A stretch of DNA of 64,000 nt, taken from assembly GCA_013178165.1 (NCBI GenBank), contig JABLXG010000036.1, positions 6,874 through 70,873 on the forward strand, given 5' to 3'. A program made the translations under genes and the position numbers. Of the stretch, positions 1-64,000 are shown in pieces. This DNA comes from Anaerolineae bacterium. Lineage in GTDB: Bacteria; Chloroflexota; Anaerolineae; Aggregatilineales; Ch27. Every line of letters starts with the position of its first letter. Positions within the stretch are counted from its first letter, which is position 1. Below the pieces are notes generated by a model. That model searched no databases. It saw only the letters and a program-made list of their open reading frames with translations, and was not told where the DNA came from.

Positions 1-1
1 G

Positions 2-211
2 CTGCTTGTACGGGAGATCTTCAACATCATCACCCACCTGAACCGCGAGCAGCGCACGACCATCTTGCTGGTGGAACAGAACGCGCACATGGCGCTGGCG
101 ATCGCCAGTCGGGGATATGTTCTGCAGACCGGCCAGATCATGCTATCGGATTCAGCCAAAGCCCTCCAGCAAAACGAAATGGTGCGCCGGGCCTACCTTG
201 GCGAACATTAG
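2..211 (+). CDS. livF: Branched-chain amino acid ABC transporter ATP-binding protein, C-terminal fragment (5' end outside window)
   Basis: Frame-2 translation from the window edge: LLVREIFNIITHLNREQRTTILLVEQNAHMALAIASRGYVLQTGQIMLSDSAKALQQNEMVRRAYLGEH*. It has the ABC D-loop/H-loop region (LLVEQN..H) and the VRRAYLG tail typical of LivF/BraG. Stop TAG at 209-211. Confidence 0.8.
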   Translation: MLVREIFNIITHLNREQRTTILLVEQNAHMALAIASRGYVLQTGQIMLSDSAKALQQNEMVRRAYLGEH

Positions 212-300
212 GCAAACCGGCGGGCTTACCATCCTGATCGCACAAGAACGCCCCGGCTGCTCACCGGGGCGCCCTGCTTGTGCGATCTGACGGGGATAGC

Positions 301-810
301 CTAAGTGCTGCCCGGCAAATCCGGGTTAGCGCCGGTTTCGTCACCGGCATCCGGCGATTCTCTATCCTCCCAGTAGCTCTTCCACAGCAGATCGCGGGGG
401 ATCTCGCCAGTAAAGAAGAAGTCCAGCAACGCCCGGAGCGCCACGTCTCTGGTCACGGTCTTGTATAGCGCGATCTCCAGCGGTTCAGGATGTACACTGA
501 TCGGCACGGTCACCGCCGGGTTGGCCGGGATGGCGGGATCGATGAGGTATAGCGGCGGCTCGCGCATATTGTCCGGCAGGTAGGAGACTGTGACCCGCTG
601 GCTGCGTGTTGCACCAACCTCCATCGAGCCAGCGCCGCACAGTTCCAGCCGGACATCTGGAAACAGGTTATCCTCCAGTTGCTCGATCACCGTCTCCAGC
701 ACCTCATAGGTGAAGAAATCGATCAACACAGAGGCAAGTTCCTGACCCTGTTGTTCACTCAGACGCAGAATCCACATGGTTTGTCTCAACCGTCTATGGT
801 GGCAGGCCAT
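301..810 (-). CDS. Hypothetical protein (no recognisable motif)
   Basis: 169-aa ORF in the track. An alternative start at 777 gives MWILRLSEQQ.... No clear SD for either start and no family recognised. Confidence 0.4.
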   Translation of the reverse strand: MACHHRRLRQTMWILRLSEQQGQELASVLIDFFTYEVLETVIEQLEDNLFPDVRLELCGAGSMEVGATRSQRVTVSYLPDNMREPPLYLIDPAIPANPAVTVPISVHPEPLEIALYKTVTRDVALRALLDFFFTGEIPRDLLWKSYWEDRESPDAGDETGANPDLPGST

Positions 811-1010
811 ACCTATTTGCCACTGTGCCCTGTACTCCCTGCTTACACCCGCTTGGCCCGCCTGTCAAGCGAGCGCGATCGCCTGCTCATCCCGACCTAT
901 CCAGTGTACGCCACCTGGCCTGCCCTGGCGCCTTCACCCCGGCACACAACTTTGCGGCGCAGCCAGCGTAGACTCTTGTGGTACGGCTGTTGTCACCGAC
1001 AGGTTGAAGC

Positions 1011-1499
1011 ATGACTGACGCTCTCTTCCCGATCGTCATCCTGATCCTGATGCTGCTGGCGACGGCAGCATCGCTGCTGCCGGTCATCCCCGGCCCGGCC
1101 CTAGTCTGGGCAATCGGCATGTTCTATGCCACCCTGACCCGCTTTGAGCAGGTGTCTCCTCTTGCCGCAGTACTGATGACCCTTCTGATGATCCTCGGCT
1201 CAACCGCTGGCTGGTGGATGCAGGCCGCCGGGATGAAGGCCCAGGGTGGAAGCCGGGCCGCCATCCTGGGCGGGCTGATCGGCGGACTGGCGGGCACCCT
1301 CCTCATCCCCGTCCCCGTGCTGGGGACGCTGGCCGGGGTAGTCGGCGGCACGCTGGTGATCGAATTGTTACGCCTGGGCGAAGCCAGCAAAGCGATTCAT
1401 TCCAGCCAGATTGCCCTCAAAGCCTATCTGCTGACCCTGCTGACCGAGACCGGCGCCTGTGTGCTCATCGTGATCATCTTCATCATCGCCGTTTTCTAA
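1011..1499 (+). CDS. DUF456-family small integral membrane protein
   Basis: 162 aa with four hydrophobic segments. N-terminus [19 protein letters not shown] and Gly-rich helices ([23 protein letters not shown]) are typical of DUF456. Confidence 0.65.
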
Positions 1500-1738
1500 C
1501 AGCAGCCGGTCTGGCGGCGCTGACCTCATACCCCAGCAAGCCGGTTGCAGCGCTCCCGCAGATGCGGTTATGCCCCACGCCGCGCAGCCGCCCGATATCC
1601 TGCGTTACAACCGGCGCCGCCGATTGTAGCTGCAGCCAGGCGGTGCGCCACAGTCATGAATCCCTCGACTCTGGCAGCCTGAGAGGGCCTATTGTATACT
1701 CGCCACCACATTCGGACCCAGCCAGTGAGGGACTCGCC

Positions 1739-2362
1739 ATGCCCACCGATGCCATGAGCCGACGCGAAGACGAGCAGATCATGAAAGATGCCGGCCGCCT
1801 GCCGCCCGGCCAGGCGCTGACCCGCAAGTTCCCCGTGCTACACTATGGCCCGATTCCGCCGTTTGACCCGGCCACCTGGACGCTGCGCGTCTTTGGCGAA
1901 GTCGAAGCGGAAACACAGTGGACCTGGGCGGAATTCATCCAGCTCCCGACAGTCACCATCACTGCTGACATCCACTGTGTGACCGGTTGGAGCAAGTTCG
2001 ATACCACCTGGGAGGGGCCGCGCTTCCGCGATTTTCTGCAACTATTCACCCTCAAACCCACCGCGCGGTACGTCATCGCCCACGCCGAGTATGGCTTTAC
2101 CGCCAACCTGCCGCTGGAGATCATGCTGGATGATGACGTCCTACTGGCCTGGAAATACGACGGCCAGCCGCTGACGCCGGAGCATGGCTGTCCATTACGG
2201 CTGGTCGTCCCCAGGCGCTATTTCTGGAAAAGCGCCAAGTGGCTGCGCGGGCTGGAATTCAGCGCGGAAGATAAACCAGGCTTCTGGGAACGGGCTGGCT
2301 ACCACAACAACGGCGATCCTTTCAAAGAGGAACGCACCCAGCCGCGTATTGGCCGTCTATAG
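1739..2362 (+). CDS. Sulfite oxidase-like molybdopterin-binding oxidoreductase (catalytic-domain-only type)
   Basis: In-frame ATG at 1739 within ORF 1214..2362. Motifs: [27 protein letters not shown] (Moco-ligand Cys), [19 protein letters not shown]. The upstream part of the ORF is Arg/Pro-rich junk. Confidence 0.8.
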
Positions 2363-2409
2363 GCGCAGACCGCCCTGGTCGGGCAGCCTGCGCCCGTACA
2401 CGCCAGGCG

Positions 2410-3399
2410 CTATGACCAGTCCGGGCGCAACGCGCCCCGCCCACTGAGCAGGCGGTCAATTGCCATCGCAGCGATCACGCCGTCAGCCGCAGCGACCACC
2501 GCCTGTTTGATGTGATTGCACAGCAGATCGCCCACCGCAAACACACCCGGCACGCTGGTCTGATAGTGCTGATCGACAACCAGGCAGCCCGTCTCGGTGC
2601 TTTGCAGCTCGCCCTGGAGATAATCCGTAATCGGCTTGCTGCCCTGCAGGTAAACGAATGCCCCCGCCACCGGCAGGATTTCCTCCCCGCCTTCACGCGG
2701 TGCGATACGCACACTGTGTACCACCCGATCGCCCATGATCTCGCGCAGGCGGGTAGCGTAACGCACCTCGATAGCCGGCGTCGCCTCAACCTCGCGGAGC
2801 AGTTCCTCACTCACCTTGAGGTCGGGCGTCTGCACCAGCAAGATAACCCGGCGGGCGAACTTGGCCAGATGTAGCGCTTCTTCCACGGCTTCGTCATTGT
2901 TCCCGGCCACGACCACATCCTTGCCCTGGAAGAAAGCCGCGTCACAGGTGGCGCAGTAGCTCACACCCCGGCCCAGGAATTCCTCCTCACCTTTGACGCC
3001 TTTGGCCCGGCCCATCGAACCGGTTGCCAGCACCACAGCGCGGGCAGTGTACGTGCCCTCCCCGGCAAAGATCACCTTGGGATCGCTGCGCAGATCAACC
3101 GACAGCACCTTATCCTGCACGAACTCCGCGCCAAAGGCGCGCGCCTGATCGCGCATGGTCTGTAGCAACTGGGCACCGCTCACCTCGCCCGCCACACCAG
3201 GATAGTTGGCGATCTTGTGGGTCAGACCCAGCGCGCCCGCGGTAAGCCCTTTATCGATCACCAGGGTGCGGTATTTGGCGCGGGCAGTATAGATTGCGGC
3301 AGAGGCCCCCGCCGGGCCGCCGCCGATGATGATCACATCGTAGTCTCTGTTCTGGTCGCTGGCATCTTTGCCGCCCAGCGGTAGATTGAAGCTGACCAT
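2410..3399 (-). CDS. trxB: Thioredoxin-disulfide reductase
   Basis: 329 aa. FAD site DVIIIGGGPAG, redox-active CATC, NADPH site VVVAGNNDEA, C-terminal GVFAVGD. Confidence 0.85.
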   Translation of the reverse strand: MVSFNLPLGGKDASDQNRDYDVIIIGGGPAGASAAIYTARAKYRTLVIDKGLTAGALGLTHKIANYPGVAGEVSGAQLLQTMRDQARAFGAEFVQDKVLSVDLRSDPKVIFAGEGTYTARAVVLATGSMGRAKGVKGEEEFLGRGVSYCATCDAAFFQGKDVVVAGNNDEAVEEALHLAKFARRVILLVQTPDLKVSEELLREVEATPAIEVRYATRLREIMGDRVVHSVRIAPREGGEEILPVAGAFVYLQGSKPITDYLQGELQSTETGCLVVDQHYQTSVPGVFAVGDLLCNHIKQAVVAAADGVIAAMAIDRLLSGRGALRPDWS

Positions 3400-3546
3400 A
3401 GTTTCTCACTCCATCCGGGATATCGACACTACTTCCTGGGGTTGTTCGATGCAGGACAGGGAAAGATCGTCACACCCGCCGCCGATTTCTAACGTGTTTT
3501 CTATATGACCTGCCAGTGCCTGCGACTGTTTTTCTAGCCCTGCTCA

Positions 3547-3575
3547 TTGACTTTTGGCGACAAAGACAGTATAGT
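3547..3575 (+). promoter_or_regulatory. Sigma-70-type promoter candidate for cysM (TTGACT-17 nt-TATAGT)
   Basis: TTGACT at 3547-3552 and TATAGT at 3570-3575, with an exact 17-nt spacer, in a locally AT-rich stretch. Confidence 0.5.
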
Positions 3576-3581
3576 TTTTGC

Positions 3582-3819
3582 AGATGTTCATTGGAGAAAT
3601 TGCCATGTATGCACAATTGACCTGCTTGTGTCTGAGGCGGGGCCGCTAGCCACCTCTTCAGACCAGGTCATCCCGCAGGTGAAAACTGAGGCCAACGGCT
3701 GAGAGAGTGGCAGCGTCCCCGCGGCGGTGGAGTTGCGCCCATCGCCAGCAATCCGGCGTGTACTGGGAACGCGACCGCTCTTTTGTTTTGTCCGTTGGAC
3801 TTTTGTTTTCATCACAGGG
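3582..3819 (+). promoter_or_regulatory. Long structured 5' leader of cysM with a Cys-codon uORF and U-tract (candidate attenuator or riboregulator)
   Basis: uORF 3605-3649 (SD GGAGAA 6 nt upstream) encodes MYAQLTCLCLRRGR*. A GC-rich segment at 3700-3779 can pair GUUGCGCCC with GGGAACGCGAC. It is followed by CTTTTGTTTT at 3780-3789 and a second copy at 3800-3809. Confidence 0.35.
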
Positions 3820-4782
3820 ATGATCATGACCGTTCAAGTATATGACCCACGCATCACCGTCCGCCCGGAAGCCCGTTCACTGGAGCAACTGGTCGGGAAC
3901 ACGCCCCTGATTGGCTTCCAGCGAATCACCCGTCACCTGCCAGAAACGATCGCCATCTACGCCAAAGCGGAATGGTACAACCCTGGCGGCAGTATTAAAG
4001 ACCGCGCCGCGCTCAACATCATCCTCCAGGCTGAAGCCGACGGGCAGCTCTACCCCGGCAAGATCATCCTGGAAAGCACCAGCGGCAACACCGGCATCGC
4101 CCTGGCTATGTTCGGCGCAGCGCGCGGCTACCCGGTCAAGCTCTTCATGCCGGAAAACGCCAGCCCGGAGCGCATCCAGATTCTGCGCGCTTATGGCGCG
4201 GAGGTTGTTCTCACACCCGCTGAAGAAGGGACGGATGGCGCGATGCTGGCCGCCAAAGCTTTACTGGCGCGCCAGCCGGAACGCTACTTCTATGCGGCGC
4301 AATACGATAACCCGGCCAACTGGCTGGCCCACTATCACGGCACCGGCCCTGAAATCTGGGAGCAAACCGGCGGGCAGATCACGCACTTCGTGGCCGTGAT
4401 GGGCACGAGCGGCACCTTCACCGGGGTAACCCGCCGCCTGAAGGAGCTGAACCCGCGCCTCATGGCGATCTCGCTCCAGCCGGATGCCCCCTTCCACGGC
4501 CTGGAGGGTATGAAGCATATGCCTTCGGCCATCAAGCCGGGCATCTATGACGCCAGCCTGGCCGACCGCAACCTGCCCATCCGCACTGAGGACGCCCACG
4601 CGATGGTATTGCGCCTGGCGCGGGAGGAAGGGCTGCTCGTCGGCGTGAGCAGTGGGGCGGCGATGGTTGGTGCGCTACGGGTGGCGGAAAGCCTGGCAGC
4701 CCAGGAAAAGGCAGCCACGATTGTGACCGTCTTCCCGGATAGCGGGTTCAAGTATCTTTCCCGGCCACCCTTCCAGGGGTAG
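3820..4782 (+). CDS. cysM: Cysteine synthase, CysM type (PLP-dependent, resembles mycobacterial O-phosphoserine sulfhydrylase)
   Basis: PLP lysine motif GGSIKDRAA, TSGNTGIALA, QYDNPANWLAHYHGTGPEIW, ITHFVAVMGTSGT, GVSSGAA. Start ATG at 3820 or 3826. Confidence 0.85.
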   Translation: MIMTVQVYDPRITVRPEARSLEQLVGNTPLIGFQRITRHLPETIAIYAKAEWYNPGGSIKDRAALNIILQAEADGQLYPGKIILESTSGNTGIALAMFGAARGYPVKLFMPENASPERIQILRAYGAEVVLTPAEEGTDGAMLAAKALLARQPERYFYAAQYDNPANWLAHYHGTGPEIWEQTGGQITHFVAVMGTSGTFTGVTRRLKELNPRLMAISLQPDAPFHGLEGMKHMPSAIKPGIYDASLADRNLPIRTEDAHAMVLRLAREEGLLVGVSSGAAMVGALRVAESLAAQEKAATIVTVFPDSGFKYLSRPPFQG

Positions 4783-4867
4783 CCCGTCAGCGTTGGCACG
4801 AGCGGCACATGTATCAACCGCATGGCCTGAATGAGCCAGCCTGGGGCGGGAAGCGCCACCGGGCTGC

Positions 4868-6055
4868 TCATGGCTCCCAGCGCTCGGTGACCCTGAAGCC
4901 GCGCTCGCGGATTTTCTCCATGAAGCGCGTCGAGGTCACCGCCTTCTCCATCGGCCAGACGCCGGGCTGCACTTCGCCACGGGCGATGAACTCGGCCATG
5001 ATCGCTGCATGCCAGCCGGTCAGCCGTTCCATGCCGTTGAAGCCGGTCGCCGGGTCGTAGCCGTCAACGAGATCGACGACCAGCGAGATGTCGCGTCCAT
5101 CCAGCGCGCCGGTGCCCCGCGCCCGCATGACGCAGATATCGATCACCTGTTCAACCTCGATCTGGGGCGCCAGCAGGGTATGATAGAACTCGCGGGGGAT
5201 CACGCGCATCCGGTCAGGCCCGACCTCGATCGGCTCCTCACTGAACAGGCCAAGGTCCTTGAAGGCTTTGAACTGGGCATAATGGCCTGGATAGCGGCAG
5301 ATTTTGTTCTCGTAGACCTGCAGCCGGCCCTCGTAAGTATAGGGTACGGTCGACGTACCGCCGGAGGCCACAAACGCTTCCAGCTGGCCAAGGCCGTCGA
5401 ATTCCAGCATTTCCAGCTCGGTGAAGGTGTCCACCAGCGTGATCTTGCCATCGCGCAGGAAGACGGCCTGCCCGCTGTATTCGTTGGTCAGGCCGTTGAT
5501 GTGAAAGGACGCCTGGTAGCCCCAGGGCGGCGGCGGGTTTACCGGCAGGCCGCCATCCCAGATGCGCACCTCGCGGGGAACCGCGCCCCGCGCTTCCAGT
5601 TGCTCCACGGTGTAGAGGCCCAGCGTGTTGTTCAGGCCCGGCCCCATCCCGCAATCCGGCACGATGCTCACCCCGGCTGAACGGGCCTCGGCGTCGAGCG
5701 CCAGCTGCCTGAGCACCGTCTCGGTATGGCCGCCCAGGTCGACCATGCTCGTTCGGGCCTGAATCGCCGCCTGGGTGCATCCGAGAATGAAACGGTACGG
5801 GACCGCGCACAGATACACGTCAACCGGCGTCAGCAGTTCGACTAGCGCATCGTAATCCCGCACGTCGATCTGCGCCGCGCGGGCAACATCGCGCCCGGTC
5901 AGGCGGTTGATCCGCTCCGCGGCCCGGCGGGCTGTCCCCGCATCCACGTCAGCCAGCAGGACGCTCTTTGCTCCACCGCGCATGACCATATCATAGGCGG
6001 CGGCTGTGCCCTGCCGCCCGGCCCCGACCACCGCATACCGGAACCCTTCAGCCAT
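4868..6055 (-). CDS. Saccharopine dehydrogenase family oxidoreductase
   Basis: 395 aa. N-terminal Rossmann YAVVGAGRQG, then DLGG, PDCGMGPG, and a C-terminal saccharopine-DH-like domain. Confidence 0.75.
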   Translation of the reverse strand: MAEGFRYAVVGAGRQGTAAAYDMVMRGGAKSVLLADVDAGTARRAAERINRLTGRDVARAAQIDVRDYDALVELLTPVDVYLCAVPYRFILGCTQAAIQARTSMVDLGGHTETVLRQLALDAEARSAGVSIVPDCGMGPGLNNTLGLYTVEQLEARGAVPREVRIWDGGLPVNPPPPWGYQASFHINGLTNEYSGQAVFLRDGKITLVDTFTELEMLEFDGLGQLEAFVASGGTSTVPYTYEGRLQVYENKICRYPGHYAQFKAFKDLGLFSEEPIEVGPDRMRVIPREFYHTLLAPQIEVEQVIDICVMRARGTGALDGRDISLVVDLVDGYDPATGFNGMERLTGWHAAIMAEFIARGEVQPGVWPMEKAVTSTRFMEKIRERGFRVTERWEP

Positions 6056-6099
6056 CTGGCAATCCCCCTGGTGTCCACCGGCACAAGCGTATCACCACA

Positions 6100-7209
6100 T
6101 CAAAGTGTCGTTTCGTCGCTGATCCTGCCCAGCCACGTCGCCGCCGCTACCTGGCGCACCTCGCCCGTATCCAACGCGATCTTCCAGGTGCCGTCCTGGC
6201 GGGGGTTGGTCAGCAGCACACCGCTGCCATCTTCAGTCCAGGCCAGGGGCAGCAACGGCACCAGCAGTGGATTGTAGATCAACTGGCGCTGTTCACCCCG
6301 CACTGTATCGACCAGCGCCAGCATAAACCGCTCCCGCCCGCTGGTTGCGCTATCGATGCTCAGGTTGCTGGCCAGGCTATAGACCGCCCGGCGGCCATCG
6401 TCCGCCACCAGCACCGCCCCTGCCGCCTGATAGTTGACATTGAGCGACCGGGTAAACACATCAACCCCCGCCGCCAGGTCCCATACCCGTACATCATACC
6501 CCCCGGCGGAACTGACCTGTTCCAGGCGGGCAAAATACTGACCATTGGCGGAAACCGCCCCACCGCAAAAGCAATTCGGCTCAAAGGGCAAGAGTTCCGG
6601 CCCCGCGCCGGGATCAGCTAGATTCAGCCGGTGCAGAGCCGCATACTGGCGGTAGAAGAAAAAATCGCCCACGCTCTGCGGCTGGCGGTCAAAGAAGAAA
6701 AGCCGGTCGGCGACCAGCGCCACCGGTGCTACCCGCATAAAGGTATCCGGCCCATCGGTCAGGATAACCCGCGGCTGGGTGCCATCAGCGCGGGCCAGTG
6801 TGGTGATCGTCTGCAGCCCACCGTCCGTTTGGTTGGCCAGCGTCCAGGCGATCCACTGGCGATCCGCCGAAACGACCCAGTCAATCCGGCGCGTCTCCGG
6901 GGCCGGTTGAATGAAAGGGTGCGATTCGATACGGCCATCCGGCCAGGCGCGGTAGATCGTCCTGGTGACCGGGTCTTCGTACAGTACATACCCGCCGACG
7001 ATCGCAAAGCGATCGCCGCTGACATCCACGGTGACAGTCTGGGCAGTCAGGGCATCAACAAAAAACAACCGGGCCATACCGGCGGGTGCGCCGGGAGGCA
7101 TGCGCATGACATAGACTTCAGTCAGGCCGCTATCCGGCTGGGCCAGCGCCAGCCCACCCACAGCCATCAGCACCGCCGCCGCCAGCCAGACGATCCCGCG
7201 CCTGATCAT
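6100..7209 (-). CDS. Secreted hypothetical protein, beta-propeller-like (TolB/PD40-like repeats suspected)
   Basis: Signal peptide MIRRGIVWLAAAVLMAVGGLALAQP. Repetitive beta-strand-rich sequence. Its start overlaps the cobB stop by 4 nt. Confidence 0.5.
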   Translation of the reverse strand: MIRRGIVWLAAAVLMAVGGLALAQPDSGLTEVYVMRMPPGAPAGMARLFFVDALTAQTVTVDVSGDRFAIVGGYVLYEDPVTRTIYRAWPDGRIESHPFIQPAPETRRIDWVVSADRQWIAWTLANQTDGGLQTITTLARADGTQPRVILTDGPDTFMRVAPVALVADRLFFFDRQPQSVGDFFFYRQYAALHRLNLADPGAGPELLPFEPNCFCGGAVSANGQYFARLEQVSSAGGYDVRVWDLAAGVDVFTRSLNVNYQAAGAVLVADDGRRAVYSLASNLSIDSATSGRERFMLALVDTVRGEQRQLIYNPLLVPLLPLAWTEDGSGVLLTNPRQDGTWKIALDTGEVRQVAAATWLGRISDETTL

Positions 7210-7976
7210 TGCCCCTGTCCCCCTCGCCTGGCCCGGATGATCGCCACCAGCTGCGGGAGAATCTCCCCGGCAGGGCCATCAAGCCACAGCGCGGCCAGCG
7301 AGGTGATCGCGCTGGCCGCAGGGTTGATCTCGATCAGGGTTGCCCCGGCGCGGAAGGCCAGCGAGGGCAACGCGGCGACCGGCTGCACCACGCCGGATGT
7401 CCCCACAACCAGCATGACATCTGCCTCCTGCGTCACGATCATCGCCCGCAACAGCGCCTCGGCGGGCAGATTTTCGCCAAACCAGACGACATCAGGCCGC
7501 GCCAGCGCGCCACAGTAAGGACAACGCGGCAGGCCATCCTCGACCGGCGCATCACCGCTGAAAGCCGTCGGCACTCCCCGGCAACTGGCAGTACACCGGC
7601 TGCCCATGATTGCACCGTGCAGAGGGATGACATCGCTGCTGCCTGCCCGCTGGTGCAGATCGTCCACATTCTGGGTGATTAGCACCACATGCGGCAACAG
7701 GTCCTCCAGTTCAGCCAGGGCATAATGTCCTGGATTCGGCGCCGCCTTCCGCACTATCTCGCGCCGGTAGGCGTACCACTCCCACACCAGCCTGGGATCG
7801 CGCTGGAACGCTTCCGGCGTCGCCAGTTCAGCTGGATCGTACCTGTGCCACAGGCCATCGTCCTTATCCCGGAAGGTCGGCACGCCGCTTTCCTTGCTGA
7901 TGCCCGCCCCTGTCAGGACGACCAGTCGCTGGCTGCGACCAATGATCGCGGCTGCCTCCATGATCCTGTGCTGCAT
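7206..7976 (-). CDS. cobB: NAD-dependent protein deacylase, Sir2 family
   Basis: GAGISKESGVPTFR, QNVDDLHQRAG, Zn-ribbon Cys pairs (C..C and CPYC), VVGTSG. Confidence 0.85.
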   Translation of the reverse strand: MQHRIMEAAAIIGRSQRLVVLTGAGISKESGVPTFRDKDDGLWHRYDPAELATPEAFQRDPRLVWEWYAYRREIVRKAAPNPGHYALAELEDLLPHVVLITQNVDDLHQRAGSSDVIPLHGAIMGSRCTASCRGVPTAFSGDAPVEDGLPRCPYCGALARPDVVWFGENLPAEALLRAMIVTQEADVMLVVGTSGVVQPVAALPSLAFRAGATLIEINPAASAITSLAALWLDGPAGEILPQLVAIIRARRGGQGQ

Positions 7977-8216
7977 AACCCCGACTCCTGGATCGATACG
8001 CGCCCGCTATTCTAGCACAGCCCGCCCTGCCCCGGCGCAATCCAACCGCTGATTAGAAATCTGACAGAAAAACGGAGCCTTATTGTCTGCTAATAGCCTT
8101 CCGGTCTATAGTGGGTTTACCGCGGGCTGAAGAGACTCCTGCCGCAGGAGCAGCCTGGGCAGGGAGTGCGTTGCAGCCGCGGGAATCGACCGTAGAGGTT
8201 CAAGGAGTACATTACC

Positions 8217-9209
8217 ATGACCGATCTTGAATCGGCCCAGGCAGTGCTGGACGCCCATAGCCGGGCGATCCAGGCGGTGGTGGCGGCAGTAGCGCCGGCC
8301 GTCCTGCGCGTGGAAGCGACGCGGGGTGGGCGCGGGCGTGACTGGCCGCCAGGTCGTGCCCGGACGGCTTTCGGTTCCGGGTTCGTGATCAGCGCGGAGG
8401 ATGGGCTGGCAGTGACGAACTTCCATGTCGTCCGCGACGCCCGTCAGGTGATCGTCCACCACCACGATGGGACGTCAACACGCGGCGAAGTCATCGGCGC
8501 CGACGCTGACGTTGATCTGGCGGTGATCCGCGTCAGAGGTGAGAACCTTGCGGCTGCGCGGTGGGGCGATTCGACCGCCCTGCAGGTGGGCAGCATGGTG
8601 CTGGCCCTCGGCAATCCGGATGGCGACTGTGTGGTGGCCACCAGCGGCATCGTGAGCGCCTTGGGGCGGCAGTTACGCGGCCCTTCCGGCAGGCTGCTGG
8701 ATGACCTGATCCAGACCGATACAATCTTCAACCCCGGCATGAGCGGCGGGCCGCTGGTCAACAGCGCCGGGCAGGTGGTCGGCATCAACACCGCCAGCCT
8801 GGTGGAAGCGCAGGGCATCAACCTGGCGATCAGCAGCGTCAGCGCCCGCCCGCTGGTGGACGATCTGATTCGCTTCGGCGAGATCCGGCGGCCGCTACTG
8901 GGCATCGCCGGAGAACGCCAGCGGCTATACGGCGGGCTGATCCGGCATCACCAGCTGGGGCAAACTCACGGTGTATACATCCACGAAGTGCGCCCCGGCT
9001 ACCCGGCTGCTAAAGCCGGGATCCGGGCCGGCGACATCCTGATCGAGGCTGATGGCCAGGTCATCGAAGGTCTGGACGATCTGCATCGTGTCCTGAGCGG
9101 CAAAGCGTTAGGGGCGGAAATGTCCATCCGTTTGCTGCGCGATCTGGATCTGGTAGAGGTAACCGTCACGCTGGACGCCCCTGCGGCAACTCCGGCATCC
9201 GAATCCTGA
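8217..9209 (+). CDS. S1C (HtrA/DegP-like) serine protease with C-terminal PDZ domain, no signal peptide
   Basis: Catalytic triad contexts TNFHVV, DVDLAVI, NPGMSGGPL. PDZ-like C-terminus (GDILIEADGQVIEG). SD AAGGAG lies upstream. Confidence 0.85.
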   Translation: MTDLESAQAVLDAHSRAIQAVVAAVAPAVLRVEATRGGRGRDWPPGRARTAFGSGFVISAEDGLAVTNFHVVRDARQVIVHHHDGTSTRGEVIGADADVDLAVIRVRGENLAAARWGDSTALQVGSMVLALGNPDGDCVVATSGIVSALGRQLRGPSGRLLDDLIQTDTIFNPGMSGGPLVNSAGQVVGINTASLVEAQGINLAISSVSARPLVDDLIRFGEIRRPLLGIAGERQRLYGGLIRHHQLGQTHGVYIHEVRPGYPAAKAGIRAGDILIEADGQVIEGLDDLHRVLSGKALGAEMSIRLLRDLDLVEVTVTLDAPAATPASES

Positions 9210-9217
9210 GTAGGTAG

Positions 9218-9245
9218 CCGCCCCGGTCTGCCATGGCCGGGGCGG
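9218..9245 (+). terminator. GC-rich hairpin downstream of the HtrA-like gene
   Basis: CCGCCCCGG (9218-9226) pairs with CCGGGGCGG (9237-9245) around a 10-nt loop. The T-tract is weak (TCTCCC). Confidence 0.4.
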
Positions 9246-9357
9246 TCTCCCGCCTGCTGCCGTTCGCCGCGTCGGGCAGACGCAAATTTCCCGCCCCGCC
9301 GCATCACAGGTATGATGATCTCGGTCAGCGTATACGATTACCCGGAGGTAGGAAGCT

Positions 9358-10137
9358 ATGCAACAGTCGCTGCAGGATAGGGTCGCCCTGGTTACCGGTT
9401 CGGCCCACCGCGTGGGCAAAGCGATCGCCATGGCTCTGGCCGCTGAGGGTGTGCATCTGGTGGTGCATTACAGCGGCGCCGAAGCTGAAGCGCGGGAGAC
9501 CGTCCGCGAGATCAAGAGCCTGGGTGTGCAGGCGATCAGCTTTCGTGCCGATCAGGCTGACCCAGCGCAGGTGAGCGCTCTGTTTGACGCTATTCGGGAA
9601 GCGTTCGGGCGGCTGGACATCCTCGTTAACAGCGCGGGTATGTTCAAGAAAACGGATTTCCTGGAGCTGAGCTATGAGGAATGGCAGCGCGTCCTGGCCG
9701 TCAATCTGACCGGCCCATTCCTATGCAGTCAGCAGGCGGCGCGCCTGATGCTGGCTCAGGACCCGCCCGGCGGTGTGATCATCAACATCATCGATAACAG
9801 CGCTCTCCAGCCCTGGCCGGACTTCCCCCATCATAGCGTCAGCAAAGCCGGCGTGCTGATGCTGACCCGGCTGCTGGCCCGCCGGCTGGCCCCCGCCATC
9901 CGCACCAATGCCATCGCCCCTGGCCCCGTGCTCAAAGAGCCAGGCCGCACCGATGAAAGCTGGGCGCAGGTAGCCGCGCGGGTGCCCCTTCAGCGCAACG
10001 GCACACCGGAAGATGTCGGGCGGGCGGTAGTCTACCTGGCGCGGGAGGACTTCCTCAACGGGGTGGTGCTGAACGTCGACGGCGGCGAACACCTGACCGA
10101 TTCCGGCTCCCCGCTGAAGCCGCGTGCCGCCGGTTAA
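9358..10137 (+). CDS. SDR family oxidoreductase
   Basis: VALVTGSAHRVGKAIA cofactor motif and catalytic HHSVSK (Y-to-H variant of YxxxK, as in pteridine-reductase-like SDRs). 259 aa. Confidence 0.75.
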   Translation: MQQSLQDRVALVTGSAHRVGKAIAMALAAEGVHLVVHYSGAEAEARETVREIKSLGVQAISFRADQADPAQVSALFDAIREAFGRLDILVNSAGMFKKTDFLELSYEEWQRVLAVNLTGPFLCSQQAARLMLAQDPPGGVIINIIDNSALQPWPDFPHHSVSKAGVLMLTRLLARRLAPAIRTNAIAPGPVLKEPGRTDESWAQVAARVPLQRNGTPEDVGRAVVYLAREDFLNGVVLNVDGGEHLTDSGSPLKPRAAG

Positions 10138-10285
10138 GCGCCGGGCCACGCCGGGGCACAGGAGAAGTCAGCAGGGGATTCTGTGAGCAAAGCGGCAGGT
10201 GAAGGAAGGGACCAGAGGCAGGAACCGGATTCGCGCCGCCACCCGGTTCTGGCCAGCCAGTGGTCTCAGGCCATTCCGCCCGGCG

Positions 10286-10948
10286 CTAGCGTTCCTTACG
10301 GAAACCATAGCGGCCATAGAGCAGCACAAACATCACCGGGGCCAGGTCCTCAATACGCCACGATTCGCCTTCCCGCCGGACGCGCACCAGCATCTGGCTG
10401 GTGCGATCGCCCACCGGCAGCACCAGCCGGCCACCCTCAGCGAGCTGCGTGCGCAACGGGCCAGGTATGGATGGCGCCGCCGCCGACACAAGGATAGCGT
10501 CAAACGGGGCCATGTCCGCCAGCCCCTGGCTGCCATCGCCGACATAGACCTCCACGTTGGTGTACCCGAGGTCGGTCAGCCGGGTAGCGGCGCGGCTGGC
10601 CAGAAAGCGATCGCGTTCCAGGCTGTAGACCTGCTTGCATAGCTCGCAGAGCACGGCGGTCTGGTAACCCGAACCCGTGCCTACCTCCAGGACCGTCTCA
10701 TCTCCTTTGAGTTGCAGGCTCTGCGTCATCAGGGCCACGATATACGGCTGGGAGATGGTCTGGTCATGGCCGATCGGCAGGGGGCCATCGTGGTACGCCA
10801 GGTGTTGTAGTTCCGGCGGCACAAACAGGTGGCGCGGCACCTTGCGCATGGCTTCCAGAACGCGGGAATCGACGATATCCCGCGCTTCCAGTTGTTCTGC
10901 TACCATCCGCTCGCGCAGCGCTGTGTAATCCATATCCATGTTGCGCAT
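10286..10948 (-). CDS. pcm: Protein-L-isoaspartate O-methyltransferase
   Basis: VPRHLFVP, ISQPYIVALM, VLEVGTGSGYQTAVL, DAILVSAAA. Confidence 0.85.
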   Translation of the reverse strand: MRNMDMDYTALRERMVAEQLEARDIVDSRVLEAMRKVPRHLFVPPELQHLAYHDGPLPIGHDQTISQPYIVALMTQSLQLKGDETVLEVGTGSGYQTAVLCELCKQVYSLERDRFLASRAATRLTDLGYTNVEVYVGDGSQGLADMAPFDAILVSAAAPSIPGPLRTQLAEGGRLVLPVGDRTSQMLVRVRREGESWRIEDLAPVMFVLLYGRYGFRKER

Positions 10949-11177
10949 TCCCCGCTGCCCCCATTATACCAGTAGCCGCCCGCGAACAAGATCGCGGTAC
11001 GGTCAGGGTTCCGCTGCAAGCAAAGACCTCAGGCAAGCGGGCGCCGGGCAGTGGAGAGCAAGCACCGCCTAGCAGCCAGACTTGACCTGCGGCGGCAGCG
11101 CCCACCCGTGCCGCCTGTCTACCCCCGGCCTCTGCTTTCAGGCGTCGCCCCACTGCCGGAAATCACTGATATCGATG

Positions 11178-11207
11178 TTGGACAGCCCCCCTCCTCCTCT
11201 GTATAAT
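11178..11207 (+). promoter_or_regulatory. Promoter candidate (TTGGAC-18 nt-TATAAT) for the methyltransferase-sortase unit
   Basis: TTGGAC at 11178-11183 and TATAAT at 11202-11207. Confidence 0.45.
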
Positions 11208-11253
11208 CGCCCGTTGAACACCGGCTTGAACACGTCCTGCGGGAGAACCACGG

Positions 11254-12069
11254 TTGCCCGAACATAATCGCCCTACTGTAGCGCCTGAGCTATACACCGA
11301 GGAGTATTTCCGCACGGCCTGCGAAGGCTACGACGAGTTTAACCGGAGCGAAGGTGAGCAGCTCTCGCGGCGCTTGAAGGCGGCTTTTGAGCTGGCGGCA
11401 ATCCGCCCCGGCATGCTGGTGTTAGATGTCGGCTGCGGACGCGGCGAAATCCTGCGCCACTGCGCCGAACTCGGCGCACACGCCTACGGCATCGACTACG
11501 CACCGGTCGCCGTGGATATGAGCGCCAGTGTGATCCGCCGCAGCGCCAGCACCAGCGGCAGGATCGGCGTCAGCCAGGCCAATGCCCGCCACCTGCCCTT
11601 CCCAGACGCTACCTTTGACCGCGTGCTGATGTTTGATGTGGTCGAGCATCTGTACCCCTGGGAACTACAGGAAGCCCTTCGGGAAGTGCATCGCGTGCTC
11701 AAAGCCGATGGGCGATTCATCGTGCATACCGCGCCTAACGCCTGGTATGATCGTTACGCCTACCCGGTCGTCCGCGTGGTGCGCACACTGATGGGTCAGG
11801 GCAGCCGTTACCCGGCCAACCCACGGGAATTCCTGGTGGGCGTTAACGCCCACGTACATGTCAACGAGCAGAGTTTGTTCAGCCTGCGGCGGGTCCTGCA
11901 ACAGGCAAACTTCGATGCTCATGTCTGGCTGGATAGCCCACCCCAGCGATGGGGGCGCGATCCAGTGGGCCAGCTGCGCCGCTTGCTGTTTCACATCCCG
12001 CCGTTCCGCTGGTTCTTCCAGCGGGAAGTGTTTGCCGTCGCTGCCAAGAGAGTCCAAAGGATCGGCTGA
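11254..12069 (+). CDS. Class I SAM-dependent methyltransferase
   Basis: Motif I VLDVGCGRGE, post-I DY, motif II FDRVLMFDVVEHL. TTG start. Confidence 0.75.
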   Translation: MPEHNRPTVAPELYTEEYFRTACEGYDEFNRSEGEQLSRRLKAAFELAAIRPGMLVLDVGCGRGEILRHCAELGAHAYGIDYAPVAVDMSASVIRRSASTSGRIGVSQANARHLPFPDATFDRVLMFDVVEHLYPWELQEALREVHRVLKADGRFIVHTAPNAWYDRYAYPVVRVVRTLMGQGSRYPANPREFLVGVNAHVHVNEQSLFSLRRVLQQANFDAHVWLDSPPQRWGRDPVGQLRRLLFHIPPFRWFFQREVFAVAAKRVQRIG

Positions 12070-12071
12070 CG

Positions 12072-13154
12072 ATGCGTGACAAGCGCCCTGTGGACGAACT
12101 CTCAATCGAGGAACTGGAACGCATCCTGGCGATTCGCAAGCGCGAGGCGCGGCTGGAGCGTCTGCGCCGTCTGGGTCTGGAAGGGCGCCGCGCCCTGCCA
12201 GACCGTGAATCGCTGTCCGGCGGCACACCGTCTGAAGCCAGGTTGCCGGAGACAGCCACACCGGCCCGGGTTCGCCCGACTGCGCCAGACCCTGGCGGCG
12301 CCGATACCCTATCACCGGCTAACATTGCGGCAGCATACACCGATGCCGCGGCGGATGGCCTTCCTCGCTTCGAGGAAGAGCCTGCCTGGATTTCACCGGC
12401 CAGCCAGGCGCCGGTTACCAGTTCGCTACAGAAAACGATCTGGAATCGACTGCTGCTGCTGGTCGAGGTTCTGGCGGTCATCGGCCTGCTGATCATCGGC
12501 GTGGAGTTGTTCCAAGCCCTCCAGACTCTGCAGGAGGAAACAGCTGCGGTTCAGGCCCAGGCTCAGGCGGCGGCGTTCGCCAGCCTGCCGACTCCGACTG
12601 TCACGCCGGAGATCAGCCTCAATCGCATCGTGCTGCCCAGCGGCCATACACCGCCCACCGCCGCCGGAGGCGCGCAGTTCAACCTGAACGAAATCCCCGC
12701 CCACCTGCGCCCGATCGTCCAGCAGCAACTGGCCGCGCCGATTGTGATCCCGACACCCGGCCCGGAAAGCCCGGTGCGCATCCAGATTCCGGCCATCGGT
12801 GTTGACGCTCCGATCGTCAGCGGCACGGACTGGGAAGCGCTCAAGCGCGGCGTTGGCCACCAGCCCAATACTGGCCTGCCAGGCCAGCCAGGCAATATGG
12901 TCCTTTCCGCCCACAACGACATCTACAGCGAAATCTTCCGCCACCTGGATCGGCTTTCGCCCGGCGACCAGATCACTGTCTATACTCTGACGCGCAGTTA
13001 CACCTATGTCGTGCGGGAGACGCAAATCGTATCACCGTACGCCGTGCACGTCATGGACCCCACCCGTGAACCAACGGCGACCCTGATCTCCTGCTATCCG
13101 TATCAGGTGGATAACCAGCGTATCGTCGTCTTCGCCGATTTGCAGCAGGGCTAG
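12072..13154 (+). CDS. Sortase family transpeptidase with long N-terminal cytoplasmic extension and one TM helix
   Basis: In-frame ATG at 12072, 2 nt after the methyltransferase stop. Catalytic His context GNMVLSAHND, Cys in TLISCYP (TLxTC-like), Arg in QRIVVFA. TM segment LLLLVEVLAVIGLLIIGV. Confidence 0.75.
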   Translation: MRDKRPVDELSIEELERILAIRKREARLERLRRLGLEGRRALPDRESLSGGTPSEARLPETATPARVRPTAPDPGGADTLSPANIAAAYTDAAADGLPRFEEEPAWISPASQAPVTSSLQKTIWNRLLLLVEVLAVIGLLIIGVELFQALQTLQEETAAVQAQAQAAAFASLPTPTVTPEISLNRIVLPSGHTPPTAAGGAQFNLNEIPAHLRPIVQQQLAAPIVIPTPGPESPVRIQIPAIGVDAPIVSGTDWEALKRGVGHQPNTGLPGQPGNMVLSAHNDIYSEIFRHLDRLSPGDQITVYTLTRSYTYVVRETQIVSPYAVHVMDPTREPTATLISCYPYQVDNQRIVVFADLQQG

Positions 13155-13194
13155 CGCCCTTCGCTGCCCGATAACCACAGCCAAAGGAGAACCT

Positions 13195-13470
13195 ATGGCC
13201 CGCAAGAAAGCACCCCGTCGTACGAATATTGCTCAGGAATCTCTGGAGCGCGCCCGACGCGAAGCCAACGGGCAGCTCTATGTCCCCCCTGCTCCGCGCC
13301 TGGAAAGCACCCCCGCCCGCAGCGGCAAAGCGCCGGTCGCCGAAGTCCGCAAGACCACGGTCGAAGATCTCGCCGCCGAGTACGCCTACGTGTTGACCGA
13401 CCTGCGCAATATGGGCGCCCTGGCGCTGGCGCTATTCGCCGCGCTGATTATCGCATCGTTCATCCTCTGA
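13195..13470 (+). CDS. Small C-tail-anchored membrane protein, hypothetical
   Basis: 91 aa. SD AAAGGAGA upstream, basic N-terminus, single C-terminal TM segment GALALALFAALIIASFIL. Confidence 0.5.
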   Translation: MARKKAPRRTNIAQESLERARREANGQLYVPPAPRLESTPARSGKAPVAEVRKTTVEDLAAEYAYVLTDLRNMGALALALFAALIIASFIL

Positions 13471-13497
13471 TCGTCGCGGCACACCGCTGCAGCGAAT

Positions 13498-13529
13498 ACC
13501 AAAGCCCTCCTGCTGCGGAGGGCTTTGGT
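13498..13529 (+). terminator. Intrinsic-terminator-like hairpin
   Basis: ACCAAAGCCCTCC / tgctgc / GGAGGGCTTTGGT forms a perfect 13-bp stem. It is followed by GTTGACTTT, a modest T-tract. Confidence 0.6.
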
Positions 13530-13556
13530 GTTGACTTTCCCACCCTCTGCCTTCTT

Positions 13557-13578
13557 ATTTGTGAAAACTATCACAAAT
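13557..13578. promoter_or_regulatory. CRP/FNR-family binding-site candidate (perfect palindrome ATTTGTGA-N6-TCACAAAT)
   Basis: The sequence atttgtgaaaactatcacaaat has exactly complementary 8-bp arms. Its core matches the TGTGA-N6-TCACA CRP consensus, and it ends 2 nt before the -35 hexamer. Confidence 0.5.
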
Positions 13579-13579
13579 C

Positions 13580-13608
13580 TTGACACCCCTCTGCGTGCTG
13601 TCTATACT
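13580..13608 (+). promoter_or_regulatory. Consensus-like sigma-70 promoter (TTGACA-17 nt-TATACT) upstream of the MBL hydrolase/DegV cluster
   Basis: TTGACA at 13580-13585 and TATACT at 13603-13608, with a 17-nt spacer. Confidence 0.55.
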
Positions 13609-13678
13609 CTGCCCACTGGCTGGATCTTCCCCTCTGTAACCGGTACGTGTTGCCTTGTCACAGTGATCGCCCAGAGCC

Positions 13679-14521
13679 ATGCAGCGTGAACGTGTAGCCG
13701 ATGACATCTATGTGTTCACCAGCGAGCTGTATGCCCAGGTTACCGCTGGCGCCATCGTGACTCCTGAGGGCGCCATTCTCATCGACACACTGGCCTACCC
13801 CGAAGAAACACTCCAGATCAAGAACTTCCTGGAAAAGCGTCTCAACTGCCCGGTACGTACGGTCATCAACACCCATTACCACGCCGATCACACCTTCGGC
13901 ACCTACCTCTTTGAGGATGCGCTGGTCGTTGGCCATGCCCTGTGCCGCGACCTGCTGGATACCCGCGGGCGCAGGAGCATGGAAGAAGCCAGGCGGAGCA
14001 GCTCCGAGTTTACTGATGCCCGCATCGTGCTACCTGCAATGGTCTTCAAGACTGGCACGCTGGCCGTTCACCTGGGCAATAAGACGGTTGAACTGTGGCA
14101 TTCCCCCGGCCACAGCCCGGATTCGGTGGTAGCCTACGTGCGCGAAGACCGTATCCTCTTTGCAGCGGATACGATCATGCCCATCCCATACTTTGTAGAC
14201 GGCAGCTACGCTGACTTCATCAGGTCGCTGGAGGCCCTGCGCGGCAAGGGGTTTGAGTGTGTTGTCCAGGGGCACGGCGAGGTTGTACTGCGCGGCGAAG
14301 TGGAAGCCAAACTGGATTCAGACCTGGAATACCTCAGGCGGATCAGGCAACAGGTGGAAAAGGCGCTGGACCGTAAAAGCCCTGAAAAATACCTAGAGAA
14401 GATCGATATTGAAAGCTGCGGCAAAAGCCGCATTGCCCTCAACGGCGCTGTCCAGGCCCTCCACCGCGCCAATGTCCGTCTGCTCTACAGCCAGGTGCGC
14501 GCAGAAACGGTCCGGGCCTGA
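13679..14521 (+). CDS. MBL-fold metallo-hydrolase
   Basis: HxHxDH motif as THYHADH, downstream SPGHSPDS and QGHG metal-ligand contexts. 280 aa. Confidence 0.8.
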   Translation: MQRERVADDIYVFTSELYAQVTAGAIVTPEGAILIDTLAYPEETLQIKNFLEKRLNCPVRTVINTHYHADHTFGTYLFEDALVVGHALCRDLLDTRGRRSMEEARRSSSEFTDARIVLPAMVFKTGTLAVHLGNKTVELWHSPGHSPDSVVAYVREDRILFAADTIMPIPYFVDGSYADFIRSLEALRGKGFECVVQGHGEVVLRGEVEAKLDSDLEYLRRIRQQVEKALDRKSPEKYLEKIDIESCGKSRIALNGAVQALHRANVRLLYSQVRAETVRA

Positions 14522-14528
14522 GATGCCG

Positions 14529-14558
14529 TTGCCAAACTGCATCTTTGTACCCTATACT
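14529..14558 (+). promoter_or_regulatory. Promoter candidate (TTGCCA-18 nt-TATACT) before DegV copy 1
   Basis: TTGCCA at 14529-14534 and TATACT at 14553-14558. A GCGGAG/CTCCGC hairpin plus GCGTTTTCGTTCTC follows at 14577-14607. Confidence 0.4.
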
Positions 14559-14656
14559 CTGGTCAAACCGCCTGCTGCGGAGTCACGCTCCGCGCGTTTT
14601 CGTTCTCTGATTGCCCTGCGCCGTGAGTCCTATCACCTTCAGGGAAGGAGCTGCCT

Positions 14657-15505
14657 GTGACGCCGCGATTTGCCCTGGTTACCGATACCACTGCTGACCT
14701 GCCTACCGAACTTGTCCGGCAACACAACATCTATATGATTCCGCAGATTATCGTCTGGGGCCGGGAAAGCCTGCGCGAAGGCATCGATATCACCAGCGCT
14801 GAATTCTTTCAGCGGCTGGCGACGACTACCGTCATGCCTACCACCTCACGCCCCGTACCTTCCGATACCGTCGATCTCTTTAAGCGTGCCATCAAAGAGA
14901 CCGGCGCGGAATCGGTGGTGGCCGTGGTCGTCTCCAAAGACGTCAGCGGCACCGTCTCGTCCGTCGAACAGGCCATGAAAGAGGTCGATTTCCCCGTCCA
15001 CCTGGTCGACACCCGAACTATCTCGCTGGCGCTGGGCCTGACCGTCCTTAAAGTGGCCGAGGCGCGTGACGCTGGCGCCAGCCCGGAGGAAGCCGTCGCT
15101 CTGGCCAGAGCTACCGCCGCCAACAGCCATGCCATCTTCACCCCCGGCACCCTGGAATTCCTGCGCCGTGGCGGGCGCATCGGCGGGGCCAGGCATCTCC
15201 TGGGCACGGCCCTTAACATCAAGCCGATCCTGACCATCCAGGACGGGCATGTTGAACCACTGGAAAACGTGCGCACCCGCAAACGCGCCCTACAGCGACT
15301 GATCGAGTTGACGGGTGAACGGATCGCACCCGGCAAGCCAGTTCAGCTTGGCGTCGTCCATGGCGCAGTGCCAGAGGAAGCAGCTGAGGTCGCCAGCGCG
15401 TTGGAACAGCTCTATAAGCCAGAACGCCTGCTCCAGAGCTGGATCGGCGCATCGATCGGTGTCCACGCCGGGCCTGGCGTACTGGGTATCATGATCGTGC
15501 AGTGA
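14657..15505 (+). CDS. DegV family (FakB-like fatty-acid-binding) protein, copy 1
   Basis: GTG start after SD GGAAGGAG. FALVTDTTADLP, PTTSRP, LEFLRRGGRIGGA, GVHAGPG. Confidence 0.85.
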   Translation: MTPRFALVTDTTADLPTELVRQHNIYMIPQIIVWGRESLREGIDITSAEFFQRLATTTVMPTTSRPVPSDTVDLFKRAIKETGAESVVAVVVSKDVSGTVSSVEQAMKEVDFPVHLVDTRTISLALGLTVLKVAEARDAGASPEEAVALARATAANSHAIFTPGTLEFLRRGGRIGGARHLLGTALNIKPILTIQDGHVEPLENVRTRKRALQRLIELTGERIAPGKPVQLGVVHGAVPEEAAEVASALEQLYKPERLLQSWIGASIGVHAGPGVLGIMIVQ

Positions 15506-15660
15506 TCGCCAACCGTATATCAGCGCAGCCAACCGTGGTAATCCTGGCCGGTGCAGGATAAACAGGTCTCTTGCCCGGCCTGTTTTATCTGTGGCAGTAA
15601 CACTTTGCTGCTGAAGGTGTTTTAGCACTTGAATAAAACACTATTGTGAAGGAGGACTTC

Positions 15661-16512
15661 GTGGCTCGCTTTGCCCTGATCACCGACAGCACCTCTGATC
15701 TGCCACCCGCCATTGCCCGCGAGCGGCAGATTCACGTGGCGCCACTGTACATCATCTGGGGCCAGGATAGCTTGCGTGACGGCATCGATATCACCCCGGA
15801 ACAGTTCTATCGTCGCCTGGCTATCGACCCTGTGCTGCCAACAACATCCCAGCCAACCCCCGCCGATTTTGCCCAACTGTACCGGAAGATCCATGCCGAA
15901 GACAACAATATTGAGGGGGTGTTGGTCACAACGATCTCCGCCGATCTGAGCGGGACCTATGCTTCAGCGATCCAGGCCCGCGACATGGTTGACTTCCCGG
16001 TAGAAGTCGTCGACCTGCGCTCGGTAACGCTGGGCACTGCCATGCCTTTGCTGCAGGTGGCCGATGCCCGCGACCAGGGTGCCTCCCTTCAGGAAGCTGC
16101 TGCCCTGGCCCGATCGCTGGCCAACCGGACGCACATCTACTTCACGCTGGACACCCTGGAATACCTGCACAAGGGTGGCCGTATCGGTGGCGCCAAGCGT
16201 CTGATCGGCACCGCCTTCAACATCAAACCCGTGCTCCAGATCGCTAACGGCAGGGTTGAGGCCAAAGAGAGCATCCGGACGCGCAAGCGCGCGCTGAGCC
16301 GGCTGGTTGAGCTATTTGAGGAAACCGTCGATCCCACCAAAACGCTATACGTTGGCTTGCTGCATGGCCAGGCCCCGGCGGATGCCGACTGGCTGGAGGC
16401 AGAAATCACAGCCCGCTGGCAACCCGCCCAGCTGATCAAAGCCCAGGTCGGGGCGGTGATCGGCGTGCATACCGGCCCCGGCGCCGTGGGTTTTGCCCTA
16501 TTGCAACGTTGA
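15661..16512 (+). CDS. DegV family protein, copy 2
   Basis: GTG at 15661 after SD GAAGGAGG (the track ORF starts 15 nt earlier). FALITDSTSDLP, PTTSQP, LEYLHKGGRIGGA, GVHTGPG. Confidence 0.85.
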   Translation: MARFALITDSTSDLPPAIARERQIHVAPLYIIWGQDSLRDGIDITPEQFYRRLAIDPVLPTTSQPTPADFAQLYRKIHAEDNNIEGVLVTTISADLSGTYASAIQARDMVDFPVEVVDLRSVTLGTAMPLLQVADARDQGASLQEAAALARSLANRTHIYFTLDTLEYLHKGGRIGGAKRLIGTAFNIKPVLQIANGRVEAKESIRTRKRALSRLVELFEETVDPTKTLYVGLLHGQAPADADWLEAEITARWQPAQLIKAQVGAVIGVHTGPGAVGFALLQR

Positions 16513-16595
16513 GTATCGTCCGGCCAGCCCGGCGCAACAGGTAGGCCAGCATCCTCAGCCGGGCTGGCCACCAGAACAGGAGAAGGAGTCATCAC

Positions 16596-17447
16596 GTGCC
16601 CCCGCAAATTGCGATTGTGACCGAAAGTACAGCGGATATCCCCCGCGACCTGGCCGCCGAACGCCAGATCTTCACCACCCCCATGCACATTTTCTGGGAT
16701 GGCGAGGATTTGCGCGATGGCGTGGATATTGCGCCTGTCGAATTCTATGAGCGTCTGGTCACTTCGCGCACACATCCAACCACTTCGCAGCCCACAGTGC
16801 CGGAATTCGCGGAAACATTCGAGCGCGCTCGCGCGGCAACAGGCGCTGTAGCGGTCATCGTCATGACGATGTCCGCCAAGCTGAGCGGCACTTACAACGC
16901 TGCCTGCCAGGCTGCCCGCGCGGTGGACTTTCCTGTGCACGTTATCGACACCCGCACCGGTTCGCTGGCGCATGGTCTCGCCGCGCTGGCCCTGGCCGAA
17001 GCACGGGACAACGGCATCAGCCCACAGGAGGCGGTCCGGCTGGCCCGCGAGCTCGCCGACCGCACCAAGATGATCTTTGCGCTTAACACGCTTGAATATC
17101 TCTATCGCAGCGGACGGGTGAGCAACCTCAAGCGTCTGCTGGGGGCAGCACTTCAGATCAAGCCGATCCTGCACGTTCAGGATGGCGGTATCACCCTGCT
17201 GGAACAGGTGCGCACGCGCCATCGCCAGATTGAGCGATTGTTCCAGATCTTCGAAGAAGTGGCCGATCGCACCAAGCCGCTGCGCGTTGGCGTGCTCCAT
17301 GGCAACTCCTTCCAGGAAATGCAGGAGTTCGTGGAGAGGATTCGCTCCCGCTGGAATCCAATCCAGCTGGTCACTAACACAGTCTGTGCACCCGTCGGAG
17401 TTCACACCGGCCCAGGCTCGCTGGGCTTCGCTATCCTGCAAGTGTAG
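16596..17447 (+). CDS. DegV family protein, copy 3
   Basis: GTG start after SD GAGAAGGAG. IAIVTESTADIP, PTTSQP, LEYLYRSGRVSN, GVHTGPG. Confidence 0.85.
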   Translation: MPPQIAIVTESTADIPRDLAAERQIFTTPMHIFWDGEDLRDGVDIAPVEFYERLVTSRTHPTTSQPTVPEFAETFERARAATGAVAVIVMTMSAKLSGTYNAACQAARAVDFPVHVIDTRTGSLAHGLAALALAEARDNGISPQEAVRLARELADRTKMIFALNTLEYLYRSGRVSNLKRLLGAALQIKPILHVQDGGITLLEQVRTRHRQIERLFQIFEEVADRTKPLRVGVLHGNSFQEMQEFVERIRSRWNPIQLVTNTVCAPVGVHTGPGSLGFAILQV

Positions 17448-17497
17448 CCGGGGCGCCTGAGCCACAGCGAGATTTGAAAGTAGAGTAGATAGAATAT

Positions 17498-17526
17498 TTG
17501 CAATATTTGGACGTAATATGTACAAT
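17498..17526 (+). promoter_or_regulatory. Promoter candidate (TTGCAA-17 nt-TACAAT) in an AT-rich island before DegV copy 4
   Basis: TTGCAA at 17498-17503 and TACAAT at 17521-17526. An imperfect inverted repeat GGACGTaaTATGTA ... TACATAaCGTCC (17509-17543) brackets the -10. Confidence 0.5.
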
Positions 17527-17610
17527 ATATCTACATAACGTCCATTTATTCAGGCTTACCTGCCTGCCAGCCCAGGGATAGCGTCAGTAAAAGGATTCTG
17601 GAATCCGCTC

Positions 17611-18459
17611 ATGAAACCGAAGATTGCCATTGTGACCGATAGCACATCTGATATCCCCGCTGCCCTTGCCGCCGAGCGCCAGATCTTTGTTGCCCCGTTG
17701 CACATCCTGTGGGGCGGCCAGGACTTACTGGACGGCGTCGACATCAGCCGGGAAGAGTTTTACCGGCGGCTGACGACCGATCCCCACCACCCGACTACAT
17801 CTCAGCCCGCTCCGGAGGAATTCGCCGACCTGTTCCAGCGCGCCCGCGATGCCACTGACGCCAGCGCTGTGCTTGCCGTGACCATCTCCGCTGCCATCAG
17901 CGGCACCTACAATTCTGCCGAACAGGCCGCCAGGCTGGTTGACTTTCCGGTTCATCTGGTCGACTCACGGACAACTTCCGGCGCGCTGGGCCTGTTGGCC
18001 CTGGCCATTGCCGACCTGCGTGACAGTGGAGCACCGGTCGAGCAGATCGTCCAGCAGGCACGCGAATACGTCAGCCGGACCCGGGCTATCCTGACCATTG
18101 ATACACTGGAATTCCTGCACCGCAGCGGGCGTGTCAGTGCCGCCCGGCGCTGGATCGGCGTACTGCTACAGATGAAGCCGATTCTGTATGTCAACAATGG
18201 ACGGCTGGAGGCGCTGGAGGCCGTGCGCACCCGCAATGCCGCCCTGACCAGGATGCTGGAACTTTTCAACAGCTGGGTAGATCCCCATCGCCCGCTGCAC
18301 GTGGCCATCCTCTATGGCGACACACCGCAGGACGCCGACGCCTACGAGGCTGCGCTCAAAGAACGCTGGAATCCGGCTTTCATCATGAAGGTGATTGCGT
18401 CTTCAGCGGTTGGTGTGCATACTGGACCCGGCGCAATGGGGCTGACCCTGTTTCAGTAA
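17611..18459 (+). CDS. DegV family protein, copy 4
   Basis: IAIVTDSTSDIP, PTTSQP, LEFLHRSGRVSAA, GVHTGPG. 282 aa. Confidence 0.85.
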   Translation: MKPKIAIVTDSTSDIPAALAAERQIFVAPLHILWGGQDLLDGVDISREEFYRRLTTDPHHPTTSQPAPEEFADLFQRARDATDASAVLAVTISAAISGTYNSAEQAARLVDFPVHLVDSRTTSGALGLLALAIADLRDSGAPVEQIVQQAREYVSRTRAILTIDTLEFLHRSGRVSAARRWIGVLLQMKPILYVNNGRLEALEAVRTRNAALTRMLELFNSWVDPHRPLHVAILYGDTPQDADAYEAALKERWNPAFIMKVIASSAVGVHTGPGAMGLTLFQ

Positions 18460-18492
18460 AGCCCCCTGGTTAGGACACAAGCGAGGAGCAGT

Positions 18493-18978
18493 ATGGAGCT
18501 ATTCACGCCGGAGCATGTCCAGGCGGCGCTGGATCGCTTTGGCCTGGGGCTGAAGATTCGCCTGTTTGAGCAGTCCACCGCAACCTCTCAGGAGGCCGCC
18601 GACGCCATCGGGACGGCGCTCGGTACCATTGTCAAGAGTCTGTGTTTCATGGTGGATGGCCAGCCGGTTGTCGTCCTGGCAGCGGGAGACCAGCGCATTG
18701 ATGACCGCAAGCTGGCCGCGCTCTACAACACTTCCCGCAAAAAGGTCAGGATTGCCACCGCGGAACAGTGCATTGCCATCTTCGGCTACGCGCCCGGCAG
18801 CGTCCCGCCGGTTGGCCACCGCACGCCCAACCTGCCGATCTACATCGAGGATTCGCTGGGGCGCTTCACCCAGCTTTACGCTGCTGCCGGCGCACCAAAT
18901 GCCATCTTCCCGGTGACCTACGAGCAGTTACAGCAGATCACCGGCGGTAAAATCGCCGACCTGAAGCGAGAAGGCTGA
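18493..18978 (+). CDS. YbaK/EbsC-type aminoacyl-tRNA deacylase domain protein
   Basis: 161 aa. IVKSLCF, VVVLAAGDQRID..KLA, FGYAPGSVPPVG are typical of the YbaK/ProX editing-domain family. Confidence 0.75.
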   Translation: MELFTPEHVQAALDRFGLGLKIRLFEQSTATSQEAADAIGTALGTIVKSLCFMVDGQPVVVLAAGDQRIDDRKLAALYNTSRKKVRIATAEQCIAIFGYAPGSVPPVGHRTPNLPIYIEDSLGRFTQLYAAAGAPNAIFPVTYEQLQQITGGKIADLKREG

Positions 18979-19007
18979 ACGCTTTCATCGATGTGGTGTG
19001 GCCCTAT

Positions 19008-19071
19008 CCCACATTTTCCCGCCGGATAACCCACCTTTTCCCACATTATCCCGCACGGAATCCCACCCGTG
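19008..19071. repeat. Imperfect 32-bp tandem direct repeat (2 units) built on CCCAC motifs
   Basis: Unit 1 is cccacattttcccgccggataacccacctttt (19008-19039). Unit 2 is cccacattatcccgcacggaatcccacccgtg (19040-19071). CCCAC occurs at 19008, 19030, 19040 and 19062. Confidence 0.5.
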
Positions 19072-19079
19072 CGGGATAA
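19046..19079. terminator. Perfect 13-bp hairpin between convergent ybaK-like and tsaC genes
   Basis: TTATCCCGCACGG / aatcccac / CCGTGCGGGATAA. There is no clear T-tract on either side. Confidence 0.45.
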
Positions 19080-19085
19080 TGCGCA

Positions 19086-19706
19086 TCAGTAACCCAGCAC
19101 CACCCGGATTTGCCCGTCCGTGATCGGCCCCTGCCGGAAGATCACCGGCGCACCAGCATCATCAAACCCAACCACGGTCGAAGGCGCGCCGCCCGGCGCC
19201 GGGCCGTCATCCATATAGTAGGTTACCGCTGCCCCAAGCTGGGCATAAGCCTGTTGAACGCTGAGCGGATTCGGCCCGCCGGAGCGATTGGCGCTGGTCA
19301 CAGCCAGCGCCCCGCCCATCAAGCGGATGACCGCCCGTGTCAGATCATGATCCGGCACGCGCACGCCCACCGTCGGCAGGGTCGTCAGGTTTTCCGGCAG
19401 GTCAGGCAATTTGGGCAGCACAATCGTCAGCGGCCCAGGCCAGAACGCTTCTGCCAGCAAACGCGCTGCACGCGGCGCCTGCTGACAGACGCGCTCGATT
19501 CCATCAGGGTCACTGAGCAAGAGCGGGATCGGTTTGTCCTCGGCGCGGCCTTTTGCGGCATACAGGCGGTCAATCGCCGCCACCGAATGGGCGGAAGCCG
19601 CCACGCCATAGACGGTATCCGTGGGAAGGACAACCAGCTGCCCCTCCCGCAACGCCTGGTAAGCCAGGGGAACGGTCTTGGCGTTGAAAGGGATAATGCG
19701 ACTCAT
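19086..19706 (-). CDS. tsaC: L-threonylcarbamoyladenylate synthase (YrdC/TsaC type)
   Basis: Start at internal ATG 19706 (MSRIIPF...), overlapping the prmC stop in ATGA. VVLPTDTVYGVAA, DRLYAAKGR..DKPIPLL, SANRSG. Confidence 0.85.
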   Translation of the reverse strand: MSRIIPFNAKTVPLAYQALREGQLVVLPTDTVYGVAASAHSVAAIDRLYAAKGRAEDKPIPLLLSDPDGIERVCQQAPRAARLLAEAFWPGPLTIVLPKLPDLPENLTTLPTVGVRVPDHDLTRAVIRLMGGALAVTSANRSGGPNPLSVQQAYAQLGAAVTYYMDDGPAPGGAPSTVVGFDDAGAPVIFRQGPITDGQIRVVLGY

Positions 19707-20563
19707 CGGGTTACCTCCACGATGCGATCGTGACCGGCATAATCCGGCAGCACCCGCACCCGCGCGCCGGGGAATGCCCGCCGGCAAAGGGCGCTTACCG
19801 CCCTGCCCTGCCCTGCTCCGATCTCCAGCAGCAGGGCAAAAGTGGGTGGCACGCGGTCAGCTGCTTCAGCCGCCAGGCGACGTATCACATCCAAGCCATC
19901 CAGCCCGCCATCCAGCGCCAGACGCGGCTCATGGCGGGCCACAGCCAGGGCCTCCAGATCGGCAGAAGGGATATATGGCAGATTGGCGACGATCAGATCG
20001 GGTTTGACGCCGTCTGGCAGCGCGGTCAGCAGATCCCCCTGGCCAAACCGTACATTGGACACGCCAATCTGGATAGCGTTGCGACGGGCGACCTCCAGCG
20101 CCACAGCGCTGCAATCCAGCGCATAGACGGTCGCCCCTGGCAACGCCGCCGCCAGCGATAGCGCGATCGCCCCGCTGCCAGTCCCTACATCGACGATGGT
20201 CAACCGCTGTTGCGGCCACGTCTGCGCCCAGGCCAGCGCCGCGTCAACCAGATGCTCGGTCTCCGGACGCGGGATCAGCACATCCGGCGTCACGATAAAG
20301 TCATGATGGTAAAAAGCACGCCAGCCGGTCAGGTACGGAATCGGTGTCCCCTCCGCCGCCCTGGCGACCAGTTCCGCATAGTGCGCCGCCTGATCGGGCG
20401 TCAGCAGGCGTTCCGGGTGAGCCAGCAAAGCCGTGCGCTCCACGCCCAGCATCGCCGCTAGCAGCACACCGGCGTCAAGCTGCGGCGAGCCAGACACTGC
20501 GCCGAGCGCCCGGCTGGCCTGGCGTAAAGCCTCACCCACCATTTGCCCGGTTTCCAGTCTCAT
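19703..20563 (-). CDS. prmC: Release factor glutamine N5-methyltransferase
   Basis: SAM motif [12 protein letters not shown]. The catalytic tetrapeptide reads NLPY instead of canonical NPPY. 4-nt overlaps with prfA upstream and tsaC downstream. Confidence 0.85.
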
Positions 20564-21627
20564 GCCTCAGCCAGTCGCTCCGCCTGCTCGCGGGTGGCCA
20601 GTTCGTCGATGAACATATCGATCTCGCCGGCCATCACTGCGCTCAGGTTGTAACTGCTCAGGTTAATGCGATGGTCGGTCACCCGGTTCTGTGGGAAATT
20701 GTAGGTGCGGATCTTCTCGCTACGCTCGCCGGTGCCCACCTGACTGCGCCGTTCCAGCGCCCGTTCTTCCTGCAGACGGCGCTGCTCCATGTCATACAGC
20801 CGCGCTCGCAAAATGCTCATCGCCCGCAGGCGGTTCTGGGTCTGGCTGCGCTCGTCCTGGCAGGCCACCACCAGGCCGGTTGGCAGATGGGTGATCCGGA
20901 CGGCGGTCTCATTCTTCTGGACGTTCTGGCCGCCAGCGCCGGCGCTGCGATAGGTATCGATCTGCAGGTCGTTAGGGTTGATGTCGATCTCCACCTCATC
21001 TACTTCAGCCAGGACAGCCACCGTCGCCGTGCTGGTATGGATGCGTCCCTGGCTCTCCGTGATCGGCACCCGCTGGACGCGGTGTACCCCGCTTTCGTAC
21101 TTCAGGCGGCTGTAAGCGCCCCGCCCCTTGATCGTGAAGATAATCTCCTTGTACCCGCCCTGGCCAGTTTCGTGAGCGCTGATCACTTCGGTCTTCCAGT
21201 TACGCGCCTCGGCATAGCGCATGTACATGCGCGCCAGGTCCGCGGCGAAAAGCGCTGCCTCATCGCCGCCCGTCCCGGCCCGGATTTCCATGATCACATT
21301 CTTGTCGTCGCGGGGGTCCTTGGGTAGCAGCAACAGACGGATCCGTTCCTCCAGCGCATCACGACGCTGAACCAGACTGTCGATCTCGGCCTCGGCCAGT
21401 TCAGTCAGGTCGGAATCTTCTTCCGCGGCCAGCAAGGCGCGGGCTTCCTCCAGTTCTCTGACCACGCGGCTGTATTCCCGCGAGGCGGCCACAATCTCGT
21501 CAAGCTCGGCCTTTTCCTGGGCCAGTTCTGCGACCCGTTCGTAGTCCACAATCACTGCCGGATCGGCCAGCAGCTTTTCGATCTCGTTATAGCGCGCCTC
21601 GATGCCCGCCAGTTTCTTCTGCAGCAT
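20560..21627 (-). CDS. prfA: Peptide chain release factor 1
   Basis: GGQ motif ([24 protein letters not shown]). Tripeptide anticodon region [14 protein letters not shown] (PxT). 355 aa. Confidence 0.95.
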
Positions 21628-21778
21628 ACATCCTGCTTCCTGAATTTAGTCGTTCGATCAACACACAAAGCCCCCTCAATCAGCGGGGGGCAGCCAGCAA
21701 CCAGATCTGTCACCAATTTGAGTATAGCGCAGCCCGCCACCAGGCCGCAATACACGGAATCAGTGCTAATACCCCCCC

Positions 21779-23758
21779 TTAGTCGCGCCGCTCACCGTCC
21801 ACAAACGCCCGCTGCCATAGCTCCAGCATCAGCAGGCGCAAAACCAGTTGAATGTGATTCTCCCGCCCGGTGAAGTGGCGTTCCACCAGGTCAACCACCG
21901 CCTGCCGCTGGAAGTAGCCTCGCTCCAGCGTACGGCGATCCAGCAGAATCGCCTGCACCCGATCACGCAGCGGCCCATCCAGCCAGGCCTGTACCGGACT
22001 GCCAAACCACTGCTTGGGGCGTTCCAGCGCCCAGGGCGGCAGGTATGGCCGCATTGCTTCCCGCAGGAGCCACTTATTGCCGCGTGTCTTGAGGTGCGGT
22101 GGCAGGCGGATGGCAAAGTCCAGCAGCGGGCGGTCAAAGAAGGGCACGCGCAGTTCCAGGGAATGGGCCATCGTCACCTTGTCCGCCACCAGCAGGGCAT
22201 CTGCCGGGAGCCACGTCAGCGCCACCAGCGCCTGGACGAGATCGACCGGATCATCGCTGCGGCGGCGTGCCTCTGCCAGCAGGTCGGCGAAGGCGGCTTC
22301 TTTGTGGCCTGCCTGGCGGCGCAGGGCGTTCAGATCAGGCGAGTACAGGCGTCGCCGCAACCCTTCCGAAAGGGTATAGCCTTCATAGGAGATGCCGCGC
22401 CGCAGCGCTTCTTCCACCGGCAGCAGCGGCATCTGCCAGCGTGGCAGGTAGTACGGCAACGCTCCCAGCACCGGGTAGCGTTTGAGCGTCGCATACCACG
22501 GCTCCAGCAGGCCCAGTGGCCGGCCTACCAGCTTCGCCCGCCACACTGGCGCGAGCAGGCGGTCCAGACGCGCCGACAGACGCAACAACAACGGCCAGAC
22601 GGCGTGGGATTGATAGCCGCAGAACAGCTCATCCCCACCGGTACCGTTCAGCACAACCTTGACTTCCTGCGCGGCGAGTCGGGCCAGCGCCTGCAGGCTA
22701 ACCGCCGAAGGGTTATCAATTGGCTCGTCGGCATGGTAGACAAACGCGTCAAAGTGCTGCCACCAGTCTTCCGCGGTAATGACCAGTTCCCGGTGTCTGG
22801 CCCGAAAATGTCGGGCAACCCGCCGCGCCTGTTCAAGCTCGTTGTCGCCGGTGGGGATGTCATAGCCGACGGTAAAGGTGACGACGCTGTCCGGCTCGCA
22901 GGCGCTCATCAGCGCCAGCATGGTCGCCGAGTCAATCCCCCCGCTGAGGAACAGGCCCAGAGGCACATCGGAACGCAGGTGCAGCCGGACGCTGTCCTGC
23001 AACAGAAGGCGCGCCTGATCCACGGCTTCTTCCGGTGTGACGGGCACAGGCCCCCCGGCCAGCGGGTCCTGATCAGCATCTGCCCAGTTCCAGAAGCGCC
23101 CCTGCTCCACAGAGCCGGTCCGCGTATCGACAACCAGAAAGTGGCCGGGCATCAGGCGGCGGATGCCTGCAAACAGAGTCCGTTCGCCCAGCATGTAGCC
23201 AAAGGTTAGCGCCGTATCCAGCACAGCAGGATCAGGCGTCGCCTGAACCTCAGGATCGACTAACAACGCTTTGATCTCGCTGGCGAAGAGCAGTCGCCCG
23301 TTGCATTGTGTCAGGTACAGCGGCTTCATCCCGATATGATCGACGGCCAGCACCAGCCGGGCGTGAGGTGCATCCCACAGTGCGAAGGCGTACATGCCAC
23401 GCAGGTGATCAAACAGGGAGAGTCCGTATTGCTCATACAGGTGGACGACCGTCTCGGTATCCGTCTGCGTGGCGAAGCGGTGGCCCAGCGTACCGAGCGC
23501 CTGGCGCAGTTCGATGTAGTTGTAGATCTCGCCGTTGAAGGCCAGCGCCAGCGTACCATCCTCGTTGAAGATCGGCTGGTCGCCACCGACCACGTCGATG
23601 ATGCTGAGCCGCCGCATCCCCAGGGAGATGCCGGGTGCGTCGAAGAAGCCCTCGCCGTCCGGCCCGCGATGGGCGATTCGCGCGGTCATGGCGCGGGTCA
23701 GGGCCGGGTTCACCCGATCTCGGCCCAGGAGGTCAATGCTGCCTGCTATCCCACACAT
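21779..23758 (-). CDS. asnB: Asparagine synthase (glutamine-hydrolysing)
   Basis: N-terminal nucleophile MCGI, Ntn amidotransferase domain, PP-loop LFLSGGIDSA. 659 aa. Confidence 0.9.
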   Translation of the reverse strand: MCGIAGSIDLLGRDRVNPALTRAMTARIAHRGPDGEGFFDAPGISLGMRRLSIIDVVGGDQPIFNEDGTLALAFNGEIYNYIELRQALGTLGHRFATQTDTETVVHLYEQYGLSLFDHLRGMYAFALWDAPHARLVLAVDHIGMKPLYLTQCNGRLLFASEIKALLVDPEVQATPDPAVLDTALTFGYMLGERTLFAGIRRLMPGHFLVVDTRTGSVEQGRFWNWADADQDPLAGGPVPVTPEEAVDQARLLLQDSVRLHLRSDVPLGLFLSGGIDSATMLALMSACEPDSVVTFTVGYDIPTGDNELEQARRVARHFRARHRELVITAEDWWQHFDAFVYHADEPIDNPSAVSLQALARLAAQEVKVVLNGTGGDELFCGYQSHAVWPLLLRLSARLDRLLAPVWRAKLVGRPLGLLEPWYATLKRYPVLGALPYYLPRWQMPLLPVEEALRRGISYEGYTLSEGLRRRLYSPDLNALRRQAGHKEAAFADLLAEARRRSDDPVDLVQALVALTWLPADALLVADKVTMAHSLELRVPFFDRPLLDFAIRLPPHLKTRGNKWLLREAMRPYLPPWALERPKQWFGSPVQAWLDGPLRDRVQAILLDRRTLERGYFQRQAVVDLVERHFTGRENHIQLVLRLLMLELWQRAFVDGERRD

Positions 23759-23766
23759 GGCGGGTC

Positions 23767-23794
23767 ATTATACCATGCCGGTATTCGCTGCCAA
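23767..23794 (-). promoter_or_regulatory. Promoter candidate (TTGGCA-16 nt-TATAAT) ending 8 nt before the asnB ATG, which predicts a leaderless or near-leaderless mRNA
   Basis: On the minus strand, TTGGCA is at 23794-23789 and TATAAT at 23772-23767. Only GACCCGCC lies between the -10 and the ATG (23758), and no SD is present. Confidence 0.45.
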
Positions 23795-23827
23795 TGTAGT
23801 AGGCTACATAGTGAACACCGGTGATAA

Positions 23828-25235
23828 GGGTGCATTCCAGATTGGGGGCAAGAAAGGGGTAGACTAGGGGGACGCTGAGGAGGATAAGCCAAATGGGACA
23901 ATCAGACGGGGCGTTGCGGGCGGCGCTGCAAGCGCAAATGAGCGAGATACTCGATGCTTTACTGGCCGAGAAGACGGCAGCTGAGCAGATCACCTTGAGT
24001 GAGATAGAGCAATTGGTGACGGTGGCAGGGAAGAAGATGCAGGCGGTGTTGACGGCGGGGTTGGTGGAGCAGGCGAGCGAGGAAGACCGGTCAGCGGCGG
24101 GGCCAGTGTGTGCGCATTGTGGGCAGGCCATGCACTACAAGGGACAAAAGGGGAAGTACGTAGTCACGGCAACAGGGGGAGTGCAGGTCAAGCGGGCCTA
24201 TTACTACTGCAAGACCTGCCGGGCGGGTGTTTTTCCCCCTGGATCAGCGATGGGGACTGGGAGCGAGCCAGTATAGTGAGCGACTGAGCAAGCAAATCGT
24301 GTGGCTGAGCAGCCTGTTGCCCTATGCCCAGGTGAGCCAGGTCATGGCGTGCATTGGGGGGCAGACCATCGGTCAGACCAATGCCTGGCGTGAGACCCAG
24401 CACCGGGGGGCACAACTGCAGGCGGAAATGGCCCGCCGACAGGCTGCCCTGCGGCCTGAGCGCATCGTGCCCAGCAATGCTCGCCAGGACCATCAGCGGC
24501 TGAAAGGGGTGAGCCTAGATGGCGGGATGGTGCATGTGCGTGGCGAGGGCTGGAAGGAGTTTAAAGTCGGGGTAGTCTATGATCTGGGCGTCCGTGATGG
24601 GTATGATGTGCGGAGTGGGGAAGCCGCTGCGCAGCCCTGCGCGGAACAGAGCCACTACACGGCAGTGCTGGGTGACGTAGCCCGCTTTTCCCCGGCTTTG
24701 TGGGAACTGGCCGCAGCTCATGACCTGTTGAATGCCGCCCGCAGCAGCGTCACCGCTGACGGGGCCGAGTGGATTTGGAACCTCTGTGCCGACATATTTC
24801 CCGACAGTGTCCAGATTGTCGATTGGTACCATGCCACCCAACACCTGGCTGAGGCGGCGCAAGCCCTCTTCCCTACCGCGGAGGCCCAGGCGATAAGCTG
24901 GTATCACCAGGCCCAGGACCTCTTGTTCTACGGCCAGGCCTGGCGCATCGTTCAGACCTTGCACCAGGCGGGATTACCAGACCTGGCGCTGTATTTCGAG
25001 CGTCACCAACGTCGCATGCGCTACCACGAGTTTCGCGAAGAAGGCTGGCTGATTGGGTCTGGCCCTGTTGAAAGCGGCATCAAACAATACCGAACCCGCC
25101 TGGCCGGTGCGGAATGCACTGGTCCCGCCCAGGTGTGGAGCGGATGCTTGTCCTGCGTTCTGCAGTCTTGAGCCACGACTTCGATGACCTCTGGACTGCC
25201 GCGGCTTGACCCTGCCCCCAATCTGGAATGCACCC
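23828..25235 (+). mobile_element. ISKra4-family insertion sequence, about 1.41 kb, with perfect terminal IRs and a target-site duplication
   Basis: IRL gggtgcattccagattgggggca (23828-23850) is the exact reverse complement of IRR (25213-25235). Flanking direct repeat GGTGATAA at 23820-23827 and 25237-25244. The boundary is ambiguous by 1 nt, giving a 7-8 bp TSD. Confidence 0.8.
23893..25209 (+). pseudogene. ISKra4-type transposase gene disrupted by two 1-nt frameshifts
   Basis: ORFs 23893..24276 and 24227..25171 join as ...CKTCRAGVFPLDQRWGLG... if one nt is removed from the T5C5 run at about 24229-24240. A second shift near 25100 restores the family-typical tail GMHWSRPGVERMLVLRSAVLSHDFDDLWTAAA* (stop 25207-25209). 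Confidence 0.75.
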
Positions 25236-25251
25236 TGGTGATAACTGCCGC

Positions 25252-25280
25252 TGGACAGTCAGACGGTCATCTGGTAAAAT
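25252..25280 (+). promoter_or_regulatory. Promoter candidate for rpsT (TGGACA-17 nt-TAAAAT)
   Basis: TGGACA at 25252-25257 and TAAAAT at 25275-25280. It starts 8 nt after the right TSD copy of the IS. Confidence 0.45.
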
Positions 25281-25331
25281 GCGGCGACAAGAATGAGAAC
25301 AGGCACGAAAAGTTCGGGAGAGGGTTTTCCG

Positions 25332-25598
25332 TTGGCTCACCACAAGTCTGCACTCAAGCGCATTCGGAGCAACGAACGCAAGCGGATCGCTAACCGCATT
25401 ATCCTCGTGCGTTCGCGCACATTTGTCAAAAAGGCCACGGCGACCATCAGCGGCGGCGATGCCCAGGCAGCCCGTGAAGCGACACTGGCGGCCATCCGTG
25501 AACTGGACAAGGCTGTGACCAAAGGCGTGCTGCACAAGAACACCGCTGCCCGCAAGAAGAGCCGCCTGATGAAGAAGCTGAACGCCCTCAGCCGGTAA
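25332..25598 (+). CDS. rpsT: 30S ribosomal protein S20
   Basis: TTG start at 25332 (SD GGGAGAGGG upstream) gives MAHHKSALKRIRSNERKRIANR..., the canonical S20 N-terminus. The track ORF starts 39 nt earlier. Confidence 0.9.
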   Translation: MAHHKSALKRIRSNERKRIANRIILVRSRTFVKKATATISGGDAQAAREATLAAIRELDKAVTKGVLHKNTAARKKSRLMKKLNALSR

Positions 25599-25628
25599 CC
25601 CGGCGCGTTCGTTTGCTGGAACAAATCG

Positions 25629-25670
25629 ACACAGCCGACCGCATTGCGGGTCGGCTGTGTGTTGTTGGTT
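25629..25670 (+). terminator. Rho-independent terminator of rpsT
   Basis: ACACAGCCGACC / gcattgcg / GGTCGGCTGTGT forms a perfect 12-bp stem, followed by GTTGTTGGTT. Confidence 0.7.
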
Positions 25671-25687
25671 ATGGCTGCCAGCCCGCT

Positions 25688-26377
25688 TCAGGGTGCGGGT
25701 GGTACCAGCCGGTAGCCCACCCCGCGTACTGTCTTGATAATGCGCGGATGGGCCGGGTCTTCCTCAACGATCTCCCGCAACCAGCGGATGTGAACGTCCA
25801 GCGTGCGCGTATCACCCATATAGTCGGTGTGCCACACCTGCTGGATCAGGGTCTTGCGGGCGATCACAGTATTCGGATACTTCAGGAAAAGTCCGGCCAG
25901 TCCGGCGAGCTTCGGCGTTAGCGGCTTTTCCTGCTCACCAACCAGGAGCGTCCGCTTGGCCATATCCAGCCGGAGCGCCCCTGCCTGCAAGACCTCACCC
26001 TGCCGATCCCTTTCCTCAACAAAACGCCTGATGCGGTTCACCAGTTTACGCCAGGTCAGCGGATGACACAGCACCACGTCAGCTTCACTGGGCCCTCCCT
26101 GGCCGTCAGACGACGGGCGAATATGAATGATCGGCGTCTCCGGCAGGGAAGCGCGCAGTGTTCGACAGATCCGGTCGCCGGATGTGCGCATCGACGCCGC
26201 ATCCAGCACGACGACATCCGGCAGCATGCTCTGGGCGAGACTGATCCCCTGCTTACCGGAATACGCTAACGCCAGGTTGTACCGCTTGCCCAGCGCCGTC
26301 GCAAAGGATTTGCCGTTGGCCCGTATACTTTCGATCAACAGAACTTTCGCCGCGTCGGACATCGTCAGGAGATTCAC
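25688..26377 (-). CDS. OmpR/PhoB-family winged-helix response regulator with degenerate receiver domain
   Basis: C-terminal LTPKLAGLAGLFLKYPNTVIARKTLIQQVW...TLDVHIRWLREI...IKTVRGVGYRL. The receiver retains only the phospho-Asp position (VVVLDAAS). The acidic pair is ES, Thr/Ser is Arg and Lys is His. The start may be ATG 26362. Confidence 0.8.
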   Translation of the reverse strand: MNLLTMSDAAKVLLIESIRANGKSFATALGKRYNLALAYSGKQGISLAQSMLPDVVVLDAASMRTSGDRICRTLRASLPETPIIHIRPSSDGQGGPSEADVVLCHPLTWRKLVNRIRRFVEERDRQGEVLQAGALRLDMAKRTLLVGEQEKPLTPKLAGLAGLFLKYPNTVIARKTLIQQVWHTDYMGDTRTLDVHIRWLREIVEEDPAHPRIIKTVRGVGYRLVPPAP

Positions 26378-26478
26378 CCCTCACTTCTCTCATCCGGGAT
26401 GACCGCTTTCTCGATTGCGCAAGTCAGTTGCGCACAGCCAACAGATCGCTCGCCGGATGCCTTCTCCTTACATAGGCG

Positions 26479-26506
26479 ATTATAACTGCCAGGCACTCCG
26501 GAGCAA
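26479..26506 (-). promoter_or_regulatory. Promoter candidate for the response regulator (TTGCTC-16 nt-TATAAT)
   Basis: On the minus strand, TTGCTC is at 26506-26501 and TATAAT at 26484-26479. Confidence 0.45.
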
Positions 26507-26883
26507 CGATGTATTGCTTTAGACGGTCACACTTGCCGAAACTTTCCATAGGCTTCCTCAATATTGTCATCGATCCCCTGCTGGTGGGGGTGGAACACTT
26601 CATGGAAGCCCATAGATGCGGATCACTGAAGAGACAGACCAGGTGCTGGAATTTAACATTTGGCGCCTGCACCCGGTGACGCCGGGCAAAACACCTTATC
26701 CCCAACCGGAGCGCCAATAACCCAAGCCAGATAGCCATTATCCCATACCGTCCGGTCGGGGCCAACACGCCGCCAGCGCCTGCCGCAGCAATATCAAGCA
26801 GGCGCAAATCGACAATGACCGGTACAATAGATGCCAGATTTTCCGCCGCTTTCCACCAACCCGGCATGAAGGGCAGGCTCGGA

Positions 26884-28077
26884 ATGGACCTCCAGGAACA
26901 TGTTGTATGGCTGAGCCGTCAGCCGCGAGTCCAGGATATCTGGCGTTACCTGGACAAAGTGTTGGCCGACATTCTTGCCTCGGCGGTGCTGATCCAGCAA
27001 ATCCCCGCGCCGACTTTCCGCGAGCTGGTGCGGGCCAACCACGTTTTGAGCTGTTTTGGCTCCTGCGGGCTGGTCGATACCGGGATTGACAACCTGTACA
27101 ATGTCTATGGGCGGCTGCCCGGCAAAGACCCCTCCGCCCCGGCTCTGCTGATTTCCGCCCACACCGATACTGTCTTCCCGGAAGGGACTGACCTGGCCCT
27201 GCGCCACGAAAACGGCAGCCGCATCGCCGGGCCGGGCATCGGTGATAACAGCCTCGGCGTAGCGGCCCTGGTGGCTATCGCCGATATCATGCGCCAGTTC
27301 CGGGTTAAACCTCACCGCGATATCTGGTTCCTGGCCAACAGCCGCGAAGAAGGGCTGGGCGACCTGGGCGGCATCCGTGCCTTCTACGAGCAATACGGCC
27401 ACCGGTTGGGGCGGGCGATCGTTATCGAAGGTCTGACGCTGGGGCGTGTTTATCATCGCGGCATCGCTGTGCGCAGGCTACATGTCGCTACTTACGCGGA
27501 AGGCGGTCACTCCTGGCAGCAGTTTGGCCGGCCCAGCGCCATCCATCATTTGCTGCTGCTGGGGGCCAGACTTGTCCAGCTCAAGCCGCCGGAGAAACCG
27601 CGCACCACGTATAACATCGGCATAATCCAGGGCGGCCAGTCGGTGAATTCGTTGGCCACCAGCGCTAGTTTCTACATGGACCTGCGTAGCGAAGATCCGC
27701 AAACCCTGCGCGAACTGGAAACCACCGTGCGCGGGATCATCGCCAGCGAAAGCGACCGGGTCGAAGGCATCAGCGTCACGGTCGATGTGGTCGGCGATCG
27801 GCCCTCCGGGGGTATCAGCGCCGATCACGAACTGGTGCGCGGCGCAGCGGCGGCCCTGCAGGTGGTTGACCTGGACTGCCAGCTTCAGGCGGGCAGCACC
27901 GACGCCAACCTGCTGCTGGATAGGGGCCTGCCCGCGGTGACTATCGGCCTGACCACCGGCGGTAACACCCACCGCCTGGATGAGTACATCAACACGGAGC
28001 CGCTCGTCAAGGGCATGCGCCAGCTCATCCTGCTGGCGCTGGCCGGGGCAGGCTGGGAGCCACCACCTGAGCTATGA
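26884..28077 (+). CDS. M20-family metallopeptidase/deacylase
   Basis: Start at ATG 26884 (MDLQEHV...). LLISAHTDTVF, GPGIGDNSLGVAAL, EEGLGDLGG, AGSTDAN. Confidence 0.8.
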   Translation: MDLQEHVVWLSRQPRVQDIWRYLDKVLADILASAVLIQQIPAPTFRELVRANHVLSCFGSCGLVDTGIDNLYNVYGRLPGKDPSAPALLISAHTDTVFPEGTDLALRHENGSRIAGPGIGDNSLGVAALVAIADIMRQFRVKPHRDIWFLANSREEGLGDLGGIRAFYEQYGHRLGRAIVIEGLTLGRVYHRGIAVRRLHVATYAEGGHSWQQFGRPSAIHHLLLLGARLVQLKPPEKPRTTYNIGIIQGGQSVNSLATSASFYMDLRSEDPQTLRELETTVRGIIASESDRVEGISVTVDVVGDRPSGGISADHELVRGAAAALQVVDLDCQLQAGSTDANLLLDRGLPAVTIGLTTGGNTHRLDEYINTEPLVKGMRQLILLALAGAGWEPPPEL

Positions 28078-28300
28078 CTACCGCTAACTTTATAGCCGGG
28101 CTAGCCCTGTAGCAGCAGTCGCAAACGGTCTCTGGCTGATCAGCTACAAAACCGGCAAACTCGCCAGACGTACTCTGCTCGTTCCAGTGTCTGCCAGCCG
28201 TGCCTGATCAGGGTTGTCACGTGGTCGGGGATAGCGCTTGCCCCCGGCCCTTAGCGATACTGGTTGCCATGCTCAGGACATGGCATTCGAAGGGAGCACT

Positions 28301-29428
28301 ATGAGTCACTCAGTTCACGTTGGTACCGCTACCGCCATCCCCGGCCAGATCACCTACGGGGTCTTTGAGGGCGTTCCCTTGCCCACCGGTGGCTCTGACC
28401 CTATCCCGGTGATCATTGCGCAGGGCAAAAAGGAAGGGCCTACCCTGTGGATCACCGGCAGCATTCATGGCAATGAATACAGCGGGATGGCCGTCATCCA
28501 TCGCCTGCTGGGGCCTGGCGGCGTGGACTTTCCGCTGGCCGGGCTGGCCGGGACCGTGATCATGATCCCGACGCTCAACCCCGCCGGGTTACGCACGGAA
28601 GCCCGCGCCCCTTATTACAGCCACGGCTCAGACCCGAACCGCCTGTTCCCGGCCCCCAGACGCGCCAACAAAAATCCTTCCTCAATGGAGGATAGTGTTC
28701 CCACGCCGTTGGAGCGGGTCTATGAGCGCCTTTTCGAGCGGATCGAGGCACATGGCGATTATCTGATCGACCTGCACAACGCCGTGATCGGCTCGCTGGC
28801 CTTTGCCTTTCGCGATCCCATCTACTACGACGGCGCGGAAGACAGAGCAGCGGCCCAGAAGCTCCAGGCGCAAAATGATCAGATGCTGGCGGCCTTTGGC
28901 TTCCCGATCATCAACGAGTTCCCGTCAGCCGAGTACCTGAAGAAAAATCTGCATCGCTCGGTCAGCGGAGCGGCGCTCAACCGGGCGCGCCGTCCGGCGT
29001 TCACCGTCGAACTGGGCAGCTACCTGCATGTAGACACGCGTGTGCGGGACGCAGCCGTGACCGGCCTGCGCAACGTCATGCGCTGGGCCGGGATGCTACC
29101 GGGCGAACCAGAAGCGCTACCGGATATCCCTCGGCCCCAGGTGAACTTCCCGGTACGCCGCCTGATGCATCCGCGCGTTCCCACCAGCGGCATTGTCACC
29201 CATCTGGTCGACACCGGTGATACGATCCGCACCGGTCAGGCGGTCGCCCGCCTGACTGATATCTTTGGGCGGCCCATCGGCCCCGATAGCGGCCTGTTGC
29301 GCACCGAGTTTGATGGCTATGTCGTCGGCCGGATGCAGGGGATGGTCTACTACGAAAACGATCCGGTGCTATGGCTGGCCGTTCGCGATGATAGCGATCT
29401 GCTGGTTCCCTACCCGGACGACTATTGA
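28301..29428 (+). CDS. Succinylglutamate desuccinylase/aspartoacylase (M14-like) family zinc hydrolase
   Basis: ATG 28301 after SD AAGGGAG. Zn motif GSIHGNEYSG (HxxE), later DLHN. 375 aa. Confidence 0.75.
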   Translation: MSHSVHVGTATAIPGQITYGVFEGVPLPTGGSDPIPVIIAQGKKEGPTLWITGSIHGNEYSGMAVIHRLLGPGGVDFPLAGLAGTVIMIPTLNPAGLRTEARAPYYSHGSDPNRLFPAPRRANKNPSSMEDSVPTPLERVYERLFERIEAHGDYLIDLHNAVIGSLAFAFRDPIYYDGAEDRAAAQKLQAQNDQMLAAFGFPIINEFPSAEYLKKNLHRSVSGAALNRARRPAFTVELGSYLHVDTRVRDAAVTGLRNVMRWAGMLPGEPEALPDIPRPQVNFPVRRLMHPRVPTSGIVTHLVDTGDTIRTGQAVARLTDIFGRPIGPDSGLLRTEFDGYVVGRMQGMVYYENDPVLWLAVRDDSDLLVPYPDDY

Positions 29429-29455
29429 TCCTGCACCGCACCCGGAGAAACAAAC

Positions 29456-29482
29456 AGGCGGCATGGATGGTCTCCATGCCGC
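29456..29482. terminator. Bidirectional terminator hairpin between convergent genes
   Basis: GGCGGCATGGA / tggtc / TCCATGCCGCC forms a perfect 11-bp stem. GTTGATT follows on the plus strand and TGTTTGTTTCTC on the minus strand. Confidence 0.65.
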
Positions 29483-29537
29483 CGTTGATTCGCTTCCTGC
29501 TGCCAAAAACCGGCCAGGACCGTATTAACGCCGCAGA

Positions 29538-29813
29538 TCAGGCTCCACCATTGCGATACATGTCCGGCAGAAAGGGCACAAAGAAGCTCCAACCCTCTTT
29601 GGCTGCCTGCAGGCGCTGCTCTTCGTTCAAGACCAGAACTGTATGATGTTCCCCGGAATAAATCTCGATCGTCAGGTCTTCCTGACCGTCATCTACAATC
29701 TCTTCAAAACAGTGGCGCTCATAGCCCATCGGTTCCCGCAGGAACTTGCCAAGACAACGCTCACAAAAGGCAAGCTGGGCGGTGCAGACATCGCGGTTGA
29801 TCTTGACGCGCAT
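29538..29813 (-). CDS. Small Cys-containing hypothetical protein
   Basis: Start at internal ATG (MRVKINRDVCTAQLAFCERCLGKF...). Four Cys spaced C-x6-C-x2-C-x13-C. No family recognised with confidence. Confidence 0.45.
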   Translation of the reverse strand: MRVKINRDVCTAQLAFCERCLGKFLREPMGYERHCFEEIVDDGQEDLTIEIYSGEHHTVLVLNEEQRLQAAKEGWSFFVPFLPDMYRNGGA

Positions 29814-29947
29814 CACGGGTGGCCTCCCCAGCCTATCATCTCCGATGTTGCCTATCCGCAAGGTACAGGATAACCGTAACGCGATATAGTGGCAAATGTC
29901 ACCTGATGGCAGGGAAAACGCATACCTGCCGCGCCGGGCCAGATTTT

Positions 29948-31111
29948 CTAGCGTACCTCAAGGATGCAACGCCCGGATTCCGACTCGCGATCGGTTCCCG
30001 GGCCGAACTGCTGCTGGCCATCGAATATCGGGCTGCGCCAGCTCACGCGGTAGGTGATCGTGTGCTGTCCCCGGGTTAGCGGTTCCGTCACCGGCACATA
30101 CCAGTAGACCGACCAGTTGCCGTCAGGCTGCTGGGTGATTTGCCCCTGGAACAGGCGCCAGTTGTCCAGCAGGCGGCCATCAAAGCGCACCTCATAGATC
30201 ACGTTGTTGATGTGCTGGAGGACGTATTCCCGTGTGCTGGCGATCCACCCCCAGAAGATATCAATGGTGGAACCAGCGCCCAGCGGTGGGGGAACCTGGT
30301 TGAATTCCTCACAGTAGGCCAGCACATCGTACCTGGCGACAACCGGAGCCGTTGCGCCATCTGAAGGCTGCGCCGGTGGGGTCGGGCTGGCCGGAGGCAT
30401 TGTGGTGATGACGCTCAACGGGGTAACCGTAGGAATATTCAGGCCGCGCGGCGGCGTCAGCGTGGCCGTTGGCGTGGGGGAGACGGTTCCCGGCGTGCGT
30501 GGTATGACGGTGCCAGCGGTCACCCCCTGACTGGCTGGCGTGAAGCTGGGCGTGGCGGTGACCGGCAACCCGCCGAGCAGGGCCGTGGCCAGCGGCGTGC
30601 CGCTGATCTCCACCACCACCCCCGGCGAAGTCGGCGTCGGCTGCGGCGTCGGGCTGGGGAGCACGAAGATCAGATTGGCCGCGATCCAGCCTTCGGTGCC
30701 ATCTTCCAGCCGCACGTTGTACCACGTGCGATCCTCGTTGGCGGCCAAAATGATGACATCGGTATTGTTGACCACACCTACAATGGCCGGAAAGGTTACT
30801 CCCGGCCCCTGCCGCATATTGACCGCCTCCTGCACGGTGGATACCCGGCCAATGACCGGCGGCGTAGGAGTCGGCGTGGGGGTATCGGATGGGGTAGGCG
30901 GTATGGGCGATGGCGATGGCGTCTCTATGAAGGTAGGTCGCGGGCTGGCGGTGGGCACCGGTGTGGCGGTGTAGCGTGGCGTGAAGGTCGCCAGCGGCGG
31001 CAGAGTGGCCGTGGCCAGACCGGGAGTCGGCGCATAGATAGTGGTGCACCCCGCGCCAAGCAGCCCCGCGCACAGAGTCAAAGCCAGCAGTGAACGCCTC
31101 ACGAGAGTCAC
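29948..31111 (-). CDS. Lipoprotein with Pro/Thr-rich linkers, an SH3b-like domain and a C-terminal domain of unknown function
   Basis: GTG 31111 after SD GGGGGAGAGG. Lipobox LLGAGC. SH3b-like VNMRQGPGVTFPAIVGVVNNTDVIILAANEDRTWYNVRLEDGTEGWIAANLI. Multiple PTPTP tracts. The track ORF extends 204 nt further upstream. Confidence 0.65.
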   Translation of the reverse strand: MTLVRRSLLALTLCAGLLGAGCTTIYAPTPGLATATLPPLATFTPRYTATPVPTASPRPTFIETPSPSPIPPTPSDTPTPTPTPPVIGRVSTVQEAVNMRQGPGVTFPAIVGVVNNTDVIILAANEDRTWYNVRLEDGTEGWIAANLIFVLPSPTPQPTPTSPGVVVEISGTPLATALLGGLPVTATPSFTPASQGVTAGTVIPRTPGTVSPTPTATLTPPRGLNIPTVTPLSVITTMPPASPTPPAQPSDGATAPVVARYDVLAYCEEFNQVPPPLGAGSTIDIFWGWIASTREYVLQHINNVIYEVRFDGRLLDNWRLFQGQITQQPDGNWSVYWYVPVTEPLTRGQHTITYRVSWRSPIFDGQQQFGPGTDRESESGRCILEVR

Positions 31112-31214
31112 TTCCTCTCCCCCAGGGTAACGCTGCTCTGCTTCCCAGGACCGATGTGCTGCGGTTGAGTATAGTCGGCCCGGCAGGATGCGGCAAGAAT
31201 GACCCGGCTCCGCC

Positions 31215-33149
31215 TCAAAGCGTCGCTGGCTGCTCCCGCTTGAACTGGGTCTTATACAGACGCGCGTACAGCCCTCCCCGCGCCAGCAGTTCGCTGTGTT
31301 TCCCCTGCTCCACAATCTGCCCCCGGTCCAACACCAGGATCAGATCGGCGGCCAGAATCGTGCTCAGCCGGTGGGCGATGACAATGCTCGTCCGCCCGGC
31401 CATGACGGTTTTCAGCGCCTCCTGAATTAACGCCTCGGACTGGCTGTCCAGATGGCTGGTCGCTTCGTCCAGCACCAGGATACGCGGATCTTTGAGGATG
31501 ACACGGGCGATGGCGATCCGCTGCTTTTCACCTCCGCTCAGCCGGTAGCCGCGCTCGCCCACCACGGTATCGTAGCCATCCGGCAGACCCATGATGAAAT
31601 CGTGGATGTTGGCCGCGCGGCAGGCGACCTCCAGTTCGTCCCGGGTAGCATTAAGCCGGGCGTACAGCAGGTTGGTGCGGATGGTGTCATGGAACAGGTG
31701 CGTCTCCTGGGTGACCATCCCGATCTGGCGGGCCAGCGATTCCAGCGATACCGTGCGCAGATCGTGGCCATCCAGCAGAATGCGCCCCTCAGTCGGATCG
31801 TAAAGGCGAGGGATCAGGTAGGTCATCGTTGTCTTACCTGCCCCGCTGGGACCGACCAGCGCTACCAGTTGCCCCGGCTCAATATGGAACGATACGTGCT
31901 CCAGCGCCTTTTCGCGGGCCTGACTGGTCGGCGTGTCGCCATCATGCGGGCGCGGGGGCGCCGCCGCAGCGCCAGAGAGCGCCGCGCCAACCGCATCCAT
32001 CTGTCCGTAGCGCGGCACGTCGCTCAAGAGCAGGTGCTCATTGACACCGTACTCAAACGTGACATCTTCAAACGTGAGCGCACCTCGCACGCCGTCCAGG
32101 ACCACGGCATCCGGACTTTCGACAATATCCAGCGGCAGATCAAGCACCTCAAATACGCGCTCAAAGCTGACCATCGATGTGGCAAAAGCAACCGGCGCAT
32201 TGGTCAGCCCCTGCAACGCGGCATACAACTGGCCGAGATAGGCGGTAAACGCCACGATCGTGCCGACGGTGAACACCCCGCGCAGGACCAGGTGCCCGCC
32301 CAGCCAGTACACCAGCGCCGTGCCCACCGCTCCAACCAGGCCAATGATCACAAAGAACTGGCTACCCAGCACGGCGCGCCGCACGCCAATATCGCGCACC
32401 GCAGCGGCGCGATCCCGGAAGCGGGCAATCTCCACACTGCTACGCCCGAAGAGCTTGACCAGCAACACGCCGCTGATATTAAGTGTTTCGTTCATCATGG
32501 CGTTCATCTGCGCATTGTATTCCATCGCCTGACGGGCCACACCACGCAAGCGCGCCCCCAGGCGACGTGCCGCAAAAATGAACAACGGCAGTACCAGCAC
32601 AGAGACAAGCGTCAGGCGCCATTCCAGCGAGAGCATCACCACCAGCGTCGCCGCCGTCTGAATCAGGTTGGTCACGATATCCACAATAGTGCTGCTGATC
32701 GCCCGCTGGGCATCGATGACGTCGTTGTTGAGGCGACTCATCAGCTCACCAACGCGGGTGTTGGTGAAGAACGCCAGGGACATGCGTTGCAGGTGGGTGT
32801 ACAGACTAACGCGTAGATCGTAGATCACACCTTCGCCGATGGTCGCGTTGAACTTGCGCTGCGCCACCCGGATGCCGCCATCCACCAGTGGGATGCACAC
32901 CAGCGCCAGGGCCAGCAGGTTGAGCCGCCCGGTATCGCCAGCGGGAAGCGTATGGTCGATCAGGTCGCGCAGGATCAGTGGTATGAGCAGGCCAAGCACT
33001 GTTGTCAGCAGGATCGCCCCCAGCAATGCCCCGATATGCCCCCAGTAGGGACGCGCATAGACCAGCACACGCCGCAACAGCGCCGGTGTGACCGCCCGCG
33101 CCTGTTCCGGCTCATCACGCAATAGCGAGAACCACCCGCTGCCGTGCAT
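31215..33149 (-). CDS. ABC exporter, fused permease/ATPase (MsbA/type I exporter-like)
   Basis: ATG 33149 after SD GGAGGA. Six TM segments. Walker A GPSGAGKTT, signature LSGGEKQR, Walker B ILVLDEATS, H-loop VIAHR. About 45 extra residues precede Walker A. Confidence 0.85.
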   Translation of the reverse strand: MHGSGWFSLLRDEPEQARAVTPALLRRVLVYARPYWGHIGALLGAILLTTVLGLLIPLILRDLIDHTLPAGDTGRLNLLALALVCIPLVDGGIRVAQRKFNATIGEGVIYDLRVSLYTHLQRMSLAFFTNTRVGELMSRLNNDVIDAQRAISSTIVDIVTNLIQTAATLVVMLSLEWRLTLVSVLVLPLFIFAARRLGARLRGVARQAMEYNAQMNAMMNETLNISGVLLVKLFGRSSVEIARFRDRAAAVRDIGVRRAVLGSQFFVIIGLVGAVGTALVYWLGGHLVLRGVFTVGTIVAFTAYLGQLYAALQGLTNAPVAFATSMVSFERVFEVLDLPLDIVESPDAVVLDGVRGALTFEDVTFEYGVNEHLLLSDVPRYGQMDAVGAALSGAAAAPPRPHDGDTPTSQAREKALEHVSFHIEPGQLVALVGPSGAGKTTMTYLIPRLYDPTEGRILLDGHDLRTVSLESLARQIGMVTQETHLFHDTIRTNLLYARLNATRDELEVACRAANIHDFIMGLPDGYDTVVGERGYRLSGGEKQRIAIARVILKDPRILVLDEATSHLDSQSEALIQEALKTVMAGRTSIVIAHRLSTILAADLILVLDRGQIVEQGKHSELLARGGLYARLYKTQFKREQPATL

Positions 33150-33240
33150 CCCCACCGTTTCCTCCAGTGCTACAACTGTTTGACCACCTCCAGCCTTGCC
33201 GATTATAACAGCCTTACCTGCTCTCGCCTGGCCGTTCCCT

Positions 33241-33274
33241 GGAAAGGAAAGAGCGACGGTGGGCGCCGTCGCTC
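33241..33274 (-). terminator. Rho-independent terminator of the P-type ATPase gene
   Basis: On the minus strand, GAGCGACGG / cgccca / CCGTCGCTC is followed by TTTCCTTTCC. Confidence 0.65.
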
Positions 33275-33301
33275 CTCCCAACTCATCTATAGGCGATCCA
33301 A

Positions 33302-36223
33302 TCAGGCCACGCTACGATGTTTGCGCCGCCGGATAAACTTCTCAATCTCAACCGCGAACAACACCAGTGAGGCCAGTATCAGAGTCACCAGAAGCTGCTC
33401 ACCAGTCAAGGCAACAGTGTCAAAGGCCGCTTGCAAGAATGGATCGTAGATGACTAACAACTGCAAGACAAAGGTGAGCACCACTGCTCCAAAGAGCAGC
33501 CGGTTCCGGCGATACCAGACTTTGAAGAAGGAGGTATCCCCGGCCCGAATCGCCGAGACTTCAAAAATCTGGGATAGCGCCAGGATACTGAAGGCCATGG
33601 TGCGGGGCATGGCCAGCGCCAGGCTGATGATATCTGATCCGGCAGCCCCATGGGCGTCACCGCTCTCTGTACGGGTCAATTCCTCAGCCCGTTCAGCCAC
33701 TGACCAGCTGTCCCATAGCTCCGGCACATTCTCCCCACCGATGATCTGGCCAAGCTGGTTGGCGGTGAGTTTCTCCAAACCCAGCGTGGAGCTTAGCGGG
33801 GACAGCCCTAGGGACTGTTGTGCCCATATGTAACCGGCCAGCGTAATCACGCCAAGAAACAGCCCAACCCAGATCACATGCAACCCCACCCCCCTGGCGA
33901 AGATACTCTCCTTCGGGTGGCGCGGCGGGCGCTTCATCGTATCTGCTTCGGCGGGTTCAAAGCCCAGCGCAATCGCTGGCAGGCCATCGGTCACCAGGTT
34001 GATCCACAGGATCTGGATCGCCAGCAGCGGTGACTTCAGGCCAATCATCAGCCCGACGAACATTGTGATGATTTCACCCACATTGGTGCTCAGCAAATAG
34101 CGGATGAACTTGCGGATGTTGTCGTAGATGGTGCGACCTTCTTCCACCGCCGCAACAATGCTGGCGAAGTTGTCATCAGTCAGCACCATATCCGCTGCGC
34201 TCTTGCTGACTTCTGTCCCGGTGATACCCATCGCCACACCGATATCTGCCTGTTTGAGCGCCGGGGCGTCGTTGACGCCGTCACCCGTCATTGCCACAAC
34301 CTCGCCATGCCACTGCAGGGCGTTCACCACACGCAGCTTGTGTTCCGGGGCAACACGAGCAAAGGCCGAGGTTTGCTTGACGGTTGCCCGTAACTCCTCG
34401 TCGCTCATGGCCTGCACTTCTGAGCCGCTCACCGCATACTGGCCTTCCTGGAGGATGCCCAGCTGGCGGGCAATCGCTTCCGCAGTGAGCTTGTGATCGC
34501 CCGTGATCATGATCGTGCGGATGCCGGCCTCGTGGGCAACCTTAACTGCGCGGGCTGCCTCACTGCGCGGCGGATCCATGATCCCGGCCAGACCCAGCAG
34601 AAACAACTCCCGTTCAATAACCTCCGGCTTGAGGTCCTCCCCGTTCGGAACCTGCGGAAGCGGGCGATAGGCTACCCCCAGCACGCGCAGCCCCTGTGCC
34701 GCCATCTCATCGATCTTGGCCAGCCAGACGCTCCGCCGTTCCTCGGTCAACGGAATCGGCCCTTCCGGCATGGTCTCATGCGTCGCCCAGTCCACCAGGC
34801 GATCCGGCGCACCCTTGACGAAAGCCACAGCAGGCGCATGGTTGAAGAGCGCCGTGGCAAAACGTCCGCGCGGCTCATGGATGGTGGTCATCGCCTTGCG
34901 CTCACTGCTGAAGGGAATCTCCGCCACACGCGGTAGATCTTCCTGGAGTTGCTCGCGGCTCCAACCCGCCTTGCGGGCGGCCACCAGCAACGCTCCTTCG
35001 GTCGTATCGCCCACGACCGTCCAGTGGCCGTTTTCACCCTCCTGCTCCACGTAGGCATCCGTGCACAGAGCGGCAGCCTTCAGGAAGCGGGCCAGCGCGT
35101 CATCGTTCATGGCATGCAACCGCTTGCCATCCACAAAGAACTCACCCACTGGCTGGTATCCCACCCCGCTAACAGTCACATCATCATGGCCGGGCAGGGC
35201 CACCAGCGTGGTTGTCATCTCGTTGCGGGTCAGGGTGCCAGTTTTGTCGGAGCAAATCGTGGTCACCGAGCCAAGCGTTTCCACCGCGGGCAGGCGGCGG
35301 ATAAGGGCATTGCGCCTAACCATGCGGCTGGCCCCCAGCGAGAGGCTGATCGTGATGACCGCTGGCAACCCTTCAGGAATGGCAGCCACCGCCAGGCTGA
35401 TCGCCGTTAGCAACATCTCCTGAACCGGATTGCCGCGTAGCACGCCGGCCACAAAGACGATCACCACCAACACACCGGCCGCCCCCGCCAGGATTTTGCC
35501 CAGCCCTTCCAGCCGTTCCTGCAGCGGAGTCTTGCCCTTCTGGACGCCCTGGAGCAGGGTCGCGATGTTGCCCAGTTCCGTCCTGAGACCCGTACCGGTG
35601 ACCACAAACTCGCCGCGGCCATAGGCCACCGCGGTTCCCATAAAGACCATGTTATGGCGTTCGCCCAGCGTTGCCTGGTCAGCAATGACCGCTGTGTCCT
35701 TGTCAACCGGCACCGATTCGCCGGTCATCGCCGACTCCTCGATCTGCAGGTTGACCGCCTCGATCAGGCGCCCGTCCGCCGGGATGCTATCCCCGGCCTC
35801 GATCAGGACGATATCACCGGGGACCAGTTCAGTCGCGCTGACCGGGTGCACATGACCACCGCGGCGCACCCGCACGTGCGGCACCTGCATCGCGCTGAGC
35901 GCCGCCAGCGCCTGTTCCGCCCGGTATTCCTGATAAAAGCCCAGCAACGCATTCAGAACCACAATCGCCAGGATAATGAAGACATCTTTGATGTCTCCGA
36001 GCACCGCCGAGACGACCGCCGCCCCGATCAGGACCAGCACCATGATGTCGGTGAACTGGGAGAGCAGCAGCTTCCACCAGGGCAGGCCGCCCTCCGCAGG
36101 CAATGTATTCAGGCCATACTGTGCCTGTCGTTCCCTGACCTGGGCCTCGGTCAACCCGACAGCCGCCTCTACTCCCAGTTCGACCAGCGTGTCATGAATT
36201 GACTTTCGGTAATATTCTGTCAT
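33302..36223 (-). CDS. Cation-transporting P-type ATPase (P2, Ca2+/cation type)
   Basis: ATG 36223 (MTEYYRK) after SD GAAGGAA. Phosphorylation site [30 protein letters not shown]. About 10 TM segments. Confidence 0.9.
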
Positions 36224-36411
36224 CGTACGTGGATTCCTTCCCAACCTTTTTCTTGCGCTATGGGCTTCAAAGCGTATTCAGAAAGATGCCGCAGTCAACC
36301 CCGCAAAATTCGGGTGTTATTTAGTTAAAGAGTCCGAATTCACCGCCCGGCAGTTATAATACCGGACATCAGAATGATTGTCATGAGCACAGAACAGGCA
36401 GGTCAACCCCA

Positions 36412-37677
36412 ATGCCCACACTGTTGAATGTTGACGAAACCCTGCGCCTGATCCTGGCCGAGATCACCACCCTACCCGCTGAAGAAGTCGCCCTGAGCGA
36501 CTCCCTGGGCCGCATCCTGGCGATTGATATCTCCGCTGCAACCCCGCTGCCTCCCTTTGCCAATAGCAGCATGGACGGCTTCGCCGTGCGTGCTGCAGAT
36601 ACCGGCGCAGCCACACCGGATCATCCGGTCACGCTGCCGGTCAGCCTGGACATCGCCGCCGGGGACGCGCCGATGGCAACGCTGCCGCCCGGAACCGCCG
36701 CCCGGATCATGACCGGCGCGCCGCTGCCTCCCGGCGCGGATGCTGTCGTGCCGCTGGAAGCCACGGATGCGCACTGGGCCGCCGGGGACTCTGCCAGGCC
36801 GCCAGAAACGATCCGCATTCATCAACCTGCCCGACCGGGCGACTACATCCGGCCAGCGGGAGAGGACATTCAGGCCGGGCAGATCGTGCTTCGCGCCGGT
36901 GCCGAAATCGATCCGCCGGCCATCGGCGTGCTGGCGGCGCTGGGCTGGCCACGGGTGCCGGTCATCCGCCAGCCGCGCGTGACTATCCTTTCCAGCGGGG
37001 ATGAACTGATCGGCGTTGAAGAGCCGCTGGCGCCGGGCAAGGTGCGGGACAGCAACAGCTATGTGCTGGAGGCGCTGGTGCGCCAGCACGGCGGGCTTCC
37101 CCGGCGCATCCCGGTAGCGCGGGATACCCTGGCCGACGTGCGGAGACGTTTGCAGGAGGCGCTGGCCTGGCAGCCAGACCTGCTGATCAGCTCAGCCGGA
37201 GTTTCTGTTGGGGCGCATGACATGGTGCGCACCGCCCTGGACGAACTGGGTAAGATCCGGCTGTGGCGGATTAACCTGCGCCCCGGCAAGCCGCTGGCCT
37301 ACGGACGGCTGGCGGACGTGCCGTTTTTTGGCCTGCCGGGCAACCCGGTCAGCGTGCAGATCACCTTCGACGTGATCGTGCGGCCGGCATTGCTCAAGAT
37401 GGCCGGACGGCCCGACGTGGTGCCGATGGCGCAAGCGATTCTGGAGGAAGACATCGCCGCTGACGGGCGGCTGACCTACTTTCGCGTCCGGCTCAGGCGC
37501 GGCCCCGATGGACAGCTTTACGCCTCCTCCACCGGGACGCAGAGTTCCGGCGCCATGCTCTCGATGGTGCTGGCCGACGGCCTGCTGATCATCCCGGCAG
37601 GGGTTCACAGCGCCCGCGCCGGGGAACAGTTCCCCGTCCGTCTGCTACGAACGCCTGGCTGGTTGCCGCCTGCCTAG
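36412..37677 (+). CDS. moeA: Molybdopterin molybdotransferase
   Basis: 421 aa. SSMDGFAV, ILSSGDEL, DSNS, GLPGNPVS. Its stop overlaps the stop of the convergent SDR gene inside CTAG (37674-37677). Confidence 0.85.
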   Translation: MPTLLNVDETLRLILAEITTLPAEEVALSDSLGRILAIDISAATPLPPFANSSMDGFAVRAADTGAATPDHPVTLPVSLDIAAGDAPMATLPPGTAARIMTGAPLPPGADAVVPLEATDAHWAAGDSARPPETIRIHQPARPGDYIRPAGEDIQAGQIVLRAGAEIDPPAIGVLAALGWPRVPVIRQPRVTILSSGDELIGVEEPLAPGKVRDSNSYVLEALVRQHGGLPRRIPVARDTLADVRRRLQEALAWQPDLLISSAGVSVGAHDMVRTALDELGKIRLWRINLRPGKPLAYGRLADVPFFGLPGNPVSVQITFDVIVRPALLKMAGRPDVVPMAQAILEEDIAADGRLTYFRVRLRRGPDGQLYASSTGTQSSGAMLSMVLADGLLIIPAGVHSARAGEQFPVRLLRTPGWLPPA

Positions 37678-38450
37678 AACCCCAGCGTAAAGCCGCCGTC
37701 TACCAGCAGCACCTGCCCCCGGATCATGAAGGCATCCGGTGAGCACAGCCAGGCCACCACTGCGGCAATATCCTCTGCGGTAACGATGCGCCCGGCAGGA
37801 GTGCGCGCGACGATCTCGGCGATGCGCTGGTTAAACTCTTCCCGCCACTGAGGAAAATGCTGCAGGGCGTCGGTCTGCACCACGCCCGCCGAAACCGCAT
37901 TGACCACGATTCCCAGCGGCGCAAGCTCCACCGCCAGGTAACGGGTGATCGCTTCCAGGGCTGCCTTACTGGCCCCCACCAGCACGTACTCCGGCAGCAC
38001 GCGCTGGCCGCCAAAGCTGGAGATATTGATGATATGCCCACCGCCGCGGGCAGCCATGATCGGGGCAGCCAGCTGCGCCCCGAAGAGCGCCGCGCGAGCA
38101 TTGATGTTCATCGTCCACTCCCAGCCCTTGACCCGCTGCTCCATAATCGGGCGGTTGTAACCGCTGGCCGCATTATTGACCAGGATGTCCAGCCCGCCCA
38201 GTTCCTCATTGGCGGTCCGGATCAGGGCCTCCAGTTCGTCGATCTCACCTACATTCGCCCTGATGATTGCGGCTCGCTGGCCCAGGGCTTTGATCTCTCG
38301 CGCCGTTTCTTCCGCCGGGGCGCGATTGCGAAAGTAGTTGATCGCCACATCCGCCCCTTCCCGGGCCAGCCGCAGGGCGATCGCTTTGCCGATCCCCCGT
38401 CCACCGCCGGTCACCAGCGCGATCTTATCCTTCAGGTGCATCACGCTCAC
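37674..38450 (-). CDS. SDR family oxidoreductase, FabL/FabG-like
   Basis: ALVTGGGRGIGKAIA, NNAA, catalytic YVLVGASK. 258 aa. 4-nt overlap with the upstream hypothetical gene. Confidence 0.8.
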   Translation of the reverse strand: MSVMHLKDKIALVTGGGRGIGKAIALRLAREGADVAINYFRNRAPAEETAREIKALGQRAAIIRANVGEIDELEALIRTANEELGGLDILVNNAASGYNRPIMEQRVKGWEWTMNINARAALFGAQLAAPIMAARGGGHIINISSFGGQRVLPEYVLVGASKAALEAITRYLAVELAPLGIVVNAVSAGVVQTDALQHFPQWREEFNQRIAEIVARTPAGRIVTAEDIAAVVAWLCSPDAFMIRGQVLLVDGGFTLGF

Positions 38451-39250
38451 TCCTCAGCCGGTATCACCTCAATTGAGAAGTTCTGCAGTTCCAGCCATTG
38501 CCCGCCACCGCCAACCAACCCCCAGCCAAAATGTCCCTGTGGTGTGACGATAGCGTACTGATTGTCGATCCAGGCGATGAATCCCAGCGGCCCGCGCGGG
38601 CTGCGATCGGTGTCCAGTACCGTCCGGCCGTCTACGGCAAAGCGCACCCGGCGAGGGAACCAGTCGATGGTATAGTCGTGCGGCTCCGCCAGCCATTCGC
38701 CGGGCAACGCCGCTTCCGCCACCCCCAGCGCCCGCTGGCCCAGCGGCCACAGGGCGCGGTGCAGTACCGGCAGACGCATCAGCAGGAAGCCAGGCAGGGC
38801 CAGCGGCAACAGACCAAAGAACAGAGGCCGCACCGGGTCGAATGTGGCCGCCTTCCAGCCGGAGGACGGTTGATCCAGAGCCAGGGCCATCCGGCTCTCC
38901 ACCCCGCAGAAGAAAAACCACAGCGCGCGCGGCAGGCGCGGGAATCTCCTCCGCCCTGGCGCAAAGGGATCGTTCCAGAAACCGAAGCCGGCAGTGCCAT
39001 GCAGAGTCCCCGCCGGGCCAGAAGCCCGTCCCCGGACAGAGAGGCGCAGCGGCGGCTGCCAGGGAAAGCGTCCCCCGGGGCGACTATCGCTGATCTGGGC
39101 GTCAGCGTAGACCTCTGCCGACGCCTCCTGCAGCGCCAGCCGTAGTGCGCCATCAACAATGGACACTGTGCCGCCGCCGGTCGCCCAGGGCTGCCAACCG
39201 GCATCCAGCGTCTGGCCGTCAAAGGCCCGCCGCGCTGCACTATCCACCAC
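38447..39250 (-). CDS. Hypothetical protein, possibly concanavalin-A-like/GH16-like jelly-roll fold
   Basis: GTG start after SD AGGGGG. 267 aa. HGTAGFGFWNDPF and GFIAWIDNQYA strands resemble lectin/glucanase-fold proteins. The fold assignment is only an impression. Confidence 0.45.
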   Translation of the reverse strand: MVDSAARRAFDGQTLDAGWQPWATGGGTVSIVDGALRLALQEASAEVYADAQISDSRPGGRFPWQPPLRLSVRGRASGPAGTLHGTAGFGFWNDPFAPGRRRFPRLPRALWFFFCGVESRMALALDQPSSGWKAATFDPVRPLFFGLLPLALPGFLLMRLPVLHRALWPLGQRALGVAEAALPGEWLAEPHDYTIDWFPRRVRFAVDGRTVLDTDRSPRGPLGFIAWIDNQYAIVTPQGHFGWGLVGGGGQWLELQNFSIEVIPAEE

Positions 39251-39312
39251 TGATCGCCCCCTGACAACCGGGCGGCCCGGGAGGGGGCCGCCCGCATCGT
39301 CCCAGATACCCC

Positions 39313-40356
39313 TTACAGGCTGGCCATCACCTGCTCCAGCGCTTCCCGGCTGGGGCGCATCTGAGCCTCGCTCAGGTGGGCCAGCGGTGTATCGACCATC
39401 TGCAGGCTATCGATCATGGTGGGCCGGCTATTGTCATAGTAGATCAGGCCGGTCAGCAGTTCCTGCCGCAGGTGTGCCTCTTCCAGAACCCGCATGGCCG
39501 CCATCTTGTCGGTCGGATCATAGTCCATCGCCAGCGGACGCAGGCGGATCCATGTTCCGTCATGGAGCTGGACCTCCCGCGGCTTCTTGCCGTTGCTCTC
39601 CGCTTCCTCGTAGTCGTCAAGGATGATCTCATCCGCCAGGGGGATGAAGGTGATGTCGTGCAGCGGGTTGGCGTGTTCCTTGCCGTAGGAAAAGCTCTTG
39701 GTCGAATCCGGGCTATTGTTGAACGTCACGCACGGACTGATGATATCCAGCACGGCAGTGCCATTGTGATGCAGCGCCGCCTTGAGCAACTCAACCACTT
39801 CTTTGACCGAGCCAGAAAATGAACGGGCCACAAACGTCGCATCCGCCGCCAGTGCCTCCAGACAGATGTCAATCGGTGGCAGGTCATTCGTGCCGATCTT
39901 CTTGATCGTCTGGCCCAGATCAGCCGTCGCTGAGAACTGGCCTTTAGTCAGCCCATAGACGCCGTTGTTCTCCACAATGTAGACAATCGGCAGGTTGCGC
40001 CGCACCATGTGCTTGAACTGGCCCAGGCCAATGCTGCCTGTGTCGCCGTCACCGCTGACGCCGATCGTCGTCAGGTGGCGGTTAGCCAGCACCGCGCCGG
40101 TTGCCGCGGAGGGCATGCGCCCATGCAGGCCATTGAAACCATGCGAACGGGAGAGGAAGTAAGCCGGGCTTTTGCTGGAGCACCCGATGCCACTCATCTT
40201 GACTACGGTATGCGGGTTGATGCCCAGCTCATACGCCGCTGTGATGATCTGGTTGGAGATGGAATTATGACCGCAGCCGGGGCACAGGGTAGACTTGCGC
40301 CCGCCGTAATCGGCTTTGGTCAGGCCAATCGCGTTAGTCGTCCGCACAACGCCCAT
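39313..40356 (-). CDS. korB: 2-oxoacid:ferredoxin oxidoreductase, beta (TPP-binding) subunit
   Basis: CPGCGH, GIGCSS, TPP motif GDGDTGSIG...ENNGVYGLTKGQ. SD GGAGGG. Confidence 0.85.
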   Translation of the reverse strand: MGVVRTTNAIGLTKADYGGRKSTLCPGCGHNSISNQIITAAYELGINPHTVVKMSGIGCSSKSPAYFLSRSHGFNGLHGRMPSAATGAVLANRHLTTIGVSGDGDTGSIGLGQFKHMVRRNLPIVYIVENNGVYGLTKGQFSATADLGQTIKKIGTNDLPPIDICLEALAADATFVARSFSGSVKEVVELLKAALHHNGTAVLDIISPCVTFNNSPDSTKSFSYGKEHANPLHDITFIPLADEIILDDYEEAESNGKKPREVQLHDGTWIRLRPLAMDYDPTDKMAAMRVLEEAHLRQELLTGLIYYDNSRPTMIDSLQMVDTPLAHLSEAQMRPSREALEQVMASL

Positions 40357-40358
40357 GG

Positions 40359-42188
40359 TTACTTACCCTCCTGTTCCAGCACACCCTCAACCACAAAATT
40401 AGCCGTCAGCGGCAGCCCATCCAGGTGAGCTACCGATACCATGCGAGCGGCATGTTCTGGCATCTCAATCATCATGATCTGCCGGAGCTGACCTTCCATG
40501 TTGTTCTCAACCACATAGAGACGGTCATGAGCAGCCACAAAATCAAAGACCTCCTGCGATAGCGGCAGGGCGCGAATCCGCATGTAATCGTACTCGCGGC
40601 CATAGCGGTCGCGCAGAATGTCCCGCGCTTCGATAATCGCCGGTTCCACCGATCCGTAACATACGATCGCCTCCCGGCAACCGTGATGCTCAATCACCGG
40701 CTTGGGGACCATCTTACGGGCGGTGTTGTGCTTGCGCAGCAACCGCCGGGCATTTTCGAAGTAATCCTCAGGACGCTCGCTGTAGTTGGCGTATTCGTCA
40801 TGGCCGGTACCACGGGTGAAGTAAGCGGCCATCGGGTGGTCAGTGCCGGGCAGCGTCCGGTAGCCGATGCCGTCCTGGTCAACGTCTTTGTAGCGGGCAA
40901 AGGATTGAATCCGATCCAGGTCTTCTTTCGTCAGCACCTTGCCCCGGTTGATCGGCTCATCCGGATAGTCGAACTTGCGGCTCATCCAGATGTTCATGCC
41001 CAGATCGAGATCGGAAAGCACAAACACCGGCGTTTGAAGGTACTCGGTCAGGTCAAAGGCGCGCCAGCCGAACTCGAAACACTCTTCCATGTTGCCCGGC
41101 AGGAGCACCACATGCCGCGTGTCGCCATGGCTCAGAAAGTAAACAAACATCAGATCCGCCTGGGAAGTGCGGGTAGGCAGGCCGGTGCTTGGCCCCACGC
41201 GCTGCACATCCCAGATCACGCCCGGCAATTCAGCGGAATAGCCCAGCCCAGCGTACTCCGCCATGAGCGAGATACCAGGGCCAGAGGTAGCCGTCATCGA
41301 ACGCGCCCCGGCCCAGCCCGCACCCAGGACAATCCCGATGGCAGATAGCTCATCTTCCGCCTGGACAATCGCGTAGGTCGCTTTTCCGGTCTCCGGATCG
41401 CGGCGCAGCAATGCCAGGTAATCACGAACGGCATCGATCAGGCTGGTCGAAGGCGTGATGGGGTACCAGGCCACCACACTCACGCCGCCAAAGACTGCCC
41501 CCAGCGCCCCTGCCGTGTTGCCATCGATCAGGATCAGGCCATCCGTTTTGTCCATCGGCTCGACGCTGTACAGATCGCGCTTGGGCATGTGCTCGCGGAA
41601 ATGGCGGTAAGTCGCCTCTACCACATCCATATTGAGCTTGATCGCTTTTTCCTTGCCGCCCAGGAAGAAGCTGACCGCCTCACGGATGTGCTCCAGCGGG
41701 ATGCCCAGGACAGCCGCCACCGCGCCGACATAGACCATGTTCTCGATGTAATCTCGCAGGCGCGGCGCCACCTCGATGTCCTTGAGCAGGCTCTTGACCG
41801 GCATCGGGTAAAACACAAGATCGTCCCGGCCAAATTCGATCCGCCAGTCGTCCGGGTAAAAGACCACCCCGCCCGGCATCACCCCGGCGATATCTTCTGC
41901 CACGGTCGCCATGTTCATAGCCACCAGCACCGCCGGATGTTCCTGCCGGCCCAGATAGCCATCTTTGCTGACCCGGATCCAGTACCAGGTGGGCAATCCT
42001 TTGATGTTCGAGGGAAACAGGTTTTTGCCGCTAACCGGGATGCCCATCTTGAACAGGGCGCGCAGGATCACACTGTTGGCGGTCTGGCTACCGGACCCGT
42101 TGACCGTCGCCGCGACGATTGAGAAATCGTTGACAATCGGGTGTCCCTGGGCTTGTTGCTCAGCAGTTTTCGACTCAAGCAAGCTCAT
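40359..42188 (-). CDS. korA: 2-oxoacid:ferredoxin oxidoreductase, alpha subunit
   Basis: Start at internal ATG 42188 (MSLLESK...). VNGSGSQTAN, NLFPSNIKGLPTW, TSGPGISLM. The stop lies 2 nt before the korB start. Confidence 0.85.
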   Translation of the reverse strand: MSLLESKTAEQQAQGHPIVNDFSIVAATVNGSGSQTANSVILRALFKMGIPVSGKNLFPSNIKGLPTWYWIRVSKDGYLGRQEHPAVLVAMNMATVAEDIAGVMPGGVVFYPDDWRIEFGRDDLVFYPMPVKSLLKDIEVAPRLRDYIENMVYVGAVAAVLGIPLEHIREAVSFFLGGKEKAIKLNMDVVEATYRHFREHMPKRDLYSVEPMDKTDGLILIDGNTAGALGAVFGGVSVVAWYPITPSTSLIDAVRDYLALLRRDPETGKATYAIVQAEDELSAIGIVLGAGWAGARSMTATSGPGISLMAEYAGLGYSAELPGVIWDVQRVGPSTGLPTRTSQADLMFVYFLSHGDTRHVVLLPGNMEECFEFGWRAFDLTEYLQTPVFVLSDLDLGMNIWMSRKFDYPDEPINRGKVLTKEDLDRIQSFARYKDVDQDGIGYRTLPGTDHPMAAYFTRGTGHDEYANYSERPEDYFENARRLLRKHNTARKMVPKPVIEHHGCREAIVCYGSVEPAIIEARDILRDRYGREYDYMRIRALPLSQEVFDFVAAHDRLYVVENNMEGQLRQIMMIEMPEHAARMVSVAHLDGLPLTANFVVEGVLEQEGK

Positions 42189-42198
42189 GGCAATAACC

Positions 42199-42978
42199 TC
42201 ACTCCAGAATAGAACCCACCTGTTCAGAAAGATCGCCCGTGTCGTTCGTCGAGGAGGCATAAGTGTGCTGGGCCAGCGCATGCACCTCCACTGCCGCCGC
42301 ATGTTCGCTACCAGGAGTGTTCCGGTAACGCAGCAGCCGGGTATGTTCAACAAAAGCGTTCAGGCTGCCATCGATATCTCCAGCGCAAATCGCGGCAGCG
42401 ATGCGTTCGTGGTACTGCCAGACCTCGCGCAAATAGCGGTAATTAACGTACGTGTTGAACTCCACAGCTTCATAAGCTTCCCAGAAGGATTCCAGCATCC
42501 CGGTGACAAACGGGTTTTCCAGCCGGGAGAAAATGGTCAGGTGAAACTCGCGGTGTTCTCCGTGCGGTATGCGCGCCGGTGTCTCCTCCAGCATGGCCCG
42601 CGCCCGCCTGACCAGCGCCGTCAACTTCTCGTGATCTTCCGGCAGCAGGCGCGAAACCGCCTCCCGCCAGAAGCCAACTTCGACGGCGACGCGCAGATCA
42701 GCAAACGGTTGAAACGCGCTACGATCCTGGGCCAGCGCATAGAGCAGGCTCAGGCGCACCGCCGGCGCGAAGTTGAACACCCGGATGCGGATACCGGCAC
42801 GAGGACGCACGTCGACCAGGCCCAGCGCACGGGCGACCTCAAGCTGTTCGCGCAGCTTGTTGACGCTGATACCCAGTTCCTGGCTGAGGTCAGTCAATGG
42901 GGGGAGTTGGTCGCCGGGCTTGAGTCGCCGCTGAACCATGTAGACCAGCAGATCAGAGGCCAGATCCTGTGGAAGCAT
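42199..42978 (-). CDS. GntR-family transcriptional regulator, FadR (FCD) subfamily
   Basis: wHTH LPPLTDLSQELGISVNKLREQLEVARALGLVDVRPRAGIRI plus an all-helical FCD-like C-terminal domain. It ends 10 nt before korA. Confidence 0.8.
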   Translation of the reverse strand: MLPQDLASDLLVYMVQRRLKPGDQLPPLTDLSQELGISVNKLREQLEVARALGLVDVRPRAGIRIRVFNFAPAVRLSLLYALAQDRSAFQPFADLRVAVEVGFWREAVSRLLPEDHEKLTALVRRARAMLEETPARIPHGEHREFHLTIFSRLENPFVTGMLESFWEAYEAVEFNTYVNYRYLREVWQYHERIAAAICAGDIDGSLNAFVEHTRLLRYRNTPGSEHAAAVEVHALAQHTYASSTNDTGDLSEQVGSILE

Positions 42979-42995
42979 AACAATCCTCTGATTGA

Positions 42996-43009
42996 TCGGA
43001 TTAATCCAA
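42996..43009. promoter_or_regulatory. Palindromic operator candidate in the GntR-regulator 5' UTR
   Basis: tCGGATTAATCCaa has a perfect 10-bp core GGATTAATCC and a 14-bp palindrome with one mismatch. It lies between the predicted -10 and the start codon. Confidence 0.4.
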
Positions 43010-43018
43010 CTTTTTAGT

Positions 43019-43046
43019 ACTATAGCACATCACGGGGAAGATGCAA
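43019..43046 (-). promoter_or_regulatory. Promoter candidate for the GntR-korAB operon (TTGCAT-16 nt-TATAGT)
   Basis: On the minus strand, TTGCAT is at 43046-43041 and TATAGT at 43024-43019. Confidence 0.5.
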
Positions 43047-43191
43047 GCAGATTGCTTTGGCGCGCCGCAGAGAGCGCGACCTGATCCCCCGGAAACTGGG
43101 GTGGTCTGCTGTACGTATACACTTTAAACTGATGGCAGGAAGAGGTTATACTCCTGGGTCGGCAGGCGATTCCAGCAAGGGGAAAGCGGTG

Positions 43192-43929
43192 ATGACCGAA
43201 GACGAACGCCATGCTTATAGCCGTGTCGAGGAAGAACTGATGCCCGGCGAAGAACTCCTGTGGGTCGGACGGCCAGCCTCCCGCTGGCGTGGCCCCGCTG
43301 GCGGCGCTGGCTGGCTGTCCATCACTGCAGTGATCGGATTCCTGGTTGCGCTGGGGATCATACTGGGGTTCTTCCCGCTAGCGCGGGGGATGGCCATGGC
43401 CCCGACCATGTTCTTCTCGCCAATGTGGATGCCGATGATCCTGATCTTCCTGCTGATGCTGGTGATGGTCGCCGTCAACCCGCTCAGCAGGATGCTGAAC
43501 ACCCTGCGCACCACCTATGCCATCACCAACCGCCGCATTCTGATCCTGGACGGCATCCTGGCCACCAAAGTCACCTCGTACGGTCCTGACGATATCGAGC
43601 GTATTGAACGGCGCAGCTACAGCGGTGGCCGGGGCGATATCATCTTCCGCTACGAACCGCGGGCGTACCGGGCCCGCCGTGGCAACTGGTGGCAGACGCA
43701 GTATACCAGCGAACCGATCGGCTTCTTTGGCATCCCGGACGTTCGTGATGTCGAGCGCCTGCTGATCGAAACATTCATGACCAACGGCGAAGTCTATGCC
43801 AAACCCAAGCGCAAGCATGACGCCCTTGACGACCTGACCGACCCCCTCTACAACGAAGGCGAAGTCGACCTGAGCGACCTGCTCCCGGCACAGGACCCCG
43901 ACGAACTGGTCGACTCCTCCAGGGAATGA
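43192..43929 (+). CDS. Membrane protein with bacterial PH-like (DUF304/bPH) domain
   Basis: ATG 43192 after SD AAGGGGAAAG. Two TM helices are followed by TYAITNRRILILDG...GDIIFR, typical of membrane-flanked PH-like domains. Confidence 0.6.
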   Translation: MTEDERHAYSRVEEELMPGEELLWVGRPASRWRGPAGGAGWLSITAVIGFLVALGIILGFFPLARGMAMAPTMFFSPMWMPMILIFLLMLVMVAVNPLSRMLNTLRTTYAITNRRILILDGILATKVTSYGPDDIERIERRSYSGGRGDIIFRYEPRAYRARRGNWWQTQYTSEPIGFFGIPDVRDVERLLIETFMTNGEVYAKPKRKHDALDDLTDPLYNEGEVDLSDLLPAQDPDELVDSSRE

Positions 43930-44111
43930 AGCGCCACTGCCCCGCTAACCAGCCACAGCAGGGGGAAAAGCGGTTATAATTCCAGCAGACCAAGTCGCCA
44001 GTAACCGGCACTGGCTCAAAAAGACAAACCGCATTACACTGGTGGCAATAGGCTGTTTGCGTCACCGGGATATCCTGCGCCCCACATGGCACTGGCTGGA
44101 GTCGGATACGT

Positions 44112-45128
44112 ATGAATACCGTATGGCCCCTCCCCCGCATCTCGTTTCGGGAGCTTGCAACAGTCACCGAGACGCGTCCTGCTGCGCTGCTGACCAGCAA
44201 AGGCGTCTGGGCGATGGTCAGCCCGTTGCTCAACCTGCCTGTGGTCATCCAGGCAGAGCCAACCAGCGTCAACCGGGCTTACCTGGAGAATCTCGCCAAA
44301 GGCTTGCCACAAGAGGTGGAAGTGGTCTATGGCGTCGGCGGCGGGCGGGCCATGGATGCCGCTAAGTTCATCGGCTGGTGGAATCGCAAGCCGGTCATCC
44401 TGATCCCGACTGCCCTGCCCGGCGACGTGATGTTCACCTGGGTAGCCCGTGTCCGCGATGGAGGCGGAGTCGTCGACATCGAAACCGGCGTGGCGCGGGA
44501 ATGCATCATCGACTGGGAAGTGATCCGGGCGGCGCCGCCGCATCTGCGCGGTGGGGGCATCGTCGATGTCCTGAGCATTGTCACCGGCTTGCTGGACTGG
44601 CGCTATGCAGCGGAACGCAACCGCAACAGCCCGGCCCAGCGCTTTGTCCCCTGGGCAGCGGGCATCGCCGCCGCCATCGCTCAGCAAGCCTTCCGTATCG
44701 CTGAGGGCATCGGGCGGGGTGAGGTCGAATCTCTCAAACTGTTGCTGGACTTCCTGGGGCTGGAAGTGCAACTCTGCAACCAGCTTGGCCATTCGCGCCC
44801 TGAAGAAGGCGGTGAACACTACTTCGCCTATGCAATCGAAAACTACATGCCACGCCGCACCCCGCATAGCGACATGGTCGGGCCGGGTATCCTGTTCGCT
44901 GCGGCGTTGCACGGCCAGGATGTCAAGCCCCTGCGGGATGCCCTGCTGGCCGCCGGTCTCCGCCTGGATCGTCTCAACCCGCAGGTGGTCCGCCAGGTCG
45001 TGCAGACCCTGCCGGAGTATGTGGTCACCCATAACCTGCCCTATGGCATCCTGAACGACATCGACCCCGCTTCTGAGAAGGTAACCAAGGCGCTGATCGC
45101 CAGCGGCCTTGAAGTCGAACCTGCCTGA
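44112..45128 (+). CDS. Iron-containing alcohol dehydrogenase superfamily protein, short Fe-ADH_2 / glycerol-1-phosphate-dehydrogenase-like type
   Basis: 338 aa. GVGGGRAMDAAKF (GGGxxxDxxK nucleotide motif), IPTALPGD, GGEHYFAYAIE (metal-site region with the second His replaced). Confidence 0.65.
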   Translation: MNTVWPLPRISFRELATVTETRPAALLTSKGVWAMVSPLLNLPVVIQAEPTSVNRAYLENLAKGLPQEVEVVYGVGGGRAMDAAKFIGWWNRKPVILIPTALPGDVMFTWVARVRDGGGVVDIETGVARECIIDWEVIRAAPPHLRGGGIVDVLSIVTGLLDWRYAAERNRNSPAQRFVPWAAGIAAAIAQQAFRIAEGIGRGEVESLKLLLDFLGLEVQLCNQLGHSRPEEGGEHYFAYAIENYMPRRTPHSDMVGPGILFAAALHGQDVKPLRDALLAAGLRLDRLNPQVVRQVVQTLPEYVVTHNLPYGILNDIDPASEKVTKALIASGLEVEPA

Positions 45129-45135
45129 ACTATAC

Positions 45136-45161
45136 GAGCCGGCAGCAGCCGGCTCTTTTTT
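45136..45161 (+). terminator. Rho-independent terminator
   Basis: GAGCCGGC / agca / GCCGGCTC followed by TTTTTT. Confidence 0.8.
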
Positions 45162-45247
45162 CGGCTCGCTGACGCGCCATCCGGCTGGCAACAAACCCTG
45201 CGCCATGTTACAAACAACGCAGGCGCGACGAGCAGGTAGAAATCGGC

Positions 45248-46372
45248 ATGACCAACGGCGAGCGGCATATCCTGTTTGTAGATGATGATCCTTCTATGCA
45301 GAAGATCATCCGCCACCTGCTGGAATCGCGGGGGGTGCAGGTGACCACCGCTGATGACGGCCGTATGGCCCTGGAGATCATGCAGGCCGGGCTGGTGCCG
45401 GACGTCATCATCGCCGACCTGGAAATGCCGGGCATGAACGGCCTGGAACTCTTCCGCGCTATACGCGCCAATGACACCTGGATCGCTATCCCTTTTATCG
45501 TACTCACTGCCCACGATGAAAAGCCGGTAATGCGCCAGGCCCTGCGGCTGGGCGTCGATGACTTCCTGACCAAACCGGTCGATGGCGAACGCTTATTGCT
45601 GACGATTTACAGCAAGGCCAAACGCGCCCAGGAGCTAACCGGCTATACGGAATCCGTCCACCGCAAGCTGGAATACACCCAGCGCGATATAGCCCGTATG
45701 TTCACCCATGAATTGCGGACGCCGCTGGTTTCGCTGAACATGGCGCTCGAGTTGTTGCGCCGCGGCGGTAATAGCCTGAGCAGCGAAGAGGTCCACGAAC
45801 AACTGGAGACCCTTCAGTCAGGCGTTACCCGGCTGAACCGGCTGGTAGAGCAGATGGTCCTGCTCATCCAGTTGGACACCGGCGAACTGCAGAAACTGAT
45901 CCAGAGCGCGGGAACCCCCGGAATCCTGTGGGAGGCTGTGCAGGCGGCCACCAATCAGGCGCGCGCGTTCTCACATCACCGGCGCGATGTCGAAGTCGTC
46001 TATAACGACGGCGGCGTCACCGGCGAGATCAGGGCTGAGTGGCGCACGCTGCGCCACGCCCTGGCCGAACTGCTTTCCAATGCGATGGCCTTCTCCCCGC
46101 CCGGCGAGCCAGTCCTGGTCACCCAATGGCGGGATAGTCGCTCGATTGCGATCAGCATTGTCGATCACGGCCCTGGCATCCCGCCAGAGATGCAGGGCGA
46201 TCTCTTCCGGCGCTTCAAACAACTGGAGCGCGAGAAACACGAACAGCAGGGCATCGGCATCGGCCTCTACCTGGCACGCAATATCATCGAAGCCACCGGC
46301 GGCGAACTGATCCTGATCTCCGACACCGGCCAGGGTACATCCGTGATTGTGCGCTTCCCGCTGCTCTCCTGA
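45248..46372 (+). CDS. Hybrid signalling protein: N-terminal receiver domain fused to HisKA-HATPase histidine kinase core, with no sensor or TM domain
   Basis: REC: ILFVDDDPS, IIADLEMPGMNG, VLTAHD, FLTKP. H-box FTHELRTPL. N-box SNAMAFSPPG. G1 DHGPGIP. G2 GIGIGL. Confidence 0.85.
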   Translation: MTNGERHILFVDDDPSMQKIIRHLLESRGVQVTTADDGRMALEIMQAGLVPDVIIADLEMPGMNGLELFRAIRANDTWIAIPFIVLTAHDEKPVMRQALRLGVDDFLTKPVDGERLLLTIYSKAKRAQELTGYTESVHRKLEYTQRDIARMFTHELRTPLVSLNMALELLRRGGNSLSSEEVHEQLETLQSGVTRLNRLVEQMVLLIQLDTGELQKLIQSAGTPGILWEAVQAATNQARAFSHHRRDVEVVYNDGGVTGEIRAEWRTLRHALAELLSNAMAFSPPGEPVLVTQWRDSRSIAISIVDHGPGIPPEMQGDLFRRFKQLEREKHEQQGIGIGLYLARNIIEATGGELILISDTGQGTSVIVRFPLLS

Positions 46373-46402
46373 TCCGGCGGGGTTACCGCCGGGCAGCAGT
46401 TC

Positions 46403-47209
46403 CTACTCCGTGATGCAGGGGTTTTCCAGCCGCCCGATCCGCTCGATTTCGACCACGATCACATCGCCGTTCTGCAGGAAGATCGGCGGTTTGCGGAAGA
46501 CGCCCACCCCATCCGGCGTGCCGGTCAGGATGATATCCCCCGGTTCCAGGGTGAACGCCGCCGAGGCAAAGGCGATCAGGTGAGCTACAGAGAAGATCAT
46601 TTCTCCCGTGTGGCTGTCCTGCATCACCCGACCGTTAAGTGTGGTGCGGATCGCCAGCCGCTGCGGATCGGGGATATCAGCAGCGGTTGTCACCGCCGGC
46701 CCCAGCGGGCAGAAGGTATCCAGGCTCTTGCCACGCACCCATTGTTTATCGCCGTACTGCAGGTCGCGGGCGGTGACATCATTGGCAGCCGTGTAGCCAA
46801 AGACATAGCTCAGCGCCTCAGATTCAGGCACGCGGCGGGCCATCCGCCCGATCACAACTGCCAGTTCGGCCTCAAAATCGACCTGGCTGGTCAGCGCCGG
46901 TGACCAACGGATCGGGTCACCGGGATTGTTGATCGCGGTAGTGAACTTGGTGAAGATGATCGGCCATTCCGGTGCGGGCTTGTTCTGTTCCCGGCAATGA
47001 TCCCAGTAATTCTGACCGATGGCGACGATCTTGCCGGGCCGCTCCACCGGACTGAGCAGCCGCGCCCCGGCCAGCGGGATGGTAGCCACGCGGTCCGGCT
47101 GGCGTCCCGCCAGCACTTCAGACCAGCTCAGGGAGGTCAAGGCAATCCGGTCGCCATCCACGACACCGAATACCGGCTTGCCATCGTGCATCACCCGTAC
47201 CCACTGCAT
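46403..47209 (-). CDS. Fumarylacetoacetate hydrolase (FAH) family protein
   Basis: ATG 47209 after SD AAGGAGAG. KIVAIGQNY, FEAELAVVIG, YTAANDVTARD, GDIILTGTPDGVG. Confidence 0.8.
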   Translation of the reverse strand: MQWVRVMHDGKPVFGVVDGDRIALTSLSWSEVLAGRQPDRVATIPLAGARLLSPVERPGKIVAIGQNYWDHCREQNKPAPEWPIIFTKFTTAINNPGDPIRWSPALTSQVDFEAELAVVIGRMARRVPESEALSYVFGYTAANDVTARDLQYGDKQWVRGKSLDTFCPLGPAVTTAADIPDPQRLAIRTTLNGRVMQDSHTGEMIFSVAHLIAFASAAFTLEPGDIILTGTPDGVGVFRKPPIFLQNGDVIVVEIERIGRLENPCITE

Positions 47210-47283
47210 TGGATATTCTCTCCTTGGGGATTGGCGGCTCACGCCTCTATAATATACCCCGCACCAGGAGAACGGGAGCACGT

Positions 47284-48189
47284 ATGTCCACCCTGCCCAG
47301 AATCGTAATCTACACAGACGGAGGTTGTTCGCCGAACCCCGGCCCCGGCGGCTGGGGCGCAGTTCTGGTGCACCCTGACAGGACGTTGGAGCTATCCGGC
47401 GGCGACCCGGAAACCACCAACAACCGCATGGAGTTGACCGCCGCTGTGGAGGCGCTCCGGGCGCTCAAGCGCCCCTGCGCCATTGACTTCTACACCGACT
47501 CCGAGTACCTGCGCAAAGGCATCACCGAATGGATCGATCGCTGGGCGGCTAACGGCTGGCGTTCCGCCTCCGGTGGCAAGGGCCACCCAATCGCCAACAG
47601 CGATCTCTGGCAGGCCCTCCACCGGCTGGCGCGGCAGCATGAAATCACCTGGCACTGGATCAAAGGCCACCAGGGCGATCCCCATAACGAGCGGGCTGAC
47701 GCCCTGGCCAGCGCCGCGATCCCCCGCCCACAACTGGCGGTTGATCCAGCCGCTACGGCGGTATATCTGCGCGTTTCCGGTACCCAGCCACGCGGGCCGC
47801 ACGGAGCTGCCGCGGCTATTGTCCGCGATGGGGATACGAGCGTCTTTCAGTATAGCCAGCCAGACGCCACAACCAATGGCTTCACGCTCCAGGCAGTTCT
47901 TGCCCTGCTGCAACAACTTCCTGCTGGCGAGCCACTCCGCTTCTATACCAACAACAGTTATCTGCACGATGGCATCACCCGCTGGGTGGAAGGCTGGCGC
48001 AACACCGGCTGGGCCAGGCCGCAGAAGTTCCGGACCGAATGGCAGGCGCTTGACCGCCTCAACCGGAGCCGCCGGATCACCTGGGTTCGCTTTGACAGCG
48101 ATAGTGAGCCGGAGGTCTTCCAGATACTCCGTACGGCGGCGGAGGAAGCCCGACGCCAGGCCGCCGGCGCCTCGTCACCGGAGAGCTAG
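47284..48189 (+). CDS. rnhA: Ribonuclease HI fused to a second, catalytically degenerate RNase H-like domain
   Basis: Domain 1 (aa 1-150) has DEDD plus His: IYTDGGC, TNNRMELTA, YTDSEY, KGHQGDPHNERADALA. Domain 2 (aa ~157-301) aligns by eye (VYLRVSG, TTNGFTLQA, YTNNSYLHDGITRWVEGW, ITWVRFDSDSE), with every catalytic residue replaced. Confidence 0.85.
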   Translation: MSTLPRIVIYTDGGCSPNPGPGGWGAVLVHPDRTLELSGGDPETTNNRMELTAAVEALRALKRPCAIDFYTDSEYLRKGITEWIDRWAANGWRSASGGKGHPIANSDLWQALHRLARQHEITWHWIKGHQGDPHNERADALASAAIPRPQLAVDPAATAVYLRVSGTQPRGPHGAAAAIVRDGDTSVFQYSQPDATTNGFTLQAVLALLQQLPAGEPLRFYTNNSYLHDGITRWVEGWRNTGWARPQKFRTEWQALDRLNRSRRITWVRFDSDSEPEVFQILRTAAEEARRQAAGASSPES

Positions 48190-48434
48190 GACCGCGCAGC
48201 GACACGTCTGCACAACGGCGGTGTTCTAGTTGTGGGAGGGTCAGCCTGTTACCGGCCCTTAAACCGGCTGGCGACAGCAAGCTGATAGCACTCCCGCCGG
48301 ACTGGCGGTATGATCATCTGTAGCAACACGCTGGCATGCAACAGGAATCACAGTCGCAAACGTATCGTAACCAGAGCTGATCCAGTACCGTCATCGATGA
48401 CCTGAGGCCTAAAGCGAGAAAGCGACACCTGAAC

Positions 48435-49631
48435 ATGAAGCGAGTCATCTTTTTAATGTCAGACACAGGCGGCGGGCATCGCGCCGCCGGGCGGGCGATT
48501 GAAGCAGCGCTACAGATCCGTTACCCCGACCAGTTCGAGACCCACTACGTTGATGTCTTCCGCGAATACACCCCCGCCCCGATGAAATATGCGCCGGAAA
48601 TCTACCCCAAATGGGTTAAGCACAGCATCAAGACTTACGGCTGGTACTTTCAGTTCTTTGACCAGCTGATGCAACTCCCCCTCACCCGCAGCACATTACC
48701 CATGCTGATCGCCGAAGATGCGGTCAGGAAGCTGCTGTCAGACTACGATCCCGATATTCTGATCGTGCTGCATGGCGCGTTCTCTCGCTTTGTGGTGGGG
48801 GCGCGCAACCGGTTGCGGTTCAACATCCCGATCATGACCGTGATCACCGATCTGGCCCGCCCGCATGTCGCCTGGTACCATCCCGGCGTGGATCGCTGCC
48901 TGGTGCCCTGCCAGGCCGCGTTCAGGCGGGGGGTCAAGCTGGGCGTCGCGCCGGGCAAAATGCGTGTAGTCGGTCATCCGGCTCATCCCAAGTTCACCCT
49001 TTACAAAGCTACCAAGCAGGAAGCCCGCCGCACGCTGAACTGGGCGCCGGACCGCCCGACGGTCATGCTGCTTGGCGGCGGGGAGGGCATGGGCGACATG
49101 GAGGAGATCGCCGATGCCATCAACCGCCGCGCCCTGGACGCCCAGATGGCGATCGTCTGTGGCCGCAATGAGGCGCTGCGCACAGCGTTGCAGGCGATGG
49201 CCTGGAACCTGCAGACCTATATCTACGGCTTCGTCGACAATATCGAGGTCATGATGCGCGCCGCCGACGTGCTGGTCACCAAAGCCGGCCCGGGCACTAT
49301 TGCCGAAGCGGCTATCAGCGGCCTGCCCATGATCCTCAGCGACGCCATCCCCTACCAGGAAAGCCCGAACATCGGCTTCGTGGTCGATAATCAGGCGGGC
49401 GTCTTTGAACCCTCGCCGGAAGGAATCGCCGCGCTGCTGGCTCAGTGGTTTACCCCCGGCGATACCACTCTGCAGACGCTGGCCAGGAACACGCGGCGCA
49501 TCGCCTATCCCAACGCGACCTTCGACATCGCTGACGAGATCGCCACGATGTGCGCGCAACCGCGTGTCAGCGTCCCGCTGGAGAAGCCCAAAGTCGCCGA
49601 CAAGCTCTTTAGCCTGATCGATCGCCTGTGA
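48435..49631 (+). CDS. GT28-family glycosyltransferase, monogalactosyl/diglucosyl-diacylglycerol synthase-like
   Basis: N-terminal VIFLMSDTGGGHRAAGRAI, which is typical of the MGDG-synthase/UgtP family. C-terminal TKAGPGTIAEA and ENQ-like nucleotide-sugar motif region. Confidence 0.75.
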   Translation: MKRVIFLMSDTGGGHRAAGRAIEAALQIRYPDQFETHYVDVFREYTPAPMKYAPEIYPKWVKHSIKTYGWYFQFFDQLMQLPLTRSTLPMLIAEDAVRKLLSDYDPDILIVLHGAFSRFVVGARNRLRFNIPIMTVITDLARPHVAWYHPGVDRCLVPCQAAFRRGVKLGVAPGKMRVVGHPAHPKFTLYKATKQEARRTLNWAPDRPTVMLLGGGEGMGDMEEIADAINRRALDAQMAIVCGRNEALRTALQAMAWNLQTYIYGFVDNIEVMMRAADVLVTKAGPGTIAEAAISGLPMILSDAIPYQESPNIGFVVDNQAGVFEPSPEGIAALLAQWFTPGDTTLQTLARNTRRIAYPNATFDIADEIATMCAQPRVSVPLEKPKVADKLFSLIDRL

Positions 49632-49730
49632 TCCCGGCCTGGCAGGCTGCTTTTTCACCGGCAGCGGCGGCAAGTCCGGGCTGGGAACGCCGTATCGCTG
49701 CACGGTAACTAGGCGTGAAGGAGACACCCG

Positions 49731-50390
49731 GTGGAACGAAATGCTAGCCTGCACCCCCCGACCAAGTACTTTGTCGGCGTAGCGGGCAACATCGGTGTGG
49801 GCAAGAGCAGCCTGACCGGCCTGCTAGCCCGTGCACTGGACTGGGAACCGTTCTTTGAGGCCAACGCTGAGAATCCTTACCTGGCTGATTTCTACGAAGA
49901 CATGCAACAATGGAGCTTCCATTCGCAGGTCTTCTTTCTCAGCCGCCGCCTGCAACATCACCGCCAGCTGGTCGATCACCCCGGCAGCGTGATCCAGGAT
50001 CGCACGGTCTACGAAGATGCGGAGGTCTTCGCCCGGAACCTGTACCGCCAGGGCCATATGAGCCAGCGCGATTATGAGACCTATCACGCCCTGTACCAGG
50101 GTATCTCGGCCTTCCTGCCTGCGCCAGACCTGCTGATCTACCTGCGAGCGCGGGTCGGCACACTGGTGGAGCGTATCGCCATGCGTGGCCGGGCCTATGA
50201 GCGCCAGATCTCGATCGACTATCTGGCCATGCTGAACACCCTGTACGAGGAATGGATCAGTAGCTGGAAGGCCTGTCCTGTCCTCATCCTCTCCGCCGAT
50301 GACCTGGATTTCGTCCATCATGACGCAGACTTCCAGCTGATCCTCAACGACGTCCGCGCCCACCTGGCGGCCCTCCAGCCTGGTTCCTGA
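49731..50390 (+). CDS. Deoxynucleoside kinase
   Basis: GTG start after SD GAAGGAG. P-loop GNIGVGKSS, FQ..FFLSR, DRTVYED, lid ERIAMRGRAYE. Confidence 0.8.
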   Translation: MERNASLHPPTKYFVGVAGNIGVGKSSLTGLLARALDWEPFFEANAENPYLADFYEDMQQWSFHSQVFFLSRRLQHHRQLVDHPGSVIQDRTVYEDAEVFARNLYRQGHMSQRDYETYHALYQGISAFLPAPDLLIYLRARVGTLVERIAMRGRAYERQISIDYLAMLNTLYEEWISSWKACPVLILSADDLDFVHHDADFQLILNDVRAHLAALQPGS

Positions 50391-50397
50391 GACCGCC

Positions 50398-50426
50398 AAC
50401 AAAAAGGGCGGCCACACCGGCCGCCC
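50398..50426 (-). terminator. Rho-independent terminator of the downstream SBP gene (also closes the convergent kinase gene)
   Basis: On the minus strand, GGGCGGCC / ggtgt / GGCCGCCC is followed by TTTTTGTT. Confidence 0.75.
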
Positions 50427-50452
50427 TATCAGCGCCGCCAGACCCATCGCTT

Positions 50453-51826
50453 TCAGGGGGCGAACTCGGTGTGGTAGAGCAGGTTGGCATGCTCGTTGGC
50501 GGCACGCAACGTTGACTCGACCCGGGCGCCATCGAAGATGGGCAGGATGCCCTCCTGCAGGATGATATCCCGCACGGCGTCATACCCGGCCAGCGGCGGG
50601 ACCATCCGTGTGGCATCCAGCAATTCGACCGCCGCTGCATAGCGCGGGTTTTCCGCCAGATTGTCCTGCAGCAGCGAGAGCGCTGAACGCCGCACCGGGA
50701 AGAAGTTGGTGATCCGCGCCCAGCTGGCCTGCTGCTCCGGCTCTGCCAGCCAGCGGACAAACAGCCAGGCCGCCAGTTCCGCCTCCGGCGTGGTCACGGG
50801 GATGGAGACAGACGCGCCGTTGAGCTTCTGCGTGGGGGCCGCCGCCCCCAGATCGGCGTAGGGCAACGCTGCCACCGTCCACTCGAAATCACCGCCCCCG
50901 GCTTCAGCAATGGCTGCTTCCACAAAAGGCATAGCCGCGCTGGAAGCGAAGTAGAACAGGTTCACCCGGCGGGCAAAATCGACGCGGTCGCTGCCAGCTT
51001 CGGCCACCCGGTTGACACAGTCGCGGGCCAGCAGATCTTGCAGCACATCCAGGACATAGAGCGCCTGAGGCCCATCGTAGCGGTACTCATCCGCAGCGTA
51101 GTCAAAGACATCGCCGCCCAGAGCGAAGATCGCCGCCGCCAGAAAGCTCTCATCCGCCGGCAGGCTGAAGCCAGCGCGGCCCTCCGCACTGCGGCTCCAG
51201 GCGCAGGCCATCTCCCCGAATTCCTGCCAGCTCAGCGGTGGCGCGGTATAGCCCAGCTCGGCTAGCCCGTCCAGATTCACGTACAGCATCTCCATCGAGC
51301 GGCTCAGCGGAAAGCCCAGCCGCATCCCGAACTGCGGGCTGACGTCATGGTCAATGAAGCGGGAGAAGAAATCGGTCAGCTCCTCCGCGGAGTAGCCCCA
51401 CTGCGGATCGGAGACGAACTTCTCCAGGTCAACCAGCGCACCATCCAGCTGGTACGTCGCCGCCTGACCCTGAAAGGCCACTACCAGATTGGGCATTTCC
51501 CCGGAGGTGATCGCCGCCAGCATCTTGCGGTAGATGTCGCCATAGGACCCCTGGCTAGACGGCTGGACGGTAATCCCCCAGGGGTTGGCCGCGTTGAATT
51601 CGGCAGCCATGGCTTCCAGGGCCTTGGCCCGGTCTCCGCTATGCTGGTGCCAGTAAATGACCGTCTGGCTGGCAGGGTCAATCCCGGCCAGCGGGCCGGA
51701 TGGCGCTGGCGTGACTGGCAGGGCCAGCGTGCGGGTGACGTTATCTCCCTGCGCGCTAACCGGTGCTGCGATGGCAGGCCAGATGCTTAAGGTAACCACA
51801 AACAACAGGAATACTATGCGTCGCAT
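50453..51826 (-). CDS. ABC transporter extracellular solute-binding protein (family 1, sugar-type), paralog A
   Basis: Signal peptide MRRIVFLLFVVTLSIWPAIAAPVSA. YWHQHSGDR, PNLVV, and C-terminal W..F..W pattern of family-1 SBPs. Confidence 0.75.
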   Translation of the reverse strand: MRRIVFLLFVVTLSIWPAIAAPVSAQGDNVTRTLALPVTPAPSGPLAGIDPASQTVIYWHQHSGDRAKALEAMAAEFNAANPWGITVQPSSQGSYGDIYRKMLAAITSGEMPNLVVAFQGQAATYQLDGALVDLEKFVSDPQWGYSAEELTDFFSRFIDHDVSPQFGMRLGFPLSRSMEMLYVNLDGLAELGYTAPPLSWQEFGEMACAWSRSAEGRAGFSLPADESFLAAAIFALGGDVFDYAADEYRYDGPQALYVLDVLQDLLARDCVNRVAEAGSDRVDFARRVNLFYFASSAAMPFVEAAIAEAGGGDFEWTVAALPYADLGAAAPTQKLNGASVSIPVTTPEAELAAWLFVRWLAEPEQQASWARITNFFPVRRSALSLLQDNLAENPRYAAAVELLDATRMVPPLAGYDAVRDIILQEGILPIFDGARVESTLRAANEHANLLYHTEFAP

Positions 51827-51880
51827 TGCCTACTCCCTGAACATGCGGGATTGCGTCGTTATCTTGTTGCTTTCTTCCCA

Positions 51881-51916
51881 GGCAGAAACTGGGGGCGACC
51901 GGCGTGTCGCCCCCAG
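51881..51916 (-). terminator. Rho-independent terminator between the two SBP paralogs
   Basis: On the minus strand, CTGGGGGCGAC / acgccg / GTCGCCCCCAG (11-bp stem) is followed by TTTCTGCC. Confidence 0.65.
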
Positions 51917-51960
51917 CAAATGCCCAGCTACCACCAAACAGGCTGGTTCAGGCCAGCGTG

Positions 51961-53337
51961 TTACGGCTGGAACTGCGTCTGGTAGATCTCATTAGCGTAG
52001 TCGGTCAGCGAGTCCAGCGTCGACTGCACATCAGCGCCATCCAGGATGGCAAAGAAGGCATCCTGCTCGATAGCACGACGGACGGGATCATAGCTGGCGA
52101 TGGGCGGCTCGGTCTTGGTGTTGCCAAGCAGATCGAAAGCAGCCGCAAACTGCGGATTCTCGGCAAAGTAGTCGGCCAGGTCCGCCGCGGCGCTGGCGCG
52201 CACCGGGAAGTAGTTGCTGACGCGCACCCACCGCGCCTGCTGGGCCGGCTCAGACATCCAGCGGACGAACAGCCAGGCCGCCAGTTCAGCTTCCGGCGTG
52301 GTCTTGGGGATGGAGACCGACGCGCCATAGACGTTCTGGGTCGGCTGTGTCGCGCCGAGATCAGCGTAGGGGATCGCGGCCACCGTCCAGTTGAACTCGC
52401 CAGCCTCGCTCTCCGCAATGGCCGAGGCTACAAAGGGCAGACCAGAGCTGGAGCCAATGTAGAACAGGTTCTTCCCGTTGGCAAAGTCGTTCTGGTCGCC
52501 GTAGCGCTCAGCAATACGGTTGGCGCAACCCTTGGCCAGCAGGTCCTGCATGAACTGCAGGGCGTAGACCGTTTCTTCGCCGTTGAAGACGTACTCGTCA
52601 TTTTCGTAATCGAAAATGTCGCCGCCCAGAGCGAAGGTTGCCGCCGCGACAAAGCTGGCATCAGTACGGATCGAGTAGCCCATGCGGCCTTCGGCGCTGG
52701 CCGTCCAGGCGCAGGCCATCTCGCCAAATTCCGTCCAGGAGGTCGGCGGGGCGTCATAGCCCAGTTCAGCCAGGCCATCCAGATTGACGTAGACAACTTC
52801 CATCGACCGGTTAGGCGGGAAGCCCAGGCGCATCCCACCGAACTGCGGGTTGATATCCTGCAGGAAGAAGCCCTGGAAGAAGTCCGCCTGCTCTTCCTCG
52901 CTATACCCCCACTGCGGGTCGTTGACGAAGATATTCATATCGACCAGCGCATCCTCAAGCTGGTAGGCAGCCGCCTGGTTCTGGTAGGCAACCACCAGGT
53001 TGGGCAGGGTGCCGCTGGCGATGCTGGCGATCATCTTCTGATAGATGTCGTTGTAGCTACCCTGATTGCTGGCCTCCACCGTGATTCCCCACGGATTGTT
53101 GGCATTGAACTCGGCCACCATCTCGTTGAGGGCAACCTCACGATCGCCAGGATGCTGATGCCAGTAGACGACAGTCTGCCCGGAGGGATCGACGCCAGCC
53201 AGGGGGCCTTCTGTCGTCGGCGTGGTGGGCAGGTCGAACGTAGCCACGAAGGCGCCGCCCTGCGCACCGGCCAGCGACGCGACGCTCAACAGCATGGCCA
53301 GGGCGAGCACCACAGCCAGAACACGGTATCCCTTCAT
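51961..53337 (-). CDS. ABC transporter extracellular solute-binding protein, paralog B
   Basis: ATG 53337 (MKGYRVLAVVLALAMLL...) after SD GGAGGAAAGG. Collinear with paralog A over the full length, with many identical blocks such as NPWGITV, QGSY.DIY, DPQWGYS, YVNLDGLAELGY, FGEMACAW, PEAELAAWLFVRW. Confidence 0.8.
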   Translation of the reverse strand: MKGYRVLAVVLALAMLLSVASLAGAQGGAFVATFDLPTTPTTEGPLAGVDPSGQTVVYWHQHPGDREVALNEMVAEFNANNPWGITVEASNQGSYNDIYQKMIASIASGTLPNLVVAYQNQAAAYQLEDALVDMNIFVNDPQWGYSEEEQADFFQGFFLQDINPQFGGMRLGFPPNRSMEVVYVNLDGLAELGYDAPPTSWTEFGEMACAWTASAEGRMGYSIRTDASFVAAATFALGGDIFDYENDEYVFNGEETVYALQFMQDLLAKGCANRIAERYGDQNDFANGKNLFYIGSSSGLPFVASAIAESEAGEFNWTVAAIPYADLGATQPTQNVYGASVSIPKTTPEAELAAWLFVRWMSEPAQQARWVRVSNYFPVRASAAADLADYFAENPQFAAAFDLLGNTKTEPPIASYDPVRRAIEQDAFFAILDGADVQSTLDSLTDYANEIYQTQFQP

Positions 53338-53588
53338 AGTGAACCTTTCCTCCATTTGGTGTGGCTAGATCTGAGAGGGGCTACAGCGCGGCAGAACACC
53401 AGCAGCCCAGTGAACGGCAAGAGAGCCGTATTCCTGTCGCTCTTCCGCGCAATACTGGCAGCCTGCCAGCATATTCTGAGTATACACGTATCTTGTTAAC
53501 GATGCATTAAAACACCTTTAGGGGTGATCGAAATCAACCGGCGTTGCCAGGCTTCAATGCCATCGCAGCCGCCGGTTGTGATCCCCGC

Positions 53589-54470
53589 TCACTCCGCCTG
53601 TGCTTCCGTGAAGATCGGCGTCTCCCCTGCCGTGGCGGCAATGGCCGCTTCCTGTTCTTCTGGCGTCATCGGTCGGAAGTTTTCCGCCGCCTTGAGCACC
53701 AGCGGCAGGATGCGCACATCTCCCACGCTGGGGATAGCCGTCACCCCCGGCTGGGACAGCGCAAAGCGCACGCCACGCTCTACTTCCGGATAGGTTGTGT
53801 ACGGCTGGTACCAGGTCTGATGTGTCTTGACCCCGGCCGGCCAGGAACCCCGCGCGGCGGACTTAATCGCCATAATCCCAACATCGCGTGCCTGCGCTTC
53901 CGCCAGCAGGGCCGCAATATCCCGGCGGTACTGCGCGATGGCATACAGGGCAGGGTAGATCGGGACCATCAGGGTATCAAAGTCAAAGCGTTGCAACGCC
54001 TGCAATTGCAGGGCCGGGGCCTGCAGGCCATGGCCGGTCAGCCCCAGATAATCGACCAGTCCCTGTGCGCGCGCTTCCACCAGGGTTTCGATCGCGCCGC
54101 CCGGCGCCAGCGCCGCGTCAAGCTCCTCCTGAGTCGTGATCGCGTGCAACTGGTATAGTTCCAGGTGATCGGTGTGCAGCAACTTGAAGGAGTTTTCCAG
54201 GTCAACCCAGGCCGCGTCGCGGCTGCGCTCCAGCGTCTTGCAGCCAATGAAGAAGTTGGCTCGCCGGCCCGGCTCAGCAGCCAGCCATTCCCCCAGCACA
54301 CGCTGGGCGTTGCCATACTGTGGGGCAACATCGATGTGATTCACCCCGTAAGACTGAGCCAGGTCCAGCGCCGCATTCGCGCCTTCCTGGTCAATCTCCC
54401 AGAAGGCAGCCGTGCCCATGATAACCAGGGTGCTCAGGTGATTCGTCCGCCCTAAACGTCGAGTCTCCAC
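53589..54470 (-). CDS. Aldo/keto reductase
   Basis: GTG 54470 after SD AGAGGAG. LGRTNHLSTLVIMGTAAF, HIDVAPQYG, LELYQLH, IMAIKS. Confidence 0.75.
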   Translation of the reverse strand: METRRLGRTNHLSTLVIMGTAAFWEIDQEGANAALDLAQSYGVNHIDVAPQYGNAQRVLGEWLAAEPGRRANFFIGCKTLERSRDAAWVDLENSFKLLHTDHLELYQLHAITTQEELDAALAPGGAIETLVEARAQGLVDYLGLTGHGLQAPALQLQALQRFDFDTLMVPIYPALYAIAQYRRDIAALLAEAQARDVGIMAIKSAARGSWPAGVKTHQTWYQPYTTYPEVERGVRFALSQPGVTAIPSVGDVRILPLVLKAAENFRPMTPEEQEAAIAATAGETPIFTEAQAE

Positions 54471-54659
54471 AATAATCACTCCTCTATAAGCATTGCCACG
54501 AGACTGCCGGGAATACCGCCAGAAACCCGGCGGCAGGAGCATGCGCCAGCAGGCACCCCGCCCGGCCAACGCCGCCTGCCACCATGCGTTAGTAGACGCT
54601 ATTTTAGTCCAATTGTCAGCGCAAGCGCACCTACAAAGTACTGACGAACCTCGCTATTC

Positions 54660-54688
54660 TTGACACCCAAAGATCAGTTGGCTACAAT
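54660..54688 (+). promoter_or_regulatory. Consensus sigma-70 promoter (TTGACA-17 nt-TACAAT) upstream of yceD-rpoD
   Basis: TTGACA at 54660-54665 and TACAAT at 54683-54688, in the most AT-rich stretch of the window. About 185 nt of leader follow. Confidence 0.55.
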
Positions 54689-54877
54689 ATTTTTTAGATA
54701 AAACATTATCAAAATTATCAACCCTGTGCCACATATCCTGGTAAAGATTGCAGCAGTTGAACCTATTTCCTATTGAGTTCGCCTTGCTTTGGGCGATAGA
54801 GTGATGATTGACACAAGCTCCCTTCTCTCCCTGCGAGCAGCTTCTCGTGTCACACATAACAGACAAGGCTAGCTGAC

Positions 54878-55405
54878 GTGATTCCTCCTAACGGCTTTGT
54901 GAGCAACCGGGTGCTCAAGCTGAAAGTAGGCTTTTTGCTGAATCAGAGCCTGGGCACAAGCCGCGAGGTAGATTTTGATGTCCCCGCCCTGGGCGTCGCC
55001 GACGATCTGGTCCTGGCCTTCCTGCGCGGGCAAATCCGCCTGAGCCGCACCCGCGAGGGAATCCTGGTTCAGGGCGAACTGCAAACAGCTATCGAAGGCG
55101 AATGTCGGCGCTGCCTGGCCGCCATCGCCATCCCCATTACTCTAACCCTGGAAGAACTCTTCGCCCTGCACCCGCATCGGGGAGACACTGAATTCAGCGT
55201 GTCGGAGGATGCCATCCTCGACCTGACGCCGTTGCTGCGCGAAGAAACCATCATCAGCATCCCCCTGGCGCCACTCTGCAAACCAGATTGCGCTGGCCTG
55301 TGCCCGTCTTGTGGCCATAACCTCAACTTAGGCCAGTGCGATTGTCCATCCACTGATCTTGACCCCCGTTTCGCTGTGCTATCACAGTTGCATGACCAAG
55401 AGTAA
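54878..55405 (+). CDS. yceD: DUF177 / YceD-family protein
   Basis: GTG start. [41 protein letters not shown] (the C-terminal four-Cys motif of YceD). Confidence 0.8.
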
Positions 55406-55419
55406 TTATCTTTCATGGT

Positions 55420-56595
55420 ATGAGGGGAGAGTCAGCCTTGAAACGCTACGAATCGGACGAACAGGACACGGATGCAGTAAGCGCGTTACTGAACAAAGCC
55501 GAGCACCAGGGTTTTCTGACCTCCGAGGATGTTTTCGAACTTGTCGCCGACCAGGCTCATAACCTGGACGACATCATCCTCGCCCTTCAAAATGAGGGTA
55601 TAGACATTCTGGATGACAAAGAAGAGCAGGACATTGAATTTGAGGACGAAGAAGAAATTGAGGAGGATTTTGACCTCTCCGGCATTTCCTCCGACGACAC
55701 CGTCGGCCTCTACCTCAAGGAGATGTCCCGCGTCCCACTGCTGACCACCAAAGAGGAAGTCGACCTGGCCAAGCGTCTGGAGGCCGGTCTGGAGGCGCAG
55801 CGCAAGCTGAGCCAGCTCAACGGTCGCAACCCGGAACTGCGCAAGCAACTGGAGGCCGTTGTTCAGGACGGCATCGCCGCCCGCGAGCACCTGATCAAAG
55901 CCAACACCCGGCTGGTCGTCTCCATCGCCAAGAAGTACATGGGCAGCGGCGTGCACTTCCTAGACCTGATCCAGGAGGGCAACCTGGGTCTGATGAAGGC
56001 GGTGGAGAAATTCGATTACACACGGGGTTACCGCTTCAGCACATATGCGACCTGGTGGATCCGCCAGACCATCACCCGCGCGATTGCCGATCAGGGGCGC
56101 ACCATCCGCGTGCCGGTGCACATGAGCGACCGCATTCGCCGCCTCTACAAGGTCGCCCGTAAGCTGGAGCAGGAAAACGGCCGCAAGCCGACCGCCGAGG
56201 AAATCGCCGCCGAAATGGATATTGACCCGCGCAAGGTACAATGGATGCTCAAAGTCTCCTGGCGTCCCCTGAGCCTTGAACGACCGGTCGGCGAGGAAGA
56301 AGACTCCGAACTAGGCAACTTCATCGAAGATGACACCACCCCCACACCTACCCAGAGCGTCAGCAACAATCTGCTGCGGGAGGAAGTGGAGGCCGTCCTG
56401 AGCACCCTGACCCCGCGCGAAGCGCGGATCCTGCGGCTGCGTTTTGGCCTGCACAATGGCGAGTGCTACACGCTGGAAGAAGTCGGGCAAAAGTTCGGCC
56501 TGACCCGTGAACGCATCCGCCAGATCGAGGGCAAAGCCCTGCGGCGGTTGCGTCATCCGCGCCGTTCTCGCCGCCTGCGCAGCTTCCTGCAATAA
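55420..56595 (+). CDS. rpoD: Primary RNA polymerase sigma factor (group 1)
   Basis: Acidic region 1 followed by region 2 ([32 protein letters not shown]). Regions 3 and 4.2 ([30 protein letters not shown]). The start may instead be TTG 55438. Confidence 0.9.
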
Positions 56596-56618
56596 TCAAA
56601 CGCATCAGCGCGTGAATC

Positions 56619-56647
56619 AACGGGCAGGTTTTCGTCGCCTGCCCGTT
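56619..56647. terminator. Bidirectional terminator between rpoD and the convergent SDR gene
   Basis: AACGGGCAGG / ttttcgtcg / CCTGCCCGTT followed by TGCCGTTCTT. Confidence 0.65.
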
Positions 56648-56655
56648 TGCCGTTC

Positions 56656-57534
56656 TTATGCCGCCTGTGTGTCGCTGATGAACTCAGGCGCATGATCCTG
56701 CAACCCGGCCAGCGCCGCGCTGACTTCCCACAGGCGGGCCGCCAGCGCCCAGTCATACGTGATCGGCGCGGTCTGGATAGCCTGATTCCGCACAAAATAC
56801 TGCCCCGTCACCCCCTCGACCTCAGGCGACGACGCCAGGTAGACCAGCGTCCTGGCCCCGGCAACCGGGCTGATGCCAAAACGCTGCGTCAGCCTGATCA
56901 GCGCCTTCCACGGTTGCCCGTTGTTTAGGCCAAAGTTGCTGGCCACAAAGCCCGGATGCAGCGCGTTGGCTGTTACCCCTGTCCCCACCAGCCGACGAGC
57001 CAGTTCGTAGGTGAACAGGATGTTCATCAGCTTGGAGCGCGCGTAAGCCGCAAAGCCGCTATAGCGCCTGGTCATCTGCAAATCGTCCAAGTCCAGGGTT
57101 GCGCCGCGATAAGCATTGGAAGCGACATTGACCACCCGGGCCGGCGCGCTGGCCCGCAGGACATCCAGCAGCAGATTGGTGAGCAGGAAGTAACTCATGT
57201 GGTTCAGCGCAAAGGTCATCTCCAGCCCATCGACACTGAGTTGCCGGGACATGAAAATCCCGCCGGCGTTGTTGATCAGCACATCCAGCCGATCATGCCG
57301 GCTGCGAAAACGCTCTGCTGCAGCGCGAACAGCTTCCAGCGAGGACAGGTCTGCCACGATATAGTCCAGCTGATGGTTGCCTGTCTCGGCCCCGATCTGT
57401 TCCACCACCGCCTTACAGCGCGCCTCATTGCGACTCACAATGACCACCGCCGCGCCCATCCCGGCCAGTGCTCGCGCTGTCGCTGCCCCGATCCCGGAGC
57501 TTCCGCCGGTGATCAACACCGTCTTGCCATGCAT
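56656..57534 (-). CDS. SDR family oxidoreductase (retinol-dehydrogenase-like, classical)
   Basis: VLITGGSSGIGAATA, NNAG, YARSKLMN. 292 aa. Confidence 0.8.
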   Translation of the reverse strand: MHGKTVLITGGSSGIGAATARALAGMGAAVVIVSRNEARCKAVVEQIGAETGNHQLDYIVADLSSLEAVRAAAERFRSRHDRLDVLINNAGGIFMSRQLSVDGLEMTFALNHMSYFLLTNLLLDVLRASAPARVVNVASNAYRGATLDLDDLQMTRRYSGFAAYARSKLMNILFTYELARRLVGTGVTANALHPGFVASNFGLNNGQPWKALIRLTQRFGISPVAGARTLVYLASSPEVEGVTGQYFVRNQAIQTAPITYDWALAARLWEVSAALAGLQDHAPEFISDTQAA

Positions 57535-57553
57535 TTGTCACACCCTCATCTGG

Positions 57554-58708
57554 TCAAAAACGCCCATTCATTGTACCGGCATAGCCGGTCAACTCTGCAT
57601 AACCATAGCCGGTCACATCGCCGCCGATGCGCACCGCGCCTTCCCAGTAGGCAATGCCTTCGCGCAGCTCCTGATCGGCCAGCAAAGGCATCAGGCGCAG
57701 GCGCAGCGGCTGCCCATCGCCGCCGTCTGCGATGGTGATCTCCCACCCGGCGGGATACTCCGCGCCAGTGTGCGGACTGCGCCAGGTCTGCGTGACGGTG
57801 ATAGTGAAGTCCGCCGCGTTCAACCGGCGTGTGCGGCCATCCGGCAGGACAATCAGGCCGCCAAAGACCGGCTCAAACCCGCCATCAAACAGGCGAATAC
57901 GCCCCAGCATCACCTCGCGGTCATCATCAAGATGCAACCCAAACCAGTCCCACCCCTGCGCATCGTTGCCCAGGGCGCTGGTGCTGAACTCATGATCCAT
58001 CCAGGTTGTTCCCTGCACGTGATAGGTCTGGCCGCTAACCACGATCACGCCACTGGTGAGCAGGCGCGACAGGGAGTAGTAGTAACTGGCGTTACCCGGC
58101 TCAGCGCTCTTGGGGCTGAGGCCGCCCTCACCCTGCAAAGCGGGCGGCTTGACCTGCTCCAGAAGCAGCTCAATAGCGACATCGGCCTCGCTCGCTATGA
58201 TACGCGTGCGCAACGCCTGAGAGTCTTCCGCTGCCACCTGCCAGTCTTCCAGCCAGACGCGGTAACGCGGATCAGTCGTTGCGCCGGCCAGTCCCGCCCC
58301 ACCCCGGCTGAAGCGTTGGTGCTGGTAGAAGGCCTGACCCTGCACATCAGTCACCGTGAAATGGGCCATATAGACCTGGTTGGTGCGCCATTCGGAACCC
58401 GTGTCAACTTCCGCCGGAGCAATCGCCCGCCGGAAGACCGTGAACTGGAAGCCAAAACGCCGACCGGACTCATCGGCCAGGTTGCCGGTGTAATACCACC
58501 ATTCGGTCTGGTAGTCAGGATGCGCACCATGATCGCGTGGGAACTGCCAGTCATAAGGGCCGATAGCCCGCGCATAGCCCGCCGCGCTCAGGGGCGCGCT
58601 CAACAGATCGGCTCTGGCGCGGACCTCGCCGCCGCCGAATTCCACCAGGCTGACGCCAAGCAACACAATCGCCAGCGCCGCCACACCCAGCAAACCATAC
58701 TTCCACAT
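57554..58708 (-). CDS. AttH/CrtC-like (carotenoid 1,2-hydratase / lipocalin-like) family protein with N-terminal TM anchor
   Basis: FPRDHGAHPDYQTEWWYYTGNL and FQFTVFR are hallmark motifs of this family. 384 aa. Confidence 0.7.
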   Translation of the reverse strand: MWKYGLLGVAALAIVLLGVSLVEFGGGEVRARADLLSAPLSAAGYARAIGPYDWQFPRDHGAHPDYQTEWWYYTGNLADESGRRFGFQFTVFRRAIAPAEVDTGSEWRTNQVYMAHFTVTDVQGQAFYQHQRFSRGGAGLAGATTDPRYRVWLEDWQVAAEDSQALRTRIIASEADVAIELLLEQVKPPALQGEGGLSPKSAEPGNASYYYSLSRLLTSGVIVVSGQTYHVQGTTWMDHEFSTSALGNDAQGWDWFGLHLDDDREVMLGRIRLFDGGFEPVFGGLIVLPDGRTRRLNAADFTITVTQTWRSPHTGAEYPAGWEITIADGGDGQPLRLRLMPLLADQELREGIAYWEGAVRIGGDVTGYGYAELTGYAGTMNGRF

Positions 58709-58748
58709 ACCGTACCGATCCTCGCTTCACCTGCCTGAAACGCAACAT

Positions 58749-58918
58749 CTATGCTGCTCTGGCCCGTGCCCGGATGCGCTGGCGCAGGCCATGTGGCAAC
58801 ACCCGTTTGATCATCCGCCATGTCCATCGCAGTGCCCTGAAGGCCAGCTGCAAGCCGCGGGCATGCGGGCTGGCGATCCAGTGTAGCATATAGTCCAGCG
58901 CAGGCTCCGCTCCCCAGC
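58749..58918 (-). pseudogene. Detached 3' fragment of the CelD/GNAT-like gene, separated by the ISAs1 insertion
   Basis: After removing the IS and one TSD copy, the frame continues ...YKFRWGAEPALDYMLHWIASPHARGLQLAFRALRWTWRMIKRVLPHGLRQRIRARARAA* (stop 58749-58751). The rejoined length is 1191 nt, or 396 codons plus stop. Confidence 0.7.
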
Positions 58919-60136
58919 TAGGGCAATCGCATGTGAAACTCTAATGTAGGACAATGGCAGCCAAACGACAAGGAGGCTGCCATGCTACCCGAAACGAGCT
59001 TGCTCGCATACTTTGCAGACCTGGAAGACCCGCGCAATGACCATCAATGCACACATCCGCTGATGAATATCATTGTCATCGCCATCCTGGGGGTGATTTG
59101 TGGAGCCGACAACTGGGTAGACATCGAACGGTACGGCAAGGCGAAGCAGGGGTGGCTGGCAAGCTTCCTGGACTTGAGCCATGGGATACCGTCGCATGAC
59201 ACCTTTGGCCGAGTGTTTCGCTGGCTAGACCCGGAAGCGTTTCAAGCCCGGTTCATCACCTGGACACAAAGCCTGTGCCAACACACGCAAGGTCAGTTAG
59301 TCAGTGTGGATGGCAAGAAGCTACGGCGGTCGCATGACCGGCCCCATGGCCGAGAGGGCATTTGGATGGTGAATGCCTGGGCAACAGCGAACCGACTGGT
59401 GCTGGGACAGCGGCAGGTGGAGGACAAAAGCAATGAAATCACCGCCATACCGCCGTTGTTAGAGGCCCTGGACATAACCGGGTGTGTGGTGACGATTGAC
59501 GCCATGGGCACACAAAGTGCGATTGCCGAGGCTATCGTGGCGGCAGATGCCGACTACATCCTGGCGGTCAAAGAGAACCAGGGCACACTCTACGAAGACC
59601 TGGAGATGTTATTTGAGGGTTTTGAAGACACCGAATATGCCGATGCGCTCTACGATGACTACAAACAGGTCACCGAAGGGCATGGCCGCCGTGAAATCCG
59701 GCACTGTTGGGTCGTGGCCCACCCCGATTACTGGGCCTACCTGCGCCGTGCGTCCACCTGGCCACGCCTAACCAGCCTGGTCAAACTGATAACCGTGCGC
59801 ACCATCGGTACCAGGACGGAAATCACAACCCGCTACTTCATCAGTAGTTGGCGGGCTTCCGCCCGGCAGTTCTTGCAGCGCATCCAGGCCCATTGGCAGA
59901 TTGAAAACGGCCTCCACTGGGTGCTGGACATCGCTTTCCGTGAAGATGAAGCCCGCCTTCGCAAAGACCATGCCCCCCAGAACATGGCCGTGCTCCGCCA
60001 CATGGCAACCACCTGCTCAAACAGGATAAATCCGTCAAAGTGGGTATCGCGGCCAAACGCAAGATGGCCGGCTGGGACAATGACTATCTATTCCGCGTGC
60101 TATGCCCAGATTAGAGAAGCACATGCGATTGCCCTA
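58919..60136 (+). mobile_element. ISAs1-family insertion sequence, 1218 bp, with perfect 17-bp IRs and a 9-bp target-site duplication
   Basis: IRL TAGGGCAATCGCATGTG (58919-58935) is the exact reverse complement of IRR (60120-60136). Direct repeat CTCCCCAGC at 58910-58918 and 60137-60145. Confidence 0.85.
58982..60114 (+). pseudogene. ISAs1-family (H-repeat-associated) transposase gene with a C-terminal frameshift
   Basis: DPRNDHQCTHPLMNIIVIAILGVICGADNW, VDGKKLRRS, VTIDAMGTQ, HWQIENGLHWVLDIAF.EDE. After about 60003, the family-typical tail LLKQDKSVKVGIAAKRKMAGWDNDYLFRVL (stop 60112-60114) is in another frame. The span is 1133 nt, not a multiple of 3. Confidence 0.75.
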
Positions 60137-61166
60137 CTCCCCAGCGGAACTTGTACTCTTCATCACCGCGCAGGAAATCATAGTACTGCATCCCGGCTTC
60201 AATCGCCGCCCGCAGCGACATCTCTGTCAGGACCTGACCGGGGCTGAAATCGGCATAGGCCATGTTCAGACCGGAGGCGAAGTCATAAACCCGCCCATTG
60301 TGCCAGATCGTATACAGTGCGGCGGCCAGTTCGCCATCGATATCCAGGCGGTACAGGCGTAACCAACCGCGTTCGTGCAACTGCTGAGCTGCCTCGTGGT
60401 AAAAAGCGGCCATCGCCGCCTCAGCAAACGCCCCCGGTCGGTTACGGCTTTCCCACTTGGCCTGGTGAAAGACCATCAGCGCGGTCAGGGTGGCGCTGAC
60501 GGAGGCAGGATCACCGGCCACGTACCAGCGCCAGCGCCCCGGATACGCTTCGTCAAGCTGGCGGAGGAAGCGCCGCTGCTCTTTGCGTTTGCCCCGGCTG
60601 AGCGTTGCCAGGTAGGCCTCCCAATTGCCCGGCAGCTTCACCACCGGACACACGCTGGTCGCTGGCTGGCCCCACGGCCAGCCGGCAGCACGGAGCAGGT
60701 CGAGGGTCAGCGTATCCTGGGAAAGCCCGGCAAAGTGCAGCACATCCCACTCAAAGCGATGACGCCAGATCAGGGAAAGAATCACCTGCAAAACTTCCGG
60801 CTCACGTCCGCGGGCCATCACAAAGTCCAGGTGATCCGCCGCCGCAGCCACGCCGACGAACTCAAGTTGCCGCCAGGCCAGCATTCGTAACCGGAAACCG
60901 GCCAAAGGCAAGGGCTGATGCCGGCTCAGCATCAGCGGGGCGATTCCCACAAGCTGGCCATCGGCATCACGAACCTGCACCAGCCATAGCCTGGCCTGCC
61001 TGTGGGCATGACGCCAGTAGGCGCTCACCCATTCCCAGGTCACAAAGACTCCGCCCGTGCTGCCCCGCGCCATCAGCGCGGACCAGTCGTCGCGAAGGCG
61101 TTCCAGTTCAGCAGGATCGTGAGAAAGGGAAGCGATCAGGTCGGTGGCATGGGCTGGCACGGTCAA
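60111..61166 (-). pseudogene. CelD/BioF2-like GNAT acetyltransferase gene, 3'-truncated by the ISAs1 insertion (the last 8 codons and the stop derive from the IS end)
   Basis: 351-aa ORF. The C-terminal half (AFYHEAAQQLHERGWLRLYRLDIDGELAAALYTIWHNGRVYDFASG, YDFLRGDEEYKFRWG) matches the cellulose-biosynthesis CelD-like acetyltransferase family. The reading frame runs into IRR at 60136. Confidence 0.75.
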
Positions 61167-61278
61167 TTACCTGTCATAAGCTGGACTGTTGTTCAACTAT
61201 AACAGGCAACCGATCACGGCGGGGTTAGAGAATCATGAAAGTCCCTCTGGTGACAGCCAGGCGGAAGACGCCAGGTCA

Positions 61279-62763
61279 TCACGGTTCTACTGGCTCGGAG
61301 GGTGCGGGGATAGATGGACGGCGGAGCGCGCCCCGGAAGATTTCCCAGGCGTCCAGGACTTCGTCCCGTTCCAGCCACCACAGCAGCGCCAGGTACACCA
61401 TACCGCCGATCGGGATGGCGGTAACCAGGATGGCCAGGTCCGGCCAGTCGCTGACCAGCGAGCGCCACAGCATCACCACCACAAACATGATCCCGCCGCC
61501 CACAAAGGCGGAACGGAACACGCTGATGTATCGCTTCGGGCTGAAGGCCAGGAAGCGGCTGGCCAGCCATAGCCGCAGGATAGTGGTAACCATCAGGGCC
61601 AGCAGGTTGGCAAATGAAGCCGTGACCGCCAGGGGGGTGCGGTTCGTCATCACCCAGATCAGAGGAAAGGTGTACATGCCCTCAACCAGCAGCAGCTTGG
61701 TGGAAATATCCGGGCGACCCAGCGCCTTGAACACATCCCCGGCGCTCCAGGGCAGCGTGGCCACCATCCCCAGCAGAGCCAGCACCTGCACCAGGATGAT
61801 TGCTGGTTCCCATTGCTCCCCGAAGACGACCGGCACCATCTCCGGAGCGATGGCGACAATGCCCAGCCCGATTGGGACGGTGACAAACGCCGTGTACTTG
61901 GTTGTGGTCAAAAAGCCCTGGATCAGCCTGGCCCGATCTTCCTTGAGTTTGGCATAAGCCGGGAAGATCACTTTGGTCAGCACCAGGCTGAAGTTGATCA
62001 GGATCATCTCCGGGATTCGCGCGGCAATTGAATAGTAGCCGAGCTGTGTTTCCCCCAGCAGCAGGCCAATGAACATCTGATCGGCCTGTTCCAGCGCCAC
62101 GCCCAGCAGGTTGAACAACAGGATATAAACGCCATATCCCCAGAGCATCCTGGCCCGATCCATGAAAAAGCGAAAGCGCGGGCGCCAGGAACACAACACC
62201 CACTTGCCGATCATGCGCACCACAGAGCCGATCACGTGGCTGGAAACCAGGCTCCAGACCCCGAAGCCCAGCAACGCCAGCACGATCGCCGCGATGCCTT
62301 TGATTACCGCAGAGAAGAGATCGGGGATGTAGCGCTGCTTGAATAGCAGTTCCTTCTGTAGAAGACCGTCATGCGTGTTGCCCAGCGCGTTGAAGACGAA
62401 GGTCAATGCCATCACCCGCAGCATCGGCACAATACGGGGGTCGTCCACCAGGCGGAGGCTGATCGGCGCCAGCAAAAAGGCCAGCCCGTACTGCAGCAGG
62501 CCGATGCCGATGTTCATCAGGAAGGCGCTGTCCGCCGTATCATCCTGGCGTTCTGAGGAATAAATCAGCGCGTCCTTGATCCCGAAGTCCTGGGTAGCCT
62601 CAATGAAGTTAAGCAGTAGCAGGGCGTAACTGATCAGGCCGAAATCATCCGGTATCAGCAGCCGAGCCAGCACAGCCGTGCTCACCATGGTAAAGAGCCG
62701 GCTGCTGAAATACACGATATAAGACCACATCAACCCACGCACAGCGCGTTTGGCAATTCCCAC
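61279..62763 (-). CDS. Polysaccharide flippase (MOP/Wzx-type polysaccharide biosynthesis protein)
   Basis: 494 aa, about 14 TM segments. The N-terminal G..W......L...V..A.LARLL.P.DFG pattern is typical of Wzx-like exporters. Confidence 0.75.
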   Translation of the reverse strand: MGIAKRAVRGLMWSYIVYFSSRLFTMVSTAVLARLLIPDDFGLISYALLLLNFIEATQDFGIKDALIYSSERQDDTADSAFLMNIGIGLLQYGLAFLLAPISLRLVDDPRIVPMLRVMALTFVFNALGNTHDGLLQKELLFKQRYIPDLFSAVIKGIAAIVLALLGFGVWSLVSSHVIGSVVRMIGKWVLCSWRPRFRFFMDRARMLWGYGVYILLFNLLGVALEQADQMFIGLLLGETQLGYYSIAARIPEMILINFSLVLTKVIFPAYAKLKEDRARLIQGFLTTTKYTAFVTVPIGLGIVAIAPEMVPVVFGEQWEPAIILVQVLALLGMVATLPWSAGDVFKALGRPDISTKLLLVEGMYTFPLIWVMTNRTPLAVTASFANLLALMVTTILRLWLASRFLAFSPKRYISVFRSAFVGGGIMFVVVMLWRSLVSDWPDLAILVTAIPIGGMVYLALLWWLERDEVLDAWEIFRGALRRPSIPAPSEPVEP

Positions 62764-62803
62764 AGCACTTACGCTTTCATCCTATCAGACTCACCTGAGC
62801 GCC

Positions 62804-64000
62804 CTACCGCCAGAATGCCCGCAGCCGATCTTTCAGGGTTGGGCCGTAGAGGGCATCCACCAACCGCCTGGCCAGACTCAGTTTGGCCAGATGATAGGGA
62901 TACCAGAACGGTTCCACCGGCAAGCGCACCCGTTCCACATCCACCGTCTGGGAACAGGTCATCTGCAACAGCCCTTCTTCCCCGTGCATGCGCCCGTAGC
63001 CGCTTTCTTTGACCCCGCCCCAGGGCACCTCGGAAATCCCGCTGATCACCAGGTGGGAATTGACCGATACATGGCCAACCCTGAGCTGGCGGGCCACGCG
63101 CAGGCCGCGCTCGCGATCCCGTGTCCACACGCTGGCGGTCAGCCCAAAGGCAGAGTCATTGTTCAGGCGGATGGCATCCTGCTCATCCTTGGCCTGCAGC
63201 ACTGCCACGACCGGGCCAAACGTCTCTTCCCGGCAGATGCGCATCTCCGGTGTAACATCGGCCAGAATCGTTGGTGCGTAGAACTGCCCGCCAAGTTCCC
63301 GGAGCCGTCGCCCGCCGATGATCACGCGCGCGCCACCGGCCACGGCCTCGTTGACCTGCGTCTCCACGATCTCGATCTGAAAGGGCGTGGTCACCGCCGC
63401 CAGCGTAGAAAGCACCGGACGGCCAGCCGGGTCAAGCAGATGCTCCTGAACAGCGCGTTTCATCTCCTCCAGCAGCCGGTCCGCCACCTGCCGGACAACG
63501 ATGACCCGCTCCACTGAAGCGCATGTCTGCCCGGCGTTGAACATCCCCGCCCAGATGATCCCCCTGGCCGTATGCGGGATGTCCGCATCTTCCAGCACCA
63601 GGGCAGCATCTTTGCCACCCAGTTCTAGCATTGTTGGGATCAGCTTTTCGGCGGCGGCGCGGGCGATCTTCTTGCCGGTTGGCACACTGCCCGTAAAGGC
63701 GATCTTGTCAGGATGAGCCTCGATCAAAGCCTTGCCCACTGCCCCATCGCCATGGAGGATATGAAATACTTCCGGGGGGATGCCCGCCTCGGCGATCGCT
63801 GCCGCGATGACCTCGCCTACCTGGGTGGCGTATTCTGAGGGTTTATAGATCACGCTGTTGCCGGCCAGTAACGCCCCCACAATCGGGCCAACCGACAGGA
63901 ACAGCGGGTAATTCCAGGGCGAGATGACCAGCACCACGCCGTACGGCCGGCGCTCGATCACAAAGCGACGATGAGGCTGCAACCGCACGGTCACCGGCAC
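62804..64000 (-). CDS. Aldehyde dehydrogenase family protein (N-terminus outside window)
   Basis: ISPWNYP, FTGS...G, MLELGGKDA, catalytic Cys in FNAGQTCASVERV, EETFGPV. Confidence 0.85.
   Translation of the reverse strand: MPVTVRLQPHRRFVIERRPYGVVLVISPWNYPLFLSVGPIVGALLAGNSVIYKPSEYATQVGEVIAAAIAEAGIPPEVFHILHGDGAVGKALIEAHPDKIAFTGSVPTGKKIARAAAEKLIPTMLELGGKDAALVLEDADIPHTARGIIWAGMFNAGQTCASVERVIVVRQVADRLLEEMKRAVQEHLLDPAGRPVLSTLAAVTTPFQIEIVETQVNEAVAGGARVIIGGRRLRELGGQFYAPTILADVTPEMRICREETFGPVVAVLQAKDEQDAIRLNNDSAFGLTASVWTRDRERGLRVARQLRVGHVSVNSHLVISGISEVPWGGVKESGYGRMHGEEGLLQMTCSQTVDVERVRLPVEPFWYPYHLAKLSLARRLVDALYGPTLKDRLRAFWR

Follow-up and report, generated by a model that had tools for sequence, protein, structure and literature searches.

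Among the closest known systems to the locus described here is the FakA/FakB fatty acid kinase of Firmicutes, represented by FakB1 and FakB2 of S. aureus (4X9X, 6MH9), FakB1-3 of S. pneumoniae, and FakA-FakB2 of S. suis. Enterococcus faecalis possesses FakB1, 2, 4, and 5, encoded by four dispersed fakB genes, together with one FakA encoded elsewhere, and two of its FakBs lie outside the characterised specificity classes (PMC12288450). In the same species, the thioesterase TesE feeds FakB (PMC12288450). FakB proteins are defined by five residues, which serve to bind the carboxylate, support activity, and dock FakA (PMC10848957). In the cultured Anaerolineae Bellilinea and Thermanaerothrix, PlsY-DegV fusion proteins have been described (PMC5700162).

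A total of four consecutive same-strand DegV genes were confirmed in the window (the whole 64-kb stretch of DNA that was analysed), namely V1 (14657..15505, 282 aa), V2 (15661..16512, 283 aa), V3 (16596..17447, 283 aa), and V4 (17611..18459, 282 aa), all on the forward strand and each a full-length match to PF02645 (E 6e-77, 2e-79, 8e-77, and 9e-81, respectively), with TIGR00762 scores of 270–289 bits against a cut-off of 99.7. As the original prediction had described, the array is preceded by an MBL-fold hydrolase gene and followed by a YbaK-like gene (PF00753 and PF04073 matches), and an alignment of the copies contains the quoted DegV family motifs in all four. The claim that each copy has its own Shine-Dalgarno sequence holds only in part: GGAGG-type sites are strong at copies 1–3, but upstream of copy 4 there is nothing more than AAGGA, at a distance of about 15 nt. 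The pairwise identity of V1–V4 is 43.3–51.8% at the amino acid level and ~70% at the nucleotide level, so the earlier estimate of well under 60% was correct.

V1–V4 are similar over their full length to solved FakB structures, including 2DT8 (E 6e-47) and S. aureus FakB2 (4X9X) and FakB1 (E ~1e-30 to 1e-35). T61, S93, R170, R202, and H266 of S. aureus FakB2 correspond to T63, S97, R174, R206, and H270 in V1–V4; these five FakB-defining residues are invariant across the four copies and nearly invariant among 120 clade homologs, and all four copies retain both the FakA-docking arginine (R202 in S. aureus FakB2) and the phosphotransfer arginine (R170 in S. aureus FakB2). Family matches, residues, and identities thus agree that the genes encode FakB-type DegV proteins that are clearly diverged paralogs. 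V1–V4 reach only 154–179 bits against the curated FakB1 equivalog cut-off of 350 bits, a shortfall that precludes placing them in a specificity class. Because all four keep the five defining residues, including the docking arginine, they are best read, on sequence grounds, as a battery of chain-selective FakB subunits that would serve a FakA encoded elsewhere.

The absence of a FakA partner from the window was borne out, as a validated three-domain FakA query reached no better than E 9.9 in tblastn, and the top match of a FakA profile among all six-frame ORFs was a DegV copy at E 0.22. Within 6–10 kb of about 30 DegV-bearing loci, no FakA was found except at the Chloroflexota locus L007, which has the canonical fakA-degV-recG arrangement. 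The FakA searches returned thousands of matches, including proteins of named Chloroflexi, Dehalococcoidia, and SAR202 MAGs, and among these matches no protein was tied by name to the clade of this genome. A canonical FakA is, as judged from these homologs, present in the phylum Chloroflexota, and a FakA gene distant from or absent near fakB is the norm.

Orthologs of each copy share 55–89% identity in related Anaerolineae MAGs, while cross-paralog identity stays at ~50%. Three of the four DegV types formed well-supported clades (bootstraps of 100 for V1, 92 for V3, and 94 for V4), with V3 and V4 as a sister pair (96). V2 was paraphyletic in the NJ tree and is the type nearest on average to most outgroup DegVs adjoining YbaK-like genes. 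Diagnostic residues number six to eight each in V1, V3, and V4 (eight in V1) and zero in V2, and V1 orthologs were found at 60–99% identity. V2 appears to be the ancestral-like type and V1 the most derived. The dN/dS values (V1 0.030, V2 0.071, V3 0.047, V4 0.056, MBL 0.042, and YbaK-like 0.040) indicate strong purifying selection on all four DegV copies. The array probably arose in an Anaerolineae lineage when an ancestral V2-like gene underwent successive tandem duplications, with V1 and the V3/V4 ancestor emerging first and V3 and V4 splitting later.

The V1-V2-V3-V4 order is collinear among related Anaerolineae loci with a DegV copy number of 2–5; V4 is absent from three-copy arrays and duplicated in the five-copy array. 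The MBL-DegV(n)-YbaK order is kept at all clade loci that are long enough to show it, down to ~60% DegV identity, and about ten flanking genes (SIR2, HtrA, SDR, PCMT, methyltransferase, sortase, and others) are likewise syntenic within the clade. The objection attached to the original prediction, that the neighbours might not be conserved with DegV arrays in relatives, therefore does not fully apply, because they are conserved with this array.

The 5' boundary of the region is a terminator-like 16-bp hairpin (13495..13532, forward strand) that ends the upstream methyltransferase-sortase-91-aa ORF unit and has a folding energy of -40.5 kcal/mol (z = -5.7; 0/200 shuffles equally stable). A perfect TGTGA-N6-TCACA palindrome of CRP/FNR-family consensus (13560..13575, forward strand) lies 4 nt upstream of the -35 box of the promoter-like TTGACA-17-TATACT (13580..13608, forward strand; 11/12 match) that precedes the MBL gene. 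This palindrome is the sole perfect site in the window and keeps its position in clade loci (perfect in seven of eight aligned, with one mismatch in L010), and eight of the ten perfect sites of this type in 751 kb of fetched loci sit at MBL promoters. Both promoter hexamers are invariant in eight clade loci, even though the DegV1 orthologs of these loci have diverged to 63–100% identity. The MBL gene is thus a neighbour of the array that is predicted to be separately promoted, from its own conserved promoter with the CRP/FNR-type palindrome.

Copy 1 is preceded by TTGCCA-18-TATACT (14529..14558, forward strand; 10/12 match), kept as TTG(C/T)CAA...TATACT in L001, L002, L018, L010, and L021, and copy 4 by TTGCAA-17-TACAAT in an AT-rich spacer (17498..17526, forward strand; 9/12 match), kept as TTGCA(A/T)...ATACAAT in all five four-copy loci. 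An imperfect palindrome (17508-17544) overlaps the copy 4 -10 box and is kept only in the closest relatives. The promoter-like motifs that had been proposed before the hydrolase, copy 1, and copy 4 were all found and are all conserved in relatives; five promoter-like sites were counted, compared with 1.8 ± 1.3 in shuffles. Between the copy 1 promoter-like site and its gene lies a terminator-like short GC hairpin with a T-rich tail (14574..14606, forward strand), a candidate MBL terminator or leader structure whose stem is retained with base changes in L002, L018, and L021 and whose energy is no better than that of shuffles (z = -0.56). Further hairpins include a terminator-like one followed by TGTTTTAT after copy 1 (15546..15592, forward strand; z = -2.3 for the fold of the V1-V2 spacer) and a 12-bp GC-rich one lacking a T-run between copies 2 and 3 (16522..16569, forward strand; z = -2.9). 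A 15-bp hairpin (19044..19081; -40.6 kcal/mol, z = -5.6; 0/200 shuffles equally stable) between the convergent YbaK-like (+) and Sua5/TsaC (-) genes is likely a bidirectional terminator and the 3' boundary of the region.

Taken together, the locus is probably an old, collinear tandem FakB array with chain-selective members and FakA elsewhere, to which the MBL and YbaK-like genes are mere neighbours. The DegV proteins would most likely each bind their own class of free fatty acids and present the fatty-acid carboxylate to one FakA kinase whose gene lies elsewhere in the genome, and the bound acyl-phosphate would pass to PlsY/PlsX to be used in making phospholipids. Transcription of the copies may start from two or more conserved internal promoters, including one ahead of V1 and one ahead of V4, which would make the FakB repertoire tunable, and the MBL hydrolase may be controlled through the CRP/FNR-type box, apart from the DegV copies. 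The YbaK-like gene would encode a tRNA trans-editing factor and ride the V4 transcript for historical reasons. Several observations count against this explanation, namely that the FakA searches yielded no protein tied by name to the clade and no FakA near the DegV-bearing loci other than L007, that the copies score below the FakB1 equivalog cut-off, that a T-run hairpin lies downstream of the putative V1 promoter, and that the MBL-DegV-YbaK order has been kept for long, which a purely accidental neighbourhood would not guarantee.

It is unlikely that DegV and the ProX-like protein form a functional pair in which the editing-fold hydrolase acts beside FakB on a lipid-linked acyl or aminoacyl ester, for example an aminoacyl-lipid, acyl-adenylate, or acyl-phosphate-like species. 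The YbaK-like gene (18493..18978, forward strand; 161 aa, PF04073 E 3e-25) starts 33 bp after V4, with which it is probably co-transcribed, and in all clade loci it follows the last DegV at 27–55 bp, regardless of how many DegV copies there are and of which type. Beyond the clade, the same pair turns up in no fewer than three further genomic contexts (L016; L032, L035, L044, L052, and L095 of cluster 2; L029), and it is present in 13 of the 48 metagenome loci that extend far enough upstream. The free-standing aminoacyl-tRNA editing-domain protein is also not a canonical YbaK, as it scores 57.5 bits against a YbaK_EbsC cut-off of 153 and matches canonical YbaK (2DXA) at only E 1e-3, compared with 1e-26 for TTHA1699 (2CX5). 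However, TTHA1699, its nearest relative of solved structure, belongs to the tRNA trans-editing proteins. No DegV adjoins the gene at the other 35 loci, and L017, in a related context (DegV> Mfd<), carries DegV but no YbaK-like gene, a distribution that fits ancestral adjacency followed by differential loss. Among 84 orthologs, the catalytic Lys K48 and the G98/G102/P106 (G..G..P..H) motif are invariant and no residues separate DegV-adjacent from non-adjacent proteins; a full-text literature search for both family names returned neither a DegV-YbaK link nor a reported recurrent post-DegV position. The "deacylase-fold" partner once thought to be coupled to DegV is therefore better described as a ProX/TTHA1699-type editing homolog whose sequence is indistinguishable with or without a neighbouring DegV.

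Some paralogs might no longer be kinase carriers and might act instead as fatty-acid sensors, buffers, or escorts to particular acyltransferases. The diagnostic substitutions in V1, V3, and V4, of which V1 R65 and V96 adjoin the carboxylate-binding T63 and S97, the separate conserved promoters, and the Anaerolineae PlsY-DegV fusions, which suggest specialised escort roles (PMC5700162), would suit such a change, but every DegV orthogroup retains all five catalytic/docking residues, which makes it improbable.

The original prediction proposed that the MBL hydrolase, the four DegV proteins, and the deacylase-fold protein form a FakA-independent acyl-lipid module, in which the hydrolase could, for example, free fatty acids from an ester or thioester for the DegV proteins. 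The conserved gene order and the lack of FakA near any array speak for it, and TesE provides a precedent for a hydrolase feeding FakB (PMC12288450). However, the MBL gene (13679..14521, forward strand; 280 aa, cytoplasmic, PF00753 E 1e-21, HYHADH as HxHxDH) lies beside DegV only inside one clade, where the flanking genes are also syntenic, and is absent from every DegV-YbaK pair outside it. Its product is far under every NCBIfam equivalog cut-off (the best, SoxH-related, 98 vs 280 bits), its best PDB match is 8D2Z (E 6e-14), and neither collection yielded a thioesterase or lipase-type subfamily match. A specialised module rather than a simple Fak system is thus very unlikely and without positive support, because the FakA-docking and phosphotransfer arginines are kept under strong purifying selection, a distant or absent FakA is usual for fakB genes, the MBL gene, downstream of a strong terminator-like hairpin, carries a CRP-box promoter of its own, with conserved promoters also before V1 and V4, and the supposed deacylase is a tRNA-editing homolog with its catalytic Lys intact and a sequence that does not vary with DegV adjacency. 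No solid sign was found that the hydrolase and tRNA-editing neighbours share one machine with the FakB array. A recent duplication or assembly artefact is refuted and virtually impossible, since the copies are so diverged, their orthogroups are old, and the layout is repeated in more than ten related MAGs or contigs; both an independent metagenome assembly (L001) and a sister MAG at 95% identity (L002) show the genes in the same order.

The locus is an expanded but in other respects unremarkable part of a lipid-recycling system that is already known, the fatty acid kinase. Like the Firmicutes FakBs, V1–V4 are DegV-family proteins that align over their full length and share the five defining residues, and in Firmicutes, too, fakB does not lie beside fakA and a genome can hold several paralogs that are believed to have different acyl-chain preferences. 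In contrast, V1–V4 are only ~30% identical to the Firmicutes proteins, fall under the FakB1 cut-off, and lie in one collinear tandem array in an uncultured Anaerolineae host. E. faecalis likewise has four FakB paralogs, with the kinase elsewhere there and presumably here, but its fakB genes are scattered on the chromosome, whereas V1–V4 would stem from local tandem duplication with a long-kept order. The closest solved structure, 2DT8 (E 6e-47 to copy 2), is a single-domain-pair fatty-acid-binding DegV of a non-Firmicute thermophile, Thermus thermophilus. The PlsY-DegV fusions come from the same class as the host and tie DegV to acyl-phosphate delivery to PlsY, while V1–V4 are free-standing and the window contains no PlsY. 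Among the INS-superfamily trans-editing proteins (TTHA1699/ProX-type 2CX5, YbaK, and ProXp-ala), the YbaK-like neighbour aligns end-to-end with TTHA1699 and keeps the invariant Lys and Gly/Pro motif, but unlike canonical YbaK it falls under the YbaK/EbsC cut-off.

Four consecutive DegV (FakB-type) genes, V1 to V4, are present on the + strand at 14657-15505, 15661-16512, 16596-17447, and 17611-18459, exactly where the original prediction had placed them, and the predicted flanks are likewise in place, with a metallo-beta-lactamase (MBL)-fold hydrolase gene upstream (13679-14521, + strand) and a gene with a tRNA_edit/YbaK-type domain downstream (18493-18978, + strand). The four products match PF02645 with E-values of 6e-77 to 9e-81 and 259-272 bits (cut-off 27) over model positions 1-278 of 280, and their TIGR00762 scores of 270-289 bits, against a curated cut-off of 99.7, assign them to the DegV family; all of the family motifs quoted for them occur in the four copies (alignment A1). 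When FakA, DegV, and YbaK profiles were run on all six-frame ORFs of the window, the four DegV genes and the single YbaK-like gene were recovered and no others, and an Rfam search of the whole window returned no RNA family. The window matches the metagenome assembly of SRR6186653 (L001), and DegV1 corresponds to NCBI protein NPV68654.1, annotated as 'MAG: Anaerolineae bacterium' and encoded on a 72.7-kb contig. The copies had been judged by eye to be well under 60% identical, and the pairwise values are 43-52% for protein and ~70% for DNA. This divergence, together with the identical layout of a ~95% identical sister MAG, JAIOAT01 (S1bins113), excludes both an assembly artefact and a recent duplication.

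Each of the 120 close homologs recovered by a profile search had one window copy as its clear best match (55-99% identity), the next paralog being ~50% identical. A bootstrapped neighbor-joining tree resolved the clades V1 (100), V3 (92), V4 (94), and V3+V4 (96), with V2 paraphyletic and on average the nearest type to most outgroup DegVs. Just four positions were fixed within every group yet differed between groups, too few to inform, and diagnostic residues were therefore defined per orthogroup, giving 6-8 each in V1, V3, and V4 and none in V2. Those of V1 include R65 and V96, beside the carboxylate-binding residues T63/S97. Related contigs preserve the collinear order V1-V2-V3-V4 with 2 to 5 copies, V4 being missing in two loci (L013 and L020) and doubled in a third (L012), and dN/dS relative to the sister MAG is 0.03-0.07 for every gene from the MBL gene through the YbaK-like gene. 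The orthogroup tree, the collinear order, and the low dN/dS together indicate that the array arose long ago by serial tandem duplication and has since been maintained by selection. The original observation is correct, and what it describes is an expanded FakB array of ancient duplicates in an Anaerolineae lineage. In one related locus, a 524-kb ENA contig (L015), the V1 ortholog (7204-8080) and the YbaK-like gene (10903-11386) are each broken into two ORFs, representing either pseudogenes or long-read indel errors.

All four proteins align end to end with solved structures, including T. thermophilus 2DT8 (E 6e-47) and S. aureus FakB2 (4X9X) and FakB1 (~1e-30 to 1e-35), and from this similarity, which extends to 15-25 solved DegV/FakB chains, they are predicted to adopt the two-domain EDD fold and to bury a fatty acid. 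With the 20-residue tag of 4X9X allowed for in the alignment, SaFakB2 residues T61, S93, R170, R202, and H266 correspond to T63, S97, R174, R206, and H270 of copy 1. In FakB, T61, S93, and the His hold the carboxylate, R170 is required for activity (phosphotransfer), and R202 is required for docking of FakA, the partner kinase subunit of fatty acid kinase (PMC10848957). The five residues are invariant in the four copies and are kept in 97-100% of the 120 homologs, the exceptions being T to S in 8 of 26 V2 proteins and H to I in 3 of 21 V4 proteins. No role other than FakA docking is known for the second Arg, and its conservation in four orthogroups that are all under purifying selection suggests that the partner kinase has probably been retained as well. 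The FakB1 equivalog NF038249 scores 154-179 bits against V1-V4, below its cut-off of 350, so sequence supports neither their placement in the saturated-fatty-acid FakB1 class nor any particular chain specificity.

A FakA gene was said to be lacking from the window, and this holds both by tblastn with a three-domain query (Dak2, FakA_M, and FakA_C, confirmed against Pfam; best E 9.9) and by the FakA profile on every six-frame ORF; nor was one found in the flanks of the related Anaerolineae loci that share the collinear MBL-DegV(n)-YbaK-like layout (hereafter the clade). A Dehalococcoidia MAG, UWMA-0337, carries a compact fakA-degV-recG locus (L007, 8294-13456), and canonical Fak systems therefore occur in Chloroflexota. 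Homolog searches with the FakA of this locus and with a profile of six high-GC FakAs each gave at least 8000 matches below E 1e-30. Among the matches listed, those with named sources include Chloroflexi, Dehalococcoidia, and SAR202 MAG proteins; none of those listed bears the name 'Anaerolineae bacterium', the listings being filled by Dehalococcoidia/SAR202 and unrelated long-read ENA lineages. PlsY-DegV fusions in cultured Anaerolineae link the DegV family to the acyl-phosphate route (PMC5700162).

It had been proposed that the array and its two neighbours form a specialised module for handling acyl lipids. For the YbaK-like gene this is only weakly suggested, and for the MBL gene it is not supported. 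The YbaK-like protein scores 89 bits with PF04073 (cut-off 25.5) and belongs to the INS/YbaK superfamily of aminoacyl-tRNA editing domains, as a predicted deacylase; all 84 orthologs keep K48 (the catalytic Lys), G98, G102, and P106. It falls outside canonical YbaK, scoring 57.5 bits with TIGR00011 (YbaK/EbsC Cys-tRNA(Pro) deacylase; cut-off 153) and only E 1e-3 with the E. coli-type YbaK 2DXA, and is close instead to T. thermophilus TTHA1699 (2CX5, E 1e-26), a free-standing 'putative trans-editing enzyme' of the ProX-like type. In all clade loci the gene lies 27-55 bp after the last DegV gene, whichever DegV type that is, and a strong hairpin at its 3' end is common to a convergent Sua5 gene.

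A metagenome scan with the alignment of YbaK-like orthologs yielded 80 loci, of which the 48 with at least 900 bp of upstream sequence were counted: a DegV gene lies directly upstream of the ortholog in 13 and no DegV gene is adjacent in 35. The pair recurs in at least four distinct contexts, one of which is a 3.68-Mb genome (L016, 10001-11348) where a single DegV, 44% identical, precedes the YbaK-like gene by 13 bp in surroundings entirely unlike those of the array. Outside the clade it was seen in L016, L032, L035/L036, L044, L052, L095, and L029, with one or two DegV copies and no MBL gene. Differential loss from an ancestral DegV-YbaK locus is suggested by gene orders such as macro< YbaK> Mfd<, DegV> Mfd< (L017), and macro< DegV> YbaK> Mfd< (L029). 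The pair is real, and most simply it would be a tRNA-editing gene whose co-transcription with DegV was inherited. Its recurrence across Anaerolineae might also reflect functional coupling, in which the editing-fold hydrolase would, for instance, free the fatty-acid or lipid product of an acyl or aminoacyl ester for FakB. Another reading is that the clade lacks FakA and uses DegV independently of the kinase. Both are improbable in our view. A full-text literature search found no paper linking the DegV and YbaK-like families. Neofunctionalisation of the YbaK-like protein beside DegV is rejected because no residue separates the DegV-adjacent from the non-adjacent proteins among the 84 compared.

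The survey of relatives gave a divided answer on the neighbourhood: both the MBL and the YbaK-like neighbours are conserved within the clade, but no MBL gene was found at DegV or DegV-YbaK loci outside it. The MBL protein belongs to the metallo-beta-lactamase fold superfamily (PF00753, 77.8 bits; zinc motif HxHxDH, HYHADH in translation), and it reached none of the cut-offs for class B beta-lactamase, glyoxalase II, or SoxH-related equivalogs, matching no defined MBL subfamily. Its gene stands beside the array wherever a clade locus extends far enough to show it, and in these same loci about ten further flanking genes are syntenic (SIR2, HtrA, SDR, PCMT, methyltransferase, sortase, and a small ORF). 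It also has a predicted promoter of its own, with the boxes TTGACA-17-TATACT (13560-13608 when the palindrome is included), and a perfect TGTGA-N6-TCACA palindrome matching the CRP/FNR consensus lies at 13560-13575, 4 nt upstream of the -35 box. Both hexamers are invariant in eight aligned clade loci, and the palindrome occupies the same position in L002 (the sister MAG), L010, L012, L013, L015, L018, L020, and L021, being perfect in seven of the eight aligned and carrying one mismatch in L010. The perfect palindrome occurs once in the window. The fetched loci, 751 kb in all, contain ten perfect sites, and eight of these lie at MBL promoters. The palindrome, its fixed distance to the core promoter, and its conservation in orthologs mark this as a predicted CRP/FNR-type promoter; no Crp/Fnr-family regulator was identified within the window. 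Since the MBL adjacency is limited to the clade and the gene has its own promoter, functional coupling of MBL and DegV is rejected, and we saw no evidence that the MBL protein works with the DegV proteins. The unit upstream of the MBL gene (11254-13470) encodes a class I SAM methyltransferase (weak CMAS-like matches), a sortase whose start abuts the stop codon of the methyltransferase, and a protein of 91 aa whose C-terminal tail is hydrophobic; it accompanies the array throughout the clade and ends in a strong, very stable terminator-like hairpin (13495-13532, z = -5.7).

Promoter-like motifs had been predicted before the MBL gene, copy 1, and copy 4, and all were located (five sites observed against 1.8 expected); a separate Shine-Dalgarno sequence for each copy is strong for copies 1-3 but weak and distant for copy 4. 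From the MBL gene to the YbaK-like gene, the intergenic gaps are 135, 155, 83, 163, and 33 bp. A single operon from the MBL gene to the YbaK-like gene is contradicted by conserved internal promoter-like sites before V1 (14529-14558) and V4 (17498-17526) and by terminator-like hairpins after the MBL gene and after V1 (15546-15592); shared transcription looks likely for V4 and the YbaK-like gene alone. The predicted order is a terminator, the putative CRP-box promoter, the MBL gene, a promoter-like site with a hairpin and T-run, V1, a hairpin, V2, a GC hairpin, V3, a promoter, V4, the YbaK-like gene, and a bidirectional terminator. The conserved short hairpin and T-run at 14574-14606 lie within ~15 nt downstream of the putative V1 promoter, an odd order, and could be a leader/attenuator or the MBL terminator. 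In the AT-rich spacer before copy 4, an imperfect palindrome, TGGACGTAATATGTA...TACATAACGTCCA (17508-17544), overlaps the -10 box; it is a possible operator, and its conservation does not extend beyond the closest relatives (L002, and in part L018). Elsewhere in the window, 19-30 kb from the array, are two lipid-related genes, an enoyl-ACP-reductase-type SDR (37674-38450) and an MGDG-synthase-like glycosyltransferase (48435-49631). ORFs at 24227-25171 and 58982-60247 resemble transposases by eye and suggest mobile elements, the former giving no match in a Pfam search, and a 326-aa protein (47209-48189) has two tandem RNase H domains (PF00075, two stretches).

If the array is indeed an old FakB expansion, it would provide a clean natural example of FakB repertoire growth by tandem duplication, with four paralogs that have persisted for a long time under separate promoters. 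They would lie outside the Firmicutes, in a phylum that has received little study and about whose lipid metabolism little is known. Four related proteins with few diagnostic substitutions may also serve as material for studies of acyl-chain selectivity. Two by-products may prove more useful than the array itself, namely the conserved promoter with its CRP/FNR-type box, as a handle on regulation in uncultured Chloroflexota, and the recurrent DegV-ProX-like pair. The array leaves the picture of the fatty acid kinase mechanism unchanged, and its kind is not new, because Fak systems with multiple FakBs have already been described. Nor is the absence of FakA from the window unusual, since in E. faecalis the four fakB genes are dispersed and the single fakA lies elsewhere (PMC12288450).

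Follow-up and report, generated by a model that had tools for sequence, protein, structure and literature searches.

The gene at positions 47284 to 48189 of the window (the whole 64-kb stretch of DNA that was analysed) encodes an RNase HI fused, in one polypeptide, to a second RNase HI domain whose active site has been lost. Few nucleases have been studied as closely as RNase HI, which textbooks describe as a single-domain protein in bacteria. In a large clade that consists mostly of Anaerolineae and other Chloroflexota, enzyme and pseudo-enzyme instead form a fixed tandem. The tandem architecture, the fold of both halves, the loss of catalysis, the selection that maintains the dead domain, its mostly single origin and its taxonomic spread are established here; the mechanism of the dead domain remains inferential, and we propose below that it may serve as a nucleic-acid-binding module.

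Gene structure and domain organisation

The gene reads as a single open reading frame of 301 codons without internal stops. Its features are as follows.

47248 to 47253, forward strand: TATAAT, putative −10-like box upstream of the gene (consensus match only)
47274 to 47278, forward strand: GGGAG, Shine-Dalgarno-like motif 5 nt upstream of the ATG (read from the sequence)
47284 to 48189, forward strand: whole gene for the two-domain RNase HI, 301 aa plus stop
47296 to 47727, forward strand: domain 1 (aa 5–148), catalytic RNase HI (PF00075, 153.7 bits)
47317 to 47319, 47431 to 47433, 47497 to 47499, 47668 to 47670 and 47698 to 47700, forward strand: codons of the catalytic residues D12, E50, D72, H129 and D139 of domain 1
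47728 to 47751, forward strand: inter-domain linker (aa 149–156), the gap between the hmmsearch envelopes
47752 to 48165, forward strand: domain 2 (aa 157–294), catalytically dead RNase HI paralogue (PF00075, 39 bits alone)
47770 to 47772, 47884 to 47886 and 47950 to 47952, forward strand: codons of R163, T201 and N223 of domain 2, which replace D, E and D
48166 to 48186, forward strand: C-terminal tail (aa 295–301), of low confidence (pLDDT down to 57–82 in the last blocks)

The ATG at 47284 is favoured as the start codon, and the upstream TTG at 47209 is an unlikely one, because homologues of the 301-residue protein are 290–301 aa long and because the GGGAG motif precedes the ATG. The linker is modelled by AlphaFold2 with a pLDDT of about 89–91, and the C-terminal tail is unconserved in the family alignment.

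All peptide blocks quoted in the initial annotation are present in the translation, where VIYTDGGC (aa 8–15) pairs with AVYLRVSG (aa 159–166), TTNNRMELTAAVEAL (aa 44–58) with ATTNGFTLQAVLALL (aa 195–209), the stretch beginning IDFYTDSEY (aa 67–92) with that beginning LRFYTNNSY (aa 218–243), and the stretch beginning WQALHRL (aa 109–129) with that beginning WQALDRL (aa 253–273).

The N-terminal domain is a complete RNase HI

Domain 1 had been read initially as a complete RNase HI, and profile searches bear this out. The N-terminal half alone scores 153.7 bits on PF00075 (cut-off 25.8), and the whole protein passes the equivalog model NF001236 at 246.6 bits (cut-off 160), with the best stretch at aa 6–148. 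The domain is about 50% identical to E. coli RNase HI, and Foldseek superposes the two with an rmsd of 0.9–1.8 Å and a TMt of 0.84–0.92. The full catalytic set is in place, with D12, E50, D72, H129 and D139 corresponding to E. coli D10, E48, D70, H124 and D134. Among relatives, the D, E, D and H of the active domain are invariant, and the position of D139 is Asp in 112 of 121 sequences and His in the rest. Domain 1 is thus a predicted nuclease for the RNA strand of RNA/DNA hybrids.

The protein begins directly at β1 of the catalytic domain, with no N-terminal hybrid-binding domain (HBD). A Pfam scan of the query at E-values up to 10 returned PF00075 only, and so neither a hybrid-binding domain (dsRHbd) nor a reverse transcriptase (RT) domain was found by it. 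There is also no C-terminal histidine-phosphatase (CobC-like) domain, as NF005567, the model for bifunctional RNase H/acid phosphatases of the RnhC/SCO2299 type, scored 23 bits against a cut-off of 326 and matched the RNase H part only.

The C-terminal domain retains the fold and has lost the active site

The initial annotation had described the C-terminal half as a block-for-block counterpart of the first with every catalytic position substituted, and had named a non-RNase H fold in this half as what would overturn that reading. Sequence comparison and structure prediction both uphold it. BLASTP of one half against the other gives 35% identity (E = 3e-17). Each half matches PF00075, the C-terminal half alone with E = 1.1e-9 and above the same cut-off of 25.8 bits, as do 27 of 27 domain-2 sequences from relatives. 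On NF001236, domain 2 alone scores 47.5 bits, which is under the equivalog cut-off of 160.

The AlphaFold2 model of the whole protein, built from an alignment of 91 sequences, has a mean pLDDT of 94.9 and a pTM of 0.75, and both of its halves show the secondary-structure elements in the succession typical of RNase H (E E E H E H H E H). Modelled alone, domain 2 reaches a pLDDT of 96.2 and a pTM of 0.89 with the topology β-β-β-α-β-α-α-β-α. Foldseek aligns it with solved RNases HI from E. coli, Shewanella and Chlorobium at a TM-score of 0.74–0.84 and 20–26% identity. Profile and predicted structure therefore agree that the C-terminal half has an RNase H fold. Foldseek found no solved chain that spans both domains (TMq ≤ 0.45), and the sequence search concurs.

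All five catalytic positions are substituted in domain 2: D12 by R163, E50 by T201, D72 by N223 (the first N of YTNN), H129 by D273 and D139 by R283. Both the profile-to-PDB alignment and the MAFFT alignments place Arg163 on E. coli D10. The pattern extends across the family: of 121 members, 106 have Arg at the D10 equivalent of the dead domain, and at the D70 equivalent 69 have Thr, 40 have Asn and just 6 retain Asp. The H124 equivalent is Gln or another residue, the D134 equivalent is Gly, Ala or Lys, and the E48 equivalent is Glu or another residue. The DEDD carboxylates are required for two-metal catalysis of the RNase H type. With the equivalents of D10 and D70 lost, domain 2 therefore should not be able to act as such a nuclease, and it is a member of the RNase HI family by descent and not an enzyme of that family.

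Distribution and architectures of the tandem

The protein search returned thousands of matches, of which the best 120 are almost all 285–320 aa long and cover 87–100% of the query. A domain-2 profile run against 1.84 billion cluster representatives gave 141 matches at E-values up to 1e-30, mostly with two matched stretches each. We split 267 retrieved proteins into domains by HMM and read the five catalytic columns in each domain. Among these 267, the active-then-dead architecture accounts for 154 proteins, plus 11 in which the active domain carries D134→H; about 22 are dead-then-active, 7 are active-then-active and a few are multi-domain forms. The linker length in the classified proteins has its mode at about 10 aa. 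In all, no fewer than 165 distinct proteins share the active-then-dead architecture; their assemblies are independent, come from NCBI, JGI, ENA and Logan, and include contigs of several Mb.

Named active-then-dead members are nearly all from Chloroflexota: MAGs of Anaerolineae, Anaerolineales and Anaerolineaceae, and unclassified Chloroflexota, with one MAG of Acidobacteriota. Candidatus Leptofilum (Chloroflexota, Ardenticatenia) carries a member with the RefSeq accession WP_420642357.1. The nearest named relative of the query is NPV68683.1, from an Anaerolineae MAG, which falls in the 90% cluster of a protein (P0001) that is 89% identical to the query. The dead-then-active order is seen in lineages such as Desulfovibrionaceae, and one four-domain protein (P0170) consists of a handle-less enzyme followed by three dead repeats that bear the handle. 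A genome scan with a narrower domain-2 profile gave 6 clear loci, a number that is not a phylum-wide count.

Databases label the named members ‘ribonuclease HI’ or ‘hypothetical protein’ and nothing more. A 153-aa protein (P0192; MFO7664232.1) was considered as a free-standing domain 2 and rejected, since its locus contains an intact, in-frame two-domain ORF and the short form is a gene-calling artefact. Gene callers sometimes shorten the tandem gene in this way. No earlier description of a bacterial tandem RNase HI was found in the full-text literature searched, which mostly leaves out subscription journals, so that this absence is no proof of novelty.

Genomic context

In the window, the gene is neighboured by a divergent gene of the fumarylacetoacetate-hydrolase family, a response-regulator/histidine-kinase hybrid, an MGDG-synthase-like glycosyltransferase, a deoxynucleoside kinase and an ABC solute-binding protein. 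The 64-kb window contains no other RNase HI or HII. Domain 2 falls into two subfamilies, a, which holds the query, and its sister b (described below). Genes of subfamily b sit after LysM, CBS and Pyr_redox_2 genes, and the locus of the four-domain protein is surrounded by metabolic genes. Across the examined loci we found no conserved gene partner, and the contexts differ between the subfamilies. A defence or mobile-element setting was considered and rejected, as the neighbours are of housekeeping type and vary between subfamilies.

Evolution of the tandem

The closest locus (L001) carries an orthologue of equal length, with the same neighbours in the same gene order. Compared with it, the gene in the window has a dN/dS of 0.092 in its first and 0.136 in its second domain, with unsaturated dS (0.38–0.44). 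The value of 0.136 places the dead domain under purifying selection almost as strong as that on the enzyme domain.

In a neighbour-joining tree of all domains, which carries no support values and in which long-branch attraction is possible, a single bipartition contains 120 of 121 C-terminal dead domains together with 7 dead N-terminal domains and nothing else. Mirror-tree distances of domains 1 and 2 correlate with r = 0.90 and a slope of 1.43, and the evolutionary rate of domain 2 is about 1.4 times that of domain 1. Domain 2 is 37.4% identical to its own domain 1 and 36.9% identical to foreign ones. The single bipartition, the correlated distances and the lack of any closeness between partners within a protein together argue for one ancient duplication-fusion followed by co-divergence. 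The dead domains would thus have an essentially single, ancient origin by internal duplication. The same identities led us to reject a duplication that is recent or has recurred, as well as gene conversion inside the family, since a domain 2 resembles the domain 1 of another protein as much as that of its own.

What the dead domain keeps

In subfamily b, domain 2 keeps C13, N16, T43, N44, N45, R46, E48, S71, Y73, W81, W85, W90 and N100 (E. coli numbering) at 94–100%. Its losses are limited to the metal and general-base positions, with D10→R in 91%, D70→T in 100%, H124→Q in 76% and D134→G/A. This pattern reads as the signature of a substrate trap.

Subfamily a has diverged further. Its domain 2 is without N16, N44 and E48, and often without N100, and carries a 7-residue deletion in the loop of the handle, the Trp-rich basic protrusion of RNase HI. 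It keeps Thr or Ser at position 43 (89%), N45 (83%), Y73, the three handle tryptophans and a basic handle. The query itself keeps T196 and N198 (E. coli T43 and N45), Y226, W234, W238 and W243, and a shortened basic handle. We take E. coli T43 and N45 to be residues of the pocket that binds the DNA-strand phosphate in RNase H–hybrid structures. The loss of the RNA-strand contacts N16, N44 and E48, and often N100, in subfamily a, together with the deletion in the handle loop, implies that hybrid specificity may be gone, and the lost contacts suggest that the query's subfamily grips the DNA strand or an adjacent duplex in a manner that is not hybrid-specific. Most of the invariant domain-2 residues (G230, W234, W238, W253, W267 and Y226) are also fold-core residues, and their conservation may reflect stability only.

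The charge of the handle differs between the domains. Net charge was counted over E. coli residues 80–101 in sequences that are related and not phylogenetically independent, with single-domain controls picked by similarity to the domain-2 profile:

Single-domain enzymes retrieved: +5.0
Active domain of active-then-dead proteins: +2.1, with the K87 position Ala in 53%
Dead domain, subfamily a: +4.0
Dead domain, subfamily b: +4.7
Query, active and dead domain: +1 and +4

The handle of domain 2 is more positive than that of domain 1 in 129 of 165 proteins, and in the query's clade (n = 114) the means are +1.6 for the active and +4.65 for the dead domain. Over the whole domain, net charge differs only slightly between the two. 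The asymmetry is missing among 51 more distant representatives at 50% identity (+3.3 against +3.5, p = 0.47), and the charge shift therefore belongs to the query's clade and not to every tandem enzyme. A universal shift of handle charge was thus upheld only in part, being strong in this clade and missing in the distant representatives.

In some relatives the active domain is handle-less and the dead domain or domains keep the handle, namely in the proteins P0167, P0173, P0175 and P0207 and in the four-domain P0170. The isolated RNase H domain of HIV is handle-less too, and relies on the rest of the RT or on a grafted E. coli handle. A PDB entry for a graft of this kind, 3HYF, is among the matches of the sequence search.

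Proposed function of the dead domain

We propose, with a rough probability of 0.55, that domain 2 is a non-catalytic nucleic-acid-binding module tethered to domain 1; both the binding and the cooperation with domain 1 are what we infer. The initial annotation had offered a substrate-binding or a dimer-mimicking role; the retained handle, the contact residues kept in subfamily b and the purifying selection lend indirect support to the first and none to the second. The gene would be of the chromosomal, housekeeping rnhA type of Anaerolineae-class Chloroflexota, with two RNase HI folds in one polypeptide. The N-terminal domain, with its complete D-E-D-H-D site, would cut the RNA strand of RNA/DNA hybrids. 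The C-terminal domain would be an old internal duplicate that has lost all of its metal-binding carboxylates, with the first Asp turned into a conserved Arg, and that purifying selection has kept since then. It holds the handle and the T43/N45 equivalents. A linker of about 10 residues would tether it to domain 1, whose affinity, positioning or processivity on hybrids or at RNA–DNA junctions it would raise. In the query's clade, it would supply the grip of basic handle and phosphate pocket that domain 1 has partly given up. The relatives that bear a handle only on their dead domains lend independent support to such a sub-functionalisation.

A broader and distinctly more tentative idea is that dead RNase HI domains form an overlooked, recurrently evolved bacterial class that binds RNA/DNA hybrids or junctions, with catalysis and grip split between paralogous domains. 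In such proteins the dead domain would act as a molecular ruler that sets processivity or the register of cleavage relative to an RNA–DNA junction, comparable to the way in which the remainder of RT places its RNase H.

A purely structural role is unlikely, although part of the conservation would fit it. Domain 2 would here be an intramolecular ‘dimer mimic’, or a scaffold for stability or solubility, with no nucleic-acid contact of its own. That the invariant domain-2 residues are mostly fold-core positions agrees with this, and the short, confidently modelled linker suggests a fixed packing of the two halves. Kanaya and co-workers are also said to have found that replacing active-site carboxylates stabilises E. 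coli RNase HI, which would count in its favour. The E. coli-type enzyme, however, is a stable monomer. A structural role also leaves unexplained the basic handle, the essentially complete set of contact side chains that subfamily b keeps at 94% or more while the metal ligands alone are lost, and the relatives in which the handle has been shed from the active domain but kept on the dead one.

It is rather improbable that domain 2 is a platform for protein interaction or regulation. As such it would bring the enzyme to the replisome, SSB or RNA polymerase, or would hold domain 1 in an auto-inhibited state that ends on activation, in the manner of UvrC. The inactive RNase H1 domain of UvrC provides a precedent (PMC10085695), and the drift of subfamily a away from the RNA-contact residues would suit a new role unconnected with substrate. 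Subfamily b, however, resembles a substrate trap and not a new interface, no new conserved surface motif was identified in domain 2, and no conserved neighbour points to a partner, with contexts that differ between subfamilies.

A decaying remnant of a recent tandem duplication, or a weak nuclease working through other residues, is a very improbable reading of domain 2; its faster evolution would agree with decay, but its dN/dS of 0.14, the old, co-diverging architecture, the confidently predicted fold (pLDDT 96) and the family-wide replacement of the two indispensable Asp residues, D10 and D70 in E. coli, by Arg and by Thr or Asn speak against it. The remaining concern, that the fusion is an assembly or frameshift artefact, as raised at the outset, or a gene-calling artefact uniting two adjacent rnhA genes, can practically be dismissed, given the continuous ORF in the window, the same single ORF in the at least 165 distinct proteins, and the opposite direction in which gene callers err, shortening the gene.

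If the dead domain does bind hybrid or DNA, it would be a third, independently evolved substrate-binding accessory of RNase H, beside the HBD and the TBP-like domain. As a binder it would also be a clear counterpart, in a cellular gene, of the retroviral connection domain, and an example of how the copies of an internally duplicated domain sub-functionalise, and natural dead RNase HI domains would be candidate R-loop probes, each a ‘reader’ optimised by evolution. That the duplicate of an enzyme domain can become a binding pseudo-enzyme is well known as a principle; the tandem RNase HI is real, widespread and unannotated.

Comparison with known systems

Set against the E. coli RnhA type (PF00075, NF001236), domain 1 is an ordinary member with the DEDHD site and the handle, and domain 2 has the same fold and derives from the same family. 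RnhA is a single domain of about 155 aa, whereas here a dead second copy is fused to its C-terminus, and in the query's clade the handle of the active domain is depleted in charge.

The proposed role matches that of the HBD of RNase H1, a non-catalytic tethered module that binds substrate and raises affinity or processivity (PMC1950709). Such HBD or dsRHbd modules occur in eukaryotic RNase H1 and some bacterial RNases HI, and the likeness of domain 2 to them is one of proposed role. The HBD, however, is a small N-terminal domain of unrelated fold, while domain 2, with about 140 aa, lies at the C-terminus and has the RNase H fold. The initial annotation had held that the accessory domains of bacterial RNase HI are hybrid-binding or dsRBD-like; this stands for those modules but is incomplete, as actinobacterial RnhC carries an acid-phosphatase module.

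The RT connection domain had been named as the best-known precedent for a dead RNase H fold. That precedent holds, since the retroviral connection domain is a degenerate, non-catalytic RNase H fold beside an active RNase H (PMC10085695). It is not the only one, as UvrC shows (PMC10085695) and as do some Ty3/Gypsy elements, for which PMC9040795 describes a ‘dual RNase H’ of a dead and an active domain. In these retroelement proteins, as in the tandem RNase HI, a degenerate RNase H fold without catalytic residues adjoins an active RNase H in one polypeptide. The active domain comes first here and second in RT; a minority of the bacterial proteins have the RT order. The setting differs as well: the connection domain lies between a polymerase domain and the C-terminal active RNase H of a retroelement protein, and the tandem RNase HI is encoded by a cellular housekeeping gene with no polymerase. 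Domain 2 is still recognisable by sequence as an E. coli-type RNase HI, and its origin is therefore taken to be independent of the RT connection domain.

In UvrC, the inactive RNase H1 domain is a platform that keeps the nucleases closed (PMC10085695). UvrC, too, is bacterial and pairs an active with an inactive domain of RNase H fold, of which the latter has a non-catalytic role. UvrC belongs, however, to another RNase H-like family (DDH endonuclease), its two domains are very divergent, and it is a repair protein of five modules. Its inactive domain is both platform and auto-inhibitor, whereas domain 2 is a suspected substrate binder.

An engineered counterpart exists in MapR, where E. coli RNase HI with the D10R/E48R substitutions reportedly serves as a hybrid binder that targets R-loops without cutting. 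The MapR plasmid carries this catalytically dead double mutant (PMC6870988). It has Arg in place of the first catalytic Asp, as most of the dead domains do, and subfamily b naturally combines D10R with D70T, H124Q and D134G while its contacts are intact. Domain 2 differs from the probe in being natural and fused in cis to an active enzyme, and the query's own subfamily has diverged further, with E48, N16 and N44 lost.

Domain order and origins of the tandems

Arrangements other than that of the query, in which an active RNase HI domain is followed by a dead copy, were found in the catalytic-column survey of the proteins retrieved by similarity searches (P-numbers). A dead N-terminal domain joined to an active C-terminal RNase HI was seen in P0174, from a Desulfovibrionaceae metagenome-assembled genome, in P0139 and in about 20 more. 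These N-terminal dead domains are heterogeneous, with a mean identity of 24%, which suggests that dead/active tandems had independent origins and evolved recurrently.

Larger arrays were also recovered. P0132 (576 aa) is a triple RNase HI in the order dead-active-dead, and P0035 (509 aa) is another triple protein, whose domains 2 and 3 retain both Asp residues and carry E48 to K, an inactivation by another route than that of the D10-to-R family. One array is a four-domain protein:

L013 4001-5821, on a 3.7-Mb contig: P0170, four-domain protein, 606 aa

Its active domain has the full DEDHD active-site set and lacks the basic handle (the Trp-rich protrusion), with ~11 residues there against 22 in E. 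coli; three dead RNase H repeats follow, each retaining a W..W...W handle. The gene lies among housekeeping genes.

Tandems with DEDHD complete in both domains were P0121, P0265, P0044, P0051 and P0052. Some are eukaryotic (P0121, Tritrichomonas foetus OHT14237.1; P0265, spider XP_015917850.2), and the P0044 gene sits on a 3.8-Mb contig.

Gene boundaries and annotation

Some two-domain genes are represented by a single domain in public annotation, as in the following case:

L011 ~3530-4462: P0192 (MFO7664232.1), two-domain gene cut to one domain

The gene call here is a 153-aa ‘ribonuclease H’; upstream of it the same frame stays open, and the complete ORF, with both domains, is intact. MAU00075.1 (141 aa) and MBQ7606694.1 (206 aa) are likewise two-domain genes annotated with one domain only.

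The 5' side of the query gene is occupied by a divergent ORF:

46403-47281 (-): FAH-hydrolase ORF, GTG start as listed, with a Pfam match

As listed, it reaches to 3 nt from the rnhA ATG (47284, +). The real start is probably downstream of this GTG, because the first 24 residues lie outside the Pfam match, which starts with residue 25 in an internal ‘MQWVRV’. With such a start, the two genes would be separated by ~70 bp, a divergent promoter region common to both that includes the TATAAT at 47248-47253.

Comparison with characterised RNase HI variants

The survey also revealed active domains of the form DEDHH, with His replacing the fourth carboxylate (D134 to H), in the family members P0021, P0024, P0026, P0030, P0037, P0039, P0065, P0112, P0130 and P0133. 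The E. coli D134H mutant is still active, and its structure, 1KVB, is in the PDB match list of the query.

When the profile of the natural dead domain was searched against the PDB, the top-scoring solved sequence was 1RDC, an E. coli RNase HI with an engineered active site, in which TN replaces the wild-type TD70. At the level of sequence, this match shows domain 2 of subfamily b, the sister group of the query's subfamily, to be very near a laboratory ‘dead’ enzyme.
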